Of a stretch of 64,000 nt of DNA, positions 1-64,000 are shown piece after piece (positions within the stretch are counted from its first letter, which is position 1; the number at the start of each line of letters is the position of its first letter). The DNA is from an uncultured Candidatus Bathyarchaeia archaeon. Lineage in GTDB: Archaea; Thermoproteota; Bathyarchaeia; RBG-16-48-13; CAYWPD01. The notes beneath the pieces are model-generated. The model was given only the letters and a program-made list of their open reading frames with translations, was not told the DNA's origin and did not search any database. Location: assembly GCA_964460055.1 (NCBI GenBank), contig CAYWPD010000001.1, positions 1,376-65,375 of the forward strand. Reading direction: 5' to 3'. Made by a program: the position numbers and the translations under genes.

Positions 1-174
1 GGGATCTCTCTCATAGGCGTCCCGACTTGCGACAGGTCTCGAGAAGCTTCGGCAGCTCAAGCCTTTTACCATTTTCTTGAGTCATGACGTGACTCTCCAG
101 ATGAATTCCTCAAGGATTCAGCTCTGACATCTTTTTATCGAACTGTAATAGTCTCACCTGAAAGGCTGGAAGAC

Positions 175-1431
175 ATGGGAAGTGGAGCTAAGCCGAGATA
201 TGAATGGCTCATCTTGGCAATGATGGCTCTCTCGTACTTCCAAGTCCAGTTTCATCGAATCTCCCCATCACCTTTGATCCCCATCTTGATGGACGAGTTA
301 GGCCTGACATACGCGGTTGCGGGTTTACTCTCTTCAGCCTTCTTCATCTGCTACACATCGATGCAGATACCCACAGGCGTCTTGATAGAGACATTGGGAG
401 TGAAGAAAATAGTGCTCCCCTTTATGGCGCTCTTCGCCTCTGGGGCTGTAGTGTTCAGTCAAGGAAGAGACATTGGAACGCTGCTAGCTGGGAGGGTCAT
501 AATGGGTCTAGGCTCGAGCGTGATATGGGTGTCAACCCTCAAACTTATCTCGATATGGTTCCCGGTCGAAAAGAGAGCCACAGCTACTGGCCTTGCCAAC
601 TCAGCTGGAGGCATAGGTTCGTTCATGGCCTACATAGTCCTCCCATTTCTATCGGCGACGATGGGCGGGTGGAACACACCCTACCTGACAATATCCTCTT
701 TGCTCTTGATCACACTGGCCCTGCTCGCACTGTTCCTAAAGGATGCTCCTGCAGGTCTTAGGCCCGATGAGGAAAGTTCCCTTGGCAACTGGTCCATCGT
801 CAAGGAGAATATGCGCGCTGTGTTCGCGGTGAAAGATTTCCGCCCTTTCGTTGTCGCATCGGTGATTAGTGGGATTGGTTGGTCGTTGATTCTCTGGATG
901 CCAAAGTTCTTGGTAGACGTGAGGGGCCTGTCGTATGTGAACGCCGATTTGATCTCCTCATCGATTACAGTTGCTATGATACCGGGCGGAGCGTCGATCG
1001 GCTTCATCTCCGACAGACTCAAGAAGCGCAAATTGCCGCTGTTTCTGGGTTCGATGATGAGTACAGCTCTGATAGTAGTCTTCGTGGCGCTTCCGACTGG
1101 ATCATCCTACGTTTTGATGGGCTTCGTGGGTTTCGTGGTCGGTCTCTTCTGGTCTACTTGGATTCTGGGCTTCAGCATGGTATCGGAGATCCTGCCCAGA
1201 AGAGCATTAGGCACCGGCTTAGGATTCTATAATATGTGCAACTTCATTGGTTCAATTTTCGCTCCACCACTACTGGGAGCTTTGGTAGATTGGACAGGGA
1301 CCTATGCTGCACCAATTCTCTTCGCTCTTTCTGCTCTGGTTGTTCAAACCTTGATCTACATCTTTCTGGTGAAGGAGACGTATTTGAGAAACGCACATCT
1401 GCAAGCCGGTGAGCGGCGCAGTCAAGCTTGA
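175..1431 (+). CDS. MFS transporter
   Basis: The 418-aa ORF has about 12 predicted hydrophobic helices and a glycine-rich N-terminal half (e.g. GRVIMGLGSS) typical of major facilitator transporters. The call comes from sequence features only. Confidence 0.78.
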   Translation: MGSGAKPRYEWLILAMMALSYFQVQFHRISPSPLIPILMDELGLTYAVAGLLSSAFFICYTSMQIPTGVLIETLGVKKIVLPFMALFASGAVVFSQGRDIGTLLAGRVIMGLGSSVIWVSTLKLISIWFPVEKRATATGLANSAGGIGSFMAYIVLPFLSATMGGWNTPYLTISSLLLITLALLALFLKDAPAGLRPDEESSLGNWSIVKENMRAVFAVKDFRPFVVASVISGIGWSLILWMPKFLVDVRGLSYVNADLISSSITVAMIPGGASIGFISDRLKKRKLPLFLGSMMSTALIVVFVALPTGSSYVLMGFVGFVVGLFWSTWILGFSMVSEILPRRALGTGLGFYNMCNFIGSIFAPPLLGALVDWTGTYAAPILFALSALVVQTLIYIFLVKETYLRNAHLQAGERRSQA

Positions 1432-1456
1432 GTCTGTAAAGTTTGTTGCTCTCAGG

Positions 1457-2410
1457 TCACAGAACTTGGCCAAGGCATGGATCTGTTAGCAAGTCATAGC
1501 ATAAGTGGCACCTATTCACGTAGTTGTCGCGCCGCTTTGAACCGAGAAGTCTCTGAAGGCCTAAGGGTCCCTCAGCGCTGAGCGTTCTGAACAATGGGCG
1601 GTGACTTGCCTCCTCGATGAGCCTCCTCAATTTGTTGTTTTTTACGTTTCCTATCACAGCTGTGTCTGTTGATGCCGCCGCGGAGCAGCATGGAAGAACA
1701 TTCCCCGAAGGTGCTATGCCTACATCGCGGAGAATGGCCCGACACGGTCCCTCGAAGGAGCCGTTGCTGACGAGCCACTCTTCTCTTGGGATTTCCATTG
1801 CTCTGCCTATCGGAATGAATCCCGTCTCGATAGCTAGGGCGACAGGATGGTCCTTTGGTGACCCTGCCCCTATGATTCGGATGTCTTTGTCTTCTAGCAG
1901 TCTAGTGACCTCTCCTACCCTTAATCTGCTTGATTTTGCTGCAGCGCACATGATGATTATCTTTAGCCCAAGCTTTTTCGCCGCTTCGTAGCAGTTGCGG
2001 ACTCGATCAAATGGGATGTGGCGTTGATGGAAATCGTCGGCGCTTATGTTGATCGCATCGAGTCCGGCATCTACGAGCTTCTTCAATATCCTCTCGGCTT
2101 CTTCCTTCGTTGTTGCCCAGAAGCAATTCGTGACGCACTCTGTGTGAAATCCTCTACTGGCTGTGTAGCTGACGAGTTCTAGGAGTGTCTCCGGGAGCAA
2201 GAACGGTTCCCCACCCGTGAGACTGATCCATTCAACAGTCGGGATCTCCAGAGCTTGGTCGATGTAGTCAGCGGCTTCAACCAAGGCCATCTTAGCCTTC
2301 TTGTCCGGACCACAACCAAACCAACAGTGGCTACATGTCACGTTGCACTGCTCTGTAAGGAGCAAAGCCACCCGAAAGGTTCCAAACGGATCTTCCACGT
2401 GTGCTAACAT
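1457..2410 (-). CDS. radical SAM protein with C-terminal SPASM/twitch-like cysteine cluster
   Basis: The N-terminus carries CNVTCSHC, a CxxxCxxC radical-SAM cluster motif, followed by a GGEPFL glycine-rich SAM-binding region. The C-terminus has extra cysteines (PCC, then CHLCYDLLTDPC) resembling a truncated SPASM or twitch auxiliary-cluster domain. It is 30 bp downstream of the M28 peptidase on the same strand. Confidence 0.8.
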   Translation of the reverse strand: MLAHVEDPFGTFRVALLLTEQCNVTCSHCWFGCGPDKKAKMALVEAADYIDQALEIPTVEWISLTGGEPFLLPETLLELVSYTASRGFHTECVTNCFWATTKEEAERILKKLVDAGLDAINISADDFHQRHIPFDRVRNCYEAAKKLGLKIIIMCAAAKSSRLRVGEVTRLLEDKDIRIIGAGSPKDHPVALAIETGFIPIGRAMEIPREEWLVSNGSFEGPCRAILRDVGIAPSGNVLPCCSAAASTDTAVIGNVKNNKLRRLIEEASHRPLFRTLSAEGPLGLQRLLGSKRRDNYVNRCHLCYDLLTDPCLGQVL

Positions 2411-2440
2411 GTGATTTACGGGCCATTGTGAATCAGGGAT

Positions 2441-4324
2441 CTAGATGGCGGCTTTAAACTTCGCCAGTGTGTCCTTTATGAGCTCGTTGGCTAGGTAGAG
2501 TTCGTCCTCAACAATGTTCTTTTGTCTTTGGAGCTTTGTCAGCATGAACTTGAACTCTGGTGACTGTGGTAGAGACATCTCCGCGAGCTTTAGCATTCCA
2601 TAGATCCGGGGGAATGGTGTAGCTCCGAAGGTTTCCATGGACATCTGCTCCGTCCTTTCTGCGTCTGAGTGGGCTACGAGGTTGATGTGTCTCGATACCC
2701 ACATGATGCACCGGTTCAGTTCCTCCAGCATCTCATCAGTTGCTGCCCCATCCACCGCCTTCCTCACAGTGCCCTCCAGCCTCTCTGCCAACTCCCGAAA
2801 TTCTCTGGCCCTCTCAATGACTGAATTGATATTGAAATAGAAACTGATCTTGCCAGCCCCAGCTTGAAGGTCTTCAAGTATCTTGAGCATGGCGTCAGCA
2901 TATGGGACGAAGTTCATGGGCAGGACTGGGCAGTTCGTAACCTTGAAGATGAAGTTGAGGTTCACCTTCACATCTGTGCCAAGGATGTCTATATCGCCAT
3001 GCTCGATGGTTTCGTAGGGCGTATGCCACCACCAACCGCCGCCCGAGTAGTTCACAAAGGGATCATACAGATCCTTGGGACGAGCTGAGATGGTGCTTGC
3101 ATGAGGAAGTCCTGTCCCCCAGAAACTGTGGTCTCCAGCCCGACTCGGCCAATGGGAGCCTTCGACCTTTACGCCCGCAACCGACGCTATGCTTTCAGTA
3201 ACCAACTCCTGCAATTCACCTATAGGGGCCTCTCTGTAGGTGGTGGCTCCCTCAGTTCCAGGCGAATCGATGTTGAAGAAGGCAGTACAGTAATACCGCA
3301 GCTCGTGCCAGAAAGCGTCATTGTACCAAGTTGAACCACCATAGCGCCCTATCTCATGAGCAGTCCAGAATGCGAACCGAATGCTCCGTTTGAGCTTCTC
3401 ACTGTGCCCGTTGAGGACGCGCGCCAGTTCGAGGATGGCTACATTACCAGAGGCGTTGTCTACAGCGCCGGGTGAGAAAGGTGGTGTATCAACATGGCCA
3501 TTCACCAACATGAACTTCTCCGGATCTCTCACCCCTCTAATCTCGGCGACCAAGAGTGGCAACTTCTTCCATCCAGTCTCCACGATGGAGGTGACATGAG
3601 CGCGCATGTTTCCCTGCTTCGCGAGAACCTTCAGCCGCTGACCATCTCTATTAGACACGTGGACTATGGCCGAGATCCGCTGGACTAAGTCTATGCTGTC
3701 GATGGTCGGATTTCCCGAAACGGAGAAGTCAGCGCGTTGGTGGCATATCGTCGGCATGAACGAGTCTTGTTCGATGACAATGAGGCCCTTGACGCCCATA
3801 TTTTGTAGCTTTAACAACAGTGCGCCTTGAAGCCCCATCCAGTCACCAGAAGTCTTCTGCTCCGCCAGTACGATTTTTCCACGGCAATCTATTCTGCCGA
3901 TTTGCTCTGGGTCTATGTAGATGACTTCGCCTTCTATGCCCTCAGGCCCGGTCGTCCCTACCTGACGGTAAGGTGTGCATTGAACCTCGACCATCTCCGG
4001 AGACAGTACCTCGAGTCTGGCCAACTTGGGTTCGCTGATGTAAGCTTCGTATCGGAGCACCTGTGGTTTGAGGCCGTATTCCTCGAGCTTCGATTTCAGG
4101 AACTGAATGGCCTTTTCCTCTTGTTGACTACCGGAGGGGAGAGGGGTCAGCTCCATGAGGCTCTTCCAGTTCCTTTGCAACTCTTCCTTGGAGACTTCAC
4201 CTTCAAGCTCAGCTAGGAGCTCTTTATCTTCGTCTGTGAGCCAGATCATGAAAATACCTCGATAATGGTTCCTCTCGAAAGGAGGGGTATAAGATTTGTT
4301 GGCACTGTCGCTGTCCCTGCGCAT
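2441..4324 (-). CDS. M28 family metallopeptidase (aminopeptidase-like, with PA-type insert)
   Basis: Conserved M28 zinc-ligand regions are present: NGHVDT, DNASGNVAILELARVL and FAFWTAHEIG. There is no N-terminal signal peptide. An internal Met at 4249 preceded by a GAGGU Shine-Dalgarno-like element may be the true start. Confidence 0.72.
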   Translation of the reverse strand: MRRDSDSANKSYTPPFERNHYRGIFMIWLTDEDKELLAELEGEVSKEELQRNWKSLMELTPLPSGSQQEEKAIQFLKSKLEEYGLKPQVLRYEAYISEPKLARLEVLSPEMVEVQCTPYRQVGTTGPEGIEGEVIYIDPEQIGRIDCRGKIVLAEQKTSGDWMGLQGALLLKLQNMGVKGLIVIEQDSFMPTICHQRADFSVSGNPTIDSIDLVQRISAIVHVSNRDGQRLKVLAKQGNMRAHVTSIVETGWKKLPLLVAEIRGVRDPEKFMLVNGHVDTPPFSPGAVDNASGNVAILELARVLNGHSEKLKRSIRFAFWTAHEIGRYGGSTWYNDAFWHELRYYCTAFFNIDSPGTEGATTYREAPIGELQELVTESIASVAGVKVEGSHWPSRAGDHSFWGTGLPHASTISARPKDLYDPFVNYSGGGWWWHTPYETIEHGDIDILGTDVKVNLNFIFKVTNCPVLPMNFVPYADAMLKILEDLQAGAGKISFYFNINSVIERAREFRELAERLEGTVRKAVDGAATDEMLEELNRCIMWVSRHINLVAHSDAERTEQMSMETFGATPFPRIYGMLKLAEMSLPQSPEFKFMLTKLQRQKNIVEDELYLANELIKDTLAKFKAAI

Positions 4325-4464
4325 AGAGAACTTAGAATTTCCTTGTGAAGCTCTATCTCGTCGGTTGAAAGTCAGATTGCAGTCTAGATCTTCGACACTG
4401 GCCTAATCGGGAGAGAAATCCTTTCAAATTTGGCCACCCCCATGAGTGCGAGAGGAAAGGCCGT

Positions 4465-5091
4465 TTGAGAATTTCCGTAATAGTTCCAATCACCGGTTTG
4501 AATGAAGATGGCCTCGCTGAAAGAGTGAAGGTGCTGAACTCCATCAAAAGGCCTGATACCGTGATAGAGTTTTACAGAAGCGTTTCTGGACCGCCTGCGA
4601 TCGAGACGCGCGTAGACCATGATCTCGCCGTGCCCGAGATCCTGAGACTGGTTAAGGAAGCTGAGAACAAGGGTAGTGACGCAGCCATAATTTGGTGTGC
4701 CGGTGATCCCGGCCTCGAATCTTCCAGAGAGCTTGTCGACATTCCGGTAGTCGGTCCGAGACAAGCCTCATTCTCAATCGCCATGAACCTAGGCAGCAAC
4801 CCTACGGTACTGCCGCCTCCGTTACCCGTTCTTGAGCTGCGAAAGGATCTGGAGAAGACGATGCGTCTGGCCGAGAAGGCTGCAAGAGACTTGATGCGGA
4901 GCAGCAACTCGGATGTCTTGATTCTTGGCTGCATGGGGCTCTTCGGCCTGGCTAGGAAGCTTAGTATCAATCTGGGGATTCCTGTGATCGATCCTGCGGA
5001 GGCCGCTCTCAGCATGGCGGAGACTCTAGCGCACCTCAAATTGAGGCACAGCAGGCTCACCTATCCGAAGTACGAACCTCCTTCTAGATGA
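4465..5091 (+). CDS. Asp/Glu/hydantoin racemase family protein
   Basis: The roughly 208-aa size, an N-terminal IxVIxP motif and two conserved Cys (WCAGDPG and LGCMG) are positioned like the catalytic pair of hydantoin/Asp-Glu racemases. Confidence 0.6.
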   Translation: MRISVIVPITGLNEDGLAERVKVLNSIKRPDTVIEFYRSVSGPPAIETRVDHDLAVPEILRLVKEAENKGSDAAIIWCAGDPGLESSRELVDIPVVGPRQASFSIAMNLGSNPTVLPPPLPVLELRKDLEKTMRLAEKAARDLMRSSNSDVLILGCMGLFGLARKLSINLGIPVIDPAEAALSMAETLAHLKLRHSRLTYPKYEPPSR

Positions 5092-5560
5092 CGCCTAGGA
5101 TTCAACTCCCGTCCCCGCCTTTTGGGATGAATTTCAATACTGTCGGCGGGAATTGACCTCTTTTATTCGTGTCTTCTGAAGCGTCTGATGTCGTCAGAGC
5201 CACAGACATACTCGAGGCCTGTTTCGATGAGTGAGCTGGCTCCTTCGACGTTTTTGGCAACTTTGCAGACGTATTCGTCATCCTTAGACCATATGAGCTG
5301 TGTATGGACCAAGATGTGGCGCGCGGAATCACGATGGGCTGGACCGAAATTAAGCCGAAATGAGGTCAAGTCCACTAGCGTGCACTAGATCTTCGAGCAA
5401 TCGCGTGCTTTCGCTAGGGATATCGGAAGACATGAAGCGCACGCGGGGGTTTTCATTCTAGTTTTCGCAGGATCTTCGCATCTGTCGTCCACGTAGTCGG
5501 GGAGAGAAGGCTTCAGTTGCGCGCGCTCAAAGAGAGAATGTGTGCGGGAAAACAAACGCT

Positions 5561-6655
5561 TCAGATCTGTAGAAAAGTCTGGATGAGCCTTGCGATCAGC
5601 ATTGCGGCAACCGAAGCCGTGATCAATGCGAGCTTTCCTATTAGTGGGTTCTCAATCGGCCAAGTCCTAACAGTCATGAGTTTCCTTTCTACAGTTTCCA
5701 ACGTCAATAGCCTGATCATGTTCTGGTCATCCTTCTCACCTGTTTCTTCGATGCGGCTAATGAGTTCTGACAATAGCTTATTTGTCGATGCGATTTCGGC
5801 CCTTTTCGCTTCGAGCAGCCTATTGTGAGTACTCACCAACGGCGCTATGAATAGTGTTATCCCGACAGGAACTAGGACGAGCATAAAAATCACGTTTACC
5901 ACAGATGTCTGGCCTGCTAATCCGCCAAGAATCATCTGCCCCGCAAAAAGAGTCAATCCCAAGAAATATGCCGATAAAAATGAAAAGGCCAGGGACCCTA
6001 ATTTCCTAGTCCCTAGCGTTGGATCCTCGTGATAAGATTTGAGCTTGAGGTTCTGCTTTCCAAATCGATAAAGTCCCAGTAGAGATGCGCAATATAGCCA
6101 CAGTATGGAGCCAAACATCACGGAACGAACGAGAGAACGGAGAATGTAAATTGGAGTGCTAAGAACAGTCAGCTCACCTTTGCCTACCAGCTCTGGGACG
6201 GATGTCGCGTAGACAAATAAGAAGACGGACATTATTACCAGCTGAGGAAAATATTCGGAAACGATATTGAAAATTCTGCGCACGTCCTTTTCTCCGTTTG
6301 GAGCCAGAGATATCAGCTCTGGTTCAGCTTTGACCAAACACATTCCAAGATAACGTATGATGAAAGCTACATAAAAAAGGAAAACGTACCAAAGAACGTT
6401 GCCTGCTAGGGAATACCAGTTGGACTGGACTGCCGCCACGAGTCCGAATTCTTCTGCATTCGTCGATATGAAAGTTTGATATAAGGCACCTATGGCATTG
6501 TGTGACACTGAGTACAGGTAAAGGAAATTCCCAAGTGGCCCAGCGAAAGCCGCAACGAAGATGGTGCCAAGCACGGATGGTAGATGTGAAAAAACAAGCG
6601 TTTTTTCGAGCAGTGTTGGACGAAAGCTATCTGTCTTTTTCTTCGTGGAACTCAC
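5561..6655 (-). CDS. polytopic membrane protein, uncharacterised (paralog A)
   Basis: A 364-aa ORF with multiple hydrophobic helices. It shares architecture with the adjacent 6807..7877 ORF, including a central LKLK(S/P)..ED motif and a C-terminal TWP(I/F) motif followed by a final helix. Confidence 0.6.
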   Translation of the reverse strand: MSSTKKKTDSFRPTLLEKTLVFSHLPSVLGTIFVAAFAGPLGNFLYLYSVSHNAIGALYQTFISTNAEEFGLVAAVQSNWYSLAGNVLWYVFLFYVAFIIRYLGMCLVKAEPELISLAPNGEKDVRRIFNIVSEYFPQLVIMSVFLFVYATSVPELVGKGELTVLSTPIYILRSLVRSVMFGSILWLYCASLLGLYRFGKQNLKLKSYHEDPTLGTRKLGSLAFSFLSAYFLGLTLFAGQMILGGLAGQTSVVNVIFMLVLVPVGITLFIAPLVSTHNRLLEAKRAEIASTNKLLSELISRIEETGEKDDQNMIRLLTLETVERKLMTVRTWPIENPLIGKLALITASVAAMLIARLIQTFLQI

Positions 6656-6806
6656 TTTCCTTTAATTCTTATGTCTGTTTGGAGCTTGATTTGCATTTGT
6701 TCGTGAACCTGCTCGGTTTGGGTCTGCGTATTTCTAACATCTGCGAACTTTGTTTTTGAGGTGGGCAAGTTGTCCACAACTGAGCTCATTCTGGGCTGAA
6801 TCATCT

Positions 6807-7877
6807 TCACAAGTTCATAACAACTGTAAGTATGTTAGCTAGCAATATCGCTGTCACGGAAAGCAGAATCGTGAGCATGTGTCCTAGTACCCCTGTGTCA
6901 AAGGGCCAAGTGGGGATTCTCTCGAGTCTCTTTTCCATAAAATCCATCAACAGCAATTTCTGGATGCAGTTGGGATTCTTCCCTATCTTTGTTTCGCCGT
7001 CCACAGACGAAATTTGCAGAGTCCTACGTTCTTCTAGGAGTTTATGCCTCTCGAGCTCCTTTTGCTCGACCATTTTTCTGCGAAAAACATTGATAGTGAG
7101 TAGGAATGCAATCAATCCGAAAACCACCAGGGTCAACTCAAATGCGAGGTTCACAGCCGTCGGAGTGATTTCAACGCCGGAAGCCAAGATTCCGAGCCCT
7201 CGCAAACCTACAGCTCCAAAGTACACTAGAACTAGAGCGAGAGAAATCGAACCGATTGGACCAAGGCCAAAGAGAGAGTCTTCTGAGGAGGGTTTCAACT
7301 TCATCGATTCTTTTGCAAGTTTGCGAAGACTCCAGACTGAACTGAAGAATAGCCATATTCCTGTTCCTCCTGCAAAGTAGAGTGTGACTTGCGAAAGCAC
7401 GACATATACCGAGCTGAAGCTCCCCAAAGATAGAGCAATCATCTTGTAGGCACTTGGCGCAAAACATGCCCCGATTATGGTTGTTGTCGCAAGTGCACCA
7501 ATTCGACTCGAAACGATGCGGAAATCCTTATCGAATGCTTCTTCTCCGGCTAAGAGCAAGGGTGAAAGTGCGGTTCGCGCCTTCACTAGTTGCCGTCGGA
7601 AATACCTTACGAAATAGAAGAGGTAGAACATGAAGCCCCCATACGCTATAGTCCAGTAGAACACGATAGCACGCCAGTAGCTTTCTGAACCAGTTACGGT
7701 TCCAGCGATAGAGAACGTCTGGGCGAGATTGTAGGAATCAAGGTATCTTGTCAACAAATAACCTGGGAATCCAAGCGTCAGAGTAAGAAGAATACAGCTA
7801 GCAGTGTAGGGGAGGGGTATGAAAGTCACAAATCCCTCGAAGAGGGTCTCTGTCACAGGCTCTCTCGAACCCTTCAC
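6807..7877 (-). CDS. polytopic membrane protein, uncharacterised (paralog B)
   Basis: A 356-aa ORF that is a tandem paralog of 5561..6655: same strand, 150 bp apart, with similar helix layout and conserved short motifs. Confidence 0.6.
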   Translation of the reverse strand: MKGSREPVTETLFEGFVTFIPLPYTASCILLTLTLGFPGYLLTRYLDSYNLAQTFSIAGTVTGSESYWRAIVFYWTIAYGGFMFYLFYFVRYFRRQLVKARTALSPLLLAGEEAFDKDFRIVSSRIGALATTTIIGACFAPSAYKMIALSLGSFSSVYVVLSQVTLYFAGGTGIWLFFSSVWSLRKLAKESMKLKPSSEDSLFGLGPIGSISLALVLVYFGAVGLRGLGILASGVEITPTAVNLAFELTLVVFGLIAFLLTINVFRRKMVEQKELERHKLLEERRTLQISSVDGETKIGKNPNCIQKLLLMDFMEKRLERIPTWPFDTGVLGHMLTILLSVTAILLANILTVVMNL

Positions 7878-8067
7878 TGAAAGCGTGCCTAGCCATTCTC
7901 TGAGTCCCGTATTGACGCCACTCCCGGTGGTTCTTGACCAGAAAAGTATTTAAATCTTCCCACATTGGAAAGAGATCTCTCACATTTGCGGACAATTCGC
8001 ACGTTTCGCTGGCAAGATATTTCCAAAATGTTAAATACCCGCGTTTCGATCTGGAATCAGAGGAAAT

Positions 8068-8631
8068 ATGCCTAATAGACTGGACGAACTTGACCTGAAG
8101 ATCATTCGACAGCTGCAAATTGATGCCAGAGCCTCGGTAACAGAGTTGGCTGAGAAAGTAGAGTCGTCTCGTCCTACGACGACAAATAGATTGAAGCGGT
8201 TACTGGACGAGGATCTGATTCTCATAAGGGGAGGTTTGAATCTTCGACAATTTGGCTTCAAAGTTGCACAAGTCGGTCTGGAGGTTCGAACCGACAACGC
8301 TAGAAAGAAAATCGAGAGCCATCTAAGGAACTGCCCCAGAGTCTTGGACATCTTTAGAACTCCCGAGAAGGCGAACATTCACTTGAACCTATGGGGAGAG
8401 GACGATCAAACGATCAACTCGACAATAGAAAGTTTTCGCGATCAGCAAAATGTAGGCATAGTCTACACTCGCTACCTGGGAACCCCTATTCACGGAGATA
8501 TCCCCGTTCATGTTGAAACGAGAAAGAATGATGAAACTCCATGCGGCAGGAAATGTAGTGGATGCCACAGCTATCAAAATGCATGGTGCAGAGGTTGTCC
8601 ATCGTCATCAGACTACAAAACTTTCTTCTAA
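8068..8631 (+). CDS. Lrp/AsnC family transcriptional regulator with Cys-rich C-terminal extension
   Basis: N-terminal HTH_AsnC pattern (LDELDLKIIRQLQIDARASVTELAEKV) is followed by a RAM-like domain. A roughly 40-aa tail, CGRKCSGCHSYQNAWCRGC, gives CxxxCxxC...CxxC. Confidence 0.8.
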   Translation: MPNRLDELDLKIIRQLQIDARASVTELAEKVESSRPTTTNRLKRLLDEDLILIRGGLNLRQFGFKVAQVGLEVRTDNARKKIESHLRNCPRVLDIFRTPEKANIHLNLWGEDDQTINSTIESFRDQQNVGIVYTRYLGTPIHGDIPVHVETRKNDETPCGRKCSGCHSYQNAWCRGCPSSSDYKTFF

Positions 8632-8797
8632 ATGTCTAAGGAGGCCAGGCGTGCTCCGAGACTTCCTAAGATACTTTGCGCGCATGCCACATTTCGCGAG
8701 TATCGACGAAAGGCCAACTCAAGACGTGTCTCCGACGTACTCGATCTCTTGGACGCCTAAACGTAGGGCAGAATGAAAAAACAGAAGAGCCCCAGTC

Positions 8798-10408
8798 CTA
8801 GGACTGCCTCCTTCTTAGAACCATGCCTGCTCTCGCGCCTATATGCTCTCCATTTTCTACCGCAGCCTCACCGTTGACTATTACATAGCGGATGCCCTGA
8901 GGATACCGATGTGGGTCTTGGTATGTTGCAAGATCCAACACCGTATCAGGGTCGAAGATTGTTACGTCGGCCTGCATTCCTTCGGCCAGGAGCCCACGGT
9001 CGAGTAGCCCAAGTCTACGAGCCGGCAGTGAGGTCATCTTGCGGACTGCTTCCTCAAGCCGCAGGATCTTCTTATCGCGTATGTACCTGCCTAGAACCCG
9101 TGGGAAGGTTCCGTAGTTTCGGGGATGAGGCTTTCCAACATGGAGTTTTCCATACGGGGCATAACTGCTTCCGTCCGTCCCTATCATTGAACCGGGATAT
9201 CGAAGCACCGTTTCGACGTCCTGCTCATTCATCTCAAAGATCACTATCTGGGCGACGCCTTTGCTCTCCACGAGCAGATCGAAGGCAGTGTCGATTGGAT
9301 CCCTGTCTCTCAGCTTTGCGATCTCGGCGACGCTCTTTCCTTCCAGTGATCTGTCTGGGTCAAACTGTGAGATGATTATGTTCTCCCATCCGGCCTGCCT
9401 AGCTAAGTCTTCCCATCTGGGTATGCCTTCTATTATCTCGTGTTTCAGTCTCGATCTGATTTTCTTATCGCCCAGTCTGCTCACTAGGTTCGAAAGCCCT
9501 TCTTCATGAGCCCAAGTCGGAATACAGGCACTGAGGTCCGTACTTCCTGCCGTATACGGGTACACATCGCAGGTGACGTCAACTCCTCTCTTGCGTGCCT
9601 CCTCGATCATCCGTAGAGAATCGTTTACCTTGCCCCAGTTCTCGCTCCCCGCCGCCTTGTGATGCGATATCTCCACTGGCACCCCGGCTCTTTCTCCGAT
9701 CGCTATTGCCTCGTCCACAGCTTCAAGAAGGTAGTTGCTTTCATTTCTGATGTGACTGGAATAGAATCCTCCGTATCCTGATACGACTTTGCATAGTTCA
9801 ACAAGTTCTTCTGTCTTTGAGTATGAGCCTGGTGCGTATATCAGTCCTGAAGAGAGTCCTCGAGCGCCATCCTTCATAGCCTCTCCGACAAGCCCCTTCA
9901 TCTCTTCCATTTCGACTTCGGTTGGACTCCGATTATCGTAACCCATCACGGCAATTCGCACAGTGCCGTGGCCTACCAGTGGGGCGACATTGACTGAGAT
10001 CTTTCTCTCTTCCAGAGTCCTCAGATAGTCTTCGAAGGATCTCCAAGCCCAGTTGACCTCTTCTGCTAGCGGCATGCAGTTCTTCTTCAGAAGGTCCAGT
10101 CTGTCCTCGCGTATGGGTGCGAGTGTTGAACCACAATTTCCTAGAACCTCTGTGGTAACTCCTTGTCTGATCTTGCTTTCTGCCAAGGGGTTTATGAGGA
10201 GATGGAGGTCCGAATGGCTATGCATGTCGATGAAGCCTGGTGCAACTATGAGGCCGGAGCCGTCTATTGTGAGATTAGGCTCGGCTCCGTGGAAAGGGCC
10301 TATTCCTGAGATTTTGTCGGATTCGATCAGAACATCAGCCTTAAACCACGGATTCCCGGTTCCGTCGACGACGAACCCATTCTTAATCAGAACGTCTCCC
10401 ATCACCAT
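8798..10408 (-). CDS. N-acyl-D-amino-acid deacylase (D-aminoacylase) family amidohydrolase
   Basis: The ORF has a metal-binding GFIDMHSHSD motif, is about 536 aa long, and carries the glycine-rich C-terminal region typical of D-aminoacylase-type amidohydrolases. Confidence 0.68.
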   Translation of the reverse strand: MVMGDVLIKNGFVVDGTGNPWFKADVLIESDKISGIGPFHGAEPNLTIDGSGLIVAPGFIDMHSHSDLHLLINPLAESKIRQGVTTEVLGNCGSTLAPIREDRLDLLKKNCMPLAEEVNWAWRSFEDYLRTLEERKISVNVAPLVGHGTVRIAVMGYDNRSPTEVEMEEMKGLVGEAMKDGARGLSSGLIYAPGSYSKTEELVELCKVVSGYGGFYSSHIRNESNYLLEAVDEAIAIGERAGVPVEISHHKAAGSENWGKVNDSLRMIEEARKRGVDVTCDVYPYTAGSTDLSACIPTWAHEEGLSNLVSRLGDKKIRSRLKHEIIEGIPRWEDLARQAGWENIIISQFDPDRSLEGKSVAEIAKLRDRDPIDTAFDLLVESKGVAQIVIFEMNEQDVETVLRYPGSMIGTDGSSYAPYGKLHVGKPHPRNYGTFPRVLGRYIRDKKILRLEEAVRKMTSLPARRLGLLDRGLLAEGMQADVTIFDPDTVLDLATYQDPHRYPQGIRYVIVNGEAAVENGEHIGARAGMVLRRRQS

Positions 10409-10414
10409 TTTCTC

Positions 10415-12076
10415 CTATTCATTCTCTTGTGCTTCGAAAGAATTGACCTGTCTAGGTTTCTGATAGACTATTTTTCCCCCGACGATGGTCACGTCGACCT
10501 CGACATTCTTTATCCGCTCGGTTGGTATGATGGTTATGTCCTCATGTAGGACAGTGATATCTGCCAATTTTCCTTGCTCTATTGAACCCTTCAGATCCTC
10601 TTCAAAGGAGGCGTATGCTCCATCGATCGTATATGCTCTCAACGCGTCGACAACACTGATGCACTCACTCTCATCAAGGACCATTCTGGCCATCGTCTTC
10701 CGCGTGATCATTCCGTAGATACCTAGCATTGGGTTCTCCGAGCAGACTGGGAAGTCTGAATGTCCAGGCGCTCTAATGCCGAGGGATTTCAAGGTTCTGT
10801 GTGGGAGCACATTCCTCATTCTGCCTTCGCCTAGGTTCGCTAGATAGGCGTCTCCGAGATCATAGATGAAACCGGCCGCCGACATGTTCAACACATCGAG
10901 ACGCTTCAGCCTCGCCGCAATGCTTGAAGTGACATAACAGCAGTGCTCTATCCTATGCCGGTGATTCTTCTTGGGCAGAGCTTCCAGAGCTTTCTCTATG
11001 GCATCTAGGCATGCATCTATCCCTCTGTCTCCGACTCCATCCAATCCGACGCGGAGACCTGCCTTGTGAGCTTGAAGAACCATGGAGTTCATCACCTCCG
11101 GCGGATAGAGAATGAATCCTCGGTTTTCCGGTTCCCCCAAATATGGCTCATAGTATGCAGCTGTTCTGCCGCTTGTGCTGCCATCAAAGACCCATTCGAT
11201 GCCGATTACCTTGATCCACTCGTCTCCAAAACCCGTTTCCAGCCCCGTCTTTATCAGCGCTGAGAGCAGTCCCTCCTCCCCTCCATCCATCATCAGGCCA
11301 ACTCTGATCGGCAGTTCTCCTTCCCTGCGAAGTTCTTGGAAAGCCTTCAAATGTAGCGAGCCGGCGGTCGAGGCTTGTATACTTGTTATACCGCATCGCG
11401 TAAGTTGCTGGAAGCAGAGTTTCAGGCCTTTCTTGATGTCTTCTAGCGTGTAAGGTGGGATCGAGTCTCGGACGAGTTCTTGGGCCCTTCCTCTCAAAAC
11501 TCCCGTGAGTTCTCCATCGGATGCTCTATCTAGCTTTCCGGAGGGTGGATCTTTGGTCTCTCTTCCAACCTCTGCCTTCTCGAACGCCAAAGTGTTGCCG
11601 ACGCTCACATGCCCATCTACTCTTCTGACGTATACTGGGTTGCATGGGGCCGCTTCATCCAGCTCCCACCTTGTGACGTGCCTATTCTCTTCGAGTTTGG
11701 TATTGTCGTAGCCCCAGGCTATTATCCAAGTGCCTGGCTCTGTATGCTTCGCCTTCTTCGAGATCTCAGTCTTCAGATCTGCGATGGATTTGACTTTAGG
11801 GTATCTGCAGTCCACCTCACTCAGCAGCCTTGTGGCGAGATGGGTTGGATGTGTATGGGAATCCACTATTCCAGGAATCGCACATCTTCCCGAGAGATCG
11901 ATCTTCACTGTCTTAGGCCCTGCCGATGATAGAGCCTCATCGCTAGTCCCGACGAAAGTGATTCTGTCGGACTTGATGACAACAGCTTGGGCGATGGTAT
12001 CGTCCTCATCGAGAGTAACTATCTTCCCGTTGAAGAGAACTAAGTCGGCGCTCACACGATCTGTTGTCGCGATCAT
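10415..12076 (-). CDS. amidohydrolase family protein (Amidohydro_3 / YtcJ-like metal-dependent hydrolase)
   Basis: A 553-aa ORF with an N-terminal IPGIVDSHTHP metal-binding motif, a C-terminal HSDFPV and a GKLADITVL-type terminus typical of Amidohydro_3 enzymes. Confidence 0.7.
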   Translation of the reverse strand: MIATTDRVSADLVLFNGKIVTLDEDDTIAQAVVIKSDRITFVGTSDEALSSAGPKTVKIDLSGRCAIPGIVDSHTHPTHLATRLLSEVDCRYPKVKSIADLKTEISKKAKHTEPGTWIIAWGYDNTKLEENRHVTRWELDEAAPCNPVYVRRVDGHVSVGNTLAFEKAEVGRETKDPPSGKLDRASDGELTGVLRGRAQELVRDSIPPYTLEDIKKGLKLCFQQLTRCGITSIQASTAGSLHLKAFQELRREGELPIRVGLMMDGGEEGLLSALIKTGLETGFGDEWIKVIGIEWVFDGSTSGRTAAYYEPYLGEPENRGFILYPPEVMNSMVLQAHKAGLRVGLDGVGDRGIDACLDAIEKALEALPKKNHRHRIEHCCYVTSSIAARLKRLDVLNMSAAGFIYDLGDAYLANLGEGRMRNVLPHRTLKSLGIRAPGHSDFPVCSENPMLGIYGMITRKTMARMVLDESECISVVDALRAYTIDGAYASFEEDLKGSIEQGKLADITVLHEDITIIPTERIKNVEVDVTIVGGKIVYQKPRQVNSFEAQENE

Positions 12077-12629
12077 TCTCTCACCCGGCCCATGTGATAT
12101 CAGATTGAAACTTTGGATTGTGTGGTTGCGCTGAGCTCATAATGGTTGAGGTTTCCAATTTGTCCCGACCGAAGCAGTGCCCTGACCGCTCTGCTGATGA
12201 CGTTATTCACCGCTCTTCTTCCAGAAGTATCTGCAGTTGATACTGTTGAGGAAAATTCTTCACCCGGGTGTTTTCGGTGCTCTGTCTGGGTGAACGAATC
12301 GGGCCCTGATAGTTCAGTTCGCGATGGCGCCTCCTACAGAGTATTCCGGCTGATAGTTCTCTGTTTCAAAGGATGACAGGCCAAGCTGAAAAGTAGCTGA
12401 ATCTGGCAAATGCTTTTTGGGTGAGTATTCTCAGTCTAGTGTTGGAGATGAAGCAGCCGTCCCAGACGGACCTCTTGGCGAAGAGAGATGGCGACCTCGT
12501 GACGAGCTGATCCACCTTTCTTAAGGAGAAAGAACAGGCCCTTCAAAACGTCTTTTGAATTTCTGTTCCAATCGAAATTGTCGCTCAATCGGATATCGGC
12601 TTGATCATTGTCTTGAGAAGAGTCGCACC

Positions 12630-13778
12630 CTATAGCTCAGTCCCGGGTATACGTCTTTCTCGACTTTGGAAAAACAGTAGGAATGTGGAAAACGATGTCA
12701 AGAGCGCGAACAGCAAGAAAGGAGACCTAAGATCGACTCCTAGGAGAGGAGTGACCAAGATCGGCATAGCGGGAAACGATAGGTCGATGACGCCGTCAAA
12801 GAAGGCCATGTATAGACTCTCCATGCCCGAGGGTGCCGATTTCGCTATCATGGCACCGGACTGGACGAAGACCGCTCCAAGGGTCACACCTAGCCATCCC
12901 ATCCAGACGGCCATCAGGACAGGGTTCTTCGAGATGTAAAGCAAAAAGAAGGGTGGCACGCAAGACAGTGCAAAGAAGGCGGCCAAGAATCGGCCTCTCC
13001 ATTTCTCGAATACGACTCCGAGAGGGATCTGAAAAAGCAGGAACGTTACGAAATAGGAAGAAAGAATCAATCCTATCGTGACATTCGAGAACCCTTCGGA
13101 TGACCCGATGAGAGGAATGACCAATTCAAAGCCTGCAAATCCAATTTCTACGAGAAAGACCGCTAGACATACCATTACTACGGAGTATCTGGAGAGCAGG
13201 TCTCTAATGGAGTGTCTGAAGGTCTCTCTTGCGGCGACTGTTTTCTTCTCCGAAATCAGTATCATCGTGGGAATGCCGGCTGCACTAACCAGCGCACTCA
13301 GGAAGAATGGATACGAAAGATTCAGCGACCCAAGGATTCCTCCCAATATGGGTGCGATCATCATTCCAAATCCTTGGAAAGTCCTGTAGATCGAAAAACT
13401 CTTCGACTTCTCTCCCATCTGAGCGATCAATCCCAAAACGGCTGGTCCAAAGATCCCAAGCCCTATACCCTGGATGACACGGAAGACTACAAGTTGAAAG
13501 AAGGTCTGGGCGACCCCACATAGTAGGGCAGAGGCTCCATAGGTTGCCAAACCCAATGACCCAAGTCTCTTTTTGCCGTACTTATCGCAAAGATGCCCGG
13601 TAAACATCTCAAGTAAGGCCCAAGTTAGAGAATAAGCGGAAAAAAAGGCCCCTATTTCCGCATACGTCACCCCATACTTCTCGACGTATTGAGGGAGGAT
13701 TGGCGACACTACGAACAGTCCGAAGGTACTGAGGAATCCCAAGACAGATGTGCCCAGTAGCGCAATCTTTCTTTCCAA
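12630..13778 (-). CDS. MFS transporter
   Basis: A 382-aa protein with about 12 hydrophobic helices and glycine-rich loops characteristic of MFS transporters. Confidence 0.78.
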   Translation of the reverse strand: MERKIALLGTSVLGFLSTFGLFVVSPILPQYVEKYGVTYAEIGAFFSAYSLTWALLEMFTGHLCDKYGKKRLGSLGLATYGASALLCGVAQTFFQLVVFRVIQGIGLGIFGPAVLGLIAQMGEKSKSFSIYRTFQGFGMMIAPILGGILGSLNLSYPFFLSALVSAAGIPTMILISEKKTVAARETFRHSIRDLLSRYSVVMVCLAVFLVEIGFAGFELVIPLIGSSEGFSNVTIGLILSSYFVTFLLFQIPLGVVFEKWRGRFLAAFFALSCVPPFFLLYISKNPVLMAVWMGWLGVTLGAVFVQSGAMIAKSAPSGMESLYMAFFDGVIDLSFPAMPILVTPLLGVDLRSPFLLFALLTSFSTFLLFFQSRERRIPGTEL

Positions 13779-13925
13779 TTAGGAACAATCCGGCGCTTCT
13801 GCCCTAGTGTGGAGCGGGCTACAGGATCAAGTTAGGCTCTTTCTGAGCGTTTCGAACTTTTAGGGATATTCTTCGCCCCTGCTCCAGTACCGAGACTCGG
13901 CTCTTTTTGGTCTCTGATAATCAGA

Positions 13926-14693
13926 CTATTTCGTTTTTTCAAGGAACTTCGTCAGGACGTATAGGATTCGATCCACTGAAGCCTCTATCAGCTTCTCACC
14001 AAGCTCTTTGGAAGCGTAGGTTGGATCTCCGACAGAACCCGTGTTTGTGTAGTCTTCGAAGTATCTTGTTGGATTGGGTTGGATCTTCTCGCTGTATCCC
14101 TTCGGTTCCAGACTGATCTCGGGCGTTCTTACAAAGGGCCTTAGAATCCTGTCCATCCTGACTGTCTCCGGCAGTAGATACATAGCCATGCTGGTCTCGA
14201 TCTCGCAGGCATGCCCCCAGAACTCGGACTTCGCCTCCTTGGCTTCTATGTCTCGCGTGAATCTCCACCAGTCAATCACCAGAATACTCCGTTCCAGTTC
14301 ATTCTGGAGCTCTGTCGCGGCCACCCACAGGGCTTGATCATTACCCCCATGCCCGTTCAGCAAGACGATCTTTCTCGCGCCATGCCTAGCTAAGCTCCTG
14401 CAGATGTCGCTTATCACTCCGATGAATGTCTCCGGGGAGAGCGTAATTGTCCCCGCAAAGTGCATATGGTGTTCGGATAGGCCGTATGAGACTCGTGGAG
14501 CCACAAGGATTCTGAGGCTCGACTTCGTTTTCTCGACGATCTTCTTGGCAACCTCGTGGGTGAGGGCAGTATCATTCTGTAGCTCCATATGGTGGGAGTG
14601 CTGTTCGTGGCTTCCGATGGGAACGATGACGTAATCGGCGGACTTGATCGCTTCGTCAGCCTCTTGCCATGTCATCCTCTCAAGCTCGAACAT
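13926..14693 (-). CDS. creatininase-family amidohydrolase
   Basis: Creatininase-family motifs are present: IVPIGSHEQHSHH, LLNGHGGN and a WGHACEIETS-like Glu/His region. It is 255 aa long. Confidence 0.75.
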   Translation of the reverse strand: MFELERMTWQEADEAIKSADYVIVPIGSHEQHSHHMELQNDTALTHEVAKKIVEKTKSSLRILVAPRVSYGLSEHHMHFAGTITLSPETFIGVISDICRSLARHGARKIVLLNGHGGNDQALWVAATELQNELERSILVIDWWRFTRDIEAKEAKSEFWGHACEIETSMAMYLLPETVRMDRILRPFVRTPEISLEPKGYSEKIQPNPTRYFEDYTNTGSVGDPTYASKELGEKLIEASVDRILYVLTKFLEKTK

Positions 14694-14817
14694 CTAATCG
14701 CCTCTGACTCAAGTCGGGTTTGACTAGAATGTGTGGAGGTTCAATAATACGCCTTTTCTCATGCGGATCTGATGGGAACCTTTTTCTCGAAGGGCAAGAG
14801 GTCTCTTCTCGAAACCG

Positions 14818-15666
14818 GTGAATAGAGGGTTGCTCAGCTCTAGGGTTGCAATCGCGAGGGGGACTGATCCGTCAGAGATGGTGCGTCAAGCAATCACTCT
14901 TCTAGATGCGGGGAGAGTGGTTAAAGGTGGAGACAGGGTTTTGATCAAGCCCAACTGCGTGGCTGACCGGACACCTTTGACGGGAATTACCACTGACCCC
15001 CGAATTGTGGAGGAGCTGATACTCTATGCGAATGAGGAAGGAGCTGAAGAGGTTGTGGTTGCAGACGGGGGATCCGTGGATACCGAGAGGGTCTTCGAGA
15101 CGACTGGGCTGAAGCGACTTGCCAAGAAGCACGGGGTCAGACTCGTCGATCTTAACAGAGACGAAAAAGTCCGAATCCAAATTCCCAATGCGATGGCCTT
15201 GACAGAGGTTGATGTTGCCAAGACGGCTCTTGACTGCAACTGCATCATCAATGTCCCGAAGCTGAAGGTTCACCACATAGCCCTCGTGACGTTGGCGATA
15301 AAGAACCTGATGGGTGTCATCCTGCCGAAGAGCATCATACACGCGCAGCTGCATGAGAAGCTCTCTGATCTGGCGACCTTCTTCAAGCCTAGGCTCAATG
15401 TGATCGATGGAACCGTCGGATCGGAGATCGACGAGGTGAATGGAAGACCGGTTCAAATGAATCTCATCATAGTCGGCGTGGACATCGTGGCCACAGATTC
15501 GGTCGGCGCAGCAGTGATGGGGATCAGTCCGCAGAGCGTCAGACACATTGCCCTATCGGAATCGAGAGGAGTAGGTTGTGCAGATCTCGATCAGATCCAA
15601 GTGGTAGGGAATAGTATCGAGAAGGTCAAGAAGAATTTTGAGTTGCCCCCTGAGTTCAGAGGCTAA
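14818..15666 (+). CDS. DUF362 domain protein
   Basis: The layout (VAIARG...V.QA..LLD...VKGGDRVLIKPN...IINVPKLKVHH) matches the DUF362 family architecture. It is divergently transcribed from the creatininase-family gene. Confidence 0.62.
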   Translation: MNRGLLSSRVAIARGTDPSEMVRQAITLLDAGRVVKGGDRVLIKPNCVADRTPLTGITTDPRIVEELILYANEEGAEEVVVADGGSVDTERVFETTGLKRLAKKHGVRLVDLNRDEKVRIQIPNAMALTEVDVAKTALDCNCIINVPKLKVHHIALVTLAIKNLMGVILPKSIIHAQLHEKLSDLATFFKPRLNVIDGTVGSEIDEVNGRPVQMNLIIVGVDIVATDSVGAAVMGISPQSVRHIALSESRGVGCADLDQIQVVGNSIEKVKKNFELPPEFRG

Positions 15667-15810
15667 ACACGAGATAACAATCGCCTGAATTAAACGATCT
15701 CCACAAGGTCTCTCTCAACTGGTAGGAGTTCACCAAACGCCCTATCGTATGTTCTTCTTTCTGGACGCTGTGTTCGGAACCCTAGCATTATCTCATCTGA
15801 AGTCGTAGGT

Positions 15811-16608
15811 GTGGTCGTGGAATTGACCTTGAAGAAATCAGCAATAGCCATGGCTGCGATCGTCCCAGTGCTCATGATAGCCGCCGCTTTCGCTGCAGTC
15901 GCGATGACCTCAACCAACCTGCAGGTCAAGTGGCCCAGCAACTATCCATACGTGTATGCCGCAGTGAATGGCGTCAACGGGACATTGAGTGTCTCAGGCA
16001 CAGGAGTGGCGTCCATCACGCCGGACAGGGCAGAGCTATCGATGGGGCTCTTCACTGAAGGCTTCACAGCAAAGGACGCTGTGGACAAGAACGCGGCGAT
16101 CTTCGACGACATACTGAGAGCTTTAGAGGAGCAGGGCATCTCGAGAGATAACATTGCGACCTCGTGGTACAACATATATCCGGTCTACGAATACGCCGGA
16201 TCGAGGCCGATACTTGTAAGCTACAAAGTCGAGCACCAGATCTCCGTCGTCGTCATCGAGGAGGACGTTGACAATCTGGGAAGGAAGGTTGGACGGGTAA
16301 TTGACGCTGCTGTCGGAGCCGGAGCTAACCAGATGTACGGGATACAGTTCACGGTCTCGGATGAGAAAGTGGAAGAACTGAAAGATCAGGCGCTGGCAAG
16401 CGCTGTGAGAGACGCTGCAAGAAAAGCTCAGATCATGACAGAAGCACTGCAGGTTACGATCAAAGGCGTGGTCTCAATAAGTGAGTCCGGTGGCTATTGG
16501 CCGGTAGTGCCGATCTACAGGGGCTACGCGGAGTCGGCAGGAACGCAAGTGCTTCCAAAGATGTTTGAAGTGACGGCAAGTGTCAGCGTGGTCTACGCAA
16601 TAGCCTGA
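15811..16608 (+). CDS. SIMPL (DUF541) domain protein, membrane-anchored
   Basis: An N-terminal hydrophobic anchor is followed by a SIMPL-like two-repeat pattern (ITPDRAELSMGL... and later Y..YAES at the C-terminus). It is 265 aa long. Confidence 0.6.
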   Translation: MVVELTLKKSAIAMAAIVPVLMIAAAFAAVAMTSTNLQVKWPSNYPYVYAAVNGVNGTLSVSGTGVASITPDRAELSMGLFTEGFTAKDAVDKNAAIFDDILRALEEQGISRDNIATSWYNIYPVYEYAGSRPILVSYKVEHQISVVVIEEDVDNLGRKVGRVIDAAVGAGANQMYGIQFTVSDEKVEELKDQALASAVRDAARKAQIMTEALQVTIKGVVSISESGGYWPVVPIYRGYAESAGTQVLPKMFEVTASVSVVYAIA

Positions 16609-16665
16609 GCGCGAGAACTTCTTCAACCTTTTTTTCTCTTGGTGGATGACCTCCTGACTATTTTG

Positions 16666-17541
16666 CTACGACTCTGCCGAGATCGATATTCCACCGTTCG
16701 ACGTCTGTATCCTCAAGTCCACGTTCGCCCCTGTCTGGCCGTATCTTTCAGTCTGTCCGACGAGAAGGGTCTGAGTTGACTGCCCAGCTATCAGCGTGGG
16801 GCCTTGCCATGTGACGCGGGCATTGCTAGTCGACGCGTAGACCCTCACTTCGGTCCTGATGCGTATTCTGACATCTACACCGCCGTTGGATGAAGTTGCC
16901 CTGTAATTTCCTTCTCCGTCGACGTCCAACTCGATCTCGCCGTTGGAGGTTGAGAAGTCCGCGTTCCTACTTGCGATGCTTGCCTCGATCCTTCCATTGC
17001 TTGTCTCGCATTCTGCGTCATCGAATCGTAGGCTTGTGAGTACGAGTTCACCGTTGCTTATGTGGATTTCCAGCTCTCTGCCTTCGAGATTGCTCAAAGT
17101 GACGCGTCCGTTTGAGGTTTCGAGCTTAATTGTATAGATCTTGTTTCTGGGTGCTTGTACCTCAAGGCTGACTGAGGGCGTACTTCCCAAGGTTGGCCCT
17201 TGGAAGCTTGCATGGAGCCAAATCAGCTTTGTGTCCTGTCGATCTTGGTTGCCAGAGTCTATAGAGGTTCTTTCGAGATCGTCCTCTGCTCCTCTCATGA
17301 TGATCTTCATTGTCATGGCTTCGGAGTCGACCGGCTCAATCTGAATCGCGCCATTGAAGGTGGAGATATCTAGATCGATGTTGGGCTGCAAGATCTCTAT
17401 CGAGAGTTGATCGGTTCGTTGTGAAAGGGGCCTGATCAGATTGGAAGTGGCAAGGCCAAACACCAAGACGATGGCTGCCACGATAAGAAGGATCGTGGTT
17501 ATCCGATTGGAGCCTGGTCGAGTGGGCTCAGATCCACCCAT
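16666..17541 (-). CDS. membrane-anchored beta-repeat protein (DUF4097 / putative adhesin-like)
   Basis: An N-terminal TM helix is followed by seven or more roughly 20-aa repeats built on a (T/S)SNG.(I/V).(L/A) core, seen directly in the translation. Confidence 0.55.
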   Translation of the reverse strand: MGGSEPTRPGSNRITTILLIVAAIVLVFGLATSNLIRPLSQRTDQLSIEILQPNIDLDISTFNGAIQIEPVDSEAMTMKIIMRGAEDDLERTSIDSGNQDRQDTKLIWLHASFQGPTLGSTPSVSLEVQAPRNKIYTIKLETSNGRVTLSNLEGRELEIHISNGELVLTSLRFDDAECETSNGRIEASIASRNADFSTSNGEIELDVDGEGNYRATSSNGGVDVRIRIRTEVRVYASTSNARVTWQGPTLIAGQSTQTLLVGQTERYGQTGANVDLRIQTSNGGISISAES

Positions 17542-17647
17542 CCCTCTATCACCGGTCTGACCTTGCGCTAATCAAGACGTTATGTCTTGCCCTAGTTGTG
17601 CTATGTAAGAGAAATTACATGAAGCAGATGATCAAGGCTTTTTCAGC

Positions 17648-18547
17648 TCAGGTTGGCGCCTTCTTCCTTACCTCTGTTTTCGCCAGGTCCTCGAGCAATG
17701 TGATTATGCTGGAATGGTCAAGGTCTCCTCGACCTGCGACCCTCAAGGCGCCGAACATCTCGTGCACGAGGCTGGTGATCGGAAGGGGCACTCCGAACTC
17801 TTTCCCGGTCGCCAACGCGATGCCCAAGTCCTTGTGATGGAGTCTGACCTTGAATCCAGGCTTGAAGTTGCGATCGAGCACGTTGGGTGCCCTAACCTCC
17901 AAGGCCCAGCATCTGGCTGCTCCCCCGCTTAATGCCTTTATGATCAATTCGGGGTCAACTCCTGCCTTGTAGCCCAAAACTAAGGCTTCGCCGACTGCTT
18001 CGAGAGTGAGAGCTACGACTATCTGGTTGCAGGCCTTGGCGACCTGTCCCATTCCGACATCGCCTACGTGCACTATATTCTTTCCGAGTGCTTGGAAGAT
18101 CTCGAGACATTCCTCGAACACCTCAGTCTTTCCTCCGACCATTATGCTGAGCGTGGCTTCGATGGCACCTTTCTCCCCTCCACTCACAGGCGCATCGAGC
18201 ATATCGACGCCCAGTGACGTGAGGTGACCTGCGATCTTCTTCGTTGTGATGGGTGAGATTGTGCTCATGTCGATCAGTATCGAATCGGTTTTGATTCCAG
18301 AGGAGACGCCGTTAGATCCCAGTACCACTTGCTCCACGTCAGGTGAGTCGGGGAGCATGGTGATGACGATGTCTGAGGATTCTGCGACTTCTCTTGACGA
18401 GTTTGCTGCACGCGCGCCGAGTCTTTCGAGCTCCACGATGGGTGGTCGACTTCTGTTGTATACTGTGAGTTGATACTCTTTCTTGAGCAGGTTCTTGGCC
18501 ATGGGTTTTCCCATGATTCCAAGTCCGATGAATCCAACTCTTTTCAT
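17648..18547 (-). CDS. NAD(P)-dependent 3-hydroxyisobutyrate / 2-hydroxy-3-oxopropionate reductase family dehydrogenase
   Basis: An N-terminal Rossmann GFIGLGIMGKPMAKNL motif, a conserved catalytic-Lys region and a length of 299 aa fit the MmsB/GarR family. Confidence 0.8.
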   Translation of the reverse strand: MKRVGFIGLGIMGKPMAKNLLKKEYQLTVYNRSRPPIVELERLGARAANSSREVAESSDIVITMLPDSPDVEQVVLGSNGVSSGIKTDSILIDMSTISPITTKKIAGHLTSLGVDMLDAPVSGGEKGAIEATLSIMVGGKTEVFEECLEIFQALGKNIVHVGDVGMGQVAKACNQIVVALTLEAVGEALVLGYKAGVDPELIIKALSGGAARCWALEVRAPNVLDRNFKPGFKVRLHHKDLGIALATGKEFGVPLPITSLVHEMFGALRVAGRGDLDHSSIITLLEDLAKTEVRKKAPT

Positions 18548-18686
18548 ACGTTCTTCCCTTCATCTCGTTCTATGGACTGTGGTTGCCTGATTTTAGTTTC
18601 TCCTAAGCGGATGGGCGTGTTCGGGCAAAGTCTTAAATAGATTATTCGTTCAACAAATAGACTCTCAGGCGCAGGAAGGATGCTCG

Positions 18687-19055
18687 TTGAGTTGCATGTT
18701 CCAACTCCAAAAGCTCTGGAGCCTACCTGGTGAAGCAAAGCAGTATGCAGGCCTCGCAAAGCTAGAGGCCAGGTCAGTCGTTTTCACTATGACCGTCGGA
18801 GACGGTCTTCTGCTGATATGCTCACAAGCAGGTAGCGACGGATTGAAAGTAATCGAACACTTCTCAAACCTGATCGGGGAGCCGTCCACAGTCACCACGG
18901 ACAAACGGTATGGGTACATAGAGTACAGTGCCTGCTGGAGGATAACAGCCACGATAGAGGAAGACATTCTCGAGAAGCTACGGAGCGAAATTCCATTCCA
19001 AGTTCCATCGGAACACTCGAACGAAATGGCTCAAAGGGCGTTCGTCTATCTGTAG
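18687..19055 (+). CDS. hypothetical protein
   Basis: A 122-aa ORF in a roughly 550-bp region between two minus-strand genes. It overlaps a 100-aa minus-strand ORF, and no motif is recognised. Confidence 0.3.
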   Translation: MSCMFQLQKLWSLPGEAKQYAGLAKLEARSVVFTMTVGDGLLLICSQAGSDGLKVIEHFSNLIGEPSTVTTDKRYGYIEYSACWRITATIEEDILEKLRSEIPFQVPSEHSNEMAQRAFVYL

Positions 19056-19098
19056 GCCAAGTGTGGAAGAGCCTCCCAACGTGCCTTCTGATCCGCGA

Positions 19099-19740
19099 TC
19101 AAAGGTATTGGAGGATTTCAGAAAGGTCATCGGCAACCACCCTGTCGGCTACTTCAAGCAGAGAGGGATGGTGCGGGCCCACGGCTATTGCCAATCCCGC
19201 CCACTTCAGCAATTCGATATCGTTGTAGTGGTCTCCGACGGCAACTATGTCATCTGATTCAACACCGATCAATCTTTGAAAATCCTTGGCCGCAAGGACT
19301 TTGCTCGGGAACCCCTTCTCGTCCCTGTACGGAAACTGCACCTCTTCGATGAGTCCTTCATCATCGAAGTGGAACTGATAACTGGCCTCAAAGTCGGGCC
19401 GGAAGCCGGTCTCCTCATAGAATATCGATAAAACGAAGTCGGGTGCCTGCGAGACGACAGCGACCTTGTACCCTAGCTCCTTGGCTTTTTCTAATAGGGT
19501 CTTCGCACCGGGTTTGATAGGCAGGCACTTGAAGAGTTCAAAGAGCTTGACTTTGCTGATCGATCTTCTCCTCCACTCCGAGAGCTCCACGGTTCTGAAC
19601 TGGGCTTCACTCATCTTCTGTTCCAGAACCATCTTGCGATAGAGTCCTCTCGGAAGTCCGAAGTGCTCTCTGATCACATCCCATGAGTTCTCGTATTCAA
19701 TCAGTGTTCCGTCGAAGTCGAGGACGAGCCCCTTAGTCAA
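19099..19740 (-). CDS. HAD superfamily hydrolase (PSP-like)
   Basis: The N-terminus carries the HAD motif I, LVLDFDGTL, and there is a C-terminal GDHYNDIELL motif IV-like region. Confidence 0.7.
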   Translation of the reverse strand: MTKGLVLDFDGTLIEYENSWDVIREHFGLPRGLYRKMVLEQKMSEAQFRTVELSEWRRRSISKVKLFELFKCLPIKPGAKTLLEKAKELGYKVAVVSQAPDFVLSIFYEETGFRPDFEASYQFHFDDEGLIEEVQFPYRDEKGFPSKVLAAKDFQRLIGVESDDIVAVGDHYNDIELLKWAGLAIAVGPHHPSLLEVADRVVADDLSEILQYL

Positions 19741-19869
19741 GGTCGACTTCCCCTTTGCTGCCTAGGCGATACATGGTAGCTTTAAGCCTCTCGCCTAGCA
19801 TATGGCGGACTTCGTTTCAGGGGTGGCCAGAAAGCCTGACCGATTCGGTTCTGTGTTCACGGCGTTAAG

Positions 19870-20655
19870 TTGGGCTCACACCCTCATAGCCGCTCCCAAG
19901 ATGTAATATCTAGATCCGCCCGATCATCTATGAGGGATGTACACGTGTCAATCTCGGACTCGGAGCTGAATGCTCTCAAGAACTTGGACACGCCGACGGT
20001 GGCCAATGCGATCGAGCTGTTTAACGTAAGGCCGAGGAATACGGGCTTCATGCGTCCCGAGGTTAGATCTATCTTCCCTGAGATGGGCGTAATGGTCGGA
20101 TACGCCTGTACCGCGACTATACAGGCTGATCAACCAGCCTCCAAGACTAGGCAGCTCCAAGTCTCCGATTACTGGGATAGCATACTTAGAGTGCCCAAAC
20201 CCCGAGTCCTTGTGATGCAGGATTTAGACAACCCCACTGGTGTTGGGTCCTTCTGGGGCGAAGTTCAGGCCAACATTCACAAGCGGCTCGGATGCGTCGG
20301 AGCGGTCACAAACGGTGGAGTTCGCGATCTAGATGAGATAGAAAGACTGGGATTCAATCTATATGCATCGCATGTGCTGGTCTCACATGCACACGTGCAT
20401 CTTGTGGATTTTGAGTCTCGAGTGAGAGTGGGCGGGCTCGTGATCTCGCAAGGAGACCTGATCCACGCGGACAGACATGGCGTGCAAATAGTCCCCCGCG
20501 AGATAGCTGGTAGGATCATAAAGGCCGCGGGCGAGATACGGCGACTGGAAGGTGAATTCATCGATTTCTGCAAGTCCAAAGAATTCTCGATTAACGAGCT
20601 GAAGATCAGGTTCCCAAAGCTGAGAGAGGCTATGTCTAGAATCGTTACAGACTAG
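19870..20655 (+). CDS. RraA family protein (4-hydroxy-4-methyl-2-oxoglutarate aldolase / RraA-like)
   Basis: A conserved G-x-V-x-N-G-G-V-R-D segment (VTNGGVRDLDEI) and the overall size match the RraA/MenG-like fold. The real start may be the internal Met at 19930. Confidence 0.68.
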   Translation: MGSHPHSRSQDVISRSARSSMRDVHVSISDSELNALKNLDTPTVANAIELFNVRPRNTGFMRPEVRSIFPEMGVMVGYACTATIQADQPASKTRQLQVSDYWDSILRVPKPRVLVMQDLDNPTGVGSFWGEVQANIHKRLGCVGAVTNGGVRDLDEIERLGFNLYASHVLVSHAHVHLVDFESRVRVGGLVISQGDLIHADRHGVQIVPREIAGRIIKAAGEIRRLEGEFIDFCKSKEFSINELKIRFPKLREAMSRIVTD

Positions 20656-20704
20656 CGGTATCCGCCGGATCTGATAGAACGGGAGATGAAAAAGAGGAAA
20701 CGAG

Positions 20705-21988
20705 GTGAAGGACATGCTGACGAATTCAGAGGTCGAAGTCCATAGGTACCTAGAAAGCTGTAAAGATACAATGGTTTCATTCCTTCAGAATCTGATACGG
20801 ATTCCCACGCAAGTTCCTCCGGGAGAGAACTACGATCGAATCGCGAGCCTCTTGAGTAAGCGACTCGAGGAGCTAGGCTGTCAAGTCTCGATTCACGAGG
20901 CACCCGAAGAGTACCTCGTGAAGTCCGGGAAAGACTTCCTCGGACTCAACGGTCCGCGAAGCAACCTAATCGCACGGCACAGAGGCACGAGGGGAAGACC
21001 AGTTCTGCATATCAATGGTCACACAGACGTTCAACCTGCCACACCTGCAGGGTGGTCGACAGATCCATTCGAGGGAGTGGTGAAGGACGGACATGTGTTC
21101 GGCAGAGGTTCGTCTGACGACAAGGCAGAGTTGACCGCCTTGGTATTTGCTTTGGAGGCTTTACGAAAAAATGGTCCTCCGCTGAAAGGAGATCTACTTC
21201 TGACGGCAACGTGCGACGAGGAAATTGGCGGAATCGCTGGGCTCGGTTACCTCTTCGACAACCACTTGATCGCTGCGGATTTCGGCATCGAGCTGGACGG
21301 ATCTGCGGACAACATCGGTATCGCATATAACGGAAGGATACGGTATCTCCTCTCATCCTATGGGAGAGCAGCCCATGGGCAGACACCACACTTGGGCATT
21401 AACGCGATCGAGAAGATGTCGAAGATGATCACCGCCCTGACCATGTATTGGAGGGGCACACTGATGCAGAGGGGTGTCGACATCCCTGTCTCTCCATCTC
21501 TCAAGCTCGACAGACTGGTTGCCATGCTAAACATCGGAACAATCAAGGGAGGAGTCCAAGGGGCGACCGTTCCGGACATTTGCACTTCAGAGATTTTGCG
21601 ATGCATCGTACCTAGAGAAACGCGAGAGGATGCAGAGAGGGAGCTAAGGGAAATCCTGGACAAAGTGAAGTCTGAGGATATCGATGTGAGTTATCAGTTG
21701 ACTGAGATAAACTATCGAGATGGCTGCTACATCTCACCGAACCACCCATACGTCGAAGAGATCAACGGCATCATCAGAGACGTTATTGGCCATCCGCTTC
21801 CGCTCTACGGACACACGGCGAGCTGCGACATGAACTATCAGATCAACCAAGGAAAGATCCCATGCGTGGGCTTTGGAGCCGGAGGACCATACTCCAGAGG
21901 TCATGGAGTAGACGAGAATGTCAGAATCAGCGAACTCGTAGATCTTGCCAAGATCGTTAGCACAATCATTCTCAGGAAGTTGGCATGA
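20705..21988 (+). CDS. M20 family metallopeptidase (ArgE/DapE/acetylornithine deacetylase-like)
   Basis: M20 metal-binding motifs are present: HINGHTDVQPA, GRGSSDDKAE and a dimerisation-domain region. It is 427 aa long. Confidence 0.8.
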   Translation: MKDMLTNSEVEVHRYLESCKDTMVSFLQNLIRIPTQVPPGENYDRIASLLSKRLEELGCQVSIHEAPEEYLVKSGKDFLGLNGPRSNLIARHRGTRGRPVLHINGHTDVQPATPAGWSTDPFEGVVKDGHVFGRGSSDDKAELTALVFALEALRKNGPPLKGDLLLTATCDEEIGGIAGLGYLFDNHLIAADFGIELDGSADNIGIAYNGRIRYLLSSYGRAAHGQTPHLGINAIEKMSKMITALTMYWRGTLMQRGVDIPVSPSLKLDRLVAMLNIGTIKGGVQGATVPDICTSEILRCIVPRETREDAERELREILDKVKSEDIDVSYQLTEINYRDGCYISPNHPYVEEINGIIRDVIGHPLPLYGHTASCDMNYQINQGKIPCVGFGAGGPYSRGHGVDENVRISELVDLAKIVSTIILRKLA

Positions 21989-22095
21989 TCACATTATAAA
22001 AGAAGGATCCGTCCTCCAAAGGGATTGTTTCAATTCAAGCCTCGGAAAAGATGTTAGGAACCGAATGGGATCGCTCGTGCTTGTAGTGCAAGAAG

Positions 22096-23247
22096 GTGAG
22101 AAAAATGGACGAACTGTCTGGAATTAGGGAGCTTTTCCCGATAACGAAGAAATACGCTTTCATCAATGCAGCTTCAACCGGCGCGTGGCCATCAGCGGCT
22201 ATCGCCGCGGTTCATCACTTCCTAGAGAATCCAATCGGAGACTATGAATACGGAGATGGCTCGTGGGACACACAGATCGTCGACGTAAGAAGGCTCTTCG
22301 CAGAACTCGTGGGTTGCTCAAGCAATGAAGTGGCATTTGCACCAACCACCTCTCACGCACTGAGTACGGTAGCCGCGCTCGTGCCTAGGAATGCAGGATC
22401 TAACGTCGTTACCGCAGATCTCGAGTTCCCTTCAAATATCCTCCCCTGGATGAGACAGAGAGAATTCGGCCTCGATCTCAGAATCATAAAGAGCGTCGAA
22501 GGACGGATCAGGGTTGAAGACGTTGAGAAGGCGGTCGACGACCACACGTGGGCGCTCTCCGTAAGCCACGTGGAGTATGGTAACGGCTTCAAGAATGACC
22601 TGAAAGCTTTGTCGGAGATCGCCCATAGCCACGGCGCATATCTTGTTGTCGACGCCATCCAGTCGGCTGGCGGTCTGCAAGTAGACGTGAAGAAATCTGG
22701 CATCGACTTCTTGGCATGCGGCTCATACAAGTGGTTGCTTGGCCCGATAGGCTGCGGCTTCCTATTCATCGATGGCCGGATAGCAGAGAAGTATGAGCCG
22801 CTACAAGCAGGCTGGGGCAGTATTATTCCTGAATCATTCAACCTCTCCAAGGGATGGGAGCATTTCCACAGGATCCCGTGGGGAAAGGGTGCTCTTAGAT
22901 TTGAAGTGGGGTCAAAGCCTCAACTTTCAGCCATAGCATTGCGAGAGTCACTGAAACTTCTATTGAATTTAGGGAAGCAGAGGGTGGAGAAACACATACT
23001 CGAACTCACAGAATATTTGCTTCAGCGTCTCGACGAATCTCATCTAGAGGTCCAATCACCTAGGGAGCCTGAGAGCCGTTCAGGGATAGTTAACTTCAAG
23101 ATCAAAGATCCAGTCGAAGCGTGCGAAAAGCTTCGTGCCATGAAAGTGATAGTGTGCTCAAGGATGGGAGGAATCAGGGTTTCACCACATGTGTACAATA
23201 ATGAGGGAGATATCGACCGTCTGATGGACTGTCTCAAGAAGATCTAG
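22096..23247 (+). CDS. class V aminotransferase (PLP-dependent; cysteine desulfurase / epimerase-like)
   Basis: A PLP-lysine motif, CGSYKWLLGP, and the overall fold-type I layout are present. It is 383 aa long. Confidence 0.75.
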   Translation: MRKMDELSGIRELFPITKKYAFINAASTGAWPSAAIAAVHHFLENPIGDYEYGDGSWDTQIVDVRRLFAELVGCSSNEVAFAPTTSHALSTVAALVPRNAGSNVVTADLEFPSNILPWMRQREFGLDLRIIKSVEGRIRVEDVEKAVDDHTWALSVSHVEYGNGFKNDLKALSEIAHSHGAYLVVDAIQSAGGLQVDVKKSGIDFLACGSYKWLLGPIGCGFLFIDGRIAEKYEPLQAGWGSIIPESFNLSKGWEHFHRIPWGKGALRFEVGSKPQLSAIALRESLKLLLNLGKQRVEKHILELTEYLLQRLDESHLEVQSPREPESRSGIVNFKIKDPVEACEKLRAMKVIVCSRMGGIRVSPHVYNNEGDIDRLMDCLKKI

Positions 23248-23396
23248 CTCGTTCCAAATCTTCTCCGCGTCGACAGGTTGACCTTTGGACTGCGGAAGCA
23301 CTTACTCTCGCGAGAGAAGTCAACCGGAGCTTTCTACCGCTCTTTCTGGATTCATCTTTTATCCAAGGTCGCCAGATTCTTCTCTCCGATGCATCT

Positions 23397-24122
23397 ATGG
23401 TCGGCTCCATCGAGGTCCGAGAGTTCAAGAAGATCAGTCTGGAAGGCGGCACAGTCTTGGACGGCTTTCCGAGCATTGGCTTGGTGACCTCAATTGCGGC
23501 GACCTATCTCATCTCCACCTTGAACCTTGATCAGGTCGCAGCCTTGGAAAGTGAAAGATTCCCACCTCTCTCCATGGTTTACGATTCGAAACCGAAGTTT
23601 CCCGCTAGGATATACGCCAGTGACAAGTGGAAAATTGCCGTCTTCTTGGCGGAGTTTTCCCCTGATCCGCATCTTGACCGGGAAATTGCGAAGACGATAT
23701 TGGGTTGGGCACGCGAACATCACTGCTCTCTAGTGATCTCCCCGGTGGAAATGCCCTTGGAACAGGAGAAGGATAAGGTAGAGGTCTTTGGAGTGGGCAG
23801 TACGGAGAGGGCAAGGCAACGCCTTCGGGAGAGCGGCATCAACGAACTGGGAGTGGGGATGGTGGCTGGCGTTGCCGGGATACTTTTGAACGAGGGAAGA
23901 TGGAGCGAATTCGACATAATCAGCCTTGGAGTGAGAGCACATAAGGAATATCCAGACGCGAGGGCTGCTGCTAAGGTCGTTGAGGCGATCGACAAGTTGC
24001 TGCCTGATCTGCAGATAGATGTGAAGCCGCTCTACGAAGAGGCAGAGGTAATCGAGGCGCGTCTAAAGGCTCTCAGGACTCAAGCCAAGCCGGTTCAACC
24101 ACCTCCGGGAATCTACGGTTAG
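23397..24122 (+). CDS. PAC2 family proteasome assembly chaperone-like protein
   Basis: The archaeal PAC2 pattern LEGGTVLDGFPSIGLVTSIAATYLI is near the N-terminus. It is 241 aa long. Confidence 0.6.
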   Translation: MVGSIEVREFKKISLEGGTVLDGFPSIGLVTSIAATYLISTLNLDQVAALESERFPPLSMVYDSKPKFPARIYASDKWKIAVFLAEFSPDPHLDREIAKTILGWAREHHCSLVISPVEMPLEQEKDKVEVFGVGSTERARQRLRESGINELGVGMVAGVAGILLNEGRWSEFDIISLGVRAHKEYPDARAAAKVVEAIDKLLPDLQIDVKPLYEEAEVIEARLKALRTQAKPVQPPPGIYG

Positions 24123-24725
24123 CGTAAGCCAAACCGCTTCAATTTTCCGTGCTTACGAAAGGCTTATTTGTTTAACAATTACACATTAATCCGAGAGATA
24201 CCATTGAAACCCCTCTATCTCGCAGCCGAAGGAATCACACTGAGGCTATGCGAGGCCTGCCAAAGATACGTTTCGCTCTCACTCTGGCATGAACATCGAC
24301 GGACTTTAGAGCACAAGCTGGCGTTCAAGAGATGGCTGGCATGCCTGCCGAAGGCTCATCCACACAACGATATTCACAAGCATTGATGTCCAAGAGCTAC
24401 CTCTGTTCAAAGTCGCTAACCTTGAGTTCGTCTAGGACAGTTCTGCATTCCACTTAGAGCCTCGCACACTGCGCGTTATGATAAGATGGCTTGAAGATGA
24501 TTATGGCTTCGAGAGATATGAGGCGCACGAATTCTTGAGTAACGCTGCGCGAATTCGAGTCGCCTGGATTTGTAGAACAGCCATACACCGTTGAGTTCGT
24601 CCTTTCGAAGAAGTTCTTGAGTCAACGATGATGATTCTGATTTCTGCTTCAGGATCAGACAGACGATCTTAGAACGCGAAATCTTATTGAGTTGAAGGCT
24701 ACATCAGGTGAGCCGAGGTATCTAT

Positions 24726-24914
24726 ATGCCTTACGTCCACGTGCACCTGTTGGAAGGCAGAACTGAAGAACAGAAAGAGAAATTGGCCAAGGCGATAACC
24801 GAGGCCTTCGTCCAGATTACTGGAGTCTCAAAGGACGCTGTCTGGGTAGAGTTCAGCGACATGGCAAAATTCAACTTTGCAACCGGTGGTGTACTGAGAA
24901 GTAAGACCAAGTAG
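24726..24914 (+). CDS. 4-oxalocrotonate tautomerase family enzyme
   Basis: The sequence MPYVHVHLLEGRT...KEKLAKAIT has the catalytic Pro directly after the initiator Met. The ORF track extends 6 codons upstream (24708), but a Pro-1 enzyme needs this start. Confidence 0.65.
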   Translation: MPYVHVHLLEGRTEEQKEKLAKAITEAFVQITGVSKDAVWVEFSDMAKFNFATGGVLRSKTK

Positions 24915-25091
24915 CTCTTGGCTCATCCCTTTCATCTTTCTTGGCAATCCGCGATTTCCCCACGCTTGATTCTGTACTATTTGCTCCTCTTTCTCGTGAT
25001 CTATCCGGCGCCGGGATAGGATGAGAGCCAACTCTTGATTGGGAATCCTCAAATCGAACTCTCGCCAACTCTTAAGCCCTGAGGATCGTCG

Positions 25092-25331
25092 ATGGAGAGG
25101 ACGCACCACGAAGTAGAGGCCTGGTATCGGGCTACTACCACATCTACCGCACTGAACCCGAAGAAAGAACTACTGATGATGATCGGGCTCGAGATCTGGA
25201 ATGTAACTCAACGGGTCTCACGACTCGAGGAGCGATTGAACCAACAACTGGCGGAACTGGACAGGCTAGAGAGCAGACTGCACTCTCAACTCGATGAGAT
25301 AGAGCTGAGACTCAAGATGGCTAGGCTCTAG
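25092..25331 (+). CDS. hypothetical coiled-coil protein
   Basis: A 79-aa ORF in an intergenic position, with a heptad-like LEERLNQQLAELDRLESRLHSQLDEIELRL segment. Confidence 0.35.
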   Translation: MERTHHEVEAWYRATTTSTALNPKKELLMMIGLEIWNVTQRVSRLEERLNQQLAELDRLESRLHSQLDEIELRLKMARL

Positions 25332-25368
25332 AAAAAGTGGGAGAGAGCTTTGTTGCTGCCTCTCCACT

Positions 25369-26721
25369 CTACTTCAGCCTCTCGAGAGCTCTTTGAAGTT
25401 GTCCGATTTCTCTGACCGTGTTGTAATGAGCCAAGCTTCCCCTAATCGCTGTTGGGATTCCAAAGATCTCGAGCGCCTTGGAGTAGTATCCTTCTGAGCG
25501 TATTGCGATCGCATGGTCTGTCCACAGCTTCTCAACGACAAGGTTGTCAGAGAGGTCCTCCACTCGGAAGAGGAAGGTTGGATCTCTTTCGTTGAGCCTC
25601 TTGGAATCGGTGATTCCGTAGGTCTTGATCCGGGGAATCTGCAGTAGTCCCGGCGCATCTTCAACCCCTTCGAGCATTGCTCGACTCAAGCTCTTCTCGT
25701 ATTCTTGAATTGAATCCATGGCAATTTTGAGTTCTTTCACACGTCCGGAATACGATGTGAACTTGCCAGCATATCGTGATCTGACCTGTTCGGATAGCCA
25801 GGTCAGATAGTCAACGACTCCACTTATGGCGGCAAACTGTGCTTGGTCCCTCGTTCCGAGCTCCCATTTTTCTGGGGGGTGTTCGGGTGCAGGCGTTACC
25901 TTGTATGGGCGCAGTCGTTCCAGATGTTCGAGCTTTCCATACATGAAGCTGCCATGTCTGCTGAAGAGCTTATAGCCAGAGAAGACGAGAAAGTCGCAAT
26001 CTAGGGCCTGAACGTCTATTGGCCCGTGAAGAATGTGGTGCACTGCGTCTACTACAAAGTATGCACCAACTGCTCTTGCCGCCTTGCCAATCTCCACAAG
26101 GGGTGTCTTGGTGCCTAAGGCATTTGATGCAGCGCTTACAGCCACGACCTTTGTGTGATTATCGATCATACTTCCCAGACGTGTGAGGTCAAGTGACCCG
26201 TTGTCTCGTCTGAGTGGAATGGATCGAATTTCTCTCACCAAGCTGCGTTCCTTGAGTTCGAGCCAAGGGCTGAGATTTGTGTAATGCTCATACTCCGAGG
26301 TCACAATGTTCTCGCTGCCAGTGAGCTCTCTCCCGATGGCATAACTCAGCATGAACATGAGAGATGTGGCGGATTCGCCCGTAATGATTGTCTCCGGAGA
26401 TGATGCGTTGAGAAGGTCGGCTACAGCATGTCGGCCTTCATGGATAGTTTCTTCGGCCTTTCTAGACTCCATGAATGGAGCCTCCGTATTTGCACAGTAG
26501 TCGACACGGGCCTTCGCCTCGGCTTCTGCAGCTTTTCCAACAACCAGAGTTCCCGCGCCGCTGTCAAAGAAGGTTCTTTTTCGGCCGGTGGCATCAGCGT
26601 CGGCTCTGGGGAACTCCGCTCGGATTTTCTCGATTAGACGTTCGTCGAACATAGGCGACCATCCTTGGTAGGTTACAGCTTCATTCATTATTAGAGCTTG
26701 GATCAAGTGGCTGTGCGTCAT
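25369..26721 (-). CDS. class V aminotransferase / cysteine desulfurase family protein
   Basis: A PLP-lysine motif, FSGYKLF, and an fold-type I architecture are present. It is 450 aa long. Confidence 0.7.
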   Translation of the reverse strand: MTHSHLIQALIMNEAVTYQGWSPMFDERLIEKIRAEFPRADADATGRKRTFFDSGAGTLVVGKAAEAEAKARVDYCANTEAPFMESRKAEETIHEGRHAVADLLNASSPETIITGESATSLMFMLSYAIGRELTGSENIVTSEYEHYTNLSPWLELKERSLVREIRSIPLRRDNGSLDLTRLGSMIDNHTKVVAVSAASNALGTKTPLVEIGKAARAVGAYFVVDAVHHILHGPIDVQALDCDFLVFSGYKLFSRHGSFMYGKLEHLERLRPYKVTPAPEHPPEKWELGTRDQAQFAAISGVVDYLTWLSEQVRSRYAGKFTSYSGRVKELKIAMDSIQEYEKSLSRAMLEGVEDAPGLLQIPRIKTYGITDSKRLNERDPTFLFRVEDLSDNLVVEKLWTDHAIAIRSEGYYSKALEIFGIPTAIRGSLAHYNTVREIGQLQRALERLK

Positions 26722-26773
26722 GAAGGACTAGTTGCGCAGAAAGAAGGGGAGAGAACTTGGATTAGCCCATTTC

Positions 26774-28246
26774 CTACATTCTGTAGAGCGGCTTGCAACC
26801 GGTTGTGGGGTATCTGATGACGGTTTCTTCTCCGTTGAATTCTGGTAGGGCGAGATCAATCGGTGGCTTCTCGTCCTTTGGTATGAGGCATTCTTCGATG
26901 CCGCCTTGAGTCCTCTCCTTGAATTCGGCCTTTGCTTTCTTGAGTTGCTTCGAGTCGGTGAGAAGTTCAATCATACTCGCAGCGATTGTCTTTGCTGCGA
27001 ATAGGCCGCCCTTGTGTGTTATTCCCGTCTTGGATGTGGTAGCGATGGCCCAGCTTGGAATATCAAAGCCTGTAGGGCTTTTGAACCACATTGTGGTGTG
27101 AAGCCAAGCCGACGGCGCGTACCAAGTGAATTCGTTGAAGTCGTCGCAGCCTCCTTTGAACCATTGTTCAAGTTCCCAAGGTTTGGTCAGAGCTTCGTCG
27201 AGCGGTTCCTTCATAGGTTCAAATCCAAGGTTTCTCTGGATCTCTCTGCAGAACTCCTTCTCGTCATCTGTGAATTGGGGAGCACCGACAAGCTCCATGT
27301 TCCTGAAGACGAGTTCTGAAAGAGCATGGTTAGGTACGCCAGTCCTGCTAGCTCCCATTATGCGTGTGTTGAATTTCATGCCGGCTGCAAGAGCCGCAGC
27401 TTCGGCGCATTTCTTGAGGACTTCGAAGATCTTCTTGGTTCCCGAGATGGTGGGGCTTCGCATCGCGTAGAAGACTTCGGCAAACTCTGGAATATTTGTG
27501 AGGCATTGTCCGCCCACGCTGACTATCTCGTTCAGCGAAGGATATTCATCATGAGGTAGAATCTGTTCTTTCATGAAGTTGGCAAGCACGTTCATCATTA
27601 CGACTCCATCCAGCGCGCTCCTACCTGCCCAAGGTCGGCCACCATAGGTCTGAAGACCTTGGAACTGGAAAGCTGCGGCGAGGTAACATCCAGGTAGGTA
27701 GTCCCATACCACCGTGTTGAAGTTCAGCGGATGATTGGCAATGACGGCGTCGAGATCATCATAGAAGCCGTCTCTCGCTTGGAAGGCCTTTGCTATGCAG
27801 ATCTTCTCGGCTGGTGTTCCGAATATTTTGAGCGTTCCTTTCAATCTGTGGCGGTCCATAGCTTCCTTTGCTGCGACGATTCCTGAAGTGGCCGCTACTC
27901 CTAACATGTTGTGCTTGTCCTCAAATCCAGGCGCGTGAGGTATGACTGGTTCGCGAAAAGGAACTGGTTTCTGTGAGTTCCCCGGTGTGGCGTCGTACTC
28001 CGCGTAGGTTGCTATGATTGGTTTTCCGTCGCCGTAGGTTGCGACGAAGGCCGTAGGCATTCCTGAAATGCCCATCTCTACATCAAAGTCGTTTTTCCTG
28101 AGATAGTCGCATAGGAGTCTGCTAGATCTGTATTCTCGGAGTGCGGGCTCCGCGTATTCCCAAATGGTGTCGCTCATTTTCGTGATGGTCTTCTTGTTTG
28201 CCTCTATGTACTCCAGAGCGGTCCGCTTCTCTTTTGAAGCCTTCAA
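26774..28246 (-). CDS. M20D family amidohydrolase (AbgB / aminobenzoyl-glutamate utilisation protein B-like)
   Basis: A 490-aa ORF with M20-type metal ligand regions (HAPGFEDKHNMLG..., GTPAEK) resembling AbgB-type amidohydrolases. Confidence 0.72.
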   Translation of the reverse strand: MKASKEKRTALEYIEANKKTITKMSDTIWEYAEPALREYRSSRLLCDYLRKNDFDVEMGISGMPTAFVATYGDGKPIIATYAEYDATPGNSQKPVPFREPVIPHAPGFEDKHNMLGVAATSGIVAAKEAMDRHRLKGTLKIFGTPAEKICIAKAFQARDGFYDDLDAVIANHPLNFNTVVWDYLPGCYLAAAFQFQGLQTYGGRPWAGRSALDGVVMMNVLANFMKEQILPHDEYPSLNEIVSVGGQCLTNIPEFAEVFYAMRSPTISGTKKIFEVLKKCAEAAALAAGMKFNTRIMGASRTGVPNHALSELVFRNMELVGAPQFTDDEKEFCREIQRNLGFEPMKEPLDEALTKPWELEQWFKGGCDDFNEFTWYAPSAWLHTTMWFKSPTGFDIPSWAIATTSKTGITHKGGLFAAKTIAASMIELLTDSKQLKKAKAEFKERTQGGIEECLIPKDEKPPIDLALPEFNGEETVIRYPTTGCKPLYRM

Positions 28247-28252
28247 CGGTTC

Positions 28253-28816
28253 GTGTCACCGGACTTCTCTCGGTCTCTACAGGATTTATGCGTAGTTGGA
28301 GCGTATGTGTCACCCTGCAATAGGATTCGGGAGGCAATCTCTGTTATAGGTCTGAAGATCGCCTGTCTCTGGTATCCAGCCTGTGATTCGATGGTCGCGA
28401 TTCCGAGGCTACTGCGGGAGATCGGTTCTGATCTGGGATTTCAAGTTCCTGAAAAAGAGCGACGAATATGCATTGACAGACAGCTGAGAGTCTACTACAA
28501 ACCGGACGTGATGTGGCTCACAGACGGCTCCTGCTCAACGCTTTTTGAGTTTGAGCCGCGTTTCCAGCCTAAGAAGGCGCTCTCAGCGATGCTTCTCGCT
28601 AGTAGAATGCCGATGAGACGAGAGAAGCTCTCGCTCATCTTTGTTGTTCTCAAAGGTAAGGCTAGCAGACACTCACAGATAGCGAATCTCCAGCGTTTTC
28701 TTGATAAGAATGGCGTGATAGACTCTTCACTCAACGTTGGGCTTCTGGAGATCTCATCGCCCATAAAGAAGAAGATCGTGAGAAAAGAGATCTTGAGGCA
28801 GATCTCAAAGATTTGA
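28253..28816 (+). CDS. hypothetical protein
   Basis: A 187-aa ORF filling a roughly 580-bp gap between convergent genes. It is basic, Cys-containing and has no recognisable motif. Confidence 0.3.
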   Translation: MSPDFSRSLQDLCVVGAYVSPCNRIREAISVIGLKIACLWYPACDSMVAIPRLLREIGSDLGFQVPEKERRICIDRQLRVYYKPDVMWLTDGSCSTLFEFEPRFQPKKALSAMLLASRMPMRREKLSLIFVVLKGKASRHSQIANLQRFLDKNGVIDSSLNVGLLEISSPIKKKIVRKEILRQISKI

Positions 28817-28825
28817 GTATCGAGC

Positions 28826-29398
28826 TTAGAGTCTTGGCTTGCTGATTACTTCTTTGACTTTGAAGTCGAAGAACGAGCTGACGTTTGCAGGCCTTGCAAC
28901 TATTGCGGTGTCGGAGCCTCTGCTGCTCCCTCCAATCGAGATGAGGTCTTCGTCGCTTCTCACGAGTCCAGAGTCGATGGCCATCGCTGCTATCTCACAT
29001 GCGACCTTCATTCCTTCGCCGAAGATGCGAAGCGTGTTCGCGATTACCTCATCTACCTGCATAGTCTGAAACTTCCTCCGTATGGCGCGTCCCACACCTC
29101 CGAACGCATGTGTCGTTGTCAGTATCTTCGCTCCGTTGTCCACTATCTGTTTCCGGTTCTCCTCGGTCAGTTCCTGCGTGTCGGGGCCTTTGAATCCATA
29201 GACGTGTGTTACGACGACGAGGTTGTATCCTTTGAAGAGTTCGCTGGCTCTTCTCCCCGTCTCCCCTGTTGTGCTAGCCACCACTATACTCTTGATTCCA
29301 AGCTGTTCCGCTCTCCTCTTTGCTGCGTAGAGCGTTTCCTCTGTACAGCTGGGCCCCGTGGAAGAGAAATAGACTGACTCAGCCCTCTCGCCATCCAT
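28826..29398 (-). CDS. pyruvate kinase C-terminal (alpha/beta) domain-like protein
   Basis: The pattern IKSIVVASTTGETGRRASELFKGYNLVVVTH resembles the PK_C regulatory domain. It is 190 aa long. Confidence 0.5.
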   Translation of the reverse strand: MDGERAESVYFSSTGPSCTEETLYAAKRRAEQLGIKSIVVASTTGETGRRASELFKGYNLVVVTHVYGFKGPDTQELTEENRKQIVDNGAKILTTTHAFGGVGRAIRRKFQTMQVDEVIANTLRIFGEGMKVACEIAAMAIDSGLVRSDEDLISIGGSSRGSDTAIVARPANVSSFFDFKVKEVISKPRL

Positions 29399-29466
29399 GA
29401 AATCACACCCTCAACGAACCGCTGCGTTACGTATGGACTCCTATAAAATATGCTCTCGTAGTTTTA

Positions 29467-30045
29467 TCAGAGGCCCAGTTCTGAGCTAGCATTCTGCATA
29501 GATGTGAGCGCTATCTCGAAGAACTTTTCTCTTGTGAGGCCTAGTTCTTCACAAGCTGCGATTCTTTCCCTATCCGAACCTGCCGCGAACTTCTTGTCCC
29601 TGAATCTCTTCGCGATACTTTCGGGTTTGACATCTCTTAGCTGTTTCGAAGGCATGACCAAGGCGCTTGCAACGATCAGTCCTGAGACGGCATCGGCTGC
29701 TATCAACGCTTTCTCCATGCTTGACTGTGGTCTCATGCCTGTGGCCTCTTGGTTGTGAGCCTTGATCGCTCTGATGATTCTTTCTTCCACTCTTTCCTTA
29801 AGGATCTCTTCTGCAACTGATGCGTGCCGCCTCATGTCTCCTTGGGTCTCGGTATAGTCAACATCATGCAAAAGCCCCGTCAATGCCCAGAGTTCCTCAT
29901 CTTCCTTGAAGTGTCTGGCCAATCCTTTCATGATGGCCTCCACTGCCAACATGTGTTTCAGTAGGCTCTCGTTTGGGTTTCTCTCTTTGATTATGTTTAT
30001 CGCTTCATCTCTATTCACAGAATCACGACCCACTTCGTGAAGCAA
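29467..30045 (-). CDS. HD domain phosphohydrolase
   Basis: An H...HD metal-binding signature is present (HMLAVEAI...LTGLLHDVD). It is 192 aa long. Confidence 0.7.
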   Translation of the reverse strand: MLHEVGRDSVNRDEAINIIKERNPNESLLKHMLAVEAIMKGLARHFKEDEELWALTGLLHDVDYTETQGDMRRHASVAEEILKERVEERIIRAIKAHNQEATGMRPQSSMEKALIAADAVSGLIVASALVMPSKQLRDVKPESIAKRFRDKKFAAGSDRERIAACEELGLTREKFFEIALTSMQNASSELGL

Positions 30046-30147
30046 TGGTCACAAAGAATCGGGTTTGGAGGGAGTTGCCTTTGAGTTGGAATAGTCAGGC
30101 GTGCGAGACTTTCGAGGTCTCTCTTTCGACTTCGCCTTTGCATTCAG

Positions 30148-31098
30148 CTAGGTGAATAGGTCCGTGCTGAGGTATTTGAGGCCGGTGTCGTTTATCATCG
30201 TGACGAGGATCTCGCCTTTCTTCATGGTGTTTGAAACTTTGAGGCTGGCGGCGATGTTTGCTCCGGAGGAGTACCCTGCAAAGATTCCTTCCTCCTTGGC
30301 TAGGCGCTGTGCAGCTACTCTGCATTCTTCGTCGGTGACTGAGACGTATCCGTCTACGAACTTGGCGTCGAAGAAAGGAGGGACGAAGCCTGCTCCAACC
30401 CCCTGAATCTTGTGTTGGCCAGGCTCTCCGCCTTGGAGTACCGAGGACGACGTTGGCTCAACAGCTATCACCTTTATTTTGGGGTTGTGCTCCTTGATGG
30501 CTTTCGCAGCACCTATCAGAGTTCCACCGGATCCCACAGCGGCAACAAAGACGTCCAGCCTTCCATCGGTCTGATCGAGTATCTCTCTTCCGGTGCCTTC
30601 ATAATGGGCCAGGAGGTTTCCGAAGTTGTTGAATTGATCTGCCCAGAATCCTCCCCGTTCTCCTGCTATTTTTTTGGCTATGCCCGTTATCTCGTAGTAG
30701 TCGTCTATGGTAATCTTTCCCTTCTGTTCACCCGTCACTTTGGTCAGATATACCTCGGCGCCCAAGGACCTGAGCATGTGTCTGCGCTCGAGGCTCATGG
30801 TCTCTGGCATGACGGCGACCATCTTGTAGCCTTTGATGGCGCAGGCGATCGCCAGTCCAGTTCCCATGTTGCCACTCGTTGCTTCAACCACCGTCATGCC
30901 TTTTTTGAGGATTCCTTTCTTCTCAGCTTCTTGTATGATGCGGAAGGCCGCTCGGTCCTTGACGCTTCCTCCAGGGTTGTAGAACTCAATTTTCGCGAGT
31001 GCTTCTACGCCGGTCGGCCCAAAGAGTCTGCTGAGGCGTACAAGGGGGGTGTTTCCGACGCAGTCCGCCATACTATCTGCGATTTTCTTGACTTGCAT
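30148..31098 (-). CDS. cysteine synthase / O-acetylserine sulfhydrylase family (PLP fold-type II)
   Basis: The motifs GNTPLV, the PLP-Lys region GGSVKDR, TSGNMG and VGSGGTLIG are present. A 275-aa antisense ORF on the plus strand is rejected. Confidence 0.85.
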   Translation of the reverse strand: MQVKKIADSMADCVGNTPLVRLSRLFGPTGVEALAKIEFYNPGGSVKDRAAFRIIQEAEKKGILKKGMTVVEATSGNMGTGLAIACAIKGYKMVAVMPETMSLERRHMLRSLGAEVYLTKVTGEQKGKITIDDYYEITGIAKKIAGERGGFWADQFNNFGNLLAHYEGTGREILDQTDGRLDVFVAAVGSGGTLIGAAKAIKEHNPKIKVIAVEPTSSSVLQGGEPGQHKIQGVGAGFVPPFFDAKFVDGYVSVTDEECRVAAQRLAKEEGIFAGYSSGANIAASLKVSNTMKKGEILVTMINDTGLKYLSTDLFT

Positions 31099-31159
31099 GG
31101 CTTTTCTAGTTTTTTGGGCCGCTTCTTAAGATTTCGTGTGCTTGCTTCCTGCATGTGCT

Positions 31160-31789
31160 CTATAGTGAGATGTCGATTTCCCTTCCCTTCCGCAGAAAAT
31201 CCTTTGCCAGTCTCAGTAGTGCGGTTTCAAGCCGTATGATATTCAGGTTTCTGGTTCTCGCGAAATCCTTGAGGTTCACTATTCCCAAATTCTCCATGGC
31301 CGTCTTCACCATGACGGTTGGCTTCGGATCCGCCTTCTTCCAGATTTCTCTCATATCTCTCAGAAAGATCGATACTGTTGTGTCACCTATGCCCTTGCCC
31401 AACGTCTTCAATCTGACCTCCAGATCGTCGCTGTCATATGACAGATTGTAGAGAGTCCAGAGGTTCGATCTGTATTCTTCCTTTAGAGTGCCGAATACCT
31501 GCAAGAGCTTTGTTGCTGTGCTGAAATCATATCTGACATATCCTCCCTCGTCGAGTATCTGCACAAGTCCATCCCATCCTGTGTCCAGGATTCGTTTAAC
31601 CGTCAGGATCCCGTGCGACTCGAAGGCCCTGTAAGTTAGAGTTGCCGAGCTCTCACGGATCGGTTTGGCATACAGAATCGATGCCAAGAACCACTTGACG
31701 AGCTCACGGTTTCTTCCTGAGGCGAGGTCTATTCCAAGTCCCGCAGAATAGGGCTCCCCGAACTTTTCAACGAACTTCTCGATATTCAA
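31160..31789 (-). CDS. HhH-GPD-like DNA glycosylase family protein (AGOG-like), tentative
   Basis: A helix-hairpin-helix-like element, LKTLGKGIGDTTVSIFL, is present and the protein is 209 aa. The assignment is weak. Confidence 0.4.
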   Translation of the reverse strand: MNIEKFVEKFGEPYSAGLGIDLASGRNRELVKWFLASILYAKPIRESSATLTYRAFESHGILTVKRILDTGWDGLVQILDEGGYVRYDFSTATKLLQVFGTLKEEYRSNLWTLYNLSYDSDDLEVRLKTLGKGIGDTTVSIFLRDMREIWKKADPKPTVMVKTAMENLGIVNLKDFARTRNLNIIRLETALLRLAKDFLRKGREIDISL

Positions 31790-31919
31790 CTTGACAACCC
31801 GTTGCGCATAGATTATGCGATTGCCGAGTTCTTGAAGACCGCAACGACTTCAACCAATTTAACAGCAAAGGTATAGAAACACCTTCACCCATCTTGCCGC
31901 CTCAGCTCCAACTCAGGGC

Positions 31920-33110
31920 GTGTTGAGGCTGATCCATCGCCGTAGTCGTTCGCTGTTGCAGCTGCAGTCTCTAACGTTGGCAGCTATGACGAACAGCAAC
32001 ATGACTTGGGCGATCCTCGTGCTCTTCGCGATCGAGTTAGAGGCCTCTGTGCTTGAGATCGGGCTGATAGCCGCTGCAGGAGCTTACATATCTGTGGTCT
32101 CTCGACTCCTATTCGGCACGTTCTCGGATCGTTTTGGACGAAGACCGATCATGATGTTTGGGCTTCTTGCTGGTCTCCTTTCTTCACTTCTCTGTGCAAT
32201 CGCGAGCACTCCATATCTTCTCGCCATTGCAAGCCTGCTCGAGGGTCTCAAGTGGTCTTCATATTTTTCGACTGGATTGGCCTTGGTTGCCGACATCGCC
32301 CCCGACTCCAATAGAGCGCAGGCTGTGGCCGAATATACGCTGGTTTCAGCAGTCGGCATGTTGGTTGGGCCGGGATTGACGACTTTTCTCCTGTTTTTCA
32401 TTAGAATTCGAGAGATATTCTATCTCGAATCGGGCATCGCTCTCGCGATCCTCCTAGCAGCCTATTTTTTGGTGAGAGACCCGTCATCCAGAAGGGTCTC
32501 ACGGGAGAGGATGCACCTTAGTCTGAGGCAGGTCATCAAGAACAAGGAGGTTCGCATCGCGAGCATCTTGACTTTCTTCTTCTTTTTCGTAGAGCCCTCG
32601 GTTTTCACGTACGGCTCCGTATATGGAGTGAAGGTTCTACATCTCTCAGACGCAGAAATCACAGCCTTGGGCACGTTAAGAGCTCTGGTCATGATCGTTG
32701 TCAGGTACTTCATCTCTCAAATAGAGAGTAGAATAGGAAGAACTCGAATTCTCATGGCAACCTTCGCACTCGTTGTAGTCTTCATCCCGCTGATCGGATT
32801 CACCACATCCTATCTTCAGCTCGCGTTGATCGTGGCGTCTTTCGGCATAGCTCATGGAGCGATCTTTCCGGTAACCGCTATGATGGTCTCAGCGGCGACC
32901 ACGCCCGCGGAGAGAGGCCTGGCCAACGCATTCTATCTTACGCTCGGAGACCTCTCATCAGCCATTAGCCCCACGGTGCTAGGGTATATGGCCGATGTGA
33001 TGGGAATACGCTCGGTCTTTCTGGCCATGGCTGTCCCAGCGGCTTTGGGCTTAGCTGTCACCTTCAAGGCCAAGGCTCCAGCTTCTGGAGTCCCATATTC
33101 ATCCGTTTGA
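31920..33110 (+). CDS. MFS transporter
   Basis: A 396-aa protein with about 12 hydrophobic helices and a GTFSDRFGRRP-type MFS loop motif between TM2 and TM3. Confidence 0.8.
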   Translation: MLRLIHRRSRSLLQLQSLTLAAMTNSNMTWAILVLFAIELEASVLEIGLIAAAGAYISVVSRLLFGTFSDRFGRRPIMMFGLLAGLLSSLLCAIASTPYLLAIASLLEGLKWSSYFSTGLALVADIAPDSNRAQAVAEYTLVSAVGMLVGPGLTTFLLFFIRIREIFYLESGIALAILLAAYFLVRDPSSRRVSRERMHLSLRQVIKNKEVRIASILTFFFFFVEPSVFTYGSVYGVKVLHLSDAEITALGTLRALVMIVVRYFISQIESRIGRTRILMATFALVVVFIPLIGFTTSYLQLALIVASFGIAHGAIFPVTAMMVSAATTPAERGLANAFYLTLGDLSSAISPTVLGYMADVMGIRSVFLAMAVPAALGLAVTFKAKAPASGVPYSSV

Positions 33111-33165
33111 GATGAGGATGAACTAGTGAGGATGAGAATGGCTTCCCATCTGAGCAGCCGATGAG

Positions 33166-34074
33166 TTGTCGCGCATGGCAAGTACTTTGTGTATTATCTG
33201 GATCACACCGCAACCGAAGAATGTAAATTGGGTTTTGTCGATTGATTCAATGGGGTTTGATATGGTTGCGCTGCTGAGAGAGGGATACGAATCCTCCCGA
33301 GGCTTCAAGATTCACTTTCTGGAATGGGGATCCAAGGGAGAGGAGATGCTTCTTCTGCACAGTATGATGATGGATGCCCACAGTTTTGACTCATTCTCAT
33401 CAACGATGCAGAGAGACTTCCGCCTTCTTGGACTGGATCTTCTTGGGCACGGCGAGAGCGACAAACCGACGGAGAGCGTGTCACTTGAAGAACATGTCGA
33501 GCTATTGAGAGACGTGACCCTGAAGAGAGGGTTCTCCAAGTTCATCTTGGTGGGCCATTCCATCGGCGGAATTCTTGGAATCGCTTGGGCTGCCAAGCAT
33601 CCAGAGGAAATAACACGCCTCGTCCTCGTTGACATCGCTCCTAAGGATCCTACAACACCGCAAGTGAGAACGACTGTGCCCGTGCCAGAATCCTTCAGAA
33701 CGCTCGAAGAAGTCAGATCTTACTTAAGACAGAGGTATCCGAAGTTCACTGAAGAGGCTCTAGAGAATAGGATGAGATATGGAGTGGAGAAGGTTCAAGA
33801 GGGGCACTATAGGCTGAAAGTGAGCCTCCAGACGAGAGAGATGCTCTGGAAGAGCAACATAGACGTCGACTTGTGGCCATACGTCAGCAGGGTGAAAATC
33901 CCAGTCCTGCTGGTCAAAGGAAAGGAGAGTCAGACCGTGTCTTCCGCCAGCGTAGAACTGATGAGGAAGATGCTCAGCTCCTTCGCGTTGGTTGAGATAG
34001 ATGGTGCTACGCATATGGTTCCCCAGGACGCTCCTAGGGAGTTCGAGAAGACCGTACGATCGTTCATCAAGTAG
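33166..34074 (+). CDS. alpha/beta-fold hydrolase
   Basis: A nucleophile elbow, GHSIGG, a LLLHS oxyanion region and a C-terminal His are present. The true start is probably an internal Met near 33250-33262. Confidence 0.75.
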   Translation: MSRMASTLCIIWITPQPKNVNWVLSIDSMGFDMVALLREGYESSRGFKIHFLEWGSKGEEMLLLHSMMMDAHSFDSFSSTMQRDFRLLGLDLLGHGESDKPTESVSLEEHVELLRDVTLKRGFSKFILVGHSIGGILGIAWAAKHPEEITRLVLVDIAPKDPTTPQVRTTVPVPESFRTLEEVRSYLRQRYPKFTEEALENRMRYGVEKVQEGHYRLKVSLQTREMLWKSNIDVDLWPYVSRVKIPVLLVKGKESQTVSSASVELMRKMLSSFALVEIDGATHMVPQDAPREFEKTVRSFIK

Positions 34075-34178
34075 ATCGTGGGTTGGAGCGCGCGCTGGAA
34101 GACTTGGGATTTCTTAGATGTGATCTCCTCGTTCTGAACTAGATTGAGAAAACAGATTGCAGGAGTCCGTAGTGCCAG

Positions 34179-35243
34179 ATGAAGAAGCCGATTGCTGTAG
34201 ACCGAGCCTTTAGATGGGTCATCTCAGACGAGTCTCCCGCAGTGAAGGCTCTTGCTCTTGAACAACTCTTGGGGCATCCAAGTGATGACCGAGAGGTTGT
34301 CGCATCCAGAGCCCTGGCGATGGATCTGCCCCTCATCTCCTCGATACTCAACGCGCTAGGAGAGAGCGGGCGATTCTATGACGCAAAGATAGAGAGGAAA
34401 TACGGCCCACTCACAGCCCGATCTGGCTATCTCCCAAAGTACAAGGCCACAACTTGGCAAGCCATCTTCCTTGCCCAGATGGGCGCGGAACCCGGAGATG
34501 AACGTGTTGTGAGGCTGTGCAAAGGCATACTCGATGAGAACTATCTGCCCCATCGGAGAACGCTAGGACTGAAATTTGAGTTCAAGGGGAAGGCCAGAGA
34601 GGAGACTCCGCCTTGCTTCGCAGCGAACATGGCATACTCACTGTCGAGGCTGGGGTTCGCCAAGGACGCGAGAGTCCGAGAGACATTGGACTGGATCCTT
34701 AAGTACCAGAGGTTTGATGACGGAGAATGGCATACTCCAAAAGAGTGGCCTTACAGAGGACGTGATGATCGTTGCTTTGGCTCGCATAGCTGCTTCATTG
34801 GAGTGACGCAATCCTTCAGGGCAATTGCAGGCATCCCTGAGAGCGAGAGAACACTGGCTGAGAGGCAGTTTCTCGAGCGGGCCGTCGAATACGTGCTTGC
34901 GCACAGGCTCTTTGAGAGGAGCAAGGCCCCCGGTGTTCCCATCAAGAGCTGGATGGGTAGACTGAGTTTCCCGAACACATATGCTGGTGACTTTCTCTCG
35001 ACGTTAGAGGTCTTGTCTTGGCTCAATGTGAGAGGTCCTTCGGTTGATTATTGCCTCGATCACCTGATGTCAAAGATGCTGCCGGATGGCAGATTTCCCC
35101 TTGAGGATGGAGTCAGAAGAAGCGCCTTGCATTTCGTGCCCGAAAAGAAAGGTCAACCCAGCAGATGGGTGACCCTGAAGGCTCTCTCGGTTCTAAAGAG
35201 ATATGGGTTGATCGGGATCGAGTCTCGAGTGTCTTCCTCATAG
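34179..35243 (+). CDS. hypothetical protein (possible alpha/alpha-toroid fold)
   Basis: A 354-aa ORF with good coding appearance. I could not assign a family with confidence; repeated aromatic-rich helical segments are present. Confidence 0.5.
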   Translation: MKKPIAVDRAFRWVISDESPAVKALALEQLLGHPSDDREVVASRALAMDLPLISSILNALGESGRFYDAKIERKYGPLTARSGYLPKYKATTWQAIFLAQMGAEPGDERVVRLCKGILDENYLPHRRTLGLKFEFKGKAREETPPCFAANMAYSLSRLGFAKDARVRETLDWILKYQRFDDGEWHTPKEWPYRGRDDRCFGSHSCFIGVTQSFRAIAGIPESERTLAERQFLERAVEYVLAHRLFERSKAPGVPIKSWMGRLSFPNTYAGDFLSTLEVLSWLNVRGPSVDYCLDHLMSKMLPDGRFPLEDGVRRSALHFVPEKKGQPSRWVTLKALSVLKRYGLIGIESRVSSS

Positions 35244-35421
35244 AAAAGCACGCATCAACCAAATGGGAATTTGTATTCCACTTCCATCGGTTGGCTCGGT
35301 CTCTCGACTTCTTTGTAAGTGCCAGGCATCAATTCCGTATGCTACAACCTTTCACTTGCGAAAGCTTGAAAGAAATGAGGTTCGGTAATCACGTTGCGCG
35401 AACAGCAGAGAGGATCAGACC

Positions 35422-36198
35422 ATGAAAGACATGGGGATTAAGGGTAAGGTTGTCTTGGTCACAGGTGCTAGCAGTGGAATCGGAAGAGCTGCGGCCTTCG
35501 CGTTTGCTCGCGAGGGCGCCAAGGTGGCTTTGGTGAGTCGTAATGCTGAGGCCCTAGAGCAGGTGGCAGCCCAGATCAGGGTCGAGAAAGGTACAGCTGA
35601 GCTAGTTCCCGCTGACGTGACAAAGGAGGGTGAAGCCAAGAGGTGCGTTGAGAAGACCGTAGAGTCCTTTGGCGGTTTGGACATTTTGGTCAACGCTGCC
35701 GGTATCATCGCAACTGGAAACATTGAGAATACATCTTTGGAACAGTGGGATTCTATGTTCAATATCAACGTGCGAGCAGTCTTCAACCTTAGCCAACTGG
35801 CACTACCATACTTGATTGAGCGAAAAGGGAACATTGTGAATGTGTCGAGCGTCAACGGATTACGAGCCTTCGCAAACGTTTTGGCATATTGTGCGAGCAA
35901 GGCGGCTGTAGATCAGTTGACCAGATGTGCTGCGCTTGAATTAGCTCCAAAAGGTGTGCGAGTGAACGCGGTCAATCCTGGGGTGACAATCACCAATCTG
36001 CATAGGCGAAGCGGTATGAGCGAGGAACAGTACGCGCAATTCCTTGAACGCTCCAAGACGACTCATCCGCTTGGACGTGTCGGTCGGCCAGAGGAGGTAG
36101 CTGATTTAATACTGTTTCTCGCATCCCCACACGCGGGATGGATAACAGGCGCCTCATACGCCATCGATGGTGGAAGAAGCCAGACGTGTCTAAGATAG
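35422..36198 (+). CDS. SDR family oxidoreductase (FabG-like)
   Basis: The SDR motifs TGASSGIG, NAAG and a catalytic YCASK are present. It is 258 aa long. Confidence 0.85.
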   Translation: MKDMGIKGKVVLVTGASSGIGRAAAFAFAREGAKVALVSRNAEALEQVAAQIRVEKGTAELVPADVTKEGEAKRCVEKTVESFGGLDILVNAAGIIATGNIENTSLEQWDSMFNINVRAVFNLSQLALPYLIERKGNIVNVSSVNGLRAFANVLAYCASKAAVDQLTRCAALELAPKGVRVNAVNPGVTITNLHRRSGMSEEQYAQFLERSKTTHPLGRVGRPEEVADLILFLASPHAGWITGASYAIDGGRSQTCLR

Positions 36199-36224
36199 TC
36201 TTCTGTATAGGTGGTTGATGGTCA

Positions 36225-36446
36225 ATGGCTGGAGATCTCGAGAAAGAGAAGATATTGAATCGTCTTCTTGAGGCTGCGACGGAGAGGTGGGATAGGGCTG
36301 AAGTTGAGAAGATGCGACCAATGTTTGAGATGGCTGCAGACGCGGTTTGGAAGGTAGAGAAGTTCGCGATAGGGCCTGAGGAGGAGCCTGCGTACCCGAC
36401 AACGATCTTCTACCTCGGGGCCGCGGAGAAGGAGAAACGACTGTAG
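36225..36446 (+). CDS. hypothetical small acidic protein
   Basis: A 73-aa ORF that exactly fills the gap between the SDR and the amidase (27 bp after SDR stop, 5 bp before amidase start). Confidence 0.4.
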   Translation: MAGDLEKEKILNRLLEAATERWDRAEVEKMRPMFEMAADAVWKVEKFAIGPEEEPAYPTTIFYLGAAEKEKRL

Positions 36447-36450
36447 AGAA

Positions 36451-37812
36451 GTGGCCGTCTTGGACGCCTTCAAACTCACTCTCTCTGAGGCTTCAAATCA
36501 AATCCACGAAAATCGACTTTCTCCGAGTGCTTTGCTTGAATCACTGCTTCTGCGCATCGATGAGCTGGAACCTAAACTCAGGGTTTGGACAAGAATCGAC
36601 AGGGATGGAGCGAAGGTCACCGCAGAGAAGTACTCGAAGGAGGCAATGCAGGGAAGGTTTCGTGGCCCCCTTCACGGTATCCCTGTCGGAATCAAAGACA
36701 TCTACTACACTGTAGGGATGAAGACGACCGCCGGCTCCAAGATCCTCGCTGATTTCGTGCCAGACTACAACGCCACTACCATCACTAGGTTGAAGGAAGC
36801 CGGCGCTATAATTCTTGGAAAGACAGAGACCACAGAATTTGCTGCCTTTGATCCAGCTCCTACACGGAATCCGTGGAACGTTGAACATACTCCCGGCGGC
36901 TCCAGCAGCGGGTCTGCCGCGGGGGTCTCCTCAGGGATGATCTCGGCGGCCTTGGGTTCACAAACCGGAGGTTCAACTATCAGGCCTGCATCCTACTGCG
37001 GCATCGTAGGTTTCAAGCCAACCTATGGCCGAATCAGCCGGCATGGCATAATTCCCGTTAGTTGGTGCTTGGATCACGTTGGAATCTTCACTAGGACGGT
37101 GGTGGATGCAGCTATTTTACTGGAGGTACTTGCTGGATACGATCCTAGAGATACTGCCTCATCGAATCTGCCGGTTCCGCCGTACAGAAATGCTGTGAGC
37201 AAAATTGGTCCTCCAGAGATAGGTCTTCTGAAGGAATTCTTCTACGATATGGCTAATGAAGAAGTCAAGAAGAATCTTGAGGAGATCATTGCCCGACTTG
37301 GAAGAGCTGGTGCCAAGGTCGTTGACGCGAAGTTGCCTGAAAGCTTCAGAGCAGCTCATGCAGCCCAGAGAGTCGTTATGATAACTGAGGCGGCAGCATT
37401 TCATGAGGAGACATTCCGAACACGAATGATGGACTATCGTCCCAAGATGCGTGGCATGATTGCTTCAGGGCTAACCGTCCCGATCTCGACCTACATAAAG
37501 GCTCAACGCATTAGAGGTCAATTCATCCGTGAGATGAACACGATCTTAGGACAGTTCGACTGTTTCCTAATGCCTGCTACACCTGCGCCAGCGCCCAAAG
37601 GACTGGAGAGCACAGGCGATCCGAATTTCAATACTCCTTGGAGCTTCTGCGGCTTTCCTACGATAACGATCCCCTCGGGATTATCGAAAGACAGGCTTCC
37701 GTTTGGTATCCAGTTAGTAGGCCGTCCGTTCGATGAAGAAACGGTGCTAAGAGTCGCACATTGGTGTGAAAGAATGATCGGGTTCGGAAAAGACCCTCAC
37801 AATCCTGAATAG
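36451..37812 (+). CDS. amidase (amidase-signature family, GatA-like)
   Basis: The amidase-signature motif GGSSSGSAAGVSSGMISAALGSQTGGSTIRPAS is present along with a catalytic Ser-cisSer-Lys layout. Confidence 0.85.
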   Translation: MAVLDAFKLTLSEASNQIHENRLSPSALLESLLLRIDELEPKLRVWTRIDRDGAKVTAEKYSKEAMQGRFRGPLHGIPVGIKDIYYTVGMKTTAGSKILADFVPDYNATTITRLKEAGAIILGKTETTEFAAFDPAPTRNPWNVEHTPGGSSSGSAAGVSSGMISAALGSQTGGSTIRPASYCGIVGFKPTYGRISRHGIIPVSWCLDHVGIFTRTVVDAAILLEVLAGYDPRDTASSNLPVPPYRNAVSKIGPPEIGLLKEFFYDMANEEVKKNLEEIIARLGRAGAKVVDAKLPESFRAAHAAQRVVMITEAAAFHEETFRTRMMDYRPKMRGMIASGLTVPISTYIKAQRIRGQFIREMNTILGQFDCFLMPATPAPAPKGLESTGDPNFNTPWSFCGFPTITIPSGLSKDRLPFGIQLVGRPFDEETVLRVAHWCERMIGFGKDPHNPE

Positions 37813-38107
37813 AAAAGTCACCAATGGCTGCGCGCGTGTATAATGTCTATATCTTGACAGCCAATGTCTCTACCGCGAAGAGCGCTTCTGGCGTTTCCTT
37901 AGGAACCGTTCTTTCGGCAGTCTCGGTCTCCTAGGTCTTTGGGCATCTGCTACTGCCATCGTCTCACCGGTCTAGCCTTTACTCCAGAGAGATATGAAAG
38001 TTGATTCTTTTCGAGAAAAAGCAGGGCTTTCTATAAATCAATGGAACTAGTTGGCGTGTTTCACCTATCGTCTCGTCAAGTATCGATTTTTTCTTGTTGG
38101 ATGCTGG

Positions 38108-39271
38108 TCAGAGAAGTGTTGTCGTGGTCGCTCTCTCAGTTATCTTGACGCCTCGGGCTGAGAGTCCTTTCATGAGTTTGTCGAACAACTTTCCTCTGAG
38201 CGCTGACTCCGGAGCTATCAGACCCGCTTCCCTGATCTCTCCACGCCCGACCATCTTGGCAACCTCCGCACATGTATTCGCGGTCGTCTTTGCCATAGAG
38301 GTGACTCCGGCTTTTTCATCGAAGTAATCGATCATGTCATAGGTATAGGTCACTCTTGCACTAGCCTTGGCTCCAGTGACTATTACTCTGAGCAGCGTCA
38401 CGTCTCTCTCTTTGGATGTGTCTAGGTGCAACATGGGGCCGAGGAGGGTTGAAGTGAACTTTCTAGGTTCGATTGGGGTTCCATCGACTTTGATTTGGTC
38501 TGTGTTGAGGAATCCCATGAATCTCAGCAGTTTGATCTTTTCTGCGTGACCCGGCCATCTGATTGTCTTCTCCTCCATATTCTTGACTTTGCCCCTCATT
38601 GTGTAGAGCAGAGTTGCGAGTCCACTGGTATAGAAGGCCTCCATTTTTCCGAAGGGCTCTGGGAACTCGACAGCTTCAAGACCATCAAGGGCGTCTGCCT
38701 CGATCAGCTTACCATCCCTGTAGATCGGGCATTTCACGGTGTATTCTTCCCAAACACCTTCCAAGGAGAAGACAACCTTGTACTCCAAGGGAGGCTCGGG
38801 CTTCACTGGTAGACCGCCTACCAAGAGATGGATATCGTCTACGGTGTCGAGCCTGCTTACGGCGTTTCCCGCAAGTATGTTCGTTAGGCCTGGGGCGACC
38901 CCGCATCCGGGTATCAGAAACATCTTCTTTTTCTTGAGTGCTTTGTCCAAGTCGAGCATACCCGGATCGAACCAAAGGTCTACAGTATTGATTCCAGCCT
39001 CCAAGGCTGCTTTGTTTGTCGGTATTGAGAGGTGGGGTGGCAGTGCCACGCAGAGGACATCGAAGCCCTTGAAGGCCTTCACAGCCATTTTCTTGTCTGA
39101 AACATTCAGCTCCTTCGTTGAGAGTTTCTTGCTCGCTATCCAGTCTTGGGCTCGGTGGAGTCTGCCTTTGTCCATGTCCGCGATCGTTACCGCTGTGACT
39201 TCTCTGCTTTCTACAAGATTCCTCGCTATGACGGGTCCCATGAGTCCGGCGCCTAAAACCATGACTTTCAA
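38108..39271 (-). CDS. saccharopine dehydrogenase family NAD(P)-binding protein (paralog 1)
   Basis: An N-terminal Rossmann motif, VMVLGAGLMG, and a length of 387 aa fit this family, and the ORF is similar to the one at 57392..58573. Confidence 0.75.
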   Translation of the reverse strand: MKVMVLGAGLMGPVIARNLVESREVTAVTIADMDKGRLHRAQDWIASKKLSTKELNVSDKKMAVKAFKGFDVLCVALPPHLSIPTNKAALEAGINTVDLWFDPGMLDLDKALKKKKMFLIPGCGVAPGLTNILAGNAVSRLDTVDDIHLLVGGLPVKPEPPLEYKVVFSLEGVWEEYTVKCPIYRDGKLIEADALDGLEAVEFPEPFGKMEAFYTSGLATLLYTMRGKVKNMEEKTIRWPGHAEKIKLLRFMGFLNTDQIKVDGTPIEPRKFTSTLLGPMLHLDTSKERDVTLLRVIVTGAKASARVTYTYDMIDYFDEKAGVTSMAKTTANTCAEVAKMVGRGEIREAGLIAPESALRGKLFDKLMKGLSARGVKITERATTTTLL

Positions 39272-39385
39272 TCTTGACTCACCCTTGTATCGAAGATCTT
39301 TGGTGCCTCTGGTATCATGCCTTCTTGGAGAAAAGATCTTGCCTGACTAGTGGGCCGAGGGCGATTGGATTCGAGATGGGCTTCC

Positions 39386-40336
39386 TCATCCAAGCTGGTG
39401 GCTTTGCATTGGCATCGGTTTCGGCATGGACTCGTCTTGGTAGTAGAATGTATATGGCCCTTTCGAACATGTTGAGCCGACATTGCCTTTTGGATCCATT
39501 GCCAACACGTTAACTCTTAGTAGAACGCCGATCGGGTCCTTCAAGTCTAGTATCTCTCGGATGCCTAGGTTGCATGCTTCCTGTGCAGTTGCCCCTGCTT
39601 TCATGTATCCGACTACGGTCTTGGCGAGGCATACCCTTATGGCGAGTTCGCCTCTACCTGTGCAAGCTGCTGCTCCGTATCTGTTGTCCGCGTAGTTTCC
39701 AGCTCCTATAATCGGGGAATCTCCGACCCTTCCTGGGATTTTCCAGTCTAGTCCGCTGGTTGAGACAGCCACAGCTAGATCTCCCCATCTGTCGAGTGCA
39801 ATGACGTCGACTGTCCCGTGTTTCTCTGCCTCTTTCACGTACTTGTTGTACCAAGTGAACATCGCCTTGTCTAGGACGTCGAATTCTGAGCCCCGCGCGC
39901 CCGCGCGCTCGGCTGATTTAGTCTCACCGCTATGCGATATCCAATCTTTGTGCATTTTCTTCGATTCTTCTGTGAGAAGTTCGGTTCTCTCGAATCCCAT
40001 CAGGTCTGCGAAGAGGTCCGCACCTTCGCCCACCAACATAGCGTGTGGCGTTGTATCCATGACTTTCCTCGCTATTGAGATCGGGTTCTTGTGGTGTCTG
40101 ACCCCTGCAACGGCGCCTGCTCGCAGTGTCTTTCCGTCCATTATTGAGGCGTCCAACTCAACTATCCCCAGCAAGTTTGGAAGGCCGCCATAGCCCACTC
40201 CATGCTCAGCCGGATCATCCTCAACAACCCTCGTACCGGCCTCAACAGCGTCCAGAGCCGTACCACCTTCAAGAAGGATCTCCATCGCCTTCGAGGCGGC
40301 TTTCTCTCCCGCCATAGATGAAATGACTTTCAACAT
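39386..40336 (-). CDS. isoaspartyl peptidase / plant-type L-asparaginase (Ntn hydrolase)
   Basis: The autoproteolytic and nucleophile region HGTVDVIALD and a GAGxxxxxG motif are present. It is 316 aa long. Confidence 0.8.
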   Translation of the reverse strand: MLKVISSMAGEKAASKAMEILLEGGTALDAVEAGTRVVEDDPAEHGVGYGGLPNLLGIVELDASIMDGKTLRAGAVAGVRHHKNPISIARKVMDTTPHAMLVGEGADLFADLMGFERTELLTEESKKMHKDWISHSGETKSAERAGARGSEFDVLDKAMFTWYNKYVKEAEKHGTVDVIALDRWGDLAVAVSTSGLDWKIPGRVGDSPIIGAGNYADNRYGAAACTGRGELAIRVCLAKTVVGYMKAGATAQEACNLGIREILDLKDPIGVLLRVNVLAMDPKGNVGSTCSKGPYTFYYQDESMPKPMPMQSHQLG

Positions 40337-40424
40337 GGCTACTTCACTTCGTATCTGAATGGCATAGAGGTCTCTGCGAGTTCAAAATGATTTCCAATTT
40401 GACGCCAGTTCGTCTCGAATATGC

Positions 40425-41672
40425 CTACTTTCCTAGGCGATAGAGATTCTCAGCGTTCTCGGAAAGGATCATGTGGGCCATTCTGTAGGCGTAGTCCTCA
40501 TCGACGGCCTCCTTCTTGACCAGTTCAGCGAGGACATCTCCTACGCTGCTCTTCCCCCACATTGCAGAGATCCAGAAGAGCTCTGGAGCCCTGTATCCGT
40601 CGGATCCATAGAGTATCTTGTTTGCCGGAGCCATCTCGAGTAGCCGGAGGAGCTTCTCACGCATCCCAATGCTTGAGTGTGGAAACATCTCTGAAACATC
40701 CACGTAGACGTTTGGATACCCGCTCGCCAGAAAGCCCGTCTCTTCGGTAAATGGGTATCCTGCATGGACGAGGACGATCTTTGCCTTTCTCAGCTCTTCA
40801 TCCACGATCATCTTGTAGAGATGGAGAGGGTTGGCAATTCTAAGATCCATCGGCGAGTCTCCAAAGCCTGTATGAATCTGAAAAGGAACTCCGAGCCGGA
40901 TGCCCTCGATTATCGCTGCGCGCAACAGGAAATCTCTGACAGTCTTCTCTTCCCTCGCGCTTAGCGGGTCCTTCTTCTTCAACGGCACAGCCAGAACTCC
41001 CCGGTCTCTAAGGCGTTCATACGCTGCAGCACTTTCTTCGACTGAGACGAACTCGACATCCAACCCTGTCCTGTACGCAATAACAGACTTGAATGCACAG
41101 TATCCTCCGTCTTTGACGGCTTTTCTCAGCTCCGCCACGTAGGTGTCTAGCATAGGCTGAAAAGGTTCTGATGCTCGGAAGAGCCTCGAGATAAGGGGTT
41201 CGATGCGGAAAATTCGGTCGGTTCGAACCTTGACCAGTTCGCTGAAGGTCTCAATGGGAACCGTGTATCCTACGTTGTCCTCAGAGGGAAAGCCCATGTC
41301 TAGGACGAGGCTATGTATCCCCGCCTCTTGGAAGAGCGTCTGTATGTAGAGTGTGGGATTCTGCTTGTATCGGCTCTCTCGAGCCGCCGCGATCGTGCGG
41401 TAGTCTTCCCTGCAGTTCAGAAAGCGCGCCATTTCCTTTAGAACCCGTCTGAAGAGGAGCGTATTCTCCACATGCCCTAATGGTAGCTCAAGGTCCGAGA
41501 GGTTGAAGAACCTGTAGAACTCTCCTTCCTCCTTCTCCGGGAGGAAGGGATGGCAGTGCGCGTCAACCACTGGAAGATTTGAGATATCCATAGAGGTCGT
41601 CTCTCTGGAGATAGTTGAGAACGAACTACAGTGAAAACTCTTTTCGTGATGGGGTCCGCTGCCCGGGGACAA
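40425..41672 (-). CDS. amidohydrolase family protein (Amidohydro_2, TIM-barrel metal-dependent hydrolase)
   Basis: An N-terminal VVDAHCHPF motif and later HTGFG and H.G..P motifs are present. The start may be the internal Met at 41591. Confidence 0.7.
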   Translation of the reverse strand: MSPGSGPHHEKSFHCSSFSTISRETTSMDISNLPVVDAHCHPFLPEKEEGEFYRFFNLSDLELPLGHVENTLLFRRVLKEMARFLNCREDYRTIAAARESRYKQNPTLYIQTLFQEAGIHSLVLDMGFPSEDNVGYTVPIETFSELVKVRTDRIFRIEPLISRLFRASEPFQPMLDTYVAELRKAVKDGGYCAFKSVIAYRTGLDVEFVSVEESAAAYERLRDRGVLAVPLKKKDPLSAREEKTVRDFLLRAAIIEGIRLGVPFQIHTGFGDSPMDLRIANPLHLYKMIVDEELRKAKIVLVHAGYPFTEETGFLASGYPNVYVDVSEMFPHSSIGMREKLLRLLEMAPANKILYGSDGYRAPELFWISAMWGKSSVGDVLAELVKKEAVDEDYAYRMAHMILSENAENLYRLGK

Positions 41673-41752
41673 TCTCTTCGCCTGATAATATGCTTGGGAG
41701 AGATGTTATCAGCGTCGGTCGCTTGATACATGTCGCAGCCAAGTGATCTGAT

Positions 41753-42916
41753 TTGAATGTCAGAGAGAGGTTCAATAGCGCGATGCGTTTCAAAGAGGCC
41801 GATCGTCTCCCCTTCTGTGAGTTTCTGGGCTATTGGATTGAGACTCGTAATCGCTGGTATGGCGAAGGGTTGCCTTGGGGATCGGAACTTGAAGACTACT
41901 TCGACTTTGATGACGGGCTGACTCCGAGCTTGGGAAGGCTAGTTCTGCGGGTCTCCTCTCCTGCCGAGGTCGCTCCTGGAAGGGAACAGATACCTCTTGA
42001 CTTCGGGCCTATTCCTCGATTCCCGGTGAAGACTCTTGAAGAGACGGAGAGGTACAGAATCGAGCGGGACGGTATGGGGATCACCCGGCGAATCATGAAA
42101 GGCCTGAGCACCCTTCCAGCGTATCTTGAAAGTCCAGTAAAGAACAAAGAAGATTTCGACAGAATGAAGACGAGATTCCGCCTCGACGGCCTCCGTAGGT
42201 ATCCTCTCTCTTGGAGCGAAGAGTTGGTCGAGCATTATCGATTCTTGGATCACCCTGTGGGAATCTCAATGCCAGGCTTCTTCGGTCAGGCTAGGCTGCT
42301 TATGGGCCTTGAAAACCTGCTGGTCGCCTTTCACAGAGATTCTGAACTGGTTTCTGAGATCATGAATTTTTGGGCAGACTTCATTCTTGAAGTCATTACG
42401 CCAGCTGTGAAGGCAGTCAGATTTGACTATGCCAACATTTGGGAGGACATGGCATACAAGAAAGGCCCCTTCATATCGCCAGCTCTCTTCAGAAGACATA
42501 TGCTGCCCTGTTATCGGAAGGTGACGGGCTTCCTGAGGCGGCATGGGGTCGAAGTGATTATGGTCGATACCGACGGGCAGGTTGAGCCGCTGGTGCCGCT
42601 ATTCATTGAGGGAGGCGTCAACTGTCTGTACCCCTTGGAGGTTCAGGCGGGCATGGACTGCTTGGATCTGAGGCAACGCTATGGGAAGAGGCTGCTGCTG
42701 ATAGGCAATATCGACAAGAGGGCGCTGATCGCGGGCAAGAACGCGGTTAACAGGGAGCTTGAGAGAGTGCTACCAAAGATGATTGAGCAGGGCGGATACA
42801 TACCAAGCATTGATCACTCGGTTCCGCCCGACGTGTCTCTAGAGAACTACAGATACTACCTCAATCTACTTCGCAAGTACCTAGGAACGACTCCGCTGAA
42901 GCATCAAGACGAATGA
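41753..42916 (+). CDS. uroporphyrinogen decarboxylase (URO-D) family protein, MtaA/CmuA-like
   Basis: A 387-aa ORF with N-terminal RERFNSAMRFKEADRLPF and overall similarity to the UroD/MtaA methyltransferase fold. Confidence 0.68.
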   Translation: MNVRERFNSAMRFKEADRLPFCEFLGYWIETRNRWYGEGLPWGSELEDYFDFDDGLTPSLGRLVLRVSSPAEVAPGREQIPLDFGPIPRFPVKTLEETERYRIERDGMGITRRIMKGLSTLPAYLESPVKNKEDFDRMKTRFRLDGLRRYPLSWSEELVEHYRFLDHPVGISMPGFFGQARLLMGLENLLVAFHRDSELVSEIMNFWADFILEVITPAVKAVRFDYANIWEDMAYKKGPFISPALFRRHMLPCYRKVTGFLRRHGVEVIMVDTDGQVEPLVPLFIEGGVNCLYPLEVQAGMDCLDLRQRYGKRLLLIGNIDKRALIAGKNAVNRELERVLPKMIEQGGYIPSIDHSVPPDVSLENYRYYLNLLRKYLGTTPLKHQDE

Positions 42917-43273
42917 TGTCTCATGGATGGGAAGGAAGCAGTCGAGAAGATCAAAGAACCGTATATATCGTTGGGCTGGCATCTCGAACTCTCAGCGTCT
43001 TTGCCAAAAACTGCCGTTCTCAGGAGCCACTGCGATAGAGGCCATCTCTGTTGCAATGACTGACGGTTTGGAGATTGTTGGCTTTAGGTACGAGGCTGAA
43101 GACTCCTTCCTGTCAGAGCCGCAGGGGCTGCGAGGGAACGTATGGGATGTTGACGCGTTACTCGGGCCGCGCGAAGACCAGAGGGCTGGATAGCGCTTTG
43201 TGGGAACGGTTCGGAGTGACATCTGCAGCGTTTGGGCTATCGGCTGATTTGTCACAATGGATATGGCTCCGGG

Positions 43274-44293
43274 CTACCGATTCCTGTCTATGGCTATTTC
43301 GGCCATATTTGCGCCGTAATCTGATATCCTCTCGATGCTATCAGTTATGATCCGGAGGTTAACCGACCCTTCGCCCTGTCTCTTAATGAGCTTCTCATTC
43401 AGCTGCGCAATCCTCGCCTCCGTTGCTTTTCTGGTCGCTATGGCCTTGTTTGCGAGCTGAACATCTTTGGCTAAGAAGGCTCTCATGGCGTCGCTGTTCA
43501 TTCTGTTCGCCTCGCGTCCTACTTGGACGATGGCCGAAAGTGTCTCCTCTTCGACCACCTCCAGATCGGTTTCAAGGATCGTCTTGCCAATCCTGAAGGC
43601 GTGGTCAGCTATCCTCTCGATAGATTTTGCGAGCATCTGGTAGTCCATCGTCTCCACAGCCTTGATGCCGAGGTTTCCCAGCATGGTCGGATTCTGAAGT
43701 GCCAAGGCGAGCTGTCTTAGTATGAGGAAGTATAGCCTGTCGACGCTTGGCTCTCTATCAATCACGTCTTCTGCCATTCTGCGGTTCTTTGTCTCAAGCG
43801 CGTTGAGGGCTGTCTCATACATTGATGAGGCTACGAGGTGGGCTCTTCTTATCGCCTTTTCGACTGTGAGTTCCTCTGGTGAGAGTAGGTCTTGGACCTC
43901 GATCGTTTTGTCTGTCTCCTCTATTACCTCGAGGCCTAAGAGGCTCGCCGCTTGGCTTGTTATTGCGCGTCTAAGCTCCATCGGTATTGATTGAGATGAT
44001 CCGAATCTGAAGATTTGGTGGCCTGCTAGATACTTGGATATAAAGATCCGTCTGAGAGACTCAGGATCCGAGTGGGCTTCTATCTTGATCTCTGCTATCT
44101 TAGGCTCGGGCTCATGCTGTGTTCCTGCCCTTATTTGGAGTGATCCGTCTGGTTGCTCTGTGACTGACAGTCTGTCGCCTGGCGTGAGTCCAAGACGTTT
44201 GCACCAGTTCTTCGGTAGTGTGATGACGAAGGATGAGGAGCCTGTGAACTGGATCTTTCTGCTCTCTGTCGCCCAGTCCTTGTCTGTGCCCAA
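43274..44293 (-). CDS. phosphate uptake regulator, PhoU-like with N-terminal AbrB/SpoVT DNA-binding domain
   Basis: The N-terminus has a swapped-hairpin pattern (KIQFTGSSSFVITLPKNWCKRLGLTPGDRLSV). The C-terminus has two PhoU repeats (E..D...D...KAIERIADHA and SIERISDYGANMAE). It is divergent from pstS. Confidence 0.75.
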   Translation of the reverse strand: MGTDKDWATESRKIQFTGSSSFVITLPKNWCKRLGLTPGDRLSVTEQPDGSLQIRAGTQHEPEPKIAEIKIEAHSDPESLRRIFISKYLAGHQIFRFGSSQSIPMELRRAITSQAASLLGLEVIEETDKTIEVQDLLSPEELTVEKAIRRAHLVASSMYETALNALETKNRRMAEDVIDREPSVDRLYFLILRQLALALQNPTMLGNLGIKAVETMDYQMLAKSIERIADHAFRIGKTILETDLEVVEEETLSAIVQVGREANRMNSDAMRAFLAKDVQLANKAIATRKATEARIAQLNEKLIKRQGEGSVNLRIITDSIERISDYGANMAEIAIDRNR

Positions 44294-44327
44294 ATGGCCG
44301 ATACCAAGTCTCTAGGAAGCGTTACAT

Positions 44328-44339
44328 ATCTATATAGAT
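44328..44339. promoter_or_regulatory. perfect 12-bp palindrome ATCTATATAGAT (TATA-like) in the divergent phoU-like regulator / pstS intergenic region
   Basis: The palindrome was read directly from the sequence. It lies 35 bp upstream of the regulator start (minus strand) and about 75 bp upstream of the chosen pstS start. Confidence 0.3.
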
Positions 44340-44414
44340 GTCGGACGGATGGATGGACTATGTCGAGAATCCTTTTATGATGTGGCGCACGTCTGTCCGC
44401 CTCGAGGAAGAATA

Positions 44415-45386
44415 ATGACGAGCAAGACACAATTGGTTGCAGTTGCGCTGGCCGCTCTCGTTATTGGCGCCGGTCTCGGATACGTCGTTGCGCTCTCATC
44501 GGGTGCAGGGGGAGAAGAGACCTCGAGAGCCCGTATAGCAGCTCTCGAAACGCAGGTTGCTGCGCTTCAGCAACAACTGCAGGAGGCGCAGAGGGCGGCA
44601 AGCGGTACACTTCAGGATAACTCCGTTGTTGTGCAGGGATCTGATACGATGCTGATACTTGCACAGCGATGGGCTGAGGAGTACAGGAAGACGCAACCGG
44701 AACTGAACATACAGGTTACCGGTGGAGGTTCGGGCACAGGTATCGCGGCCCTCATAGATGGACGCGTGGACATAGCAGACGCATCGAGGCCCATGAAACA
44801 GAGCGAAATAGATGCCATGGTTGCAAAAGGGAAGACGCCTGTGGCGTTTTCCGTGGCTCTGGACGGCGTCTCGATAATCGTCCACCCCAGCAATCCTGTC
44901 AGAGAGCTCACCTTACAACAGCTCGCGGCTATCTACGTCGGGAACTACACGAATTGGAACCAAGTTGGCGGCCCTGATCTAGGGATAACCGTCTATGGCA
45001 GACAGTCCACATCTGGTACCTACGCCTTCTTCAAGGAACACGTGATGAGCAACAAAGATTACAGAGCGGATATGCAATCGCTGGCAGGCAACTCGGACCT
45101 GGTGCAGGCGGTCTCTCAGGACCCCAGTGGCATAGCCTACGTGGGCGTAGCCTACGCTGAAAGGAGAACTGACGTGATCATCTTGGGAATCAAGAGGGAC
45201 GCCTCGTCACCAGCCGTAAGACCGACGGTGGCAACGATAAAGAGCGGAGACTATGGCATCTCAAGGCCCCTGTTCGTTATCACGAGCGGCTATCCACAAG
45301 GCAAGTTGGCAGCCTACATAGCTTGGATCCTTAGCCCCGAAGGACAGAAGGTCGCAGCTGACGAGGGCTACGTCGCCATCATCTAG
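44415..45386 (+). CDS. pstS: phosphate ABC transporter substrate-binding protein PstS
   Basis: An N-terminal membrane anchor is followed by GSDTM, GGGSGTG and other PstS motifs. The start is chosen at MTSKTQL (44415) rather than the track start at 44349. Confidence 0.8.
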   Translation: MTSKTQLVAVALAALVIGAGLGYVVALSSGAGGEETSRARIAALETQVAALQQQLQEAQRAASGTLQDNSVVVQGSDTMLILAQRWAEEYRKTQPELNIQVTGGGSGTGIAALIDGRVDIADASRPMKQSEIDAMVAKGKTPVAFSVALDGVSIIVHPSNPVRELTLQQLAAIYVGNYTNWNQVGGPDLGITVYGRQSTSGTYAFFKEHVMSNKDYRADMQSLAGNSDLVQAVSQDPSGIAYVGVAYAERRTDVIILGIKRDASSPAVRPTVATIKSGDYGISRPLFVITSGYPQGKLAAYIAWILSPEGQKVAADEGYVAII

Positions 45387-45400
45387 AAGACGACTGTCCG

Positions 45401-46309
45401 ATGAGGCTCAAGAAACCACCTGCTCCAAGAACTTCGCTCAGCAGGACTCTCGTTGAGCGGCTTGCCAAGAGCCTCTTCTTTCTCTGCTCAGTGATAGTAA
45501 TACTCGTTACACTGCTCATCACGCTATTCCTCTTCAGGGAAGGGCTGCCAGCGCTCCTGCACGTCCCCATCTGGGACATATTCGCCGGTACCATTTGGCA
45601 GCCACCAGCTGAGGTCCCTAAATTCGGCGTATTACCGCTCATGGTGGGCTCAGCCGTTATCACGTTCACATCCCTCATGTTCGCGACCCCTCTGGGACTA
45701 GCGGTCGCCCTCTACCTAGCTGAGTTCAGTCGTTCACTTGAGCGAGAGGTTCTGAAGCCCCTTGTAGAATTGCTGGCAGCCGTTCCCTCGGTGGTATTCG
45801 GATTCTTCGCTCTCGTCGTCGTCAGCGGATGGATACACGGACTGTTCGGGGTGGGAACAAGGCTGAACGCTTTGAACGGAGCCGTCGTCCTTTCGTTGAT
45901 GGTGTTGCCGACAATAGCAAGCATTTCGGAGGATGCGCTGAATTCAGTGCCGAGGGATCTCAAGGAGGCTGCCTATGCCTTGGGGTCGACTAGGCTGCAG
46001 GTCCTTCGTGGAGTTGTGCTGCCCTATGCACGGAGGGGTATCGCCGTGGCAGTCCTCTTGGGATTCGGCCGCGCAATAGGTGAGACTATGGCCGTCCTCA
46101 TGGCGACGGGGAATGCTGCCGTGATAAGTCTCAGCCTTCTTACTTCGATGGAGACGATGACCGCGGCCATCGCGATCGAAATGGGTGAAGTGGTCTTCGG
46201 TTCCTTGCACTACCAGATGCTCTTCTTCTTGGGCATACTCCTCTTCCTGATCTCGAGCGCGGTGAACATATTGGCTGACCACATAATCACGAGAGGTAGG
46301 GTGGCATGA
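45401..46309 (+). CDS. pstC: phosphate ABC transporter permease PstC
   Basis: Six TM helices and an EAA-like loop (EAAYALGSTRLQVLRGVVLP) are present. It is followed by pstA with a 4-bp overlap. Confidence 0.85.
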   Translation: MRLKKPPAPRTSLSRTLVERLAKSLFFLCSVIVILVTLLITLFLFREGLPALLHVPIWDIFAGTIWQPPAEVPKFGVLPLMVGSAVITFTSLMFATPLGLAVALYLAEFSRSLEREVLKPLVELLAAVPSVVFGFFALVVVSGWIHGLFGVGTRLNALNGAVVLSLMVLPTIASISEDALNSVPRDLKEAAYALGSTRLQVLRGVVLPYARRGIAVAVLLGFGRAIGETMAVLMATGNAAVISLSLLTSMETMTAAIAIEMGEVVFGSLHYQMLFFLGILLFLISSAVNILADHIITRGRVA

Positions 46310-47157
46310 AGGAGCGGCTTCGAGAGTCCTTGGTGGTCCTCGGCCTGAGGTCCGCGGTCTTCGTGGCACTGGCTGGTCTTTTGGGAGTTCTCTTCGATAT
46401 TGTATCAAAGGGCGCCGGAGTTCTCAGTTGGAAGTTCTTGACGGAGCCGCCGATGGCGGGCATGACCGAGGGAGGCATCTTCCCGGCTATTATCGGCTCG
46501 GTCTACTTGGTTACGCTATCACTTGTGGCGTCTGTGCCTATTGGAGTTCTCTCGGCCATATATCTTGCGGAATACACGAAGCAGAGTCGCTTCACGCGAA
46601 TTGTGGACGTCTCGATCAGGAATCTTGCGGGAACACCTTCTATAGTCTTCGGTCTTTTCGGCCTCGGCCTCTTTGTCAACTTCCTCGGATTCAGGCAGTC
46701 TCTTCTGTCTGGAGCTCTGACTTTGGCTTGTATGTCTTTGCCAGTAATAATCACGGCTAGCCGGGAGGCATTGTTGACTGTACCCAACGAGTTCAGGGAA
46801 GCCGCCTACGCTCTTGGAGCGACGAAGCTTCAAGTGGTTCGGAGGGTGGTCGTGCCGAACGCGCTGGCGGGCATATTAACTGGGATTGTCCTCTCTTCGT
46901 CTAGGGTGATCGGAGAGACTGCGCCCATAATGCTGACTGCTGCAGCGTTCTACACTCCATCGCTCCCTTCGTCGTTCTTTGACAGAGTCATGGCGCTGCC
47001 TTTCCATCTATTTGTGATGGCTACCCAGTCTGCTAATCCATTGAAGACCGCGCCGATCCAGTACGGCACGGCCCTCGTGTTGATTCTTATTGCAGTTGGC
47101 TTGAACGCAACTGCCTTGTTTGTAAGGGCTAGGCGCAGGAGGATCAAAGCATGGTGA
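46306..47157 (+). CDS. pstA: phosphate ABC transporter permease PstA
   Basis: An EAA loop, [20 protein letters not shown], is present. It overlaps pstC by 4 bp and pstB by 7 bp. Confidence 0.85.
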
Positions 47158-47912
47158 TGTTCCCGAAGATCGAGGTGAAGGAACTCAGGGTCAGCTATGG
47201 AGAGAAGCTGGTGCTCAAGGGGATAACACTCACAATCCCTCGAAACGAGATCACGGCAATCATTGGCCCCTCAGGCTGCGGTAAGTCCACGTTGATCAAG
47301 GCGTTGAATAGGATGGTGGAGCTTGTCCCAGAAGCGAAGGTCGGTGGGCAGGTGTTTCTTGACGGTGAGGACATCTATGCGCCGGATGTCGATGCTGTCA
47401 CGATTCGCAGGAGGATAGGCATGGTGTTTCAGAAACCCAACCCCTTCCCCTCATCGATCTATCACAACGTAGCGTTCGGGCCGAGGATTCTTGGCGTGAA
47501 TGATCGTGCGAAGCTGGATGACGTTGTCCAAGAGAGTCTTGTTAGAGCCAACTTATGGGATGAGACGAAAGACAGGCTGAGGGAGAACGCCTTATCACTT
47601 TCGGGTGGGCAGCAGCAGAGGCTCTGTATAGCCCGGGCTTTGGCGACGAATCCGGAAGTCTTGCTTCTGGACGAACCGGCGTCAGCGCTGGATCCGATCT
47701 CGACGGCGAAGGTGGAGGATCTCCTCAGGGATCTCAAGAGGGAGGTCACAATAGTCCTAGTGACACATAATATGCAGCAGGCGATAAGAGTCTCGGATAG
47801 GACTGGTTTCATGTTGCTTGGAGAGCTTGTGGAGTTCAAACCTACATCGGAGCTCTTCGATCATCCCAGCGACAGTAGGACGGAGGCCTACATTACTGGG
47901 AAGTTCGGCTAG
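47151..47912 (+). CDS. pstB: phosphate ABC transporter ATP-binding protein PstB
   Basis: Walker A (GPSGCGKST), signature LSGGQQQRL and Walker [12 protein letters not shown] are present. It is 253 aa long. Confidence 0.9.
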
Positions 47913-47936
47913 GCGTCTCTGGGAGGATATGAATGT

Positions 47937-48638
47937 ATGAGTGCTGCGGATAGGCACTATGTGAAGGCGTTCGACGAAGAGTTGGAGAAGCTTAAGTCCT
48001 CAACGTACAGGATGGCTCAGATCGCGGATATGCAGCTGGCGAATGCTATGGAAGCTCTCAGGAGAATGGACCGTGAGCTGGCGGAGAATGTGATCGATGC
48101 GGACGATGGGGTCGATCATGTTGAGTACTCTGTTGAGAATCTGTGTGTGGAGCTTCTCGCTAGAATGCAGCCGCTCGCCGGTGACCTTCGGGTGATTACG
48201 ACTACGCTCAAAATCGTCACAGATTTGGATAGGATAAGCGACTACAGCGTCGACGTTGCCCTTAGGGTCAAGGAGCTGAAAACATCTTTCCCCGAGCCAG
48301 TATACAGCAGGCTGGTGGAGATGGCGTCTCTCTCGAGGGAGATGCTGAAGAGGGTTATGCAAGCCTATGTATCGCGCAAGCTCGACGGGCTGGGCGACGA
48401 GATCACTGGGAAGGAGGAGCATGTAGATGACATCTTCCATGAGTTCGTCTCTCAGCCATTGCTCGGATTTCCAGAAGGAAAGATCGACCATCTTCAGGTT
48501 GTGAGCGCGGTTCTCGTGTCGAAGTACTTAGAGAGGGTCGCCGACCACTGTGTGAACATAGCATCTAGGATATATTACGCAGTTGAGGGGAAGAGGATAA
48601 ACCTGAATATCAGAACCCCTGGAATCGTGAGAGCTTAG
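47937..48638 (+). CDS. phoU: phosphate transport system regulator PhoU
   Basis: Two PhoU repeats are present (DLDRISDYSVDVA and YLERVADHCVNIA). It is 233 aa long and sits directly after pstB. Confidence 0.85.
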   Translation: MSAADRHYVKAFDEELEKLKSSTYRMAQIADMQLANAMEALRRMDRELAENVIDADDGVDHVEYSVENLCVELLARMQPLAGDLRVITTTLKIVTDLDRISDYSVDVALRVKELKTSFPEPVYSRLVEMASLSREMLKRVMQAYVSRKLDGLGDEITGKEEHVDDIFHEFVSQPLLGFPEGKIDHLQVVSAVLVSKYLERVADHCVNIASRIYYAVEGKRINLNIRTPGIVRA

Positions 48639-48682
48639 AAAAGCAACTCGCGGAAACTCGTGACGTACTTGTGAGTTCTCGT

Positions 48683-48734
48683 CTCTCGTCTCCGGATGCA
48701 GTGGGGATGGCGATCTGCATTTCGCAGACGAGAG
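48683..48734 (+). terminator. two-tier imperfect hairpin downstream of phoU (possible terminator or structured RNA element)
   Basis: A 9-bp outer stem, CTCTCGTCT (48683-48691) / AGACGAGAG (48726-48734), and a 6-bp inner stem, ATGCAG (48696-48701) / CTGCAT (48715-48720), sit 45 bp after the phoU stop. No T-tract follows. Confidence 0.22.
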
Positions 48735-48965
48735 TTCATGATGGTTAGAAATTGCTGTCGTACGTTAACGTCACAAAAGAGTCTAGATTCTAGCTTATAT
48801 TCGCGAATGGAGCTCAAATGCATTCAAAAGGGCGGTCCGAAAAGCATTGGAAACTTCCCGGTATAGCACGGCAAGCAGTATGGATAGATGTGTAGAGATC
48901 AGGGATGCTTGATTCCTCACACAGGTTTCGGGCCATTGGTATGCCCGGTCTAAAGGTGAGATCGG

Positions 48966-49397
48966 ATGACGAGGCAGTGTAAGATATGCTCCCTCAACCC
49001 TGTCATAACCTCGTGGGTTGAGGCGCTGCTCAAGCAGGGTTACTCATGTCGTACGATGCAGGCGATCTTGGCTGATCGTGGTATCGAGGTTTCATATCGT
49101 TCGATCCACAGACACAAGGGCCACATGGAGCTGAAGGAGAAGATACAGCGCCTCATGTTGGAAATAACAAGGCAAAGTGGGAGGAGAAGGCCACCGCTGA
49201 GCAGCTCCATCACGTTTCTTAGGGAGAGGATCGATCAGCTTGAGAGATGGATACAGGCTGAGGGCAGCAGAGCTCCTGAAAGAGCCATCAAACGGTTAGT
49301 AGAACTGCGCGAACTGCTCAGCAAGTATGAAGAGGTTGCCCTTATGTTCGAGAGACACGGTATGTCTTTCGAGCGCAAACGCGTCAGATTTCTCTAA
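48966..49397 (+). CDS. hypothetical basic protein (possible DNA-binding, N-terminal CxxC)
   Basis: A 143-aa Arg/Lys-rich ORF with N-terminal CKIC and a C-terminal helical region. No family is assigned. Confidence 0.4.
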   Translation: MTRQCKICSLNPVITSWVEALLKQGYSCRTMQAILADRGIEVSYRSIHRHKGHMELKEKIQRLMLEITRQSGRRRPPLSSSITFLRERIDQLERWIQAEGSRAPERAIKRLVELRELLSKYEEVALMFERHGMSFERKRVRFL

Positions 49398-49463
49398 CGT
49401 CTCTGCTTGGGCTTTTCAGACATGATGTCAGGGCATACCAAGAGCGTTGACCCCGCCGACGAT

Positions 49464-50333
49464 TCAGATCCGCTGCCATCGCCACGCCTCGGCACTACGG
49501 ACGACATGGCCGAGAGCCGGAAAGGGGAAGTGAAAGACGAGGACCTTGGACTTCTTGTCGACAGCCTTCTTGAGAAGTCGACGTCTAGTGTTCACGGCCT
49601 GCTCGGGAATAAGGTCGACAGCAGAATACCAGTCCGACGACTCCATGTGGATGGGATGGATAACGGCATCGGAGAGTATTAGCAGACTCTCGCCCTTTGA
49701 AGAGATATCCAGAGCCATGTGACCAGGAGTGTGGCCGGGTGCGGCAATGGCACGAATGCCGGGAACGATATCTGTCTCATGCTCTATGAGGTCGAGTTGG
49801 TCTCGAATCGCTGAAAGGTTGAGGCGCGCGACGGTGATGATGAGTGCCTTGATGCTTTCATCTATCTTCAGCTCGGCCAGGTTGAGCATTGAAGTCCAGA
49901 AGTCCCATTCTTTCCTCCGCATTACGAATCGGGCTCTGGGGAACGCCGGTTTGGCTTCGCCTACGGTGCTCCCTCCGATGTGGTCTGGGTGTGCGTGGGT
50001 GAGGATGACGATGTCGATGTCTGCAGGTGTGATCCTCTCTGCTAGCAAGTTCTGAAGCAATCTTCCCGTGTTTGATCCGAGTCCTCCAGCGCCTGTGTCA
50101 ACGAGTACTTGGTGTCTGCCGGTGTTGATTACGGCGCAGGTGTATGAGCTGATCCACTCTGTCCACTGTTCTGGTTGGATGTTGTGTTCGCGGAGTTTTT
50201 GGTCTAGGCGCTCTTTTGGTGCATTGGTGAATAGAAAGGATGAGGGATGAGAATATGTGAATGTGCCGTCGCTCACGGCTATGCACTGGAAGGCCCCTAT
50301 CTTGAATCGATATGTTTCAGAGCTCATTATCAT
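49464..50333 (-). CDS. MBL-fold metallo-hydrolase
   Basis: The HxHxDH motif ILTHAHPDHIGG plus downstream His/Asp ligands are present. It is 289 aa long. Confidence 0.75.
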   Translation of the reverse strand: MIMSSETYRFKIGAFQCIAVSDGTFTYSHPSSFLFTNAPKERLDQKLREHNIQPEQWTEWISSYTCAVINTGRHQVLVDTGAGGLGSNTGRLLQNLLAERITPADIDIVILTHAHPDHIGGSTVGEAKPAFPRARFVMRRKEWDFWTSMLNLAELKIDESIKALIITVARLNLSAIRDQLDLIEHETDIVPGIRAIAAPGHTPGHMALDISSKGESLLILSDAVIHPIHMESSDWYSAVDLIPEQAVNTRRRLLKKAVDKKSKVLVFHFPFPALGHVVRSAEAWRWQRI

Positions 50334-50436
50334 TCTGATTTGTAGGTTTCCGCTTTCCTGCTACTAAGAACTTTCCCGGGGTAAGGTTTCGTTTCTGAGT
50401 AATCGCGCTCGTTCACGAATCGGGGTCTCTCATCCT

Positions 50437-51150
50437 TTAGCGAGCGAAGACCCAAGTGACCTTCTCGTAACTTGACTTTATCCGATCGACGCGTTCTGTT
50501 GGCCAAACTTCGTCCCAGCCGAGCCCTAGGTCTTCATTGACCAGAACGACTGTGAGGTCAGTTCGCCAAGGCCTCTTCTCGATTATAGTTGTGACGTTGC
50601 AGATTCGCCTCGATGAGTTGCAGTCAATGCATCTGCCCGTTTCGGCACATGGCGTGTCAAACTGCTTAATCTTGGCATGGTATGGTGCTATCACGTTCTT
50701 TATGCGTTTGATCGCCTCCTCAACACTATTTACGATCTTGTTTCTGCCAGCGACGATGAAGACCTCTCTCGGACCGAAGATTGTCGACGCGACGCGGTTT
50801 CCGACTGCATCTATATTCACCAGTTTTCCATCCTCTGTGACGGCGTTTGTGCCGGTCAGGAACGCGTCGCACGAGAAGATTCTCCTCTGGACTTCCCCTC
50901 TGAATCTGATCAGATTTGGGTCCGTTGTCATCTCCTTTGAGAACGGATTGAATACTCTGTTTCCCCTTTTTTCGAGCTCTTCTATGATGCCGATCTGCTT
51001 GATGGTCGCTGAGTCTCCTATGCCCACCGTGGCGTCCTTCGAGACGGCGTTTGAGATGATTTCTTTCGCCTGCTCTGCGGTCTCTGCATACTTTGCATCA
51101 AAGTTGTTTGCGGTGAGATTCCTAAGAGTCTTTGTTAACTCTCTATTCAA
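50437..51150 (-). CDS. LUD domain protein (LutC/YkgG-like)
   Basis: A 237-aa ORF with a pattern consistent with the lactate-utilisation LUD domain (GIGDSATI...FLTGTNAVTEDG...IFIVAGRNKIV). Confidence 0.6.
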   Translation of the reverse strand: MNRELTKTLRNLTANNFDAKYAETAEQAKEIISNAVSKDATVGIGDSATIKQIGIIEELEKRGNRVFNPFSKEMTTDPNLIRFRGEVQRRIFSCDAFLTGTNAVTEDGKLVNIDAVGNRVASTIFGPREVFIVAGRNKIVNSVEEAIKRIKNVIAPYHAKIKQFDTPCAETGRCIDCNSSRRICNVTTIIEKRPWRTDLTVVLVNEDLGLGWDEVWPTERVDRIKSSYEKVTWVFAR

Positions 51151-51236
51151 GATCTAAGCCAGCTTCACTGACCATGAATAGCTTTAGTGCGATTTTGCAC
51201 AAAGCACAGGAGCTTGCAGCCGCCTTTAGCAAGATA

Positions 51237-52574
51237 TTAGGCCTTGATCTGCTTCTCGACCTCTTCTATGGATTTGTCGACGATCGATGTGATCTCCCTC
51301 ACCTGATCCTCTGTCGAGATCAGCATGGGAGCGACTTGGATTTGATCTCCGGCCAGACCTTCGATTGAAGGTCCTCCACAGTACACCAAAAGACTGTTCT
51401 TGAAGCACTGCTCGACCACGGACGAGCCTACCCCCATCTTCGTCGGGAAGATCTCCTTGGTTCTCTTGTCTTTGACGAACTCTATCCCGGCCATCAGGCC
51501 TTTGCCACGTACATCTCCGACGATTCTGTGCTTGTCTTTGGCTTCTTCCAGGCCTTCGAAGAGGGTTTTCTCAATGTTTCCAACTCTCGAGATCAGCTTA
51601 TGGTCCATCAGATACTCTAGAACCGCGAGTCCGACGGCGCAAGAGAGAGGATTTCCTCCGTAGGTGAATCCATGCACAAAGAGTGATTTCTTGAATGGCT
51701 CGAAGATCTCCGTGGATGCGATGAGGGCTCCTAGAGGTGCATAGCCGCTCGCGATCCCCTTTGCACAAATCATCATGTCGGGGACGACGCCATAGTGCTC
51801 TATGCCGAAGTTCTTCCCTGTTCTTCCGAAGCCGGTCTGCACCTCGTCTGAAATGAGGAGGATATTGAACTTGTCGCAGATCTCTTTGATGATTTTGAAG
51901 TACTCTTTGGGAGCCGGTACAGATCCGAGCGTTGATCCCACTATCGGCTCGGCGACGAACGCTGAGACGTACTCGGGGCCGGCGGTCTTTATGGCGCGCT
52001 CTAAATCTCTAGCGCATTCCAGATCGCAGCTAGGGTACTCCTTTCCGAACCAGCAACGGTAGCAGTACGCAGGGGCTATGTGAGGGAAGTCTAGGAGAAG
52101 CGGTACGTACTTTTCCCTTCGCATCGGGTGCCCCGAGGCCGATAGCGCACCCAAGGTGTTCCCATGATAGGAGAGCCACCTTGATATTGTCTTGTATCTT
52201 CGTGGTTCTCCCTTCTCGAGGAAGTACTGCCTAGCGAGTTTGATAGCCGACTCCATGGCCTCAGATCCACCCGAACATGGAAAGACCTTCTTGAGGTTGC
52301 CAGGACAGAGCTCTGAAACCTTCTCCGCGAATTTCTCCACGGGTTCGCATGTGAGGTGCATTGCGTGGGCGAAGGCGATCTTTCCTGCTTGGATTTTCAT
52401 CTTCTCGACGACTTCATCAACTCCGTGGCCGATTCCAACGCAGAGCGGGCCTCCGCTACCGTCGAGGTATCTTCTTCCATTGCTATCCCAGACGTACACG
52501 CCTTTTCCGTGGCTGACGTAGATGGGAGCTTCTGCCCTGTGAAACACATAGGACTCCTTGGGCTTCTCAGACAT
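51237..52574 (-). CDS. class III (aspartate aminotransferase family) PLP-dependent aminotransferase
   Basis: The N-terminal G.G.Y.WD..G..YLD pattern, LISDEVQTGFGRTG and a PLP-Lys in CAKGI are present. It is 445 aa long. Confidence 0.85.
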   Translation of the reverse strand: MSEKPKESYVFHRAEAPIYVSHGKGVYVWDSNGRRYLDGSGGPLCVGIGHGVDEVVEKMKIQAGKIAFAHAMHLTCEPVEKFAEKVSELCPGNLKKVFPCSGGSEAMESAIKLARQYFLEKGEPRRYKTISRWLSYHGNTLGALSASGHPMRREKYVPLLLDFPHIAPAYCYRCWFGKEYPSCDLECARDLERAIKTAGPEYVSAFVAEPIVGSTLGSVPAPKEYFKIIKEICDKFNILLISDEVQTGFGRTGKNFGIEHYGVVPDMMICAKGIASGYAPLGALIASTEIFEPFKKSLFVHGFTYGGNPLSCAVGLAVLEYLMDHKLISRVGNIEKTLFEGLEEAKDKHRIVGDVRGKGLMAGIEFVKDKRTKEIFPTKMGVGSSVVEQCFKNSLLVYCGGPSIEGLAGDQIQVAPMLISTEDQVREITSIVDKSIEEVEKQIKA

Positions 52575-52746
52575 CTAAACCACTGCCCGTATGTAACTTG
52601 CATCAGACTGGGCGTTAGGAATGATTATGTCTTTCTGCGATTTTCCGATCACCCGAACTGATGTTCAGTAGAGCATCGCGCTTGTCTGACTTGACAAGAA
52701 ACTGCCTCCAAAAGAACAAGTGTGCCTAGATCGAATGCAGGCAACC

Positions 52747-53091
52747 CTAACAGGTAAGATGCAGTGCGGCAACAGCCTTCTTGGTCTTTGTGAGGCTGTT
52801 GAAGAGTTCAACGGCTTCTCTCGTGGGCTTGGCTACCAAATCGATACCAAGAGACTTCGCCCACTCCATTGTCTCCGATGAAACACGCATCAATCCGGAG
52901 TATCCTGTGCCCACGATGAGCGGCTCAGGCTTGTAGGGGACAACGTCTTCAAGGTCTGCAGGTTGTAGTCTGTGTCCCTCAGTCCTCCACCAGTTCTCTT
53001 TGATGTGATCCGGATAGATTATTAGGTCGCGGTGAAGTACTCTGCCATCCACAATGATTCTGCCGAACCGGTATTCCTCAATATGCACCAT
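52747..53091 (-). CDS. Mth938-like domain protein
   Basis: A 114-aa ORF with the pattern IEEYRFGRIIVDGRVLHRDLII...PEPLIVGTGYSG typical of Mth938/DUF498. Confidence 0.55.
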   Translation of the reverse strand: MVHIEEYRFGRIIVDGRVLHRDLIIYPDHIKENWWRTEGHRLQPADLEDVVPYKPEPLIVGTGYSGLMRVSSETMEWAKSLGIDLVAKPTREAVELFNSLTKTKKAVAALHLTC

Positions 53092-53118
53092 GAAAGATCG
53101 TCTCTGGATCCTACTGAT

Positions 53119-53403
53119 CTACCCTCCAGCTATGGCCGGTACGATGAGCACTTCGTCTTGCTCGCCGATCTTGGTCTCAAGGCCCTGAAGCTGGTTCATA
53201 TGTTTCTTGTTCACGAAGACATTTATGAACGGCTTGACCTTGCTATCGTCATCGAATACTAGCGAAGTGAACTGTTCTCCGAAGGTCGTCTTTAGCGTCT
53301 CAAGCGCTTCTCTAAGCGTCTTGGATGGAATTTGTAGCTCCTTGTCTCCCTTAGCGACGTCTGACACTCTGCCGAAGAGCCTTACCCTTGCCATCTTGCT
53401 CAT
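53119..53403 (-). CDS. MoaD/ThiS-family ubiquitin-like sulfur-carrier protein (SAMP-like)
   Basis: A 94-aa ORF ending in the diglycine ...VPAIAGG, with a beta-grasp-like pattern. It starts 4 bp after the upstream gene stop. Confidence 0.6.
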   Translation of the reverse strand: MSKMARVRLFGRVSDVAKGDKELQIPSKTLREALETLKTTFGEQFTSLVFDDDSKVKPFINVFVNKKHMNQLQGLETKIGEQDEVLIVPAIAGG

Positions 53404-53406
53404 TTC

Positions 53407-54336
53407 CTAAGTGAAGTGTTCCATGTAGTGAGGTGGTTCATGATGGGCCTCATCGATGAGTCTCGTGTCAAAGATCTCTTCTCGATCGAGGGTTCTCTTG
53501 ATATAACCCATCCGCTTGAGCACCGGGACAAACCTCATCGTTGAATCGATGTAGTACTGAGGCAGGCTAGCACAGTATCTTGGGGATGTGCTTAGCGCCT
53601 TCACGACGAAATCCCTGTCCACGACTCCCATCACTTTCACGACGATATCTGCAGCTCGGCCTACGTCTTTACGCATCAGGTTGGTTGCCTCTTCGTGGAG
53701 TTTGATGAACCCCATCACCTTCTCAGGCTGCTCTTTCAGCATGTCTTTCTTGACCACAATGCCGTAGCTGGGGTTGTATGGCCAGAGTCTTCTCGGCGGA
53801 ATTATATGCTTGGATCCGACCGCCCTTTCACAGAGCACAGCCAGCGGAGGAGTTCCTACGGTCGCTTCTATCTCTCCTGAGGCCATCGCCTCTGGTATGA
53901 AGTCGGCCCAATCATAGTTCTTGACGATCACCCTTTCTTCGAGGCCAATTTCTCTCAGGAGATTGCGGACTATTACATCGTGGATAGAGCCTCTCGGAGG
54001 CGAGCCTATGGCTGTGAACTGCTCAAGAGTCTCTCTTAAGCTGCCGCCGATCTCGTCTAGGGCTCGGAAGTGTGGCTTCGCCACGAAGATCGTGCCCTCA
54101 ATATGACCTCCTGCCACACAAATGATCTGAACTCCTCTTTCTATACCGATCATGGTCGGTGGAAGGCCGATGTAGCCCAGATCTAGTTCATCTCTTTCGA
54201 GGGAGTTGACTATAGGCGGCCCGCCGCCGAAGATCCTCCATTCGGGCTCCTCTCCCAATCTATTCTCCATCCACCTAAGGCCTCTGAGGATGAATGAGGT
54301 GTGATAGGCCGTCGTGAGTTGTCCTATCCTAAGCAT
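53407..54336 (-). CDS. NMT1/THI5-like (NitT/TauT SBP fold) protein, apparently cytoplasmic
   Basis: A 309-aa ORF with no N-terminal signal peptide or lipobox. It has SBP-like fold motifs (LGYIGLPPTMI... and GEIEATVG). Confidence 0.5.
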   Translation of the reverse strand: MLRIGQLTTAYHTSFILRGLRWMENRLGEEPEWRIFGGGPPIVNSLERDELDLGYIGLPPTMIGIERGVQIICVAGGHIEGTIFVAKPHFRALDEIGGSLRETLEQFTAIGSPPRGSIHDVIVRNLLREIGLEERVIVKNYDWADFIPEAMASGEIEATVGTPPLAVLCERAVGSKHIIPPRRLWPYNPSYGIVVKKDMLKEQPEKVMGFIKLHEEATNLMRKDVGRAADIVVKVMGVVDRDFVVKALSTSPRYCASLPQYYIDSTMRFVPVLKRMGYIKRTLDREEIFDTRLIDEAHHEPPHYMEHFT

Positions 54337-54417
54337 CTATATCCGCTCTCTCTGGACTGGTTCTGGGAACCGCTGCCTAAAACCTTCTCAGACCATAATT
54401 AAGGCATCTCCGCAGTC

Positions 54418-54984
54418 TCATGATTTGAAACTGGAAACCGCGCGAATGAACCTCTCCTTTATCCGCTGAGGCGACAGCTCGATTTCCGGGACGTCGGCAT
54501 TTCCCTTCTCCACTTTGACAACGATTACATGGGGGCCTTCGCTTCGCAGAGCTTCCTTCAATACCTTACTCAATGATTCTAAATCGCTGATCTGGCGTGT
54601 TGATCTAATCCCTGCTGCCTTTGCGATTTCCGCTAGGTCTGTCGCACCGGAGGTCGCGGTCTCCTGCCCTCCAGTGGTTCCATATGAGGCATTGTCTAGG
54701 ACCAACAGTACCAAGTTCTTTGGCGATGTGTAGGCAATTGTAGCAAGCGAGCCTAGATTCATGAGCAGTGAACCGTCTCCGTCTGCCACGATGACCTTCC
54801 TCCTTAGTGCGATGGAGAGCCCTAGCCCTATGGATGAGGCCAATCCCATGGAGCCCAGCATGTAGAAGTTGAGATCCCGATCTCCAACTGAGTATAATTC
54901 TCTACTGGGATACCCTAGATTGCAGACCAGAGGAAAACCGGCACAATATTCGACAAGCGCCTTTAGCGCATCGATTCTTTTCAT
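54418..54984 (-). CDS. sulfopyruvate/phosphonopyruvate decarboxylase beta subunit (ComE-like, TPP-binding)
   Basis: The TPP-binding motif GDGS...N (VIVADGDGSLLMNLG...LDNASYGTTGGQ) is present. It is 188 aa long and starts 7 bp after the ComD-like stop. Confidence 0.7.
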   Translation of the reverse strand: MKRIDALKALVEYCAGFPLVCNLGYPSRELYSVGDRDLNFYMLGSMGLASSIGLGLSIALRRKVIVADGDGSLLMNLGSLATIAYTSPKNLVLLVLDNASYGTTGGQETATSGATDLAEIAKAAGIRSTRQISDLESLSKVLKEALRSEGPHVIVVKVEKGNADVPEIELSPQRIKERFIRAVSSFKS

Positions 54985-54990
54985 CGTGCA

Positions 54991-55518
54991 TCAGCGGCCG
55001 AATAGATCCATGCCCAAGATGACGGCGACTGGTGTCCTTTCTTCTGTGGAGAATTTTTCGGCTTGAGAGATTGTGTTACGGATCTCTTTGGGTGTCTTGG
55101 GTTCAAACGCTCGCACGCCTATGCTGCTTAAGAGACCTTCGATTGCTCTGCCCATGATCAGTTGTGTGGGTATCTTCTCTCTTCGTCCTCCTCTCCGCGA
55201 CATGACTAGGAGCAATGGAACTTCGTAAGGAATAGCAAGCGATGCCAAAGCGGCTATTGAGTTGCCTAAGCCGGTATTTTGCATTAGGACTGCTGCTTTT
55301 TTTCCGCCGAGACATGCTCCGGTTGTTATGCCTATGGCTTCTTCTTCACGTGTGGCTGTGATGGAGGTTATCCGTTGGTCAGCCTGTATCATTTCGATGA
55401 TATCCTTCAAGAGCGCGTCGGGCACGAAGCTGAAAAAACTGTAGCCGGAAGACTTTAGCGCAAGATAGGTCGCTCTGCTTGTCTTTGTGAACTGAGTCTC
55501 GGAGTTCTCCTTAACCAT
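54991..55518 (-). CDS. sulfopyruvate/phosphonopyruvate decarboxylase alpha subunit (ComD-like, TPP PYR domain)
   Basis: A PYR-domain pattern, TREEEAIGITTGACLGGKKAAVLMQNTGLGN, is present. It is 175 aa long. Confidence 0.7.
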   Translation of the reverse strand: MVKENSETQFTKTSRATYLALKSSGYSFFSFVPDALLKDIIEMIQADQRITSITATREEEAIGITTGACLGGKKAAVLMQNTGLGNSIAALASLAIPYEVPLLLVMSRRGGRREKIPTQLIMGRAIEGLLSSIGVRAFEPKTPKEIRNTISQAEKFSTEERTPVAVILGMDLFGR

Positions 55519-55557
55519 GTCTTCTGCACCGCAGCGAGGTGTCTCGTCAACGATGTC

Positions 55558-56460
55558 TTACTTCTCGCCTTTAAGCCAGCCAGGTTGCCTGAAGGCCGGG
55601 TCTGGATACGTGTAGAACCCTCTTCCAGTCTTTACGCCGAGTTGTCCTTTCTCAGTCATCTCTCTCAGAGCTTGTGGCGGCTTGTCTCTCGGATCGCCGG
55701 ACTCGTTGAAATAGACATTCTCAATGTCATAAACCACGTCCAAACCAATCTCGTCCATTATGCCGAAGATCCCGCTGGACGACCCGGTGAAGACGATCCA
55801 GGCCCTGTCTATGTCTTGGAAGTCCGCATAGCCGTTTGCCCACATGTACAGGGCCTCCTTCTTTATGGCGCGCCATATTCGGTTGAAGACGAAGCCCGTT
55901 ATCTCCTTCTTGACAGCAAGTGGGATGCAGTCGATGCTTCGTATCCAGCGTCTCGCCTTCTCTATCGTCTCGGGAGAAGTCTTTGTGCCTCCCATCAAGT
56001 CGGCGATGTTCTTCTTGTTGATTAGGGAGTAGAAGTGAATGTTGAGGACCTTGTCTTGGCGTCTCGTAGCGCTCTCGATCTTGGAGACTCTGATGGAGGA
56101 GCTGTTGGTGGCCAAGATCGTGTGAGGAGGGCATATCTCATCCAGCTTCGCGAACACCTCTCTCTTGGGCTCAAGCTTCTCAACAATCGCTTCAACCACT
56201 AGGTCCGCTTTCTTCACGGCCTCCGCAAGATCCAGAGTGAAATGAATGCGATCGACGATCTTAGCTCGATCTTTTTCAGTAATTTCCTTCAGATCTATTT
56301 TTTCGGCAAGTGATAGATTGATGGTCGCCTTCGCCCGCTCTATAGCGCTCTCCAGAAGATCAGTTATCGAGACGTCGTAACCGTGGATTGCGGCTTGAAG
56401 CGCAATTTGCCAGCCCATCGTGCCTGCTCCAACGACTGCAACATTCCTGATGTCACTCAT
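55558..56460 (-). CDS. 3-hydroxyacyl-CoA (3-hydroxybutyryl-CoA) dehydrogenase
   Basis: An N-terminal Rossmann motif, VAVVGAGTMGWQIA, the 3HCDH signature region and a C-terminal dimerisation domain are present. It is 300 aa long. Confidence 0.85.
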   Translation of the reverse strand: MSDIRNVAVVGAGTMGWQIALQAAIHGYDVSITDLLESAIERAKATINLSLAEKIDLKEITEKDRAKIVDRIHFTLDLAEAVKKADLVVEAIVEKLEPKREVFAKLDEICPPHTILATNSSSIRVSKIESATRRQDKVLNIHFYSLINKKNIADLMGGTKTSPETIEKARRWIRSIDCIPLAVKKEITGFVFNRIWRAIKKEALYMWANGYADFQDIDRAWIVFTGSSSGIFGIMDEIGLDVVYDIENVYFNESGDPRDKPPQALREMTEKGQLGVKTGRGFYTYPDPAFRQPGWLKGEK

Positions 56461-56549
56461 GTAGAATCACGCCTTCTCTCAAAAGAAAAGCGCGTCCTCG
56501 GAATTTGCTTTATCTGTCTTTGCAGCAGATCTAGAACTAGGCGTGTGGT

Positions 56550-56849
56550 TTGAAGTTCTTAGTTGTCGAGAAACCAAAACCGGGAGTCAAGGCGTCAGCC
56601 CTATCCAAACTGAGCCTGCTCCAGCCCGCATACTTCAAGAAACTCCAGAAAGAAGGGAAGATCGAGAGATACTATCATTTGATCGGATTGCAGGGGCTCA
56701 TTTACGTGTGCGATGTCTCCTCTGAGGAGGAGCTGTCGAAGATTGTGAGCCAAGACCCAATGTTCTTCCATTCTCGAAGAAGGGTCTATCCGTTGATTTC
56801 GCCGGAGACTCATGAGAAGATTGTCAGAGAGGTCTTCCCGACAAAATAG
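56550..56849 (+). CDS. muconolactone isomerase-like / small alpha+beta barrel protein, tentative
   Basis: A 99-aa ORF, MKFLVVEKPKPGVK..., whose size and pattern resemble MLI/Dabb-type ferredoxin-like proteins. Confidence 0.4.
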   Translation: MKFLVVEKPKPGVKASALSKLSLLQPAYFKKLQKEGKIERYYHLIGLQGLIYVCDVSSEEELSKIVSQDPMFFHSRRRVYPLISPETHEKIVREVFPTK

Positions 56850-56911
56850 TGGAGAGCACATGCACTGGATCTCGGTAGCTCCCACAGTATGTGAGACACG
56901 ATGAGAGCTAG

Positions 56912-57316
56912 TTGAGGCGGCGAATATTGGAAACTAGGTTCAACAGAAAGTCGGTGGATGATTGGGTCTCGATATGGAATTCCTATGATCTTTCGAGGGT
57001 TGACAGACTCTTTCTGAACGACCCGAGGGTAACCTACTTCTCGTCGGAAAGGCGGGGGCTGATAAAGGGGATAGACGCTCTCATCAAGCATCACGAGGGT
57101 TTCGGCTTCGTCAGGAGCGGTAAGATCCATCCGAACAAGCTGTGGCTTGAGGATGTTGACGTTGAAGACTTCGGCAAGACCGCTATTGTCACAGCGATAT
57201 GGTGCTTCAGGAGGGGAGACTCGGAGAGTGTCCAGCGTGGCCCAGTCACGCTGGTCTTTGTCCGTGTGGGAGACGAGTATCGTATAGCCCACGCCAACTT
57301 CTCCAGTTACCGCTGA
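56912..57316 (+). CDS. SnoaL/NTF2-like fold protein (DUF4440-like), tentative
   Basis: A 134-aa ORF with a pattern consistent with NTF2-like cone-shaped alpha+beta barrel proteins. Confidence 0.4.
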   Translation: MRRRILETRFNRKSVDDWVSIWNSYDLSRVDRLFLNDPRVTYFSSERRGLIKGIDALIKHHEGFGFVRSGKIHPNKLWLEDVDVEDFGKTAIVTAIWCFRRGDSESVQRGPVTLVFVRVGDEYRIAHANFSSYR

Positions 57317-57391
57317 TGTCGATCCCAGAAAGAGAAGCGGTGCGAACACTTCCTGTAGGAGCCTGCTGGGCTAGACAAAAAGGGAAATGGG

Positions 57392-58573
57392 CTAGTTGAA
57401 GGGGCTTCTAAACGTCTCTGTGATACTTATTCTCCGCTTCTTGAGTTCTGCGAAGAACTTCTTGGAGAGCTTCTCGTCGTAGCCGATCTTGACAGGATGT
57501 ATTACTCCTTGAGTATCCATCTCACCCTTGGCTATCATCTGGGCTACGATGCTGCATGGGAACGCTGTCGTACGCGCCATCGCGGAGATGTCGTTCTTGG
57601 GATCATAGAAGTCCATGAACTCCCAGATGTAGCCTGCCGCCTTTCCGCCTTTCACGCCTGAAACCTCGACCCTCTGACATACGGCGTCGCCCTCGCCGGG
57701 CCCGTATTGCAGAGTCTTCTCGCCAAGCGCGATGAAGAGGTCTAGAGGCTTGACATAGGCGTCCTTCACTCTGACTGTCTCCTCATCCAGCAGGTGCAGC
57801 TCCTTGAGCTTCTTCCAGATCTCACAGTGGCCAGGCCATCGGACGGTCTGGGCATAAGCGTCCTCCACACCCTTGAGCCCAAGGTGCTCAACGACATCGT
57901 TGAGGCCACCTGTGGTGAAAGCCTCGAGTCTGCCGAGAGGCTCTGGGAAAACTATCTCCCGCGCATCGCTCAATGCGGGGATCTCGACCATCTTGCCATT
58001 CTTGAGTACTCTGTTTACACCCAAGTTGGTCGCTACAGCCAGAGGCCAGTACCACGAGATCTTATAGCTGAGTGGGTTATAGTAGCCGGGGGTCCCCTTC
58101 TGAGGGAAACCTCCACAAGCAACGTAGAACCTCTCAGCCTTGTCAAGCTTCCGGGCTCCCACTCCGCAGAGAACCCTGTCGATGCCTATGTCGAGCCCGA
58201 TGTGAGGGACAACTGTGATTCCGGCCCTCTTTGCTGCCTTGTGATGGCTGAAGATCGTGGCGAAGGAGGCTGCGATATCGGCGTAGCCAACACCTGCTTC
58301 GATCGTTGCGGCAACAGCCAAGTCGCAGAATTGACGGGGGAGGGCGCTGGCTACCACGTCGAAGTCATCCTTGATTAGTTTGACCGTCGCGTTCTTGTGC
58401 GTGACGTCGGCTTTGGCAATGGTGATCTTGTCACCTCCGACTCTTGCGGCCACCGCTCTAGCTTGGTCGAGGTTCACGTCAGCCGCGACGATCTCGGTGA
58501 CTTTAGGCTGGGCGTTAAGATCCTTGAGTAGGCCGTAGCCCATCTTTCCTGTGCCGAGGACGAGCACTTTCAT
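57392..58573 (-). CDS. saccharopine dehydrogenase family NAD(P)-binding protein (paralog 2)
   Basis: An N-terminal motif, KVLVLGTGKMG, and a length of 393 aa fit this family, and the ORF is similar to 38108..39271. Confidence 0.75.
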   Translation of the reverse strand: MKVLVLGTGKMGYGLLKDLNAQPKVTEIVAADVNLDQARAVAARVGGDKITIAKADVTHKNATVKLIKDDFDVVASALPRQFCDLAVAATIEAGVGYADIAASFATIFSHHKAAKRAGITVVPHIGLDIGIDRVLCGVGARKLDKAERFYVACGGFPQKGTPGYYNPLSYKISWYWPLAVATNLGVNRVLKNGKMVEIPALSDAREIVFPEPLGRLEAFTTGGLNDVVEHLGLKGVEDAYAQTVRWPGHCEIWKKLKELHLLDEETVRVKDAYVKPLDLFIALGEKTLQYGPGEGDAVCQRVEVSGVKGGKAAGYIWEFMDFYDPKNDISAMARTTAFPCSIVAQMIAKGEMDTQGVIHPVKIGYDEKLSKKFFAELKKRRISITETFRSPFN

Positions 58574-58648
58574 CTTGATCCCATAAGAATCTCGTAGGCA
58601 TGGAAATTAAGCGTTAGTCGAGTGGCCCAATAGCCGAGTCGTCTGGCT

Positions 58649-60022
58649 CTAGGGACCTCTGGAGAGCGGTGATGTGGAGCAGTGTGGCCCGCCTAGTAAG
58701 TCGAGGTAGCTGTCGCTCCAGTTCTTCGTTCGAATACCTTTCTCTCTAAGCGCTTCCCGAGTCGCCACGTTTCTTGCGTAAGCTATCACTGTACCTGACT
58801 TTAGGGTAACCGTGTTTGTAGCGCCTCTTGCTTGCTCCATCAGCGCTAGCATGAGATGTCTCAGATCATTCTCTCTCTCGGGCGGTCCTCCAACGTAGAT
58901 CAGGCCATCCTTGTCGATCTTGTCCTCTTTGATCAGGAAGTCCACTAGGCTGATCTCTCGTCGAAGCAGGGTCGGCTGAATTTGCTTGTCTCTCACGTAA
59001 ACGTAACATTGGCCAGCCTTCTCAAACACGGCGGGGCCAACGATATCCTGCATTGGTCTCGCGTCGCGCTCCGATTGAACTCTTGTCGCTGCAAGCAGTT
59101 TCATAAGCAGTCTCTTTGGTGGCATCTCCTTGACGATCTCGCTCTCGAAGTAATAGGGCATGACGAGGGCTCTGCGCTCGGCTGGAAAGTTGATGGTGGT
59201 GTCGAGATGCATGTAGTCAACTGCAGGGTAGTCCGCGTTATGGACGGCGCAGACGTACTTGATCTTTTCATCTTGGTCGGCTGAGAAGATCTTCTTAGCG
59301 GTCTCGATGAAGCCGGTGTATGTTGTTCTTTGTCCGAGTCCAATTGCGATGGTTTCTTCGTCGACTATCTCTGTGTCTCCTCCCTCGATGTTGGCTGGCT
59401 CTGTGTTTGCTATCTCGACCTCGTTTGCATCCCAGATGGTGTTGATATTCTTCTGGAGGACGGGATCGGACTCGTACGCGAATTTCACTACTTTAGGTTC
59501 AAGTCTCCGGCTATATCTGCGCATGTTACAGATTGCAGTCCCGACTGGTGTGGTAAACGATGTGTCCCTCGGATACGGCCAGGTGGCTCTCTTGAAGTCG
59601 GGGAGTATAACCTCGTCTTCGGCAGGATCAAAGTATGGTGTATCAGGGTATCCGTCTGTAATGTGTTCGGCTTTGAGTTCGCTTGGCTTGGGCGCCTTCT
59701 GGCCAGGTCTCCAGAATCTTCGGATGATCTCTCTCTTCTCCGCTTCGGAAGCCGTCTCGATCACATTTCTGATGATTGAGAAGACCTCGAATACTTGGAC
59801 GCTCTCTTCTTTGAGGAATCTCTCCAGCTGCAACCACTGGTCATGACCTCCTGCATCGTAATCCGCGTGTGCGCATCTCGGCAGGTAATAGAGGCTAGAT
59901 TCGCTTCCGGCGAATGGAAGCCTGTTCTCCCAGAAGTTCAGCGTCGAGTCTTGTACAAGCACAGCATGAAGTGCTCCCCACTCAGAGTTCACAGTCCACA
60001 ATTCGAGACCCTGCCCGGCCAT
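58649..60022 (-). CDS. pentein-superfamily guanidino-group modifying enzyme (arginine deiminase / amidinotransferase-like)
   Basis: The C-terminal catalytic Cys motif, LLGGPHCST, is characteristic of ADI/agmatine-deiminase/amidinotransferase enzymes. It is 457 aa long. Confidence 0.62.
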   Translation of the reverse strand: MAGQGLELWTVNSEWGALHAVLVQDSTLNFWENRLPFAGSESSLYYLPRCAHADYDAGGHDQWLQLERFLKEESVQVFEVFSIIRNVIETASEAEKREIIRRFWRPGQKAPKPSELKAEHITDGYPDTPYFDPAEDEVILPDFKRATWPYPRDTSFTTPVGTAICNMRRYSRRLEPKVVKFAYESDPVLQKNINTIWDANEVEIANTEPANIEGGDTEIVDEETIAIGLGQRTTYTGFIETAKKIFSADQDEKIKYVCAVHNADYPAVDYMHLDTTINFPAERRALVMPYYFESEIVKEMPPKRLLMKLLAATRVQSERDARPMQDIVGPAVFEKAGQCYVYVRDKQIQPTLLRREISLVDFLIKEDKIDKDGLIYVGGPPERENDLRHLMLALMEQARGATNTVTLKSGTVIAYARNVATREALREKGIRTKNWSDSYLDLLGGPHCSTSPLSRGP

Positions 60023-60212
60023 CTTGTGGCATAGTTTAAAAGATGTGGTGTGGCGACGTACGTTGCTATTCGGCCATTTGGTGTGGAAGCATAGAGTAGT
60101 ATTTGATCAGAAGAACTCGGCGAAGTCTGGCTACAGGGTGGGAAGAGTGCGAAAGAGCTCTGGAATCAGGAGAAGTTGGATTGCGGCTGCGAGTTCAAGT
60201 GCGGCCGTTTAC

Positions 60213-60851
60213 ATGCCGATCGTTGCTGGCATCATCGAGCCGATGATATGGCCATTATTCTACGCTTCTCCCATCCTATACCGTCTGCTCTACTGGTGGT
60301 GGAGCCCGTTCGAGCAGTATCTTTTCCCACAGTGGTACTACCTCACAAGCTACATCAGTGACACGAGGTGGGCGAGTGTTGTTGCTCCGTTTGTGGTCGC
60401 GTTCGGACTCGTGATCTTCCTCGCAGGTCTGGGACAGACAGTCGGTGCGAAGGCACACAAGTCTGGTTTGGTCACTGGTGGACTCTATGGCTTTGTCAGG
60501 CATCCTCAACATCTTGGCATAGATATCCTGGCGCTTGGGCTTCTGATGCTGAACGCGTATGGTATTCGTGTCGGAGATCTCTATGCATGGACGTTGGTGG
60601 TCTTCATCTACATGCTTCAAGCTGATGGTGAGGAGGCTGCCTTGGAGAAGGAGTTTGGGGATGGCTATCTGGAATATAAGCGCGGGGTGTCCTTCATGAT
60701 TCCTCTCTTGCCTTCTTTCCACGGGCGGGTGCCTTCCATTCTTCCCAAGCGTTGGTCGAAGAGATTCCTGGCCTTTGTTGGAATCTATGCTGTTGTGCTG
60801 ACTGTCCTCACTTGGATAGTTTCATTTGTTCCGGTTTTCCACACCAGATAG
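60213..60851 (+). CDS. isoprenylcysteine carboxyl methyltransferase (ICMT/PEMT) family membrane protein
   Basis: The motif RHPQHLG...EE..L...FG..Y..Y...V is present in the C-terminal half, along with several TM helices. The start is moved to the internal Met at 60213, which leaves a roughly 190-bp divergent promoter region relative to the track start at 60024. Confidence 0.65.
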   Translation: MPIVAGIIEPMIWPLFYASPILYRLLYWWWSPFEQYLFPQWYYLTSYISDTRWASVVAPFVVAFGLVIFLAGLGQTVGAKAHKSGLVTGGLYGFVRHPQHLGIDILALGLLMLNAYGIRVGDLYAWTLVVFIYMLQADGEEAALEKEFGDGYLEYKRGVSFMIPLLPSFHGRVPSILPKRWSKRFLAFVGIYAVVLTVLTWIVSFVPVFHTR

Positions 60852-60937
60852 AAGTTGCCCAGCTAGGAAGCGATCTCCAATCTTCCGTCAAGGTCTTATG
60901 TCGATGCCGCCCCATAGATTGGTCAAAGTGATAGCAT

Positions 60938-61900
60938 TTGGTCGATATTCTCGTTCTGTCAAAGAGTGACGTCGAACGCACCCTGACGATGCGCGACACG
61001 ATAGTCGCGGTTGAGAAGGCCTTCAAGGCCTTAGCGGAAGGGCAGGCCTTGATGCCAAAGATTGTGCACCTAGACGTGCTGAAGCACGGCGGAGACTTTG
61101 ACGTGAAGGGCTCGCTTCTGGACGACGTCAATCTTGTTGGTTTCAAGGTCACGTCTGGCTACTTCGACAATCCGGCGAAGCTCGGTCTCCCAAGCATCAT
61201 GGGAGCGATCTATGTCGCAGACTCAAGAACAGGCCTCCCCATAGCGGTCATGGACGCTTCGCTGATAACGGCGGTCCGGACAGGCGCTGCAGGCGGAGTA
61301 GCCGCGAAGTATCTCGCGAGGAAGGATTCGGCGGTCATCGGCCTAATAGGGACTGGAGTCCAAGGACGTACGCAGGTACAGGCAGTCAGCGAACTATTCA
61401 GCCTGAAGCGGGTCAAGGCCTACGACCTCAGCAAGGAGAGCCGGGAGAAGTTCTCTGCCGAGATGTCCCAGAAGCTCGGGCTGAGAGTTGAGCCTGTGGA
61501 TACGGCAAGAGAGAGTGTAGTCGGTTCGGACATCGTCGCGACTGCGACCTATTCGAAGATGCCCGTCGTGTTGGATGAGTGGGTCGGTGAGGGAACGCAC
61601 ATAACATCCATCGGGGCAGATGTCAAGGGCAAGCAGGAGCTGGATACGAGGCTCTATCCAAGGGCGAAGATCGTCGTTGATAGGAGGGATGTTGCGCTCT
61701 CTAAGGGCCTCTTGAGAGAAGATCAGATACACGCCGAACTCGGGGAGGTCGTTGCAGGATTCAAGAGTGGACGGGAGAGCGATAGAGAGGTCACGATATT
61801 TGATGCTTCCGGTCTGGGAATTCAGGATTTGGCCGCGGCTAGCGTTGTGATAGAGAACGCGAAGAAGATGGGCCTTGGAACGGTTGTGCGATTCATATAG
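60938..61900 (+). CDS. ornithine cyclodeaminase / mu-crystallin family protein
   Basis: A Rossmann motif, GLIGTGVQGRTQ, and the OCD/mu-crystallin N-terminal substrate domain are present. It is 320 aa long. Confidence 0.8.
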   Translation: MVDILVLSKSDVERTLTMRDTIVAVEKAFKALAEGQALMPKIVHLDVLKHGGDFDVKGSLLDDVNLVGFKVTSGYFDNPAKLGLPSIMGAIYVADSRTGLPIAVMDASLITAVRTGAAGGVAAKYLARKDSAVIGLIGTGVQGRTQVQAVSELFSLKRVKAYDLSKESREKFSAEMSQKLGLRVEPVDTARESVVGSDIVATATYSKMPVVLDEWVGEGTHITSIGADVKGKQELDTRLYPRAKIVVDRRDVALSKGLLREDQIHAELGEVVAGFKSGRESDREVTIFDASGLGIQDLAAASVVIENAKKMGLGTVVRFI

Positions 61901-61989
61901 GCTAGGTTGATCTGCGACCGTGAACGCCTTCGATATTGTTCCATGCAATCCGCTTTTTCCCGCAACCCCTTGAAGAGACCTCGCCTGTC

Positions 61990-63273
61990 TCATCTTCTGC
62001 GTCTGAGCGAAAACCTAGCCGTGAGTATCTTCTCCGTCGCGAATACTCTGCCAGCGAAGTAGAGGACTACCACAGTGAAGATCGTTAGGTAGGCTATGCT
62101 AATGAGCATGATGTTGAAGTCGCCGCTCAGCCCGGCCTGCGCGGAGAGGACAGGGTAGGTGAACGGAATAGCGTACAATACGACTTGGACTGCCATCGGC
62201 AGAGTCGCAATGTCGGTGAACATCAGAAATAGACCTGGGACGAGGATCGGAATTGTCAGGTACCCCACGAGCGACTGGGCTCCTCTGACATCTTCGGCGA
62301 AGACGGCAAGCAATATTGCGATTGAGAGGGCGGATGTCAGGGCTATGAAAATCACGAGTCCAAGCAATACGTAGTATGTGGGCGGGGGAATCAGTCCCAG
62401 ACTCGCCAGATCGACCGTCGGCGGCAACTGGGTCATGAATGATTCCATGTAGTATCTGAAGCCGATTATGTAGGCGACCGAGCCAGCTCCCGCGATTACT
62501 GCCGAAGCAATCAGTTTGCTGCCGAGTATCGATACTCGATTGACTGGTAAAGTGAGAAGGGTCTCGAGGGCTCGCTGCTCCTTCTCGACGGCTATTGACG
62601 TGGCGGCTATCTGCATTGCGAATATGAATATGACCATGACAATTACTGGAAGCGTTGTTCCTTGTGAGATCACTATTCCGATTATGGCGCTCGGATTCAT
62701 ACTTACCAGCTTCTCACGGTAGATCGTCTGATAGCTTATGCTGATAGGGTTCGTGACAACCGACGGGTCAGCAGTTGGAGCGGCCTGCTCGAGAATGAGA
62801 GCAGTTGCAGCTGTCGAGGCTAGGCGAAGAATGGAGTTCAACACGGACATCTTGTTGCTCTCGGATACGTCGAGCCTCTTGATCAAGGCGTAGGCAGTCA
62901 CGCCGCCTCTGTTCATCGCAGTGAGGTTCTGTGAGAATCCCTGCTCTAGGATAATGAGGGCTGTTCCATTCAATCGTTCTGTTTCGGCGACCGCTTCATC
63001 GAGTGGTCTCTTCTCGATGGGTATGACCGTGATGTTTCGGTTGTTTGCGAGGACCTCTACGAGGGTCTGCGAGAGTGTTCTCTCGTCCAAATCCATGATG
63101 CAGATCTTCACGTACCTTGCTTGTTCTTGGGCGCTTTGCATGGAGATGCTTATGGCTGAGCCCATTATGGGGAAGAGGAGGAGGGGCATCAGTACCATGC
63201 CGACGAGCACCTTCGGGTCTCGGAGAAGGTCCTTGGCCTCTTTGACTATGAGGTTGAGCAAGCCGCTATGCAA
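61990..63273 (-). CDS. ABC-2 type transporter permease
   Basis: A 427-aa ORF with an N-terminal TM, a large extracytoplasmic loop and five C-terminal TM helices. It overlaps the upstream ATPase gene by 8 bp. Confidence 0.7.
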   Translation of the reverse strand: MHSGLLNLIVKEAKDLLRDPKVLVGMVLMPLLLFPIMGSAISISMQSAQEQARYVKICIMDLDERTLSQTLVEVLANNRNITVIPIEKRPLDEAVAETERLNGTALIILEQGFSQNLTAMNRGGVTAYALIKRLDVSESNKMSVLNSILRLASTAATALILEQAAPTADPSVVTNPISISYQTIYREKLVSMNPSAIIGIVISQGTTLPVIVMVIFIFAMQIAATSIAVEKEQRALETLLTLPVNRVSILGSKLIASAVIAGAGSVAYIIGFRYYMESFMTQLPPTVDLASLGLIPPPTYYVLLGLVIFIALTSALSIAILLAVFAEDVRGAQSLVGYLTIPILVPGLFLMFTDIATLPMAVQVVLYAIPFTYPVLSAQAGLSGDFNIMLISIAYLTIFTVVVLYFAGRVFATEKILTARFSLRRRR

Positions 63274-63994
63274 CGTGAGCCACCTTCACAAATGCTTCTT
63301 CCAAGTTGGATGCGCCGTGCTTCTTCTTGAGCTCGTCAGGCGTGCCTTCATCCACTATCTTACCTGCGTTGATCATTGCCACTCGGTCGCATAGGAATTC
63401 GACCTCGAGCATGTTGTGGCTTGAGAGTATGACGGAGACATCGTGTATCTTGGTGTATTCTCTGATCGAGTTTCTTATGTGGTGTGCGTGTACTACGTCG
63501 AGGCCACCTGTTGGCTCGTCGAGTATCGCGAGCTTCGGTCTAATCATGAGGGCTCTCGATAGGAGAAGCCTTCTGAGCATGCCTTTACTGTAGGTTTTTG
63601 TCTTGTCTCTCAGCCTCTCAGCGAGTCCAGAGATTCTTGAGGCTTCTTGAATCATCTCACCTGCTTCTTTTTGATCCTTTGTGTAGAAGCCGGCCATGAA
63701 GTTGAGGTACTCTATGCCTGAGATGTTCTTGTAGGCTCCAGCCTCTTCTGGAAGGTAGCTTATCAGGCCTCGGACAATAGACGCGTCTCTTACGACGTCG
63801 TTGCCCAATATGCGTGCTGTGCCTGAAGTGGGTTTGATAAGTGTGGCGACTATCCTGAGGGTTGTGGTCTTGCCCGCCCCGTTGGGGCCTATGAGGCCGT
63901 AGATCTCTCTCTGATCTACCTTGAAGTTGACCCCGGAGAGCGCGACCACGCTTCCGAAGGACTTGGTAAGATCTTCGGCTTCGACGGCGTACAT
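63266..63994 (-). CDS. ABC transporter ATP-binding protein
   Basis: Walker A (GPNGAGKTT), signature LSRALMIRP and Walker B ILDEPTGGLD are present. It is 242 aa long. Confidence 0.85.
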   Translation of the reverse strand: MYAVEAEDLTKSFGSVVALSGVNFKVDQREIYGLIGPNGAGKTTTLRIVATLIKPTSGTARILGNDVVRDASIVRGLISYLPEEAGAYKNISGIEYLNFMAGFYTKDQKEAGEMIQEASRISGLAERLRDKTKTYSKGMLRRLLLSRALMIRPKLAILDEPTGGLDVVHAHHIRNSIREYTKIHDVSVILSSHNMLEVEFLCDRVAMINAGKIVDEGTPDELKKKHGASNLEEAFVKVAHVA

Positions 63995-64000
63995 GGGGCG

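Follow-up and report, generated by a model that had tools for sequence, protein, structure and literature searches.

Nucleotides 8068-8631 (+ strand) of the window, the 64,000-nucleotide stretch of DNA analyzed here, hold a complete gene for a 187-aa Lrp/AsnC-family regulator with a cysteine-rich C-terminal module. Its TAA stop codon occupies 8629-8631, as read from the open reading frame list and the sequence, and the identical 187-aa protein is present on 14 metagenomic contigs. The protein begins with an AsnC-type winged helix-turn-helix (HTH; residues 5-45, 8080-8202; Pfam PF13404, E=4.9e-14, 52.3 bits against a cut-off of 27), in the region of which AF2 places helices at residues 7-18, 24-30 and 35-47; its residues L16, R41 and L45 are conserved at 87-95% among 63 diverse representatives of the family. 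The RAM domain, the effector/oligomerization domain of Lrp/AsnC (FFRP) regulators, follows at residues 65-138 (8260-8481) with the β-α-β-β-α-β order of elements. A family profile matches LrpC, FL11 and LrpA over residues 1-130, with E-values down to 2.5e-12. The protein is a member of the Lrp/AsnC (feast/famine) family. Beyond the RAM domain come a linker (residues 139-157, beginning GTPIHGD; 8482-8538), which is variable in conservation profiles beyond the Bathyarchaeia clade, then the cysteine module (8539-8601) and finally residues 179-187 (8602-8628), with a near-invariant Tyr183 (95% conserved).

The initial annotation had taken the tail for a genuine extension of an Lrp/AsnC protein, and alignment with homologs bears this out: 198 close homologs (185-190 aa, 58-81% identity, 98-100% query coverage) retain it. 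Their common length and tail dispose of an origin by read-through or frameshift, and neither a tail missing from orthologs nor a wrongly placed stop codon, the two artifacts that had been allowed for, is found; the orthologs all keep both tail and stop position. The tail is real and conserved. It comprises the 49 residues past the last RAM strand (residue 138) rather than the ~40 first assigned to it. Its motif reads P158-C159-G-x2-C163-x2-C166-x7-C174-x-G176-C177-P178, that is, C-x3-C-x2-C-x7-C-x2-C and then P; the five cysteines had been recognized correctly, with x8 given for the spacing that is in fact x7. All five (C159, C163, C166, C174 and C177) are invariant in 120 close homologs. Among the 63 representatives, whose median identity is 28%, the only invariant columns are these five together with C89 and P90; P158, G176 and P178 are each at least 90% conserved. 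By this measure, the conservation of the five-Cys tail cluster goes far beyond chance.

The Cys89-Pro90 pair, which the initial annotation overlooked, is located in the RAM domain at the start of strand β2 (8332-8337; C89 codon 8332-8334). The pair is invariant in three alignments of the family, and a DNA pattern scan that left position 89 unspecified found Cys there in 115 of 115 family ORFs; in alignments with ordinary Lrp proteins, the latter carry Leu or Tyr instead. Cys89, which matches the tail cysteines in its invariance, is the proposed sixth ligand, and the site is probably formed jointly by RAM domain and tail, not simply appended. HTH-less stand-alone RAM+tail proteins also exist and retain all six cysteines, so RAM and tail make up one unit. 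The tail is predicted to have a defined fold, its AF2 pLDDT being below 50 with 76 close homologs and 87-88 with a diverse alignment. His142 was considered as a further ligand and rejected; it is 90% conserved in close homologs and not conserved in the wider family beyond the Bathyarchaeia clade.

Scans of the whole protein, 35 tails and six diverse members yielded no Pfam or NCBIfam match to the tail. The sporadic Pfam hits to the zinc modules DZR (0.01) and zf-RING_4 (0.015) each come from one of the 35 tails. A search of PDB sequences with the tail profile returned nothing significant, the best match being the USP5 zinc finger ZnF-UBP at E=0.3. The motifs of DUF3795, DUF1289 and radical-SAM proteins bear a superficial likeness to the tail (CG-x2-C-x2-C, then C-x-GC). 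DUF3795 (PF12675) was dismissed with a best match of E=0.1 in one tail of 35 and DUF1289 with a non-significant E=0.13 in two of 35; the C-x3-C-x2-C of radical-SAM proteins is present, but PF04055 is not matched and the fold is that of Lrp. The motif is confined to the Lrp/RAM context in all 120 of the genomic matches listed. Family members are annotated everywhere merely as "Lrp/AsnC family transcriptional regulator", and no description of the module was found in the literature searched, which took in few subscription journals.

The family was gathered by a tail-only profile and by a degenerate DNA pattern scan; a profile search yields 397 protein clusters at E≤1e-10. Bathyarchaeia, Archaeoglobi, Asgard lineages, Brockarchaeota and Thermoproteota all have members of the same architecture, as do Korarchaeia, some lineages related to methanogens and others; the titles of at least 119 genome matches name Bathyarchaeia, Archaeoglobi, Asgard groups, Brockarchaeota, Thermoproteales/Desulfurococcales, Methanomassiliicoccales, Methanomethylicia and Korarchaeia, lineages known to be anaerobic. 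Judged from these sequences, the six-Cys family has a wide distribution among archaea of this kind; the anaerobe-only distribution is drawn from the at least 119 loci listed, every one of them a metagenome-assembled genome (MAG).

Two membrane-protein genes on the minus strand lie upstream of the regulator: mem2 (6807-7877, 356 aa), which is divergent from it, and mem1 (5561-6655, 364 aa). They had been called membrane paralogs divergent from the regulator, and true paralogs they are (27% identity, E=1e-28). No match to mem2 was found in Pfam, NCBIfam or the PDB. Orthologs of mem2 (64-80% identity) adjoin the regulator divergently in three related loci (L130, L131 and L133), with orthologs of mem1 (66-76% identity) adjoining mem2 in turn; the genes downstream differ. 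In 4 of 4 distinct lineages of close orthologs, mem2 is divergent from and adjacent to the regulator, and the other flank is variable. Comparison of the four orthologous intergenic regions picks out a predicted BRE/TATA-like block for the regulator at 8020-8038 (+ strand; TTTCCAAAATGTTAAATAC), ~30 nt upstream of the ATG, and a predicted TATA-like box for mem2 at 7946-7953 (minus strand; GTATTTAA as read on the + strand), which in the four loci forms part of a conserved block, TA(C/T)TTAA..CTT..CA.AT. The 7946-7953 box is the inverted partner of the box at 8031-8038, 77 nt away (inverted pair I2). Both conserved blocks probably serve as promoters, and mem2 and mem1, with mem2 as the most likely local target, are the presumptive targets of the regulator. 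More distant members of the same clade are found in unrelated contexts (ThiI/ThiC, Ccm, a B12 methyltransferase, GGR); the assignment of local targets is therefore limited to the closest relatives.

On the other side of the regulator, the two amidohydrolase genes at 8798-10408 and 10415-12076 are both minus-strand genes that run toward it; in terms of transcription, the regulator is therefore not upstream of them, where it had been placed. As a candidate regulon they find no support, given this orientation and their not being conserved beside orthologs. What stays with the regulator from one related genome to the next is the divergent membrane-protein pair. Its other neighbors in the window are an MFS transporter, a creatininase and an M28 peptidase. 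No single neighbor conserved across the whole superfamily was found, neighborhoods being subfamily-specific. In other subfamilies, the regulator is adjoined by an Mrp/NUBPL Fe-S carrier ATPase at 7 loci, by PF04060 Fe-S proteins at 3 loci, by a NifX-like gene at 1 locus and, in several phyla, by TauE/SafE exporters (10 adjacent cases); genes for SBF/ACR3-like transporters, ArsR and DGC-domain proteins are near it as well. The Fe-S-related neighbors all belong to these other subfamilies and partly reflect synteny by descent, and Fe-S genes are abundant in such genomes.

The pattern of conservation is that of a ligand site, because little other than Cys, Cys-Pro and a few Gly, Pro and Tyr residues survives at ~28% identity. 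The suggestion that the cysteine cluster resembles a metal site is in keeping with this pattern, which is as expected of a metal or cluster site, and the six-Cys protein very likely binds a metal or an iron-sulfur cluster. As to which, C-x3-C-x2-C is the classic [4Fe-4S] spacing, and Cys-Pro is common in ferredoxin-type motifs; C89 and C177 each precede Pro. An Fe-S sensor should have at least three to four conserved cysteines in a compact motif, and the protein has six, with two Cys-Pro dipeptides. The Cys-Pro dipeptides, the motif spacing, the anaerobic lineages and the Fe-S gene neighbors favor Fe-S weakly and circumstantially. The TauE, SBF/ACR3-like, ArsR and DGC neighbors hint instead at the handling of anions or metalloids. 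Moreover, a [4Fe-4S] cluster needs only four cysteines, so that six invariant ones are just as compatible with, for example, a Zn2Cys6 site of binuclear type, a Cu(I)4S6 cluster, or Zn(Cys)4 with a redox pair.

The reading that we prefer, tentatively and at a little under even confidence, is that of an Lrp regulator with a [4Fe-4S]-type site made up of Cys89 and the five tail cysteines, acting as a sensor on the mem2/mem1 control region. The RAM effector domain would have been remodeled to hold a cofactor through cysteine ligands, with Cys89 (from the edge of the RAM sheet) and the five cysteines of the C-terminal mini-domain all contributing to the site. The cofactor itself would most probably be an iron-sulfur cluster of [4Fe-4S] type, labile to oxygen or to redox change; the two cysteines to spare might form a redox pair or else serve as alternative or bridging ligands. 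When the cofactor is loaded, lost or oxidized, the packing of RAM domains would shift (dimer to higher oligomer) and with it binding to the ~190-bp region (7878-8067) shared with the divergent mem2, the outcome being autoregulation together with control of mem2 and mem1. The steps in this proposal, from cofactor binding by the cysteines, through the identity of that cofactor as Fe-S, to its role in sensing and the choice of mem2/mem1 as targets, are all ones that we infer. A broader version, possible if doubtful, makes the family the founding Fe-S branch of Lrp/FFRP: a pan-archaeal, anaerobe-specific sensor of redox, O2 or Fe-S status in which the domain of the amino-acid pocket has been converted to a cluster site. 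The paralogs beside Mrp/NUBPL carriers could then be the archaeal counterpart of Fe-S homeostasis regulators of the IscR/SufR type, and the HTH-less RAM+tail proteins would be co-sensors that hetero-oligomerize with full-length proteins.

That the six cysteines bind zinc instead, as Zn(Cys)4 with two spare cysteines or as the binuclear Zn2Cys6 whose ligand count they supply, is unlikely. In its favor, the C163/C166 and C174/C177 C-x2-C pairs resemble zinc knuckles, and the tail's C-x3-C-x2-C resembles the motif of the ZAS anti-sigma factors, which have an H/C-x3-C-x2-C zinc site. Zinc would then act as a structural staple of tail to RAM domain, stabilizing the oligomer, or in a thiol-based redox switch like that of ZAS. 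The USP5, DZR and zf-RING_4 matches also point to zinc, but the zinc-finger hits are neither significant nor recurrent; the C-x2-C pairs, with only 7 residues between them, stand closer together than is usual in a classical zinc ribbon, and a zinc site with a structural role alone explains neither the restriction to anaerobic lineages nor the invariant Cys-Pro dipeptides. A sensor of thiophilic metals or metalloids or of reactive sulfur (Cu(I), As(III), Cd, sulfide/polysulfide, sulfite) is improbable. Six cysteines are able to hold a Cu4S6 cluster, and the TauE/SafE, SBF/ACR3-like, ArsR and DGC genes beside other subfamilies would suit such a function; in CopR there is also the precedent of a TRASH-mediated copper response within the Lrp family (PMC7830388), whose logic, shared with CopT, would apply. 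Neither TRASH/YHS nor HMA domains are matched, however, and in the window's own clade no metal-efflux ATPase, chaperone, TauE or ars gene adjoins the regulator. Invariance of the six cysteines across paralogous subfamilies with differing neighbors is also better suited to a built-in cofactor than to diverse exogenous ligands.

It is very hard to credit that the protein is an Lrp-fold enzyme or chaperone subunit with a cysteine site for catalysis or cofactor handling. The siroheme decarboxylase AhbA/B and NirDL do share the Lrp fold, HTH-less stand-alone versions do exist, and there is a weak NCBIfam match to AhbA (NF040708, E=0.0048); its 16.7 bits compare with a cut-off of 140, however, and bona fide regulators score equally well or better in sequence and in fold. 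The well-conserved HTH_AsnC and a divergent-promoter layout typical of autoregulated Lrp regulators also speak against an enzyme, and no heme, siroheme, ahb or nir genes were found nearby.

Few kinds of archaeal transcription factor are as abundant as the Lrp/FFRP proteins, which are regarded as amino-acid sensors. The best reading of the analysis makes the present protein a new sensor variant of the family, conceptually like CopR and most likely with Fe-S as its cofactor; its module is a second add-on to the Lrp scaffold, different from the metal-sensing one of CopR. If Fe-S is bound, this would be the first Lrp-type redox or Fe-S sensor for archaea, and a direct handle on how oxygen or iron-sulfur status is sensed by anaerobic archaea that are uncultured, among them the Asgard relatives of eukaryotes.

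With the canonical archaeal Lrp/FFRP regulators (LrpA, FL11/PH1519, Ss-LrpB, LysM, Grp) the protein shares HTH and RAM folds and their order, and probably also autoregulation from a divergent intergenic region. The canonical proteins hold amino acids, their effectors, between RAM domains and end at ~140-155 residues, directly past the RAM domain, whereas the regulator described here runs to 187. The stand-alone RAM proteins STS042 (2zbc) and TTHA0845 (2djw) are shorter still (~80 residues) and are without the Cys-rich extension. With bacterial IscR/NsrR/RsrR (Rrf2), SufR, FNR, WhiB-like proteins and ArnR it would share a principle, that of a Cys-ligated Fe-S cluster governing a DNA-binding protein, and SufR likewise combines a winged HTH with a C-terminal Cys cluster; the bacterial Fe-S sensors are nonetheless unrelated to it in sequence and fold and differ in Cys spacing. 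The nearest likeness is to CopR/CopT (Pyrococcus furiosus PF0739, Thermococcus, Saccharolobus), which also consist of an AsnC-type HTH, a RAM-like domain and a Cys-containing C-terminal extension. Pyrococcus CopR, an octameric Lrp-like assembly in a divergent-promoter arrangement with its target, senses copper through its C-terminal Cys-containing TRASH domain (PMC7830388). TRASH/YHS (PF08394/PF04945) is not matched at E≤10 by the whole protein or by any of the 35 tails, and no copper-handling genes of the copA/copM kind are found near the regulator. The TRASH motif is C-x19-22-C-x3-C, as against C-x3-C-x2-C-x7-C-x2-C-P here; and, unlike CopR and CopT, the present regulator takes a sixth invariant cysteine from the RAM domain itself.

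The regulator is encoded at window positions 8068-8631 of the plus strand, in a reading frame of 187 codons that runs from ATG to TAA with GAGG 4 nt 5' of the start. Fourteen independent metagenomic contigs encode the same protein sequence, with identical neighbours at the four places shown. Sequence profiles and structure prediction identify its scaffold as that of an Lrp/AsnC-type, Lrp-fold DNA-binding protein: an AsnC-type HTH occupies residues 5-45 (Pfam, E=4.9e-14) and a RAM-domain match of sub-threshold score residues 72-134 (E=0.13); the family profile matches solved structures of LrpC (2cfx, E=2.5e-12), FL11, LrpA, AsnC and others in alignments that start at residue 1-5 and end at residue 120-130; and the AlphaFold2 model from a diverse alignment, with a mean pLDDT of 86.4, places three HTH helices ahead of a beta-alpha-beta-beta-alpha-beta domain. 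The structure matches, to proteins of 140-156 residues, extend over at most 140 of the 187 residues. Thus, the Cys-rich tail is an addition relative to every solved member of the family.

The last RAM strand of the predicted structure ends at residue 138, so the extension comprises 49 residues, not the approximately 40 of the initial annotation. The five-cysteine peptide described there, CGRKCSGCHSYQNAWCRGC, is present in the reading frame; the third gap, taken to be eight residues, is seven, and the motif is C159-x3-C163-x2-C166-x7-C174-x2-C177. A search of 5.8 billion proteins returns 198 homologues. Lengths among the best 120 range from 173 to 213 aa, with 185-190 aa the usual size; these proteins are 58-81% identical to the query, with coverage mostly 98-100%; the few that are named are labelled Bathyarchaeia or Bathyarchaeota. 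The C-termini of close homologues align free of gaps, with all five tail cysteines invariant. The equal lengths and gap-free tails therefore rule out read-through, fusion by a frameshift and an incorrect stop; the tail is conserved in close homologues, which disposes of the two outcomes (absence from orthologues, a misplaced stop codon) that the initial annotation had named as speaking against it. With 76 close homologues, AlphaFold2 leaves residues 151-187 below pLDDT 50; with an alignment of 73 sequences, 23-35%-identical relatives among them, pLDDT at residues 161-180 is 87-88. Short helices lie around C163-Q170 in the diverse-alignment model. The module is therefore predicted to have a defined, co-evolving structure.

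Conservation extends far beyond these relatives. Among 1.84 billion cluster representatives, a profile built only from the tail (38-45 residues) has 112 matches at E<=1e-3, almost all at the extreme C-terminus of 185-205-aa proteins with the architecture HTH + RAM + tail. When 63 representatives of full length are aligned, which share 20-58% identity with the query (median 28%), the only invariant columns are C89, P90, C159, C163, C166, C174 and C177; only L16, E111, P158, G176, P178 and Y183 are otherwise more than 90% conserved, and conservation of His142 is confined to the close clade. Strand beta-2 of the RAM domain begins at C89, a position where structure-profile alignments place Leu or Tyr in ordinary Lrp proteins. 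A degenerate DNA pattern for P-C-G-x2-C-x2-C-x7-C-x-G-C-P, scanned across one genome from each of 185,579 species, finds at least 119 loci, against a chance expectation of ~0.5 matches in 596 Gb (our own calculation, equal base frequencies assumed). Each of the 120 pattern matches listed falls within an ORF recognised by the family HMM (full-length in 100 cases, truncated or HTH-less in the rest), and the C89 equivalent, which lies outside the pattern, is Cys in all 115 covering ORFs among them. The Cys tail noticed in one gene is real and family-wide, and the family has six invariant cysteines, one contributed by the RAM domain.

The architecture varies around this core. In Thor-, Heimdall- and Bathyarchaeia genomes, at least ~8 ORFs encode complete proteins, 125-175 aa long, that lack the HTH yet have both the 'CP' cysteine and all five cysteines of the tail; by this comparison RAM domain and tail travel as one module, intact without the HTH. 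Such stand-alone RAM-like proteins with a Cys tail are seen at loci L021, L027, L040, L055, L100, L108, L111 and L118, and have no Pfam or NCBIfam match at all. A possible role for them is that of co-sensors, in hetero-oligomers with full-length regulators. In a few longer tail-profile matches, extra N-terminal parts precede a C-terminal HTH, RAM and Cys tail: homologues P0134, P0165 and P0171 (303-305 aa), P0193, P0203 and P0221 (256-267 aa), P0152 (410 aa) and P0187 (454 aa). The addition in P0187 is KaiC/MEDS-like; P0152 has an apparent duplicated Lrp unit.

By their titles, the loci are from Bathyarchaeia/Bathyarchaeota, Archaeoglobi (MAGs of Archaeoglobus and Ferroglobus among them), Brockarchaeota and Thermoproteales/Desulfurococcales; from Thor-, Loki- (Promethearchaeota), Heimdall-, Hod- and Jordarchaeales; and from Methanomassiliicoccales, Methanomethylicia, Methanodesulfokora and Conexivisphaerales. 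Two carry bacterial labels: L057 (CAYQJV010000086.1, 'uncultured bacterium'), a 3-kb contig, and L058 (DATGZD010000159.1, 'Candidatus Sulfotelmatobacter'), whose protein resembles Bathyarchaeia members by eye, so that its label probably reflects bin contamination rather than transfer. Several genomes have two or more paralogues, some on different contigs of one MAG; in a Desulfurococcales MAG (L015), two paralogous Cys-tailed Lrp genes (4560-4621 and 6517-6578) are separated by 2 kb and flank a TauE gene. A diverse-alignment profile recovers 397 protein clusters at E<=1e-10; every source name among these is just 'Lrp/AsnC family transcriptional regulator'. The tail has no significant match in Pfam or NCBIfam, in scans covering the whole protein, 35 tails and six diverse members, stand-alone ones included; sporadic best Pfam matches, in one or two members each, are DZR (0.01), zf-RING_4 (0.015), DUF3795 (0.1) and DUF1289 (0.13). 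Its profile matches nothing significantly among PDB sequences (best, the USP5 ZnF-UBP, E=0.3), and a full-text literature search found no description of the module. Within these databases and the searched literature, the Cys-tail module is not previously known.

What the regulator controls is suggested by its neighbours. Two membrane-protein genes, mem1 (5561-6655, minus strand, 364 aa) and mem2 (6807-7877, minus strand, 356 aa), are divergent from it, as first described, and are paralogues (27% identity, E=1e-28) with no Pfam, NCBIfam or PDB relative. The loci of the closest relatives, P0005 (77% identity), P0018 (70%) and P0026 (69%), have a mem2 orthologue (64-80% identity) adjacent and divergent, with a mem1 orthologue (66-76%) beside it; the opposite flank differs in each. 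The pair, ~360 aa each, is kept next to the regulator in the Bathyarchaeia contigs L130, L131 and L133. Alignment of four orthologous regulator/mem2 intergenic regions brings out two conserved blocks: TTTCCAAAATGTTAAATAC at 8020-8038, ~30 nt 5' of the regulator ATG, and GTATTTAA with flanking bases at 7946-7953, facing the opposite way, a perfect inverted partner of 8031-8038 at a distance of 77 nt. These blocks are predicted to serve as the archaeal TATA/BRE elements for two divergent promoters, the typical layout of an autoregulated Lrp-type regulator and its target. The mem1/mem2 family of uncharacterised membrane proteins is probably that target.

More distant members of the window's own clade (59-64% identity) lie in unrelated contexts (ThiI/ThiC, Ccm, B12 methyltransferase, GGR). 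A gene for a FUN14-family small membrane protein lies 3' of the regulator in four window-clade loci (L005-L007, L025), a second recurrent context distinct from that of mem1/mem2; in L005-L007 it is followed by an MTS-type methyltransferase gene and then a metallo-beta-lactamase-fold gene. The genes around the regulator (window positions 1457-15666) resemble a peptide or amino-acid-derivative salvage neighbourhood: MFS transporters (175-1431, 12630-13778), a radical SAM/SPASM protein (1457-2410), an M28 peptidase (2441-4324), an Asp/Glu-racemase-like ORF (4465-5091, by Pfam tag), two Amidohydro_3 enzymes (8798-12076), a creatininase (13926-14693) and a DUF362 protein (14818-15666). This set is not conserved beside regulator orthologues. 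Nor is the regulator transcriptionally upstream of an amidohydrolase array, as had been proposed: both Amidohydro_3 genes (8798-10408, 10415-12076) are minus-strand genes transcribed towards it.

Across the superfamily, neighbourhoods are subfamily-specific. TauE/SafE exporters adjoin the regulator in at least 10 loci (L011, L015, L024, L035, L047, L072, L096, L116, L117, L120, L122) of Thermoproteota, Desulfurococcales, Methanomassiliicoccales, Archaeoglobi-like and Korarchaeia genomes; recurrence in several phyla suggests a conserved regulator-exporter pair in that subfamily. This anion-exporter gene, divergent or co-directional, accompanies a subfamily other than the window's. An Mrp/NUBPL Fe-S carrier ATPase adjoins the regulator in at least seven loci, often with a DGC-domain gene, which follows the ATPase in the Brockarchaeota-type L020, L023, L056 and L083; among these and the Bathyarchaeia loci L036, L050, L081 and L126, one ORF intervenes in L126 and the other seven are directly adjacent. 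NifX-like genes lie beside the ATPase in L081, and one lies further along L083. A ThyA-like and hexapeptide gene pair is near the regulator in Thorarchaeota, as are SBF/ACR3-like and ArsR genes in some Asgard loci.

In the Lrp family (e.g., FL11, LrpA, CopR), it is through the RAM domains that dimers pack against each other and effectors are sensed. The six thiols probably form a cofactor site bridging RAM domain and tail, whose occupancy or oxidation would for that reason control assembly and DNA binding. An Fe-S cluster is the cofactor that we tentatively favour, at somewhat less than even chances and on circumstantial arguments: the C-x3-C-x2-C spacing, the presence of two Cys-Pro dipeptides that are invariant, host lineages that are all anaerobic among the loci listed, and the recurrence of Fe-S-carrier neighbours in sister subfamilies. 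Zinc, structural or as part of a thiol redox switch, would account both for C-x2-C motifs occurring as a pair and for a total of six cysteines (Zn2Cys6), and is rather unlikely. The TauE, SBF, ArsR and DGC neighbours of other subfamilies hint instead at a sensor for a thiophilic metal, metalloid or sulfur species in the manner of CopR, which is less probable again; a non-regulatory role like that of AhbA/NirDL is very improbable.

The Cys tail is no oddity of one gene; it marks a widespread, uncurated Lrp branch with a predicted six-cysteine site of RAM domain plus tail. Its nearest parallel in the literature is CopR of Pyrococcus/Thermococcus, an octamer of the Lrp family that senses copper through a TRASH domain at its C-terminus (PMC7830388). 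The Cys-tail module differs in not being a TRASH domain; by analogy, the regulator, with its putative cofactor and signal, is a variant of the CopR-like type, in which an Lrp protein is extended at the C-terminus by a metal-sensing part.

Follow-up and report, generated by a model that had tools for sequence, protein, structure and literature searches.

What reaction could unite a split TPP-dependent decarboxylase, a cytoplasmic protein with the fold of a transport protein and a small sulfur carrier in one archaeal gene cluster? In an uncultured sediment archaeon (Bathyarchaeia) the genes are found in a sequence of 64 kb, the whole stretch of DNA analyzed here and referred to as the window, where all of them lie on the minus strand (Table 1). 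The answer which we tentatively favor is that ComDE forms sulfoacetaldehyde and that the SsuA-fold protein, together with a ThiS-thiocarboxylate, may put sulfur on the aldehyde carbon, resulting in an MMP16-independent route to coenzyme M (CoM) or a related thiol.

Gene Organization of the Locus

The five ORFs from ComD to DUF498 listed in the original prediction were all found at their coordinates. The gaps reported there as 7 nt (ComD-ComE) and 4 nt (NMT1-ThiS) are really 6 and 3 nt, which is trivial. The ComDE-NMT1-ThiS cluster is located within an amino-acid and amide catabolic island. MoaE, E1, cysteate synthase, ComA/B/C, MMP16 and PEP mutase were looked for in the 64-kb window and none was found. 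As cysteate synthase, ComA/B/C and E1 are missing there, the source of sulfopyruvate and the activation of the carrier remain unseen, which counts against the CoM-type reading.

Table 1. Genes of the cluster and its flanks, with profile scores.
Feature	Position in window	Strand	Score
3-hydroxyacyl-CoA dehydrogenase-family NAD(P) oxidoreductase, 300 aa	55558..56460	-	Pfam 3HCDH_N 174.9, 3HCDH 82.9
ComD-like alpha subunit, split TPP-dependent sulfopyruvate-type decarboxylase, 175 aa	54991..55518	-	TIGR03845 150.8 vs cut-off 147.95
ComE-like beta subunit, 188 aa	54418..54984	-	TIGR03846 231.8 vs 221.5; Pfam TPP_enzyme_C 79.7
Cytoplasmic SsuA/TauA-fold NMT1_2 protein, 309 aa	53407..54336	-	Pfam NMT1_2 58.7
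ThiS/MoaD/SAMP1-like beta-grasp carrier, 94 aa, GG end	53119..53403	-	Pfam ThiS 45.6
DUF498/Mth938-like protein, 114 aa	52747..53091	-	Pfam DUF498 78.5
Class-III (omega-type) aminotransferase, 445 aa	51237..52574	-	Pfam Aminotran_3 308.8

The Decarboxylase Falls on the Sulfopyruvate Side

ComD and ComE score only marginally above their equivalog cut-offs, a point against the CoM reading. ComD remained below the cut-off for phosphonopyruvate decarboxylase (TIGR03297, 97 versus 312.5) and could be aligned from end to end with the N-terminal halves of fused ComDE proteins adjoining cysteate synthase. ComE contains the TPP motif GDGS...N. The phylogeny suggested in the original prediction was calculated for ComE by neighbor joining, without support values, and placed the pair on the sulfopyruvate side: at the base of the methanogen clade with MMP16 context, the window protein groups with the ComE of a Nitrososphaerales locus (L065), which likewise adjoins NMT1 and ThiS; the clade with PEP-mutase context is separate. 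The split enzyme was assigned to the sulfopyruvate-type decarboxylase family, with the corresponding activity predicted from sequence. According to the tree, two distinct ComDE clades, one fused and one split, were recruited beside the NMT1-like gene.

A Leaderless Protein Related to Sulfonate Binders

The NMT1-like protein belongs to a compact, leaderless family of approximately 310 aa with about 50% identity between phyla. Its score with the family HMM was 534 bits, versus 103–117 for exported SBPs, and it remained below the cut-off of SsuA_fam (88 versus 163.5). A leader peptide was ruled out for the window protein, because an in-frame TAG is the codon just before the ATG; moreover, all 89 members start within approximately 10 residues of the first beta-strand, in agreement with the predicted lack of a signal peptide. 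Exported relatives possess leaders of 30–75 aa with lipoboxes. Among the 89 members 53 positions are at least 97% conserved, including H12, C73, H78, E80, S117, H119 and D120, and the motifs GGHxEGT, GSIHD, NPSYG and SPxYC are invariant and specific for the family. The invariant His, Glu and Cys residues are missing in exported relatives.

The AF2 model of the window protein (pLDDT 94) matched 3UN6, TauA and SsuA best in the PDB, followed by Thi5 and DszB. By sequence and structure the closest relatives are sulfonate binders, namely TauA, SsuA and a lipoprotein SBP encoded beside comDE-MMP16. TauA contacts the sulfonate via the backbone of G61, G79 and T132 (PMC6906117), and these residues align to the invariant or nearly invariant G39, G57 and S117 of the family.

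The original prediction had noted a thiamin theme. In a module of this kind, the THI5/ThiY-like protein and ThiS would serve the synthesis or salvage of thiamin moieties used by the TPP-dependent decarboxylase. The family names (NMT1/THI5, ThiS, TPP enzyme) fit, and the fold matches include Thi5 and ThiY. However, sulfonate binders match better than Thi5, the Pfam NMT1/THI5 score is below threshold (19.6 versus 20.5), the Cys motif of exported SBPs and THI5-like proteins is absent from the family, ThiC, D, E, G, M and TenA are not among the commonest neighbor families, and the neighboring cysteate synthase and taurine aminotransferase genes point to sulfonates. A thiamin module is thus regarded as highly improbable.

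The second alternative offered in the original prediction, an intracellular ligand-binding component, corresponds to a non-catalytic cytoplasmic sulfonate binder acting as sensor or allosteric regulator, or as buffer or chaperone for the reactive sulfoacetaldehyde, sulfite or CoM. Such a function would agree with an SBP fold closest to sulfonate SBPs and devoid of a recognizable catalytic domain, and cytoplasmic SBP-like regulatory domains are known, e.g., the C-terminal domains of CmpC/NrtC, which were among the fold matches. We consider it improbable nevertheless, since the pattern of conservation fits it less well. Judged from the alignment, this pattern is enzyme-like, and 53 near-invariant positions with a His/Glu/Cys cluster absent from true SBPs, at such cross-phylum identity, are unusual for a binder. 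Furthermore, a binder leaves the tightly coupled ThiS gene without a role, and no fused DNA-binding or signaling domain was found among the best 150 matches. Family-level matches above 300 bits have approximately 290–340 aa; one distant match of 759 aa carries a domain of the exported-SBP type.

A Three-Part Core Is Conserved Across Archaeal Phyla

The carrier, which ends in AGG-stop, is the most constant neighbor of the NMT1-like gene. The carrier gene lies directly beside it in 23 of 81 species loci, representing at least 8 lineages and both gene orders; when 10 kb around the NMT1-like gene are considered, the carrier is present in 30 of these 81 loci and an E1 (UbaA/MoeB-like) in 13. These and the other locus counts are not phylogenetically independent. 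The two genes overlap in Jordarchaeia (L068), are 0–13 nt apart in Bathyarchaeia and enclose the E1 gene in Methanocellaceae (NMT1-E1-ThiS, L083). ComDE adjoins the NMT1-like gene in 10 of the 81 genome loci, from Hydrothermarchaeota, Bathyarchaeia, Asgard and Nitrososphaerales, with cysteate synthase present in 8 of these 10, and the NMT1-like gene stands beside ComDE in 8 of 80 ComE-centered metagenome loci. In Hydrothermarchaeum, cysteate synthase (TIGR03844, 495 bits), ComDE and NMT1 form an operon with overlapping codons, and several metagenome loci also show the NMT1-like gene after cysteate synthase. Of the Pfam families of immediate NMT1 neighbors in the 81 loci, the 25 commonest do not include an ABC permease or ATPase.

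ComDE, the NMT1-like protein and ThiS constitute a conserved unit of three parts, which recurs in several phyla beyond chance. The predicted link of the ComDE-like pair to a cytoplasmic NMT1/SsuA-like protein and a GG carrier thereby holds across phyla. Of the proposed five-gene array only this core is conserved: DUF498 was retained solely in the two 87%-identical relatives (L002, L085) and was found in none of the more than 160 other loci, even at E<=1. DUF498 is a local passenger outside the conserved module.

Two observations count against the CoM reading. In most Asgard loci and in the 76–79% identical Bathyarchaeia relatives (L165, L166) the NMT1-ThiS pair is retained without ComDE within 8–10 kb, ThiS being the sole neighbor kept in the latter, and roles of another kind may be indicated by metal-related neighbors (P-type ATPase, CGGC, MoaA). 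It may be, although we judge this rather unlikely, that the NMT1-like protein is a dedicated partner of ThiS/E1 for a substrate other than sulfoacetaldehyde, and that ComDE is a neighbor in some lineages only. Possible functions are sulfur transfer onto the carrier, perhaps via a persulfide at C73 or C255, hydrolysis of adducts between carrier and product, as by the JAMM hydrolase Mec+ in the CysO/CysM and MetO/MetM pathways, or thiolation of another small molecule. The constancy of ThiS speaks for such a partner. A gene for a ThrC-like PLP enzyme precedes the pair in Methanococcoides and Methanolobus, with UbaA, TusA and genes of sulfate assimilation close by, an arrangement resembling the MetM/MetO homocysteine route; in L165 a PALP gene is divergent from NMT1-ThiS, and the invariant His, Glu and Asp residues could give rise to a hydrolytic metal site. 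Such a partner would not explain, however, why cysteate synthase-ComDE and a taurine aminotransferase were recruited repeatedly and independently, nor why the sulfonate-binding backbone positions were kept, and we know of no peptidase or sulfurtransferase with a PBP fold.

The metal-related neighbors might also indicate that the pair serves the metabolism of the molybdenum/tungsten cofactor or of another metal cofactor, with the GG protein as the MoaD of the genome and the PBP-fold protein as binder of a pterin, oxyanion or metal. The carrier scored just below the cut-offs for SAMP1 (54.1 versus 60) and archaeal MoaD (moaD_arch, 48.7 versus 49.5), MoaA is convergent to the NMT1-like gene in 9–11 Methanoperedens species, and heavy-metal ATPase, CGGC and NikR_C neighbors occur in a few bacteria, Atabeyarchaeia and L165. 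The top PDB match 3UN6 was solved with Zn, and relatives of the SBP fold bind PQQ, HMP and thiamin. Adjacency of MoaA is limited to one genus, though, MoaE, MoaC, MoeA and MogA were not seen among the neighbors or in the annotated parts of the window, and the cysteate synthase-ComDE operons would be left unexplained. We find a cofactor function very doubtful.

Flanking Genes and the Direction of the Pathway

The 3HCDH oxidoreductase gene, 39 nt upstream of ComD, was retained only in close relatives (L001, L002, L085). The product is a candidate for a reductase or a dehydrogenase of the sulfolactate type, with uncertain membership in the module; at the analogous position the Nitrososphaerales locus encodes a Zn-dependent alcohol dehydrogenase. 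A reductant gene was not consistently found near NMT1-like loci, which counts against the CoM reading. In the nearest genome (L005) a class-III aminotransferase gene replaces ComDE 30 nt upstream of NMT1-ThiS, with the taurine:2-oxoglutarate aminotransferase 6JIX as best PDB match of the enzyme. The window aminotransferase is a different one and ranks 6JIX only 38th; through it an amino-sulfonate (taurine or cysteate) may be connected with the pathway, a weak assignment. The LUD gene was kept only in near-identical relatives, and LUD and MBL are local passengers in the best reading.

ComDE takes part in sulfolactate degradation in some bacteria, e.g., Roseovarius nubinhibens, and the cluster could likewise be catabolic. 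Taurine, cysteate or sulfolactate from organic matter of the sediment would be converted to sulfoacetaldehyde by aminotransferase, dehydrogenase and ComDE, and the PBP-fold protein would cut the C-S bond in a DszB-like manner with release of sulfite, for gain of sulfur or carbon. The catabolic island, the class-III aminotransferases beside the module both in the window and in L005, and DszB among the fold matches are consistent with degradation. Against it, cysteate synthase precedes the NMT1-like gene in 8 genome loci and in several loci from metagenomes, and as this upstream enzyme consumes sulfite, releasing it once more would be futile. Xsc, a sulfite exporter or a sulfite reductase were not found in the window, DszB ranks only 43rd with 12% identity, and the link to ThiS has no explanation. 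A catabolic cluster is quite improbable in our view.

A Possible Substitute for MMP16

MMP16/ComF is the COG1900-type CoM synthase of methanogens (PMC12068725). Beside ComDE, MMP16 was found in 18 loci and the cytoplasmic NMT1-like gene also in 18, with no co-occurrence. The NMT1-like gene is also present in many MMP16-bearing methanogens away from comDE, so that its role there would be redundant or different, which counts against the CoM reading. An MMP16 deletion mutant of M. acetivorans revealed a backup route to CoM, and the MoaD/ThiS gene MA3300 was up by 0.6–0.9 log2 units in this mutant (PMC12068725). MA3300 is numbered next to the MMP16 gene MA3299.

Sulfur transfer connected with a sulfonate pathway, the first alternative of the original prediction, is on genomic and structural evidence the best-supported reading in view of the cross-phylum linkage and the sulfopyruvate-side ComDE. 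Its CoM-type form rests on the tight coupling of the NMT1-like family to ThiS in both gene orders and to sulfoacetaldehyde-forming enzymes (ComDE, the 6JIX-like aminotransferase), the mutual exclusion with MMP16 beside ComDE, the kept backbone contacts of sulfonate-binding relatives, enzyme-like conservation with no adjacent transporter genes, and the backup route with the rise of MA3300 in M. acetivorans. Initially, the split TPP enzyme would convert sulfopyruvate to sulfoacetaldehyde; the class-III aminotransferase may bring taurine or cysteate into the pathway. The 309-aa protein, putatively a former sulfonate-binding transport protein which lost leader and transporter, would hold the sulfonate end by the backbone amides of G39, G57 and S117, with the aldehyde end facing the invariant cluster H12, H78, E80, H119, D120 and C73, possibly a metal site. 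The carrier, whose adenylation and thiocarboxylation would be the task of an E1 from another locus, would transfer its sulfur to the carbon of the aldehyde, in the way that ThiS supplies a carbonyl in ThiG. Reduction by two electrons, which the flanking NAD(P) oxidoreductase may provide, would yield coenzyme M (2-mercaptoethanesulfonate) or a thiol-sulfonate closely related to it.

Comparison With Known Systems

The NMT1-ThiS pair would fill the role of MMP16/ComF with unrelated proteins. The NMT1-like gene holds the same genomic position relative to ComDE, and for both proteins the established or proposed step is the one immediately following ComDE, in which the aldehyde of sulfoacetaldehyde gives way to a thiol. 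MMP16 consists of COG1900 plus a ferredoxin domain, in contrast to the unrelated SBP fold, and is absent from all NMT1-containing ComDE loci. It is presumed to use sulfide itself, and no ThiS carrier dedicated to it has been described.

In ThiS-ThiG (thiazole synthase), BexX (2-thiosugar) and MoaD-MoaE, a carbonyl or an activated carbon receives its sulfur from a carrier thiocarboxylate. As in these systems, a gene for a GG-ended beta-grasp carrier lies beside that of the acceptor enzyme, and delivery to a carbonyl carbon is proposed. Unlike ThiG and MoaE, the partner has an SBP fold instead of a TIM barrel or MoaE fold, and the proposed substrate is a sulfonate. The NMT1-like family has no invariant lysine for the imine chemistry of ThiG, which counts against the CoM reading. 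Carrier and client enzyme are also encoded together in CysO-CysM-Mec and MetO-MetM, the thiocarboxylate-dependent routes to cysteine and homocysteine (Hasebe, 2024, as cited in the GapMind 2026 preprint). MetO-MetM is resembled by Methanococcoides, with ThiS between the ThrC-like PLP enzyme and the NMT1-like gene; in the window there is no adjacent PLP partner, no JAMM hydrolase was seen, and the client is an SBP-fold protein.

SsuA, TauA and the lipoprotein SBP beside comDE-MMP16 of methanogens share the fold and the sulfonate-contact positions; in contrast to these proteins, the NMT1-like protein has neither leader nor lipobox and no permease or ATPase neighbors, is much more highly conserved and has invariant motifs of its own. 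THI5 (HMP-P synthase), DszB (desulfinase) and MqnA, all among the fold matches, are precedents for PBP folds turned into cytoplasmic enzymes, although only 12–16% identical to the window protein.

CoM is not known to be used in non-methanogenic Bathyarchaeia, Hydrothermarchaeota or Nitrososphaerales, which counts against the proposed route, and no published description of a ComDE-NMT1-ThiS module was found in the literature. If the proposal is true, the module would represent an undescribed, MMP16-independent way of making CoM or a similar thiol in distant archaeal groups.

Gene Cluster and Its Surroundings in the Window

The five minus-strand genes of the original prediction were found to be real, as confirmed by open reading frames and HMM matches (see table). 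Along the array from 5' to 3', the intergenic gaps measured 6 nt (ComD-ComE), 81 nt, 3 nt (NMT1-ThiS) and 27 nt. On the same strand, a gene of the 3-hydroxyacyl-CoA dehydrogenase family was located 39 nt upstream of ComD, and a class-III aminotransferase, a LUD-domain and an MBL-fold gene followed downstream of the array. The whole window arrangement was kept in two relatives of 87% identity (L002 and L085), which were also the sole loci with a DUF498 gene. Membership of the DUF498/Mth938 protein in its family is clear; a functional tie to the module is not supported. The nearest genome was that of the Candidatus Bathyarchaeota MAG PFL18 (L005), with an NMT1-like protein 77% identical to that of the window. 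Scans for tRNA and Rfam families yielded no matches in the 64-kb window.

The cluster is part of an island for the metabolism of amino acids, amides and guanidino compounds, which also holds genes for amidase, asparaginase_2 and amidohydrolase_2 proteins and, on its opposite strand, SnoaL-like and muconolactone-isomerase-like genes. The phosphate transporter operon encodes a PstS-like binding protein, two permeases, an ATPase and PhoU; ahead of it, on the opposite strand, is a gene that joins a MazE/AbrB-type DNA-binding domain to PhoU domains. The cysteine synthase, 22 kb from the cluster, is the sole PLP beta-replacement enzyme of the window and is distinct from cysteate synthase. Were the genome to encode a CoM-using enzyme, this would be of relevance; the weak likeness of a URO-D family protein to MtaA/CmuA methylcobamide:CoM methyltransferases is too weak to call it one.

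Coordinates of the gene cluster, of other features of the window and of related loci
Feature	Position	Strand	Match or content
ComD-like protein	54991-55518	-	TIGR03845, 150.8 (cutoff 147.95)
ComE-like protein	54418-54984	-	TIGR03846, 231.8 (cutoff 221.5)
NMT1_2 protein, 309 aa	53407-54336	-	
ThiS-family protein, 94 aa	53119-53403	-	Pfam ThiS, 45.6 (cutoff 22.5); C-terminus AGG-stop
DUF498/Mth938 protein	52747-53091	-	PF04430, 78.5 (gathering 33)
Cysteine synthase	30148-31098	-	cysKM, 356.5 bits (cutoff 344)
Metabolic island	36451-42916 and 56550-61900		
Saccharopine-dehydrogenase-like paralogs (two)	57392-58573 and 38108-39271		
Arginine-deiminase-fold protein	58649-60022		
Ornithine cyclodeaminase/archaeal alanine dehydrogenase-like gene	60938-61900		
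URO-D family protein	41753-42916	+	MtaA/CmuA, 41.6 bits (cutoff 235)
Phosphate ABC transporter operon	43274-48638		Pst at 44.3-47.9 kb
ABC-2 pair	62-64 kb		
Class-III aminotransferase, nearest genome	L005:514-1959	+	PDB 6JIX, 281 bits
NMT1-ThiS pair, nearest genome	L005:1992-3209		
Methanococcoides sp. FTZ1 locus	L003/L026:6899-10909		thrC, 297 bits (ThrC-like enzyme)
Methanogen-type metagenome contig	L096:6467-9714		comD-comE, MMP16, SBP, permease
Bathyarchaeia locus	L165:9375-9848		genes around NMT1-ThiS pair

The NMT1-Like Proteins Are a Distinct Cytoplasmic Family

An in-frame TAG directly precedes the ATG of the NMT1-like gene, so that no leader peptide can be encoded. By sequence comparison, the N-terminal extension of exported relatives was absent from every family member. 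A search of 5.8 billion proteins yielded approximately 2,000 homologs, the best of which were all about 300-330 aa long with 50-56% identity and came from Hydrothermarchaeales, ANME-2, Methanosarcinales, Thermoplasmata and Promethearchaeota. A relative is encoded in 470 GTDB species genomes. Across 89 members 53 positions were at least 97% conserved, among them Y11, H12, C73, H78, E80, T82, S117, H119, D120, W143, D145, S190, Y191, H214 and Y254. Members scored 395-534 bits with the family HMM, versus 103-117 bits for the lipoprotein SBPs that methanogen contigs encode next to comDE-MMP16 and that possess leaders with a GC lipobox. In these exported relatives, and in others from a search of 1.84 billion representative proteins, the family motifs GGHxEGT, GSIHD and NPSYG are replaced by VNINGSD or ATHAEGS, by GSIQD, and by the CC motifs NHACCS or NPCCAL, respectively. 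The latter search showed a compact family and, apart from it, exported relatives that differ in their motifs. Among its best 150 matches no fusion to ThiS or E1 of the Rosetta-stone kind was found, and the single multi-domain protein (759 aa) matched the exported-SBP type.

Foldseek comparison of the AF2 model (pLDDT 94) with solved structures placed 3UN6 (an SBP from Staphylococcus, solved with Zn), TauA and SsuA on top, with TM 0.75-0.79, followed by Thi5, ThiY and PqqT and further down by DszB and MqnA. In TauA, residues G61, G79 and T132 hold the sulfonate through their backbone amides (PMC6906117). These residues correspond to G39, G57 and S117 in the profile alignment, and all three are invariant or nearly so. 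The type-II SBP fold and the sulfonate-contacting backbone positions are thus both present. Family-specific His/Glu residues would be found where E106 and T132 of TauA meet the other end of the ligand, with the putative geometry of the His/Glu/Cys cluster taken from the alignment to TauA only.

As an ABC transporter SBP the protein was rejected: it has no leader and no permease or ATPase neighbors, and it scored 88.4 with the SsuA family model TIGR01728 (cutoff 163.5). The sole ABC systems of the window are Pst and the ABC-2 pair, and BPD_transp_1 and ABC_tran were absent from the 25 commonest Pfam families among 145 immediate neighbors at 81 loci. The family-wide annotation "ABC transporter substrate-binding protein" is very probably wrong. 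A non-catalytic intracellular binder, also considered in the original prediction, is a rival explanation; the NMT1-like proteins are, by their conservation and location, a distinct, enzyme-like cytoplasmic family. A further rival is thiamin synthesis. The hallmarks of THI5 are an active-site Lys/His and a Cys-rich motif. The family has no invariant Lys, the Pfam NMT1 score of 19.6 stayed below the cutoff of 20.5, and no thiamin genes were found among the neighbors, so that the protein was rejected as an HMP-P synthase of the THI5/NMT1 type.

A ThiS Carrier Is the Commonest Neighbor of the NMT1-Like Genes

Eighty species-level genome loci were fetched and their ORFs called, with neighbor counts made over 81 loci. 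The commonest Pfam families among the 145 immediate neighbors were ThiS (23), Radical_SAM/Mob_synth_C (MoaA; 9-11) and the TPP_enzyme domains of ComDE (10). Adjacency to ThiS was observed in Hermod-, Prometh-, Atabey- and Jordarchaeia, Bathyarchaeia and Nitrososphaerales as well as in Methanococcoides, Methanolobus, Methanotrichaceae and an unclassified Methanobacteriota genome; in Methanobacteriaceae and Methanocellaceae ThiS was found within 10 kb. Gene order and orientation of the pair vary among lineages, with an overlap of the two genes in a Jordarchaeia locus (L068) and a spacing of 0-13 nt in Bathyarchaeia. Like a ThiS/MoaD/SAMP carrier, the window protein combines a beta-grasp HMM match with a C-terminal Gly-Gly. 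At 13 of the 81 loci a UbaA/MoeB-type E1 was encoded no more than 10 kb from the NMT1-like gene, in a Methanocellaceae locus (L083) between NMT1 and ThiS; the 64-kb window itself contains no E1-type enzyme (UbaA/MoeB/ThiF).

Molybdenum cofactor (MoCo) or metal metabolism is another rival explanation. In 9-11 Methanoperedens species (L027, L038, L044, L045, L047, L059, L062, L082, L084) the NMT1-like gene is directly followed by a convergent MoaA gene, with no further MoCo genes seen near the two. A MoCo cluster was rejected, as MoaA adjacency is limited to Methanoperedens, and in Methanobacterium ThiS and NMT1 are separated by genes for an aminotransferase, a THUMP protein and others that do not belong to MoCo synthesis. 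The carrier was likewise rejected as a MoaD or SAMP1 equivalog (SAMP1 54.1 versus 60, moaD_arch 48.7 versus 49.5, moaD 25.2 versus 66), and MoaE was seen neither among those window genes that were annotated nor among the neighbor families. In three bacterial loci (L048, L050, L066) a heavy-metal P-type ATPase with HMA domains lies ahead of the NMT1-like gene and is itself preceded, as shown for L066, by a CGGC-domain protein. CGGC, NikR_C, CDF and Mrp/ParA genes surround the NMT1-ThiS pair of a Bathyarchaeia locus (L165). Together with the Zn in 3UN6, the P-type ATPase, CGGC and NikR_C neighbors hint at a metal connection. In an Asgard locus (Atabeyarchaeia, L064) an unannotated 871-aa gene was observed near the NMT1-like gene.

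The carrier might also serve another client, and ComDE is missing from the vicinity of many NMT1-ThiS pairs. In Methanococcoides sp. FTZ1 the NMT1-like gene and ThiS are clustered with TusA, a UbaA-type E1 and a ThrC-like PLP enzyme distinct from cysteate synthase; CysN/CysD/CysH-like genes, genes for sulfite reductase and a PHO4 permease, and a second TusA adjoin this group. The ThrC-like and ThiS pair resembles the MetM/MetO homocysteine route, and the locus is a sulfur-assimilation island with a probable homocysteine synthase of this type.

ComDE Groups with the Sulfonate-Context Decarboxylases

Both subunits passed the curated equivalog cutoffs with small margins. By family, ComDE is a sulfopyruvate-type decarboxylase, and conversion of sulfopyruvate to sulfoacetaldehyde is predicted from these marginal scores. 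A ComE-profile scan of metagenomes gave 80 loci, which were scored for PEP mutase, ComC, cysteate synthase, MMP16, the cytoplasmic NMT1 family and ThiS. A neighbor-joining tree of 85 ComE domains, without bootstrap or other support values and with loci that are non-independent samples, showed four groups. Fused ComDE occurred with cysteate synthase and/or NMT1 (with or without ThiS), never with MMP16. The split forms were found beside PEP mutase, i.e., as phosphonopyruvate decarboxylases; beside L-sulfolactate dehydrogenase; or beside MMP16 (TIGR03287, 521 bits), frequently together with cysteate synthase and a sulfonate ABC transporter. In this tree lacking support values, the window ComE paired with a Nitrososphaerales ComE that likewise has NMT1 and ThiS as neighbors, and the two branched at the base of the clade of MMP16 context, apart from that of PEP mutase. 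Of the two contexts weighed in the original prediction, this unbootstrapped phylogeny hence favors the sulfonate one. Phosphonopyruvate decarboxylase (TIGR03297) was rejected, since the subunits scored 97 and 158.5 bits versus 312.5, the window has no PEP mutase, and PEP-mutase-linked homologs form a separate clade. Other partner genes envisaged at the outset were also missing from the 64-kb window, namely the sulfopyruvate-producing ComA/B/C and cysteate synthase. MMP16 (TIGR03287) was found there neither by phmmer nor by tblastn with a 521-bit MMP16 as query.

ComDE adjoined the NMT1-like gene at 4 of 4 Hydrothermarchaeota and 3 of 4 Bathyarchaeia loci, and also in Atabeyarchaeia and Nitrososphaerales. 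With the split lineage of the window ComE and the fused clade both found beside it, two different ComDE lineages came to adjoin the NMT1-like gene. In Hydrothermarchaeum profundi cysteate synthase (TIGR03844, 495 bits), fused ComDE and the NMT1-like gene follow each other with overlapping stop and start codons, and cysteate synthase held this position at 8 genome loci. In the nearest genome a class-III aminotransferase 30 nt upstream of NMT1-ThiS takes the place of ComDE. Its best PDB match was a taurine:2-oxoglutarate aminotransferase (6JIX), and taurine aminotransferase is a second, unrelated means of making sulfoacetaldehyde. The same assignment is weakly supported for the window aminotransferase because 6JIX ranked 38th.

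MMP16 was present at 18 loci and the cytoplasmic NMT1 family at 18 in total, and the two were mutually exclusive, never occurring at the same ComDE locus. On methanogen-type metagenome contigs (L092, L096, L100, L128) comD-comE and MMP16 were accompanied by a lipoprotein SsuA-like SBP and a TauC/SsuC-like permease, and CoM biosynthesis and probable uptake thus lie in one cluster. This exported SBP is a transporter-type cousin of the cytoplasmic family.

Proposed Function and Implications

ComDE or taurine aminotransferase would deliver sulfoacetaldehyde as their common product. The NMT1-like protein would take it as substrate, with ThiS-thiocarboxylate as sulfur donor, and a subsequent reduction would yield CoM or a related thiol-sulfonate. 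In this most economical reading the MMP16 reaction would be carried out by unrelated proteins, the NMT1-like protein and ThiS, for which we infer substrate, sulfur donor, metal or catalytic cluster, reductant and product. Of the original interpretation sulfonate-linked sulfur transfer is supported, and the thiamin theme was abandoned. The five-gene unit was abandoned as well, as DUF498, 3-hydroxyacyl-CoA dehydrogenase, LUD and MBL genes join the cluster only in the 87%-identity relatives. The module is best classed as a putative form of carrier-protein-dependent sulfur insertion joined to the known sulfoacetaldehyde pathway; catabolic desulfonation is a rival reading of the same sulfonate context. 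The main weaknesses of the sulfoacetaldehyde model are the occurrence of the family in MMP16-bearing methanogens, there away from comDE, the ComDE-less pairs, the marginal ComDE scores and the metal- and MoCo-related neighbors.

In M. acetivorans CoM is made primarily by MMP16, next to an as yet unidentified sulfide-dependent backup pathway (PMC12068725). The "MoaD/ThiS family protein" MA3300, next by number to the cs-comDE-MMP16 genes MA3297-3299 (MMP16 being MA3299), was up by log2 0.88 and 0.61 (q<=1e-4) in two comparisons of the MMP16-deletion study (supplement file 5) and was left undiscussed by its authors (PMC12068725). Only as a tentative proposal, which we consider rather unlikely in its full extent, might the SBP-descended cytoplasmic protein with its dedicated ThiS carrier be a second, MMP16-independent CoM synthase, serving as the CoM or thiol-sulfonate route of non-methanogens (Bathyarchaeia, Hydrothermarchaeota, several Asgard lineages and some Nitrososphaerales) and as the backup of methanogens. 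We know of no role for CoM in these non-methanogens. The conserved NMT1-like/ThiS module, with or without ComDE, appears to be undescribed: no paper was found joining a cytoplasmic SsuA/NMT1-like protein, ThiS and ComDE in a text search in which "ThiS" is indistinguishable from "this".

The final step is the least understood part of CoM biosynthesis, with MMP16 only recently confirmed genetically (PMC12068725), and a conserved ThiS-dependent module in the position of MMP16 would be a concrete, testable candidate for its chemistry. If true, this would be the first SBP-fold enzyme taking sulfur from a ubiquitin-like carrier. Abundant non-methanogenic sediment archaea, Asgard lineages included, would make a sulfonate thiol, implying a role of CoM outside alkane and alkene metabolism and bearing on archaeal low-molecular-weight thiols and on the evolution of the sulfonate/CoM pathway before or outside methanogenesis. 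Whatever its product, the family would lengthen the short list of binding-protein folds turned enzymes.
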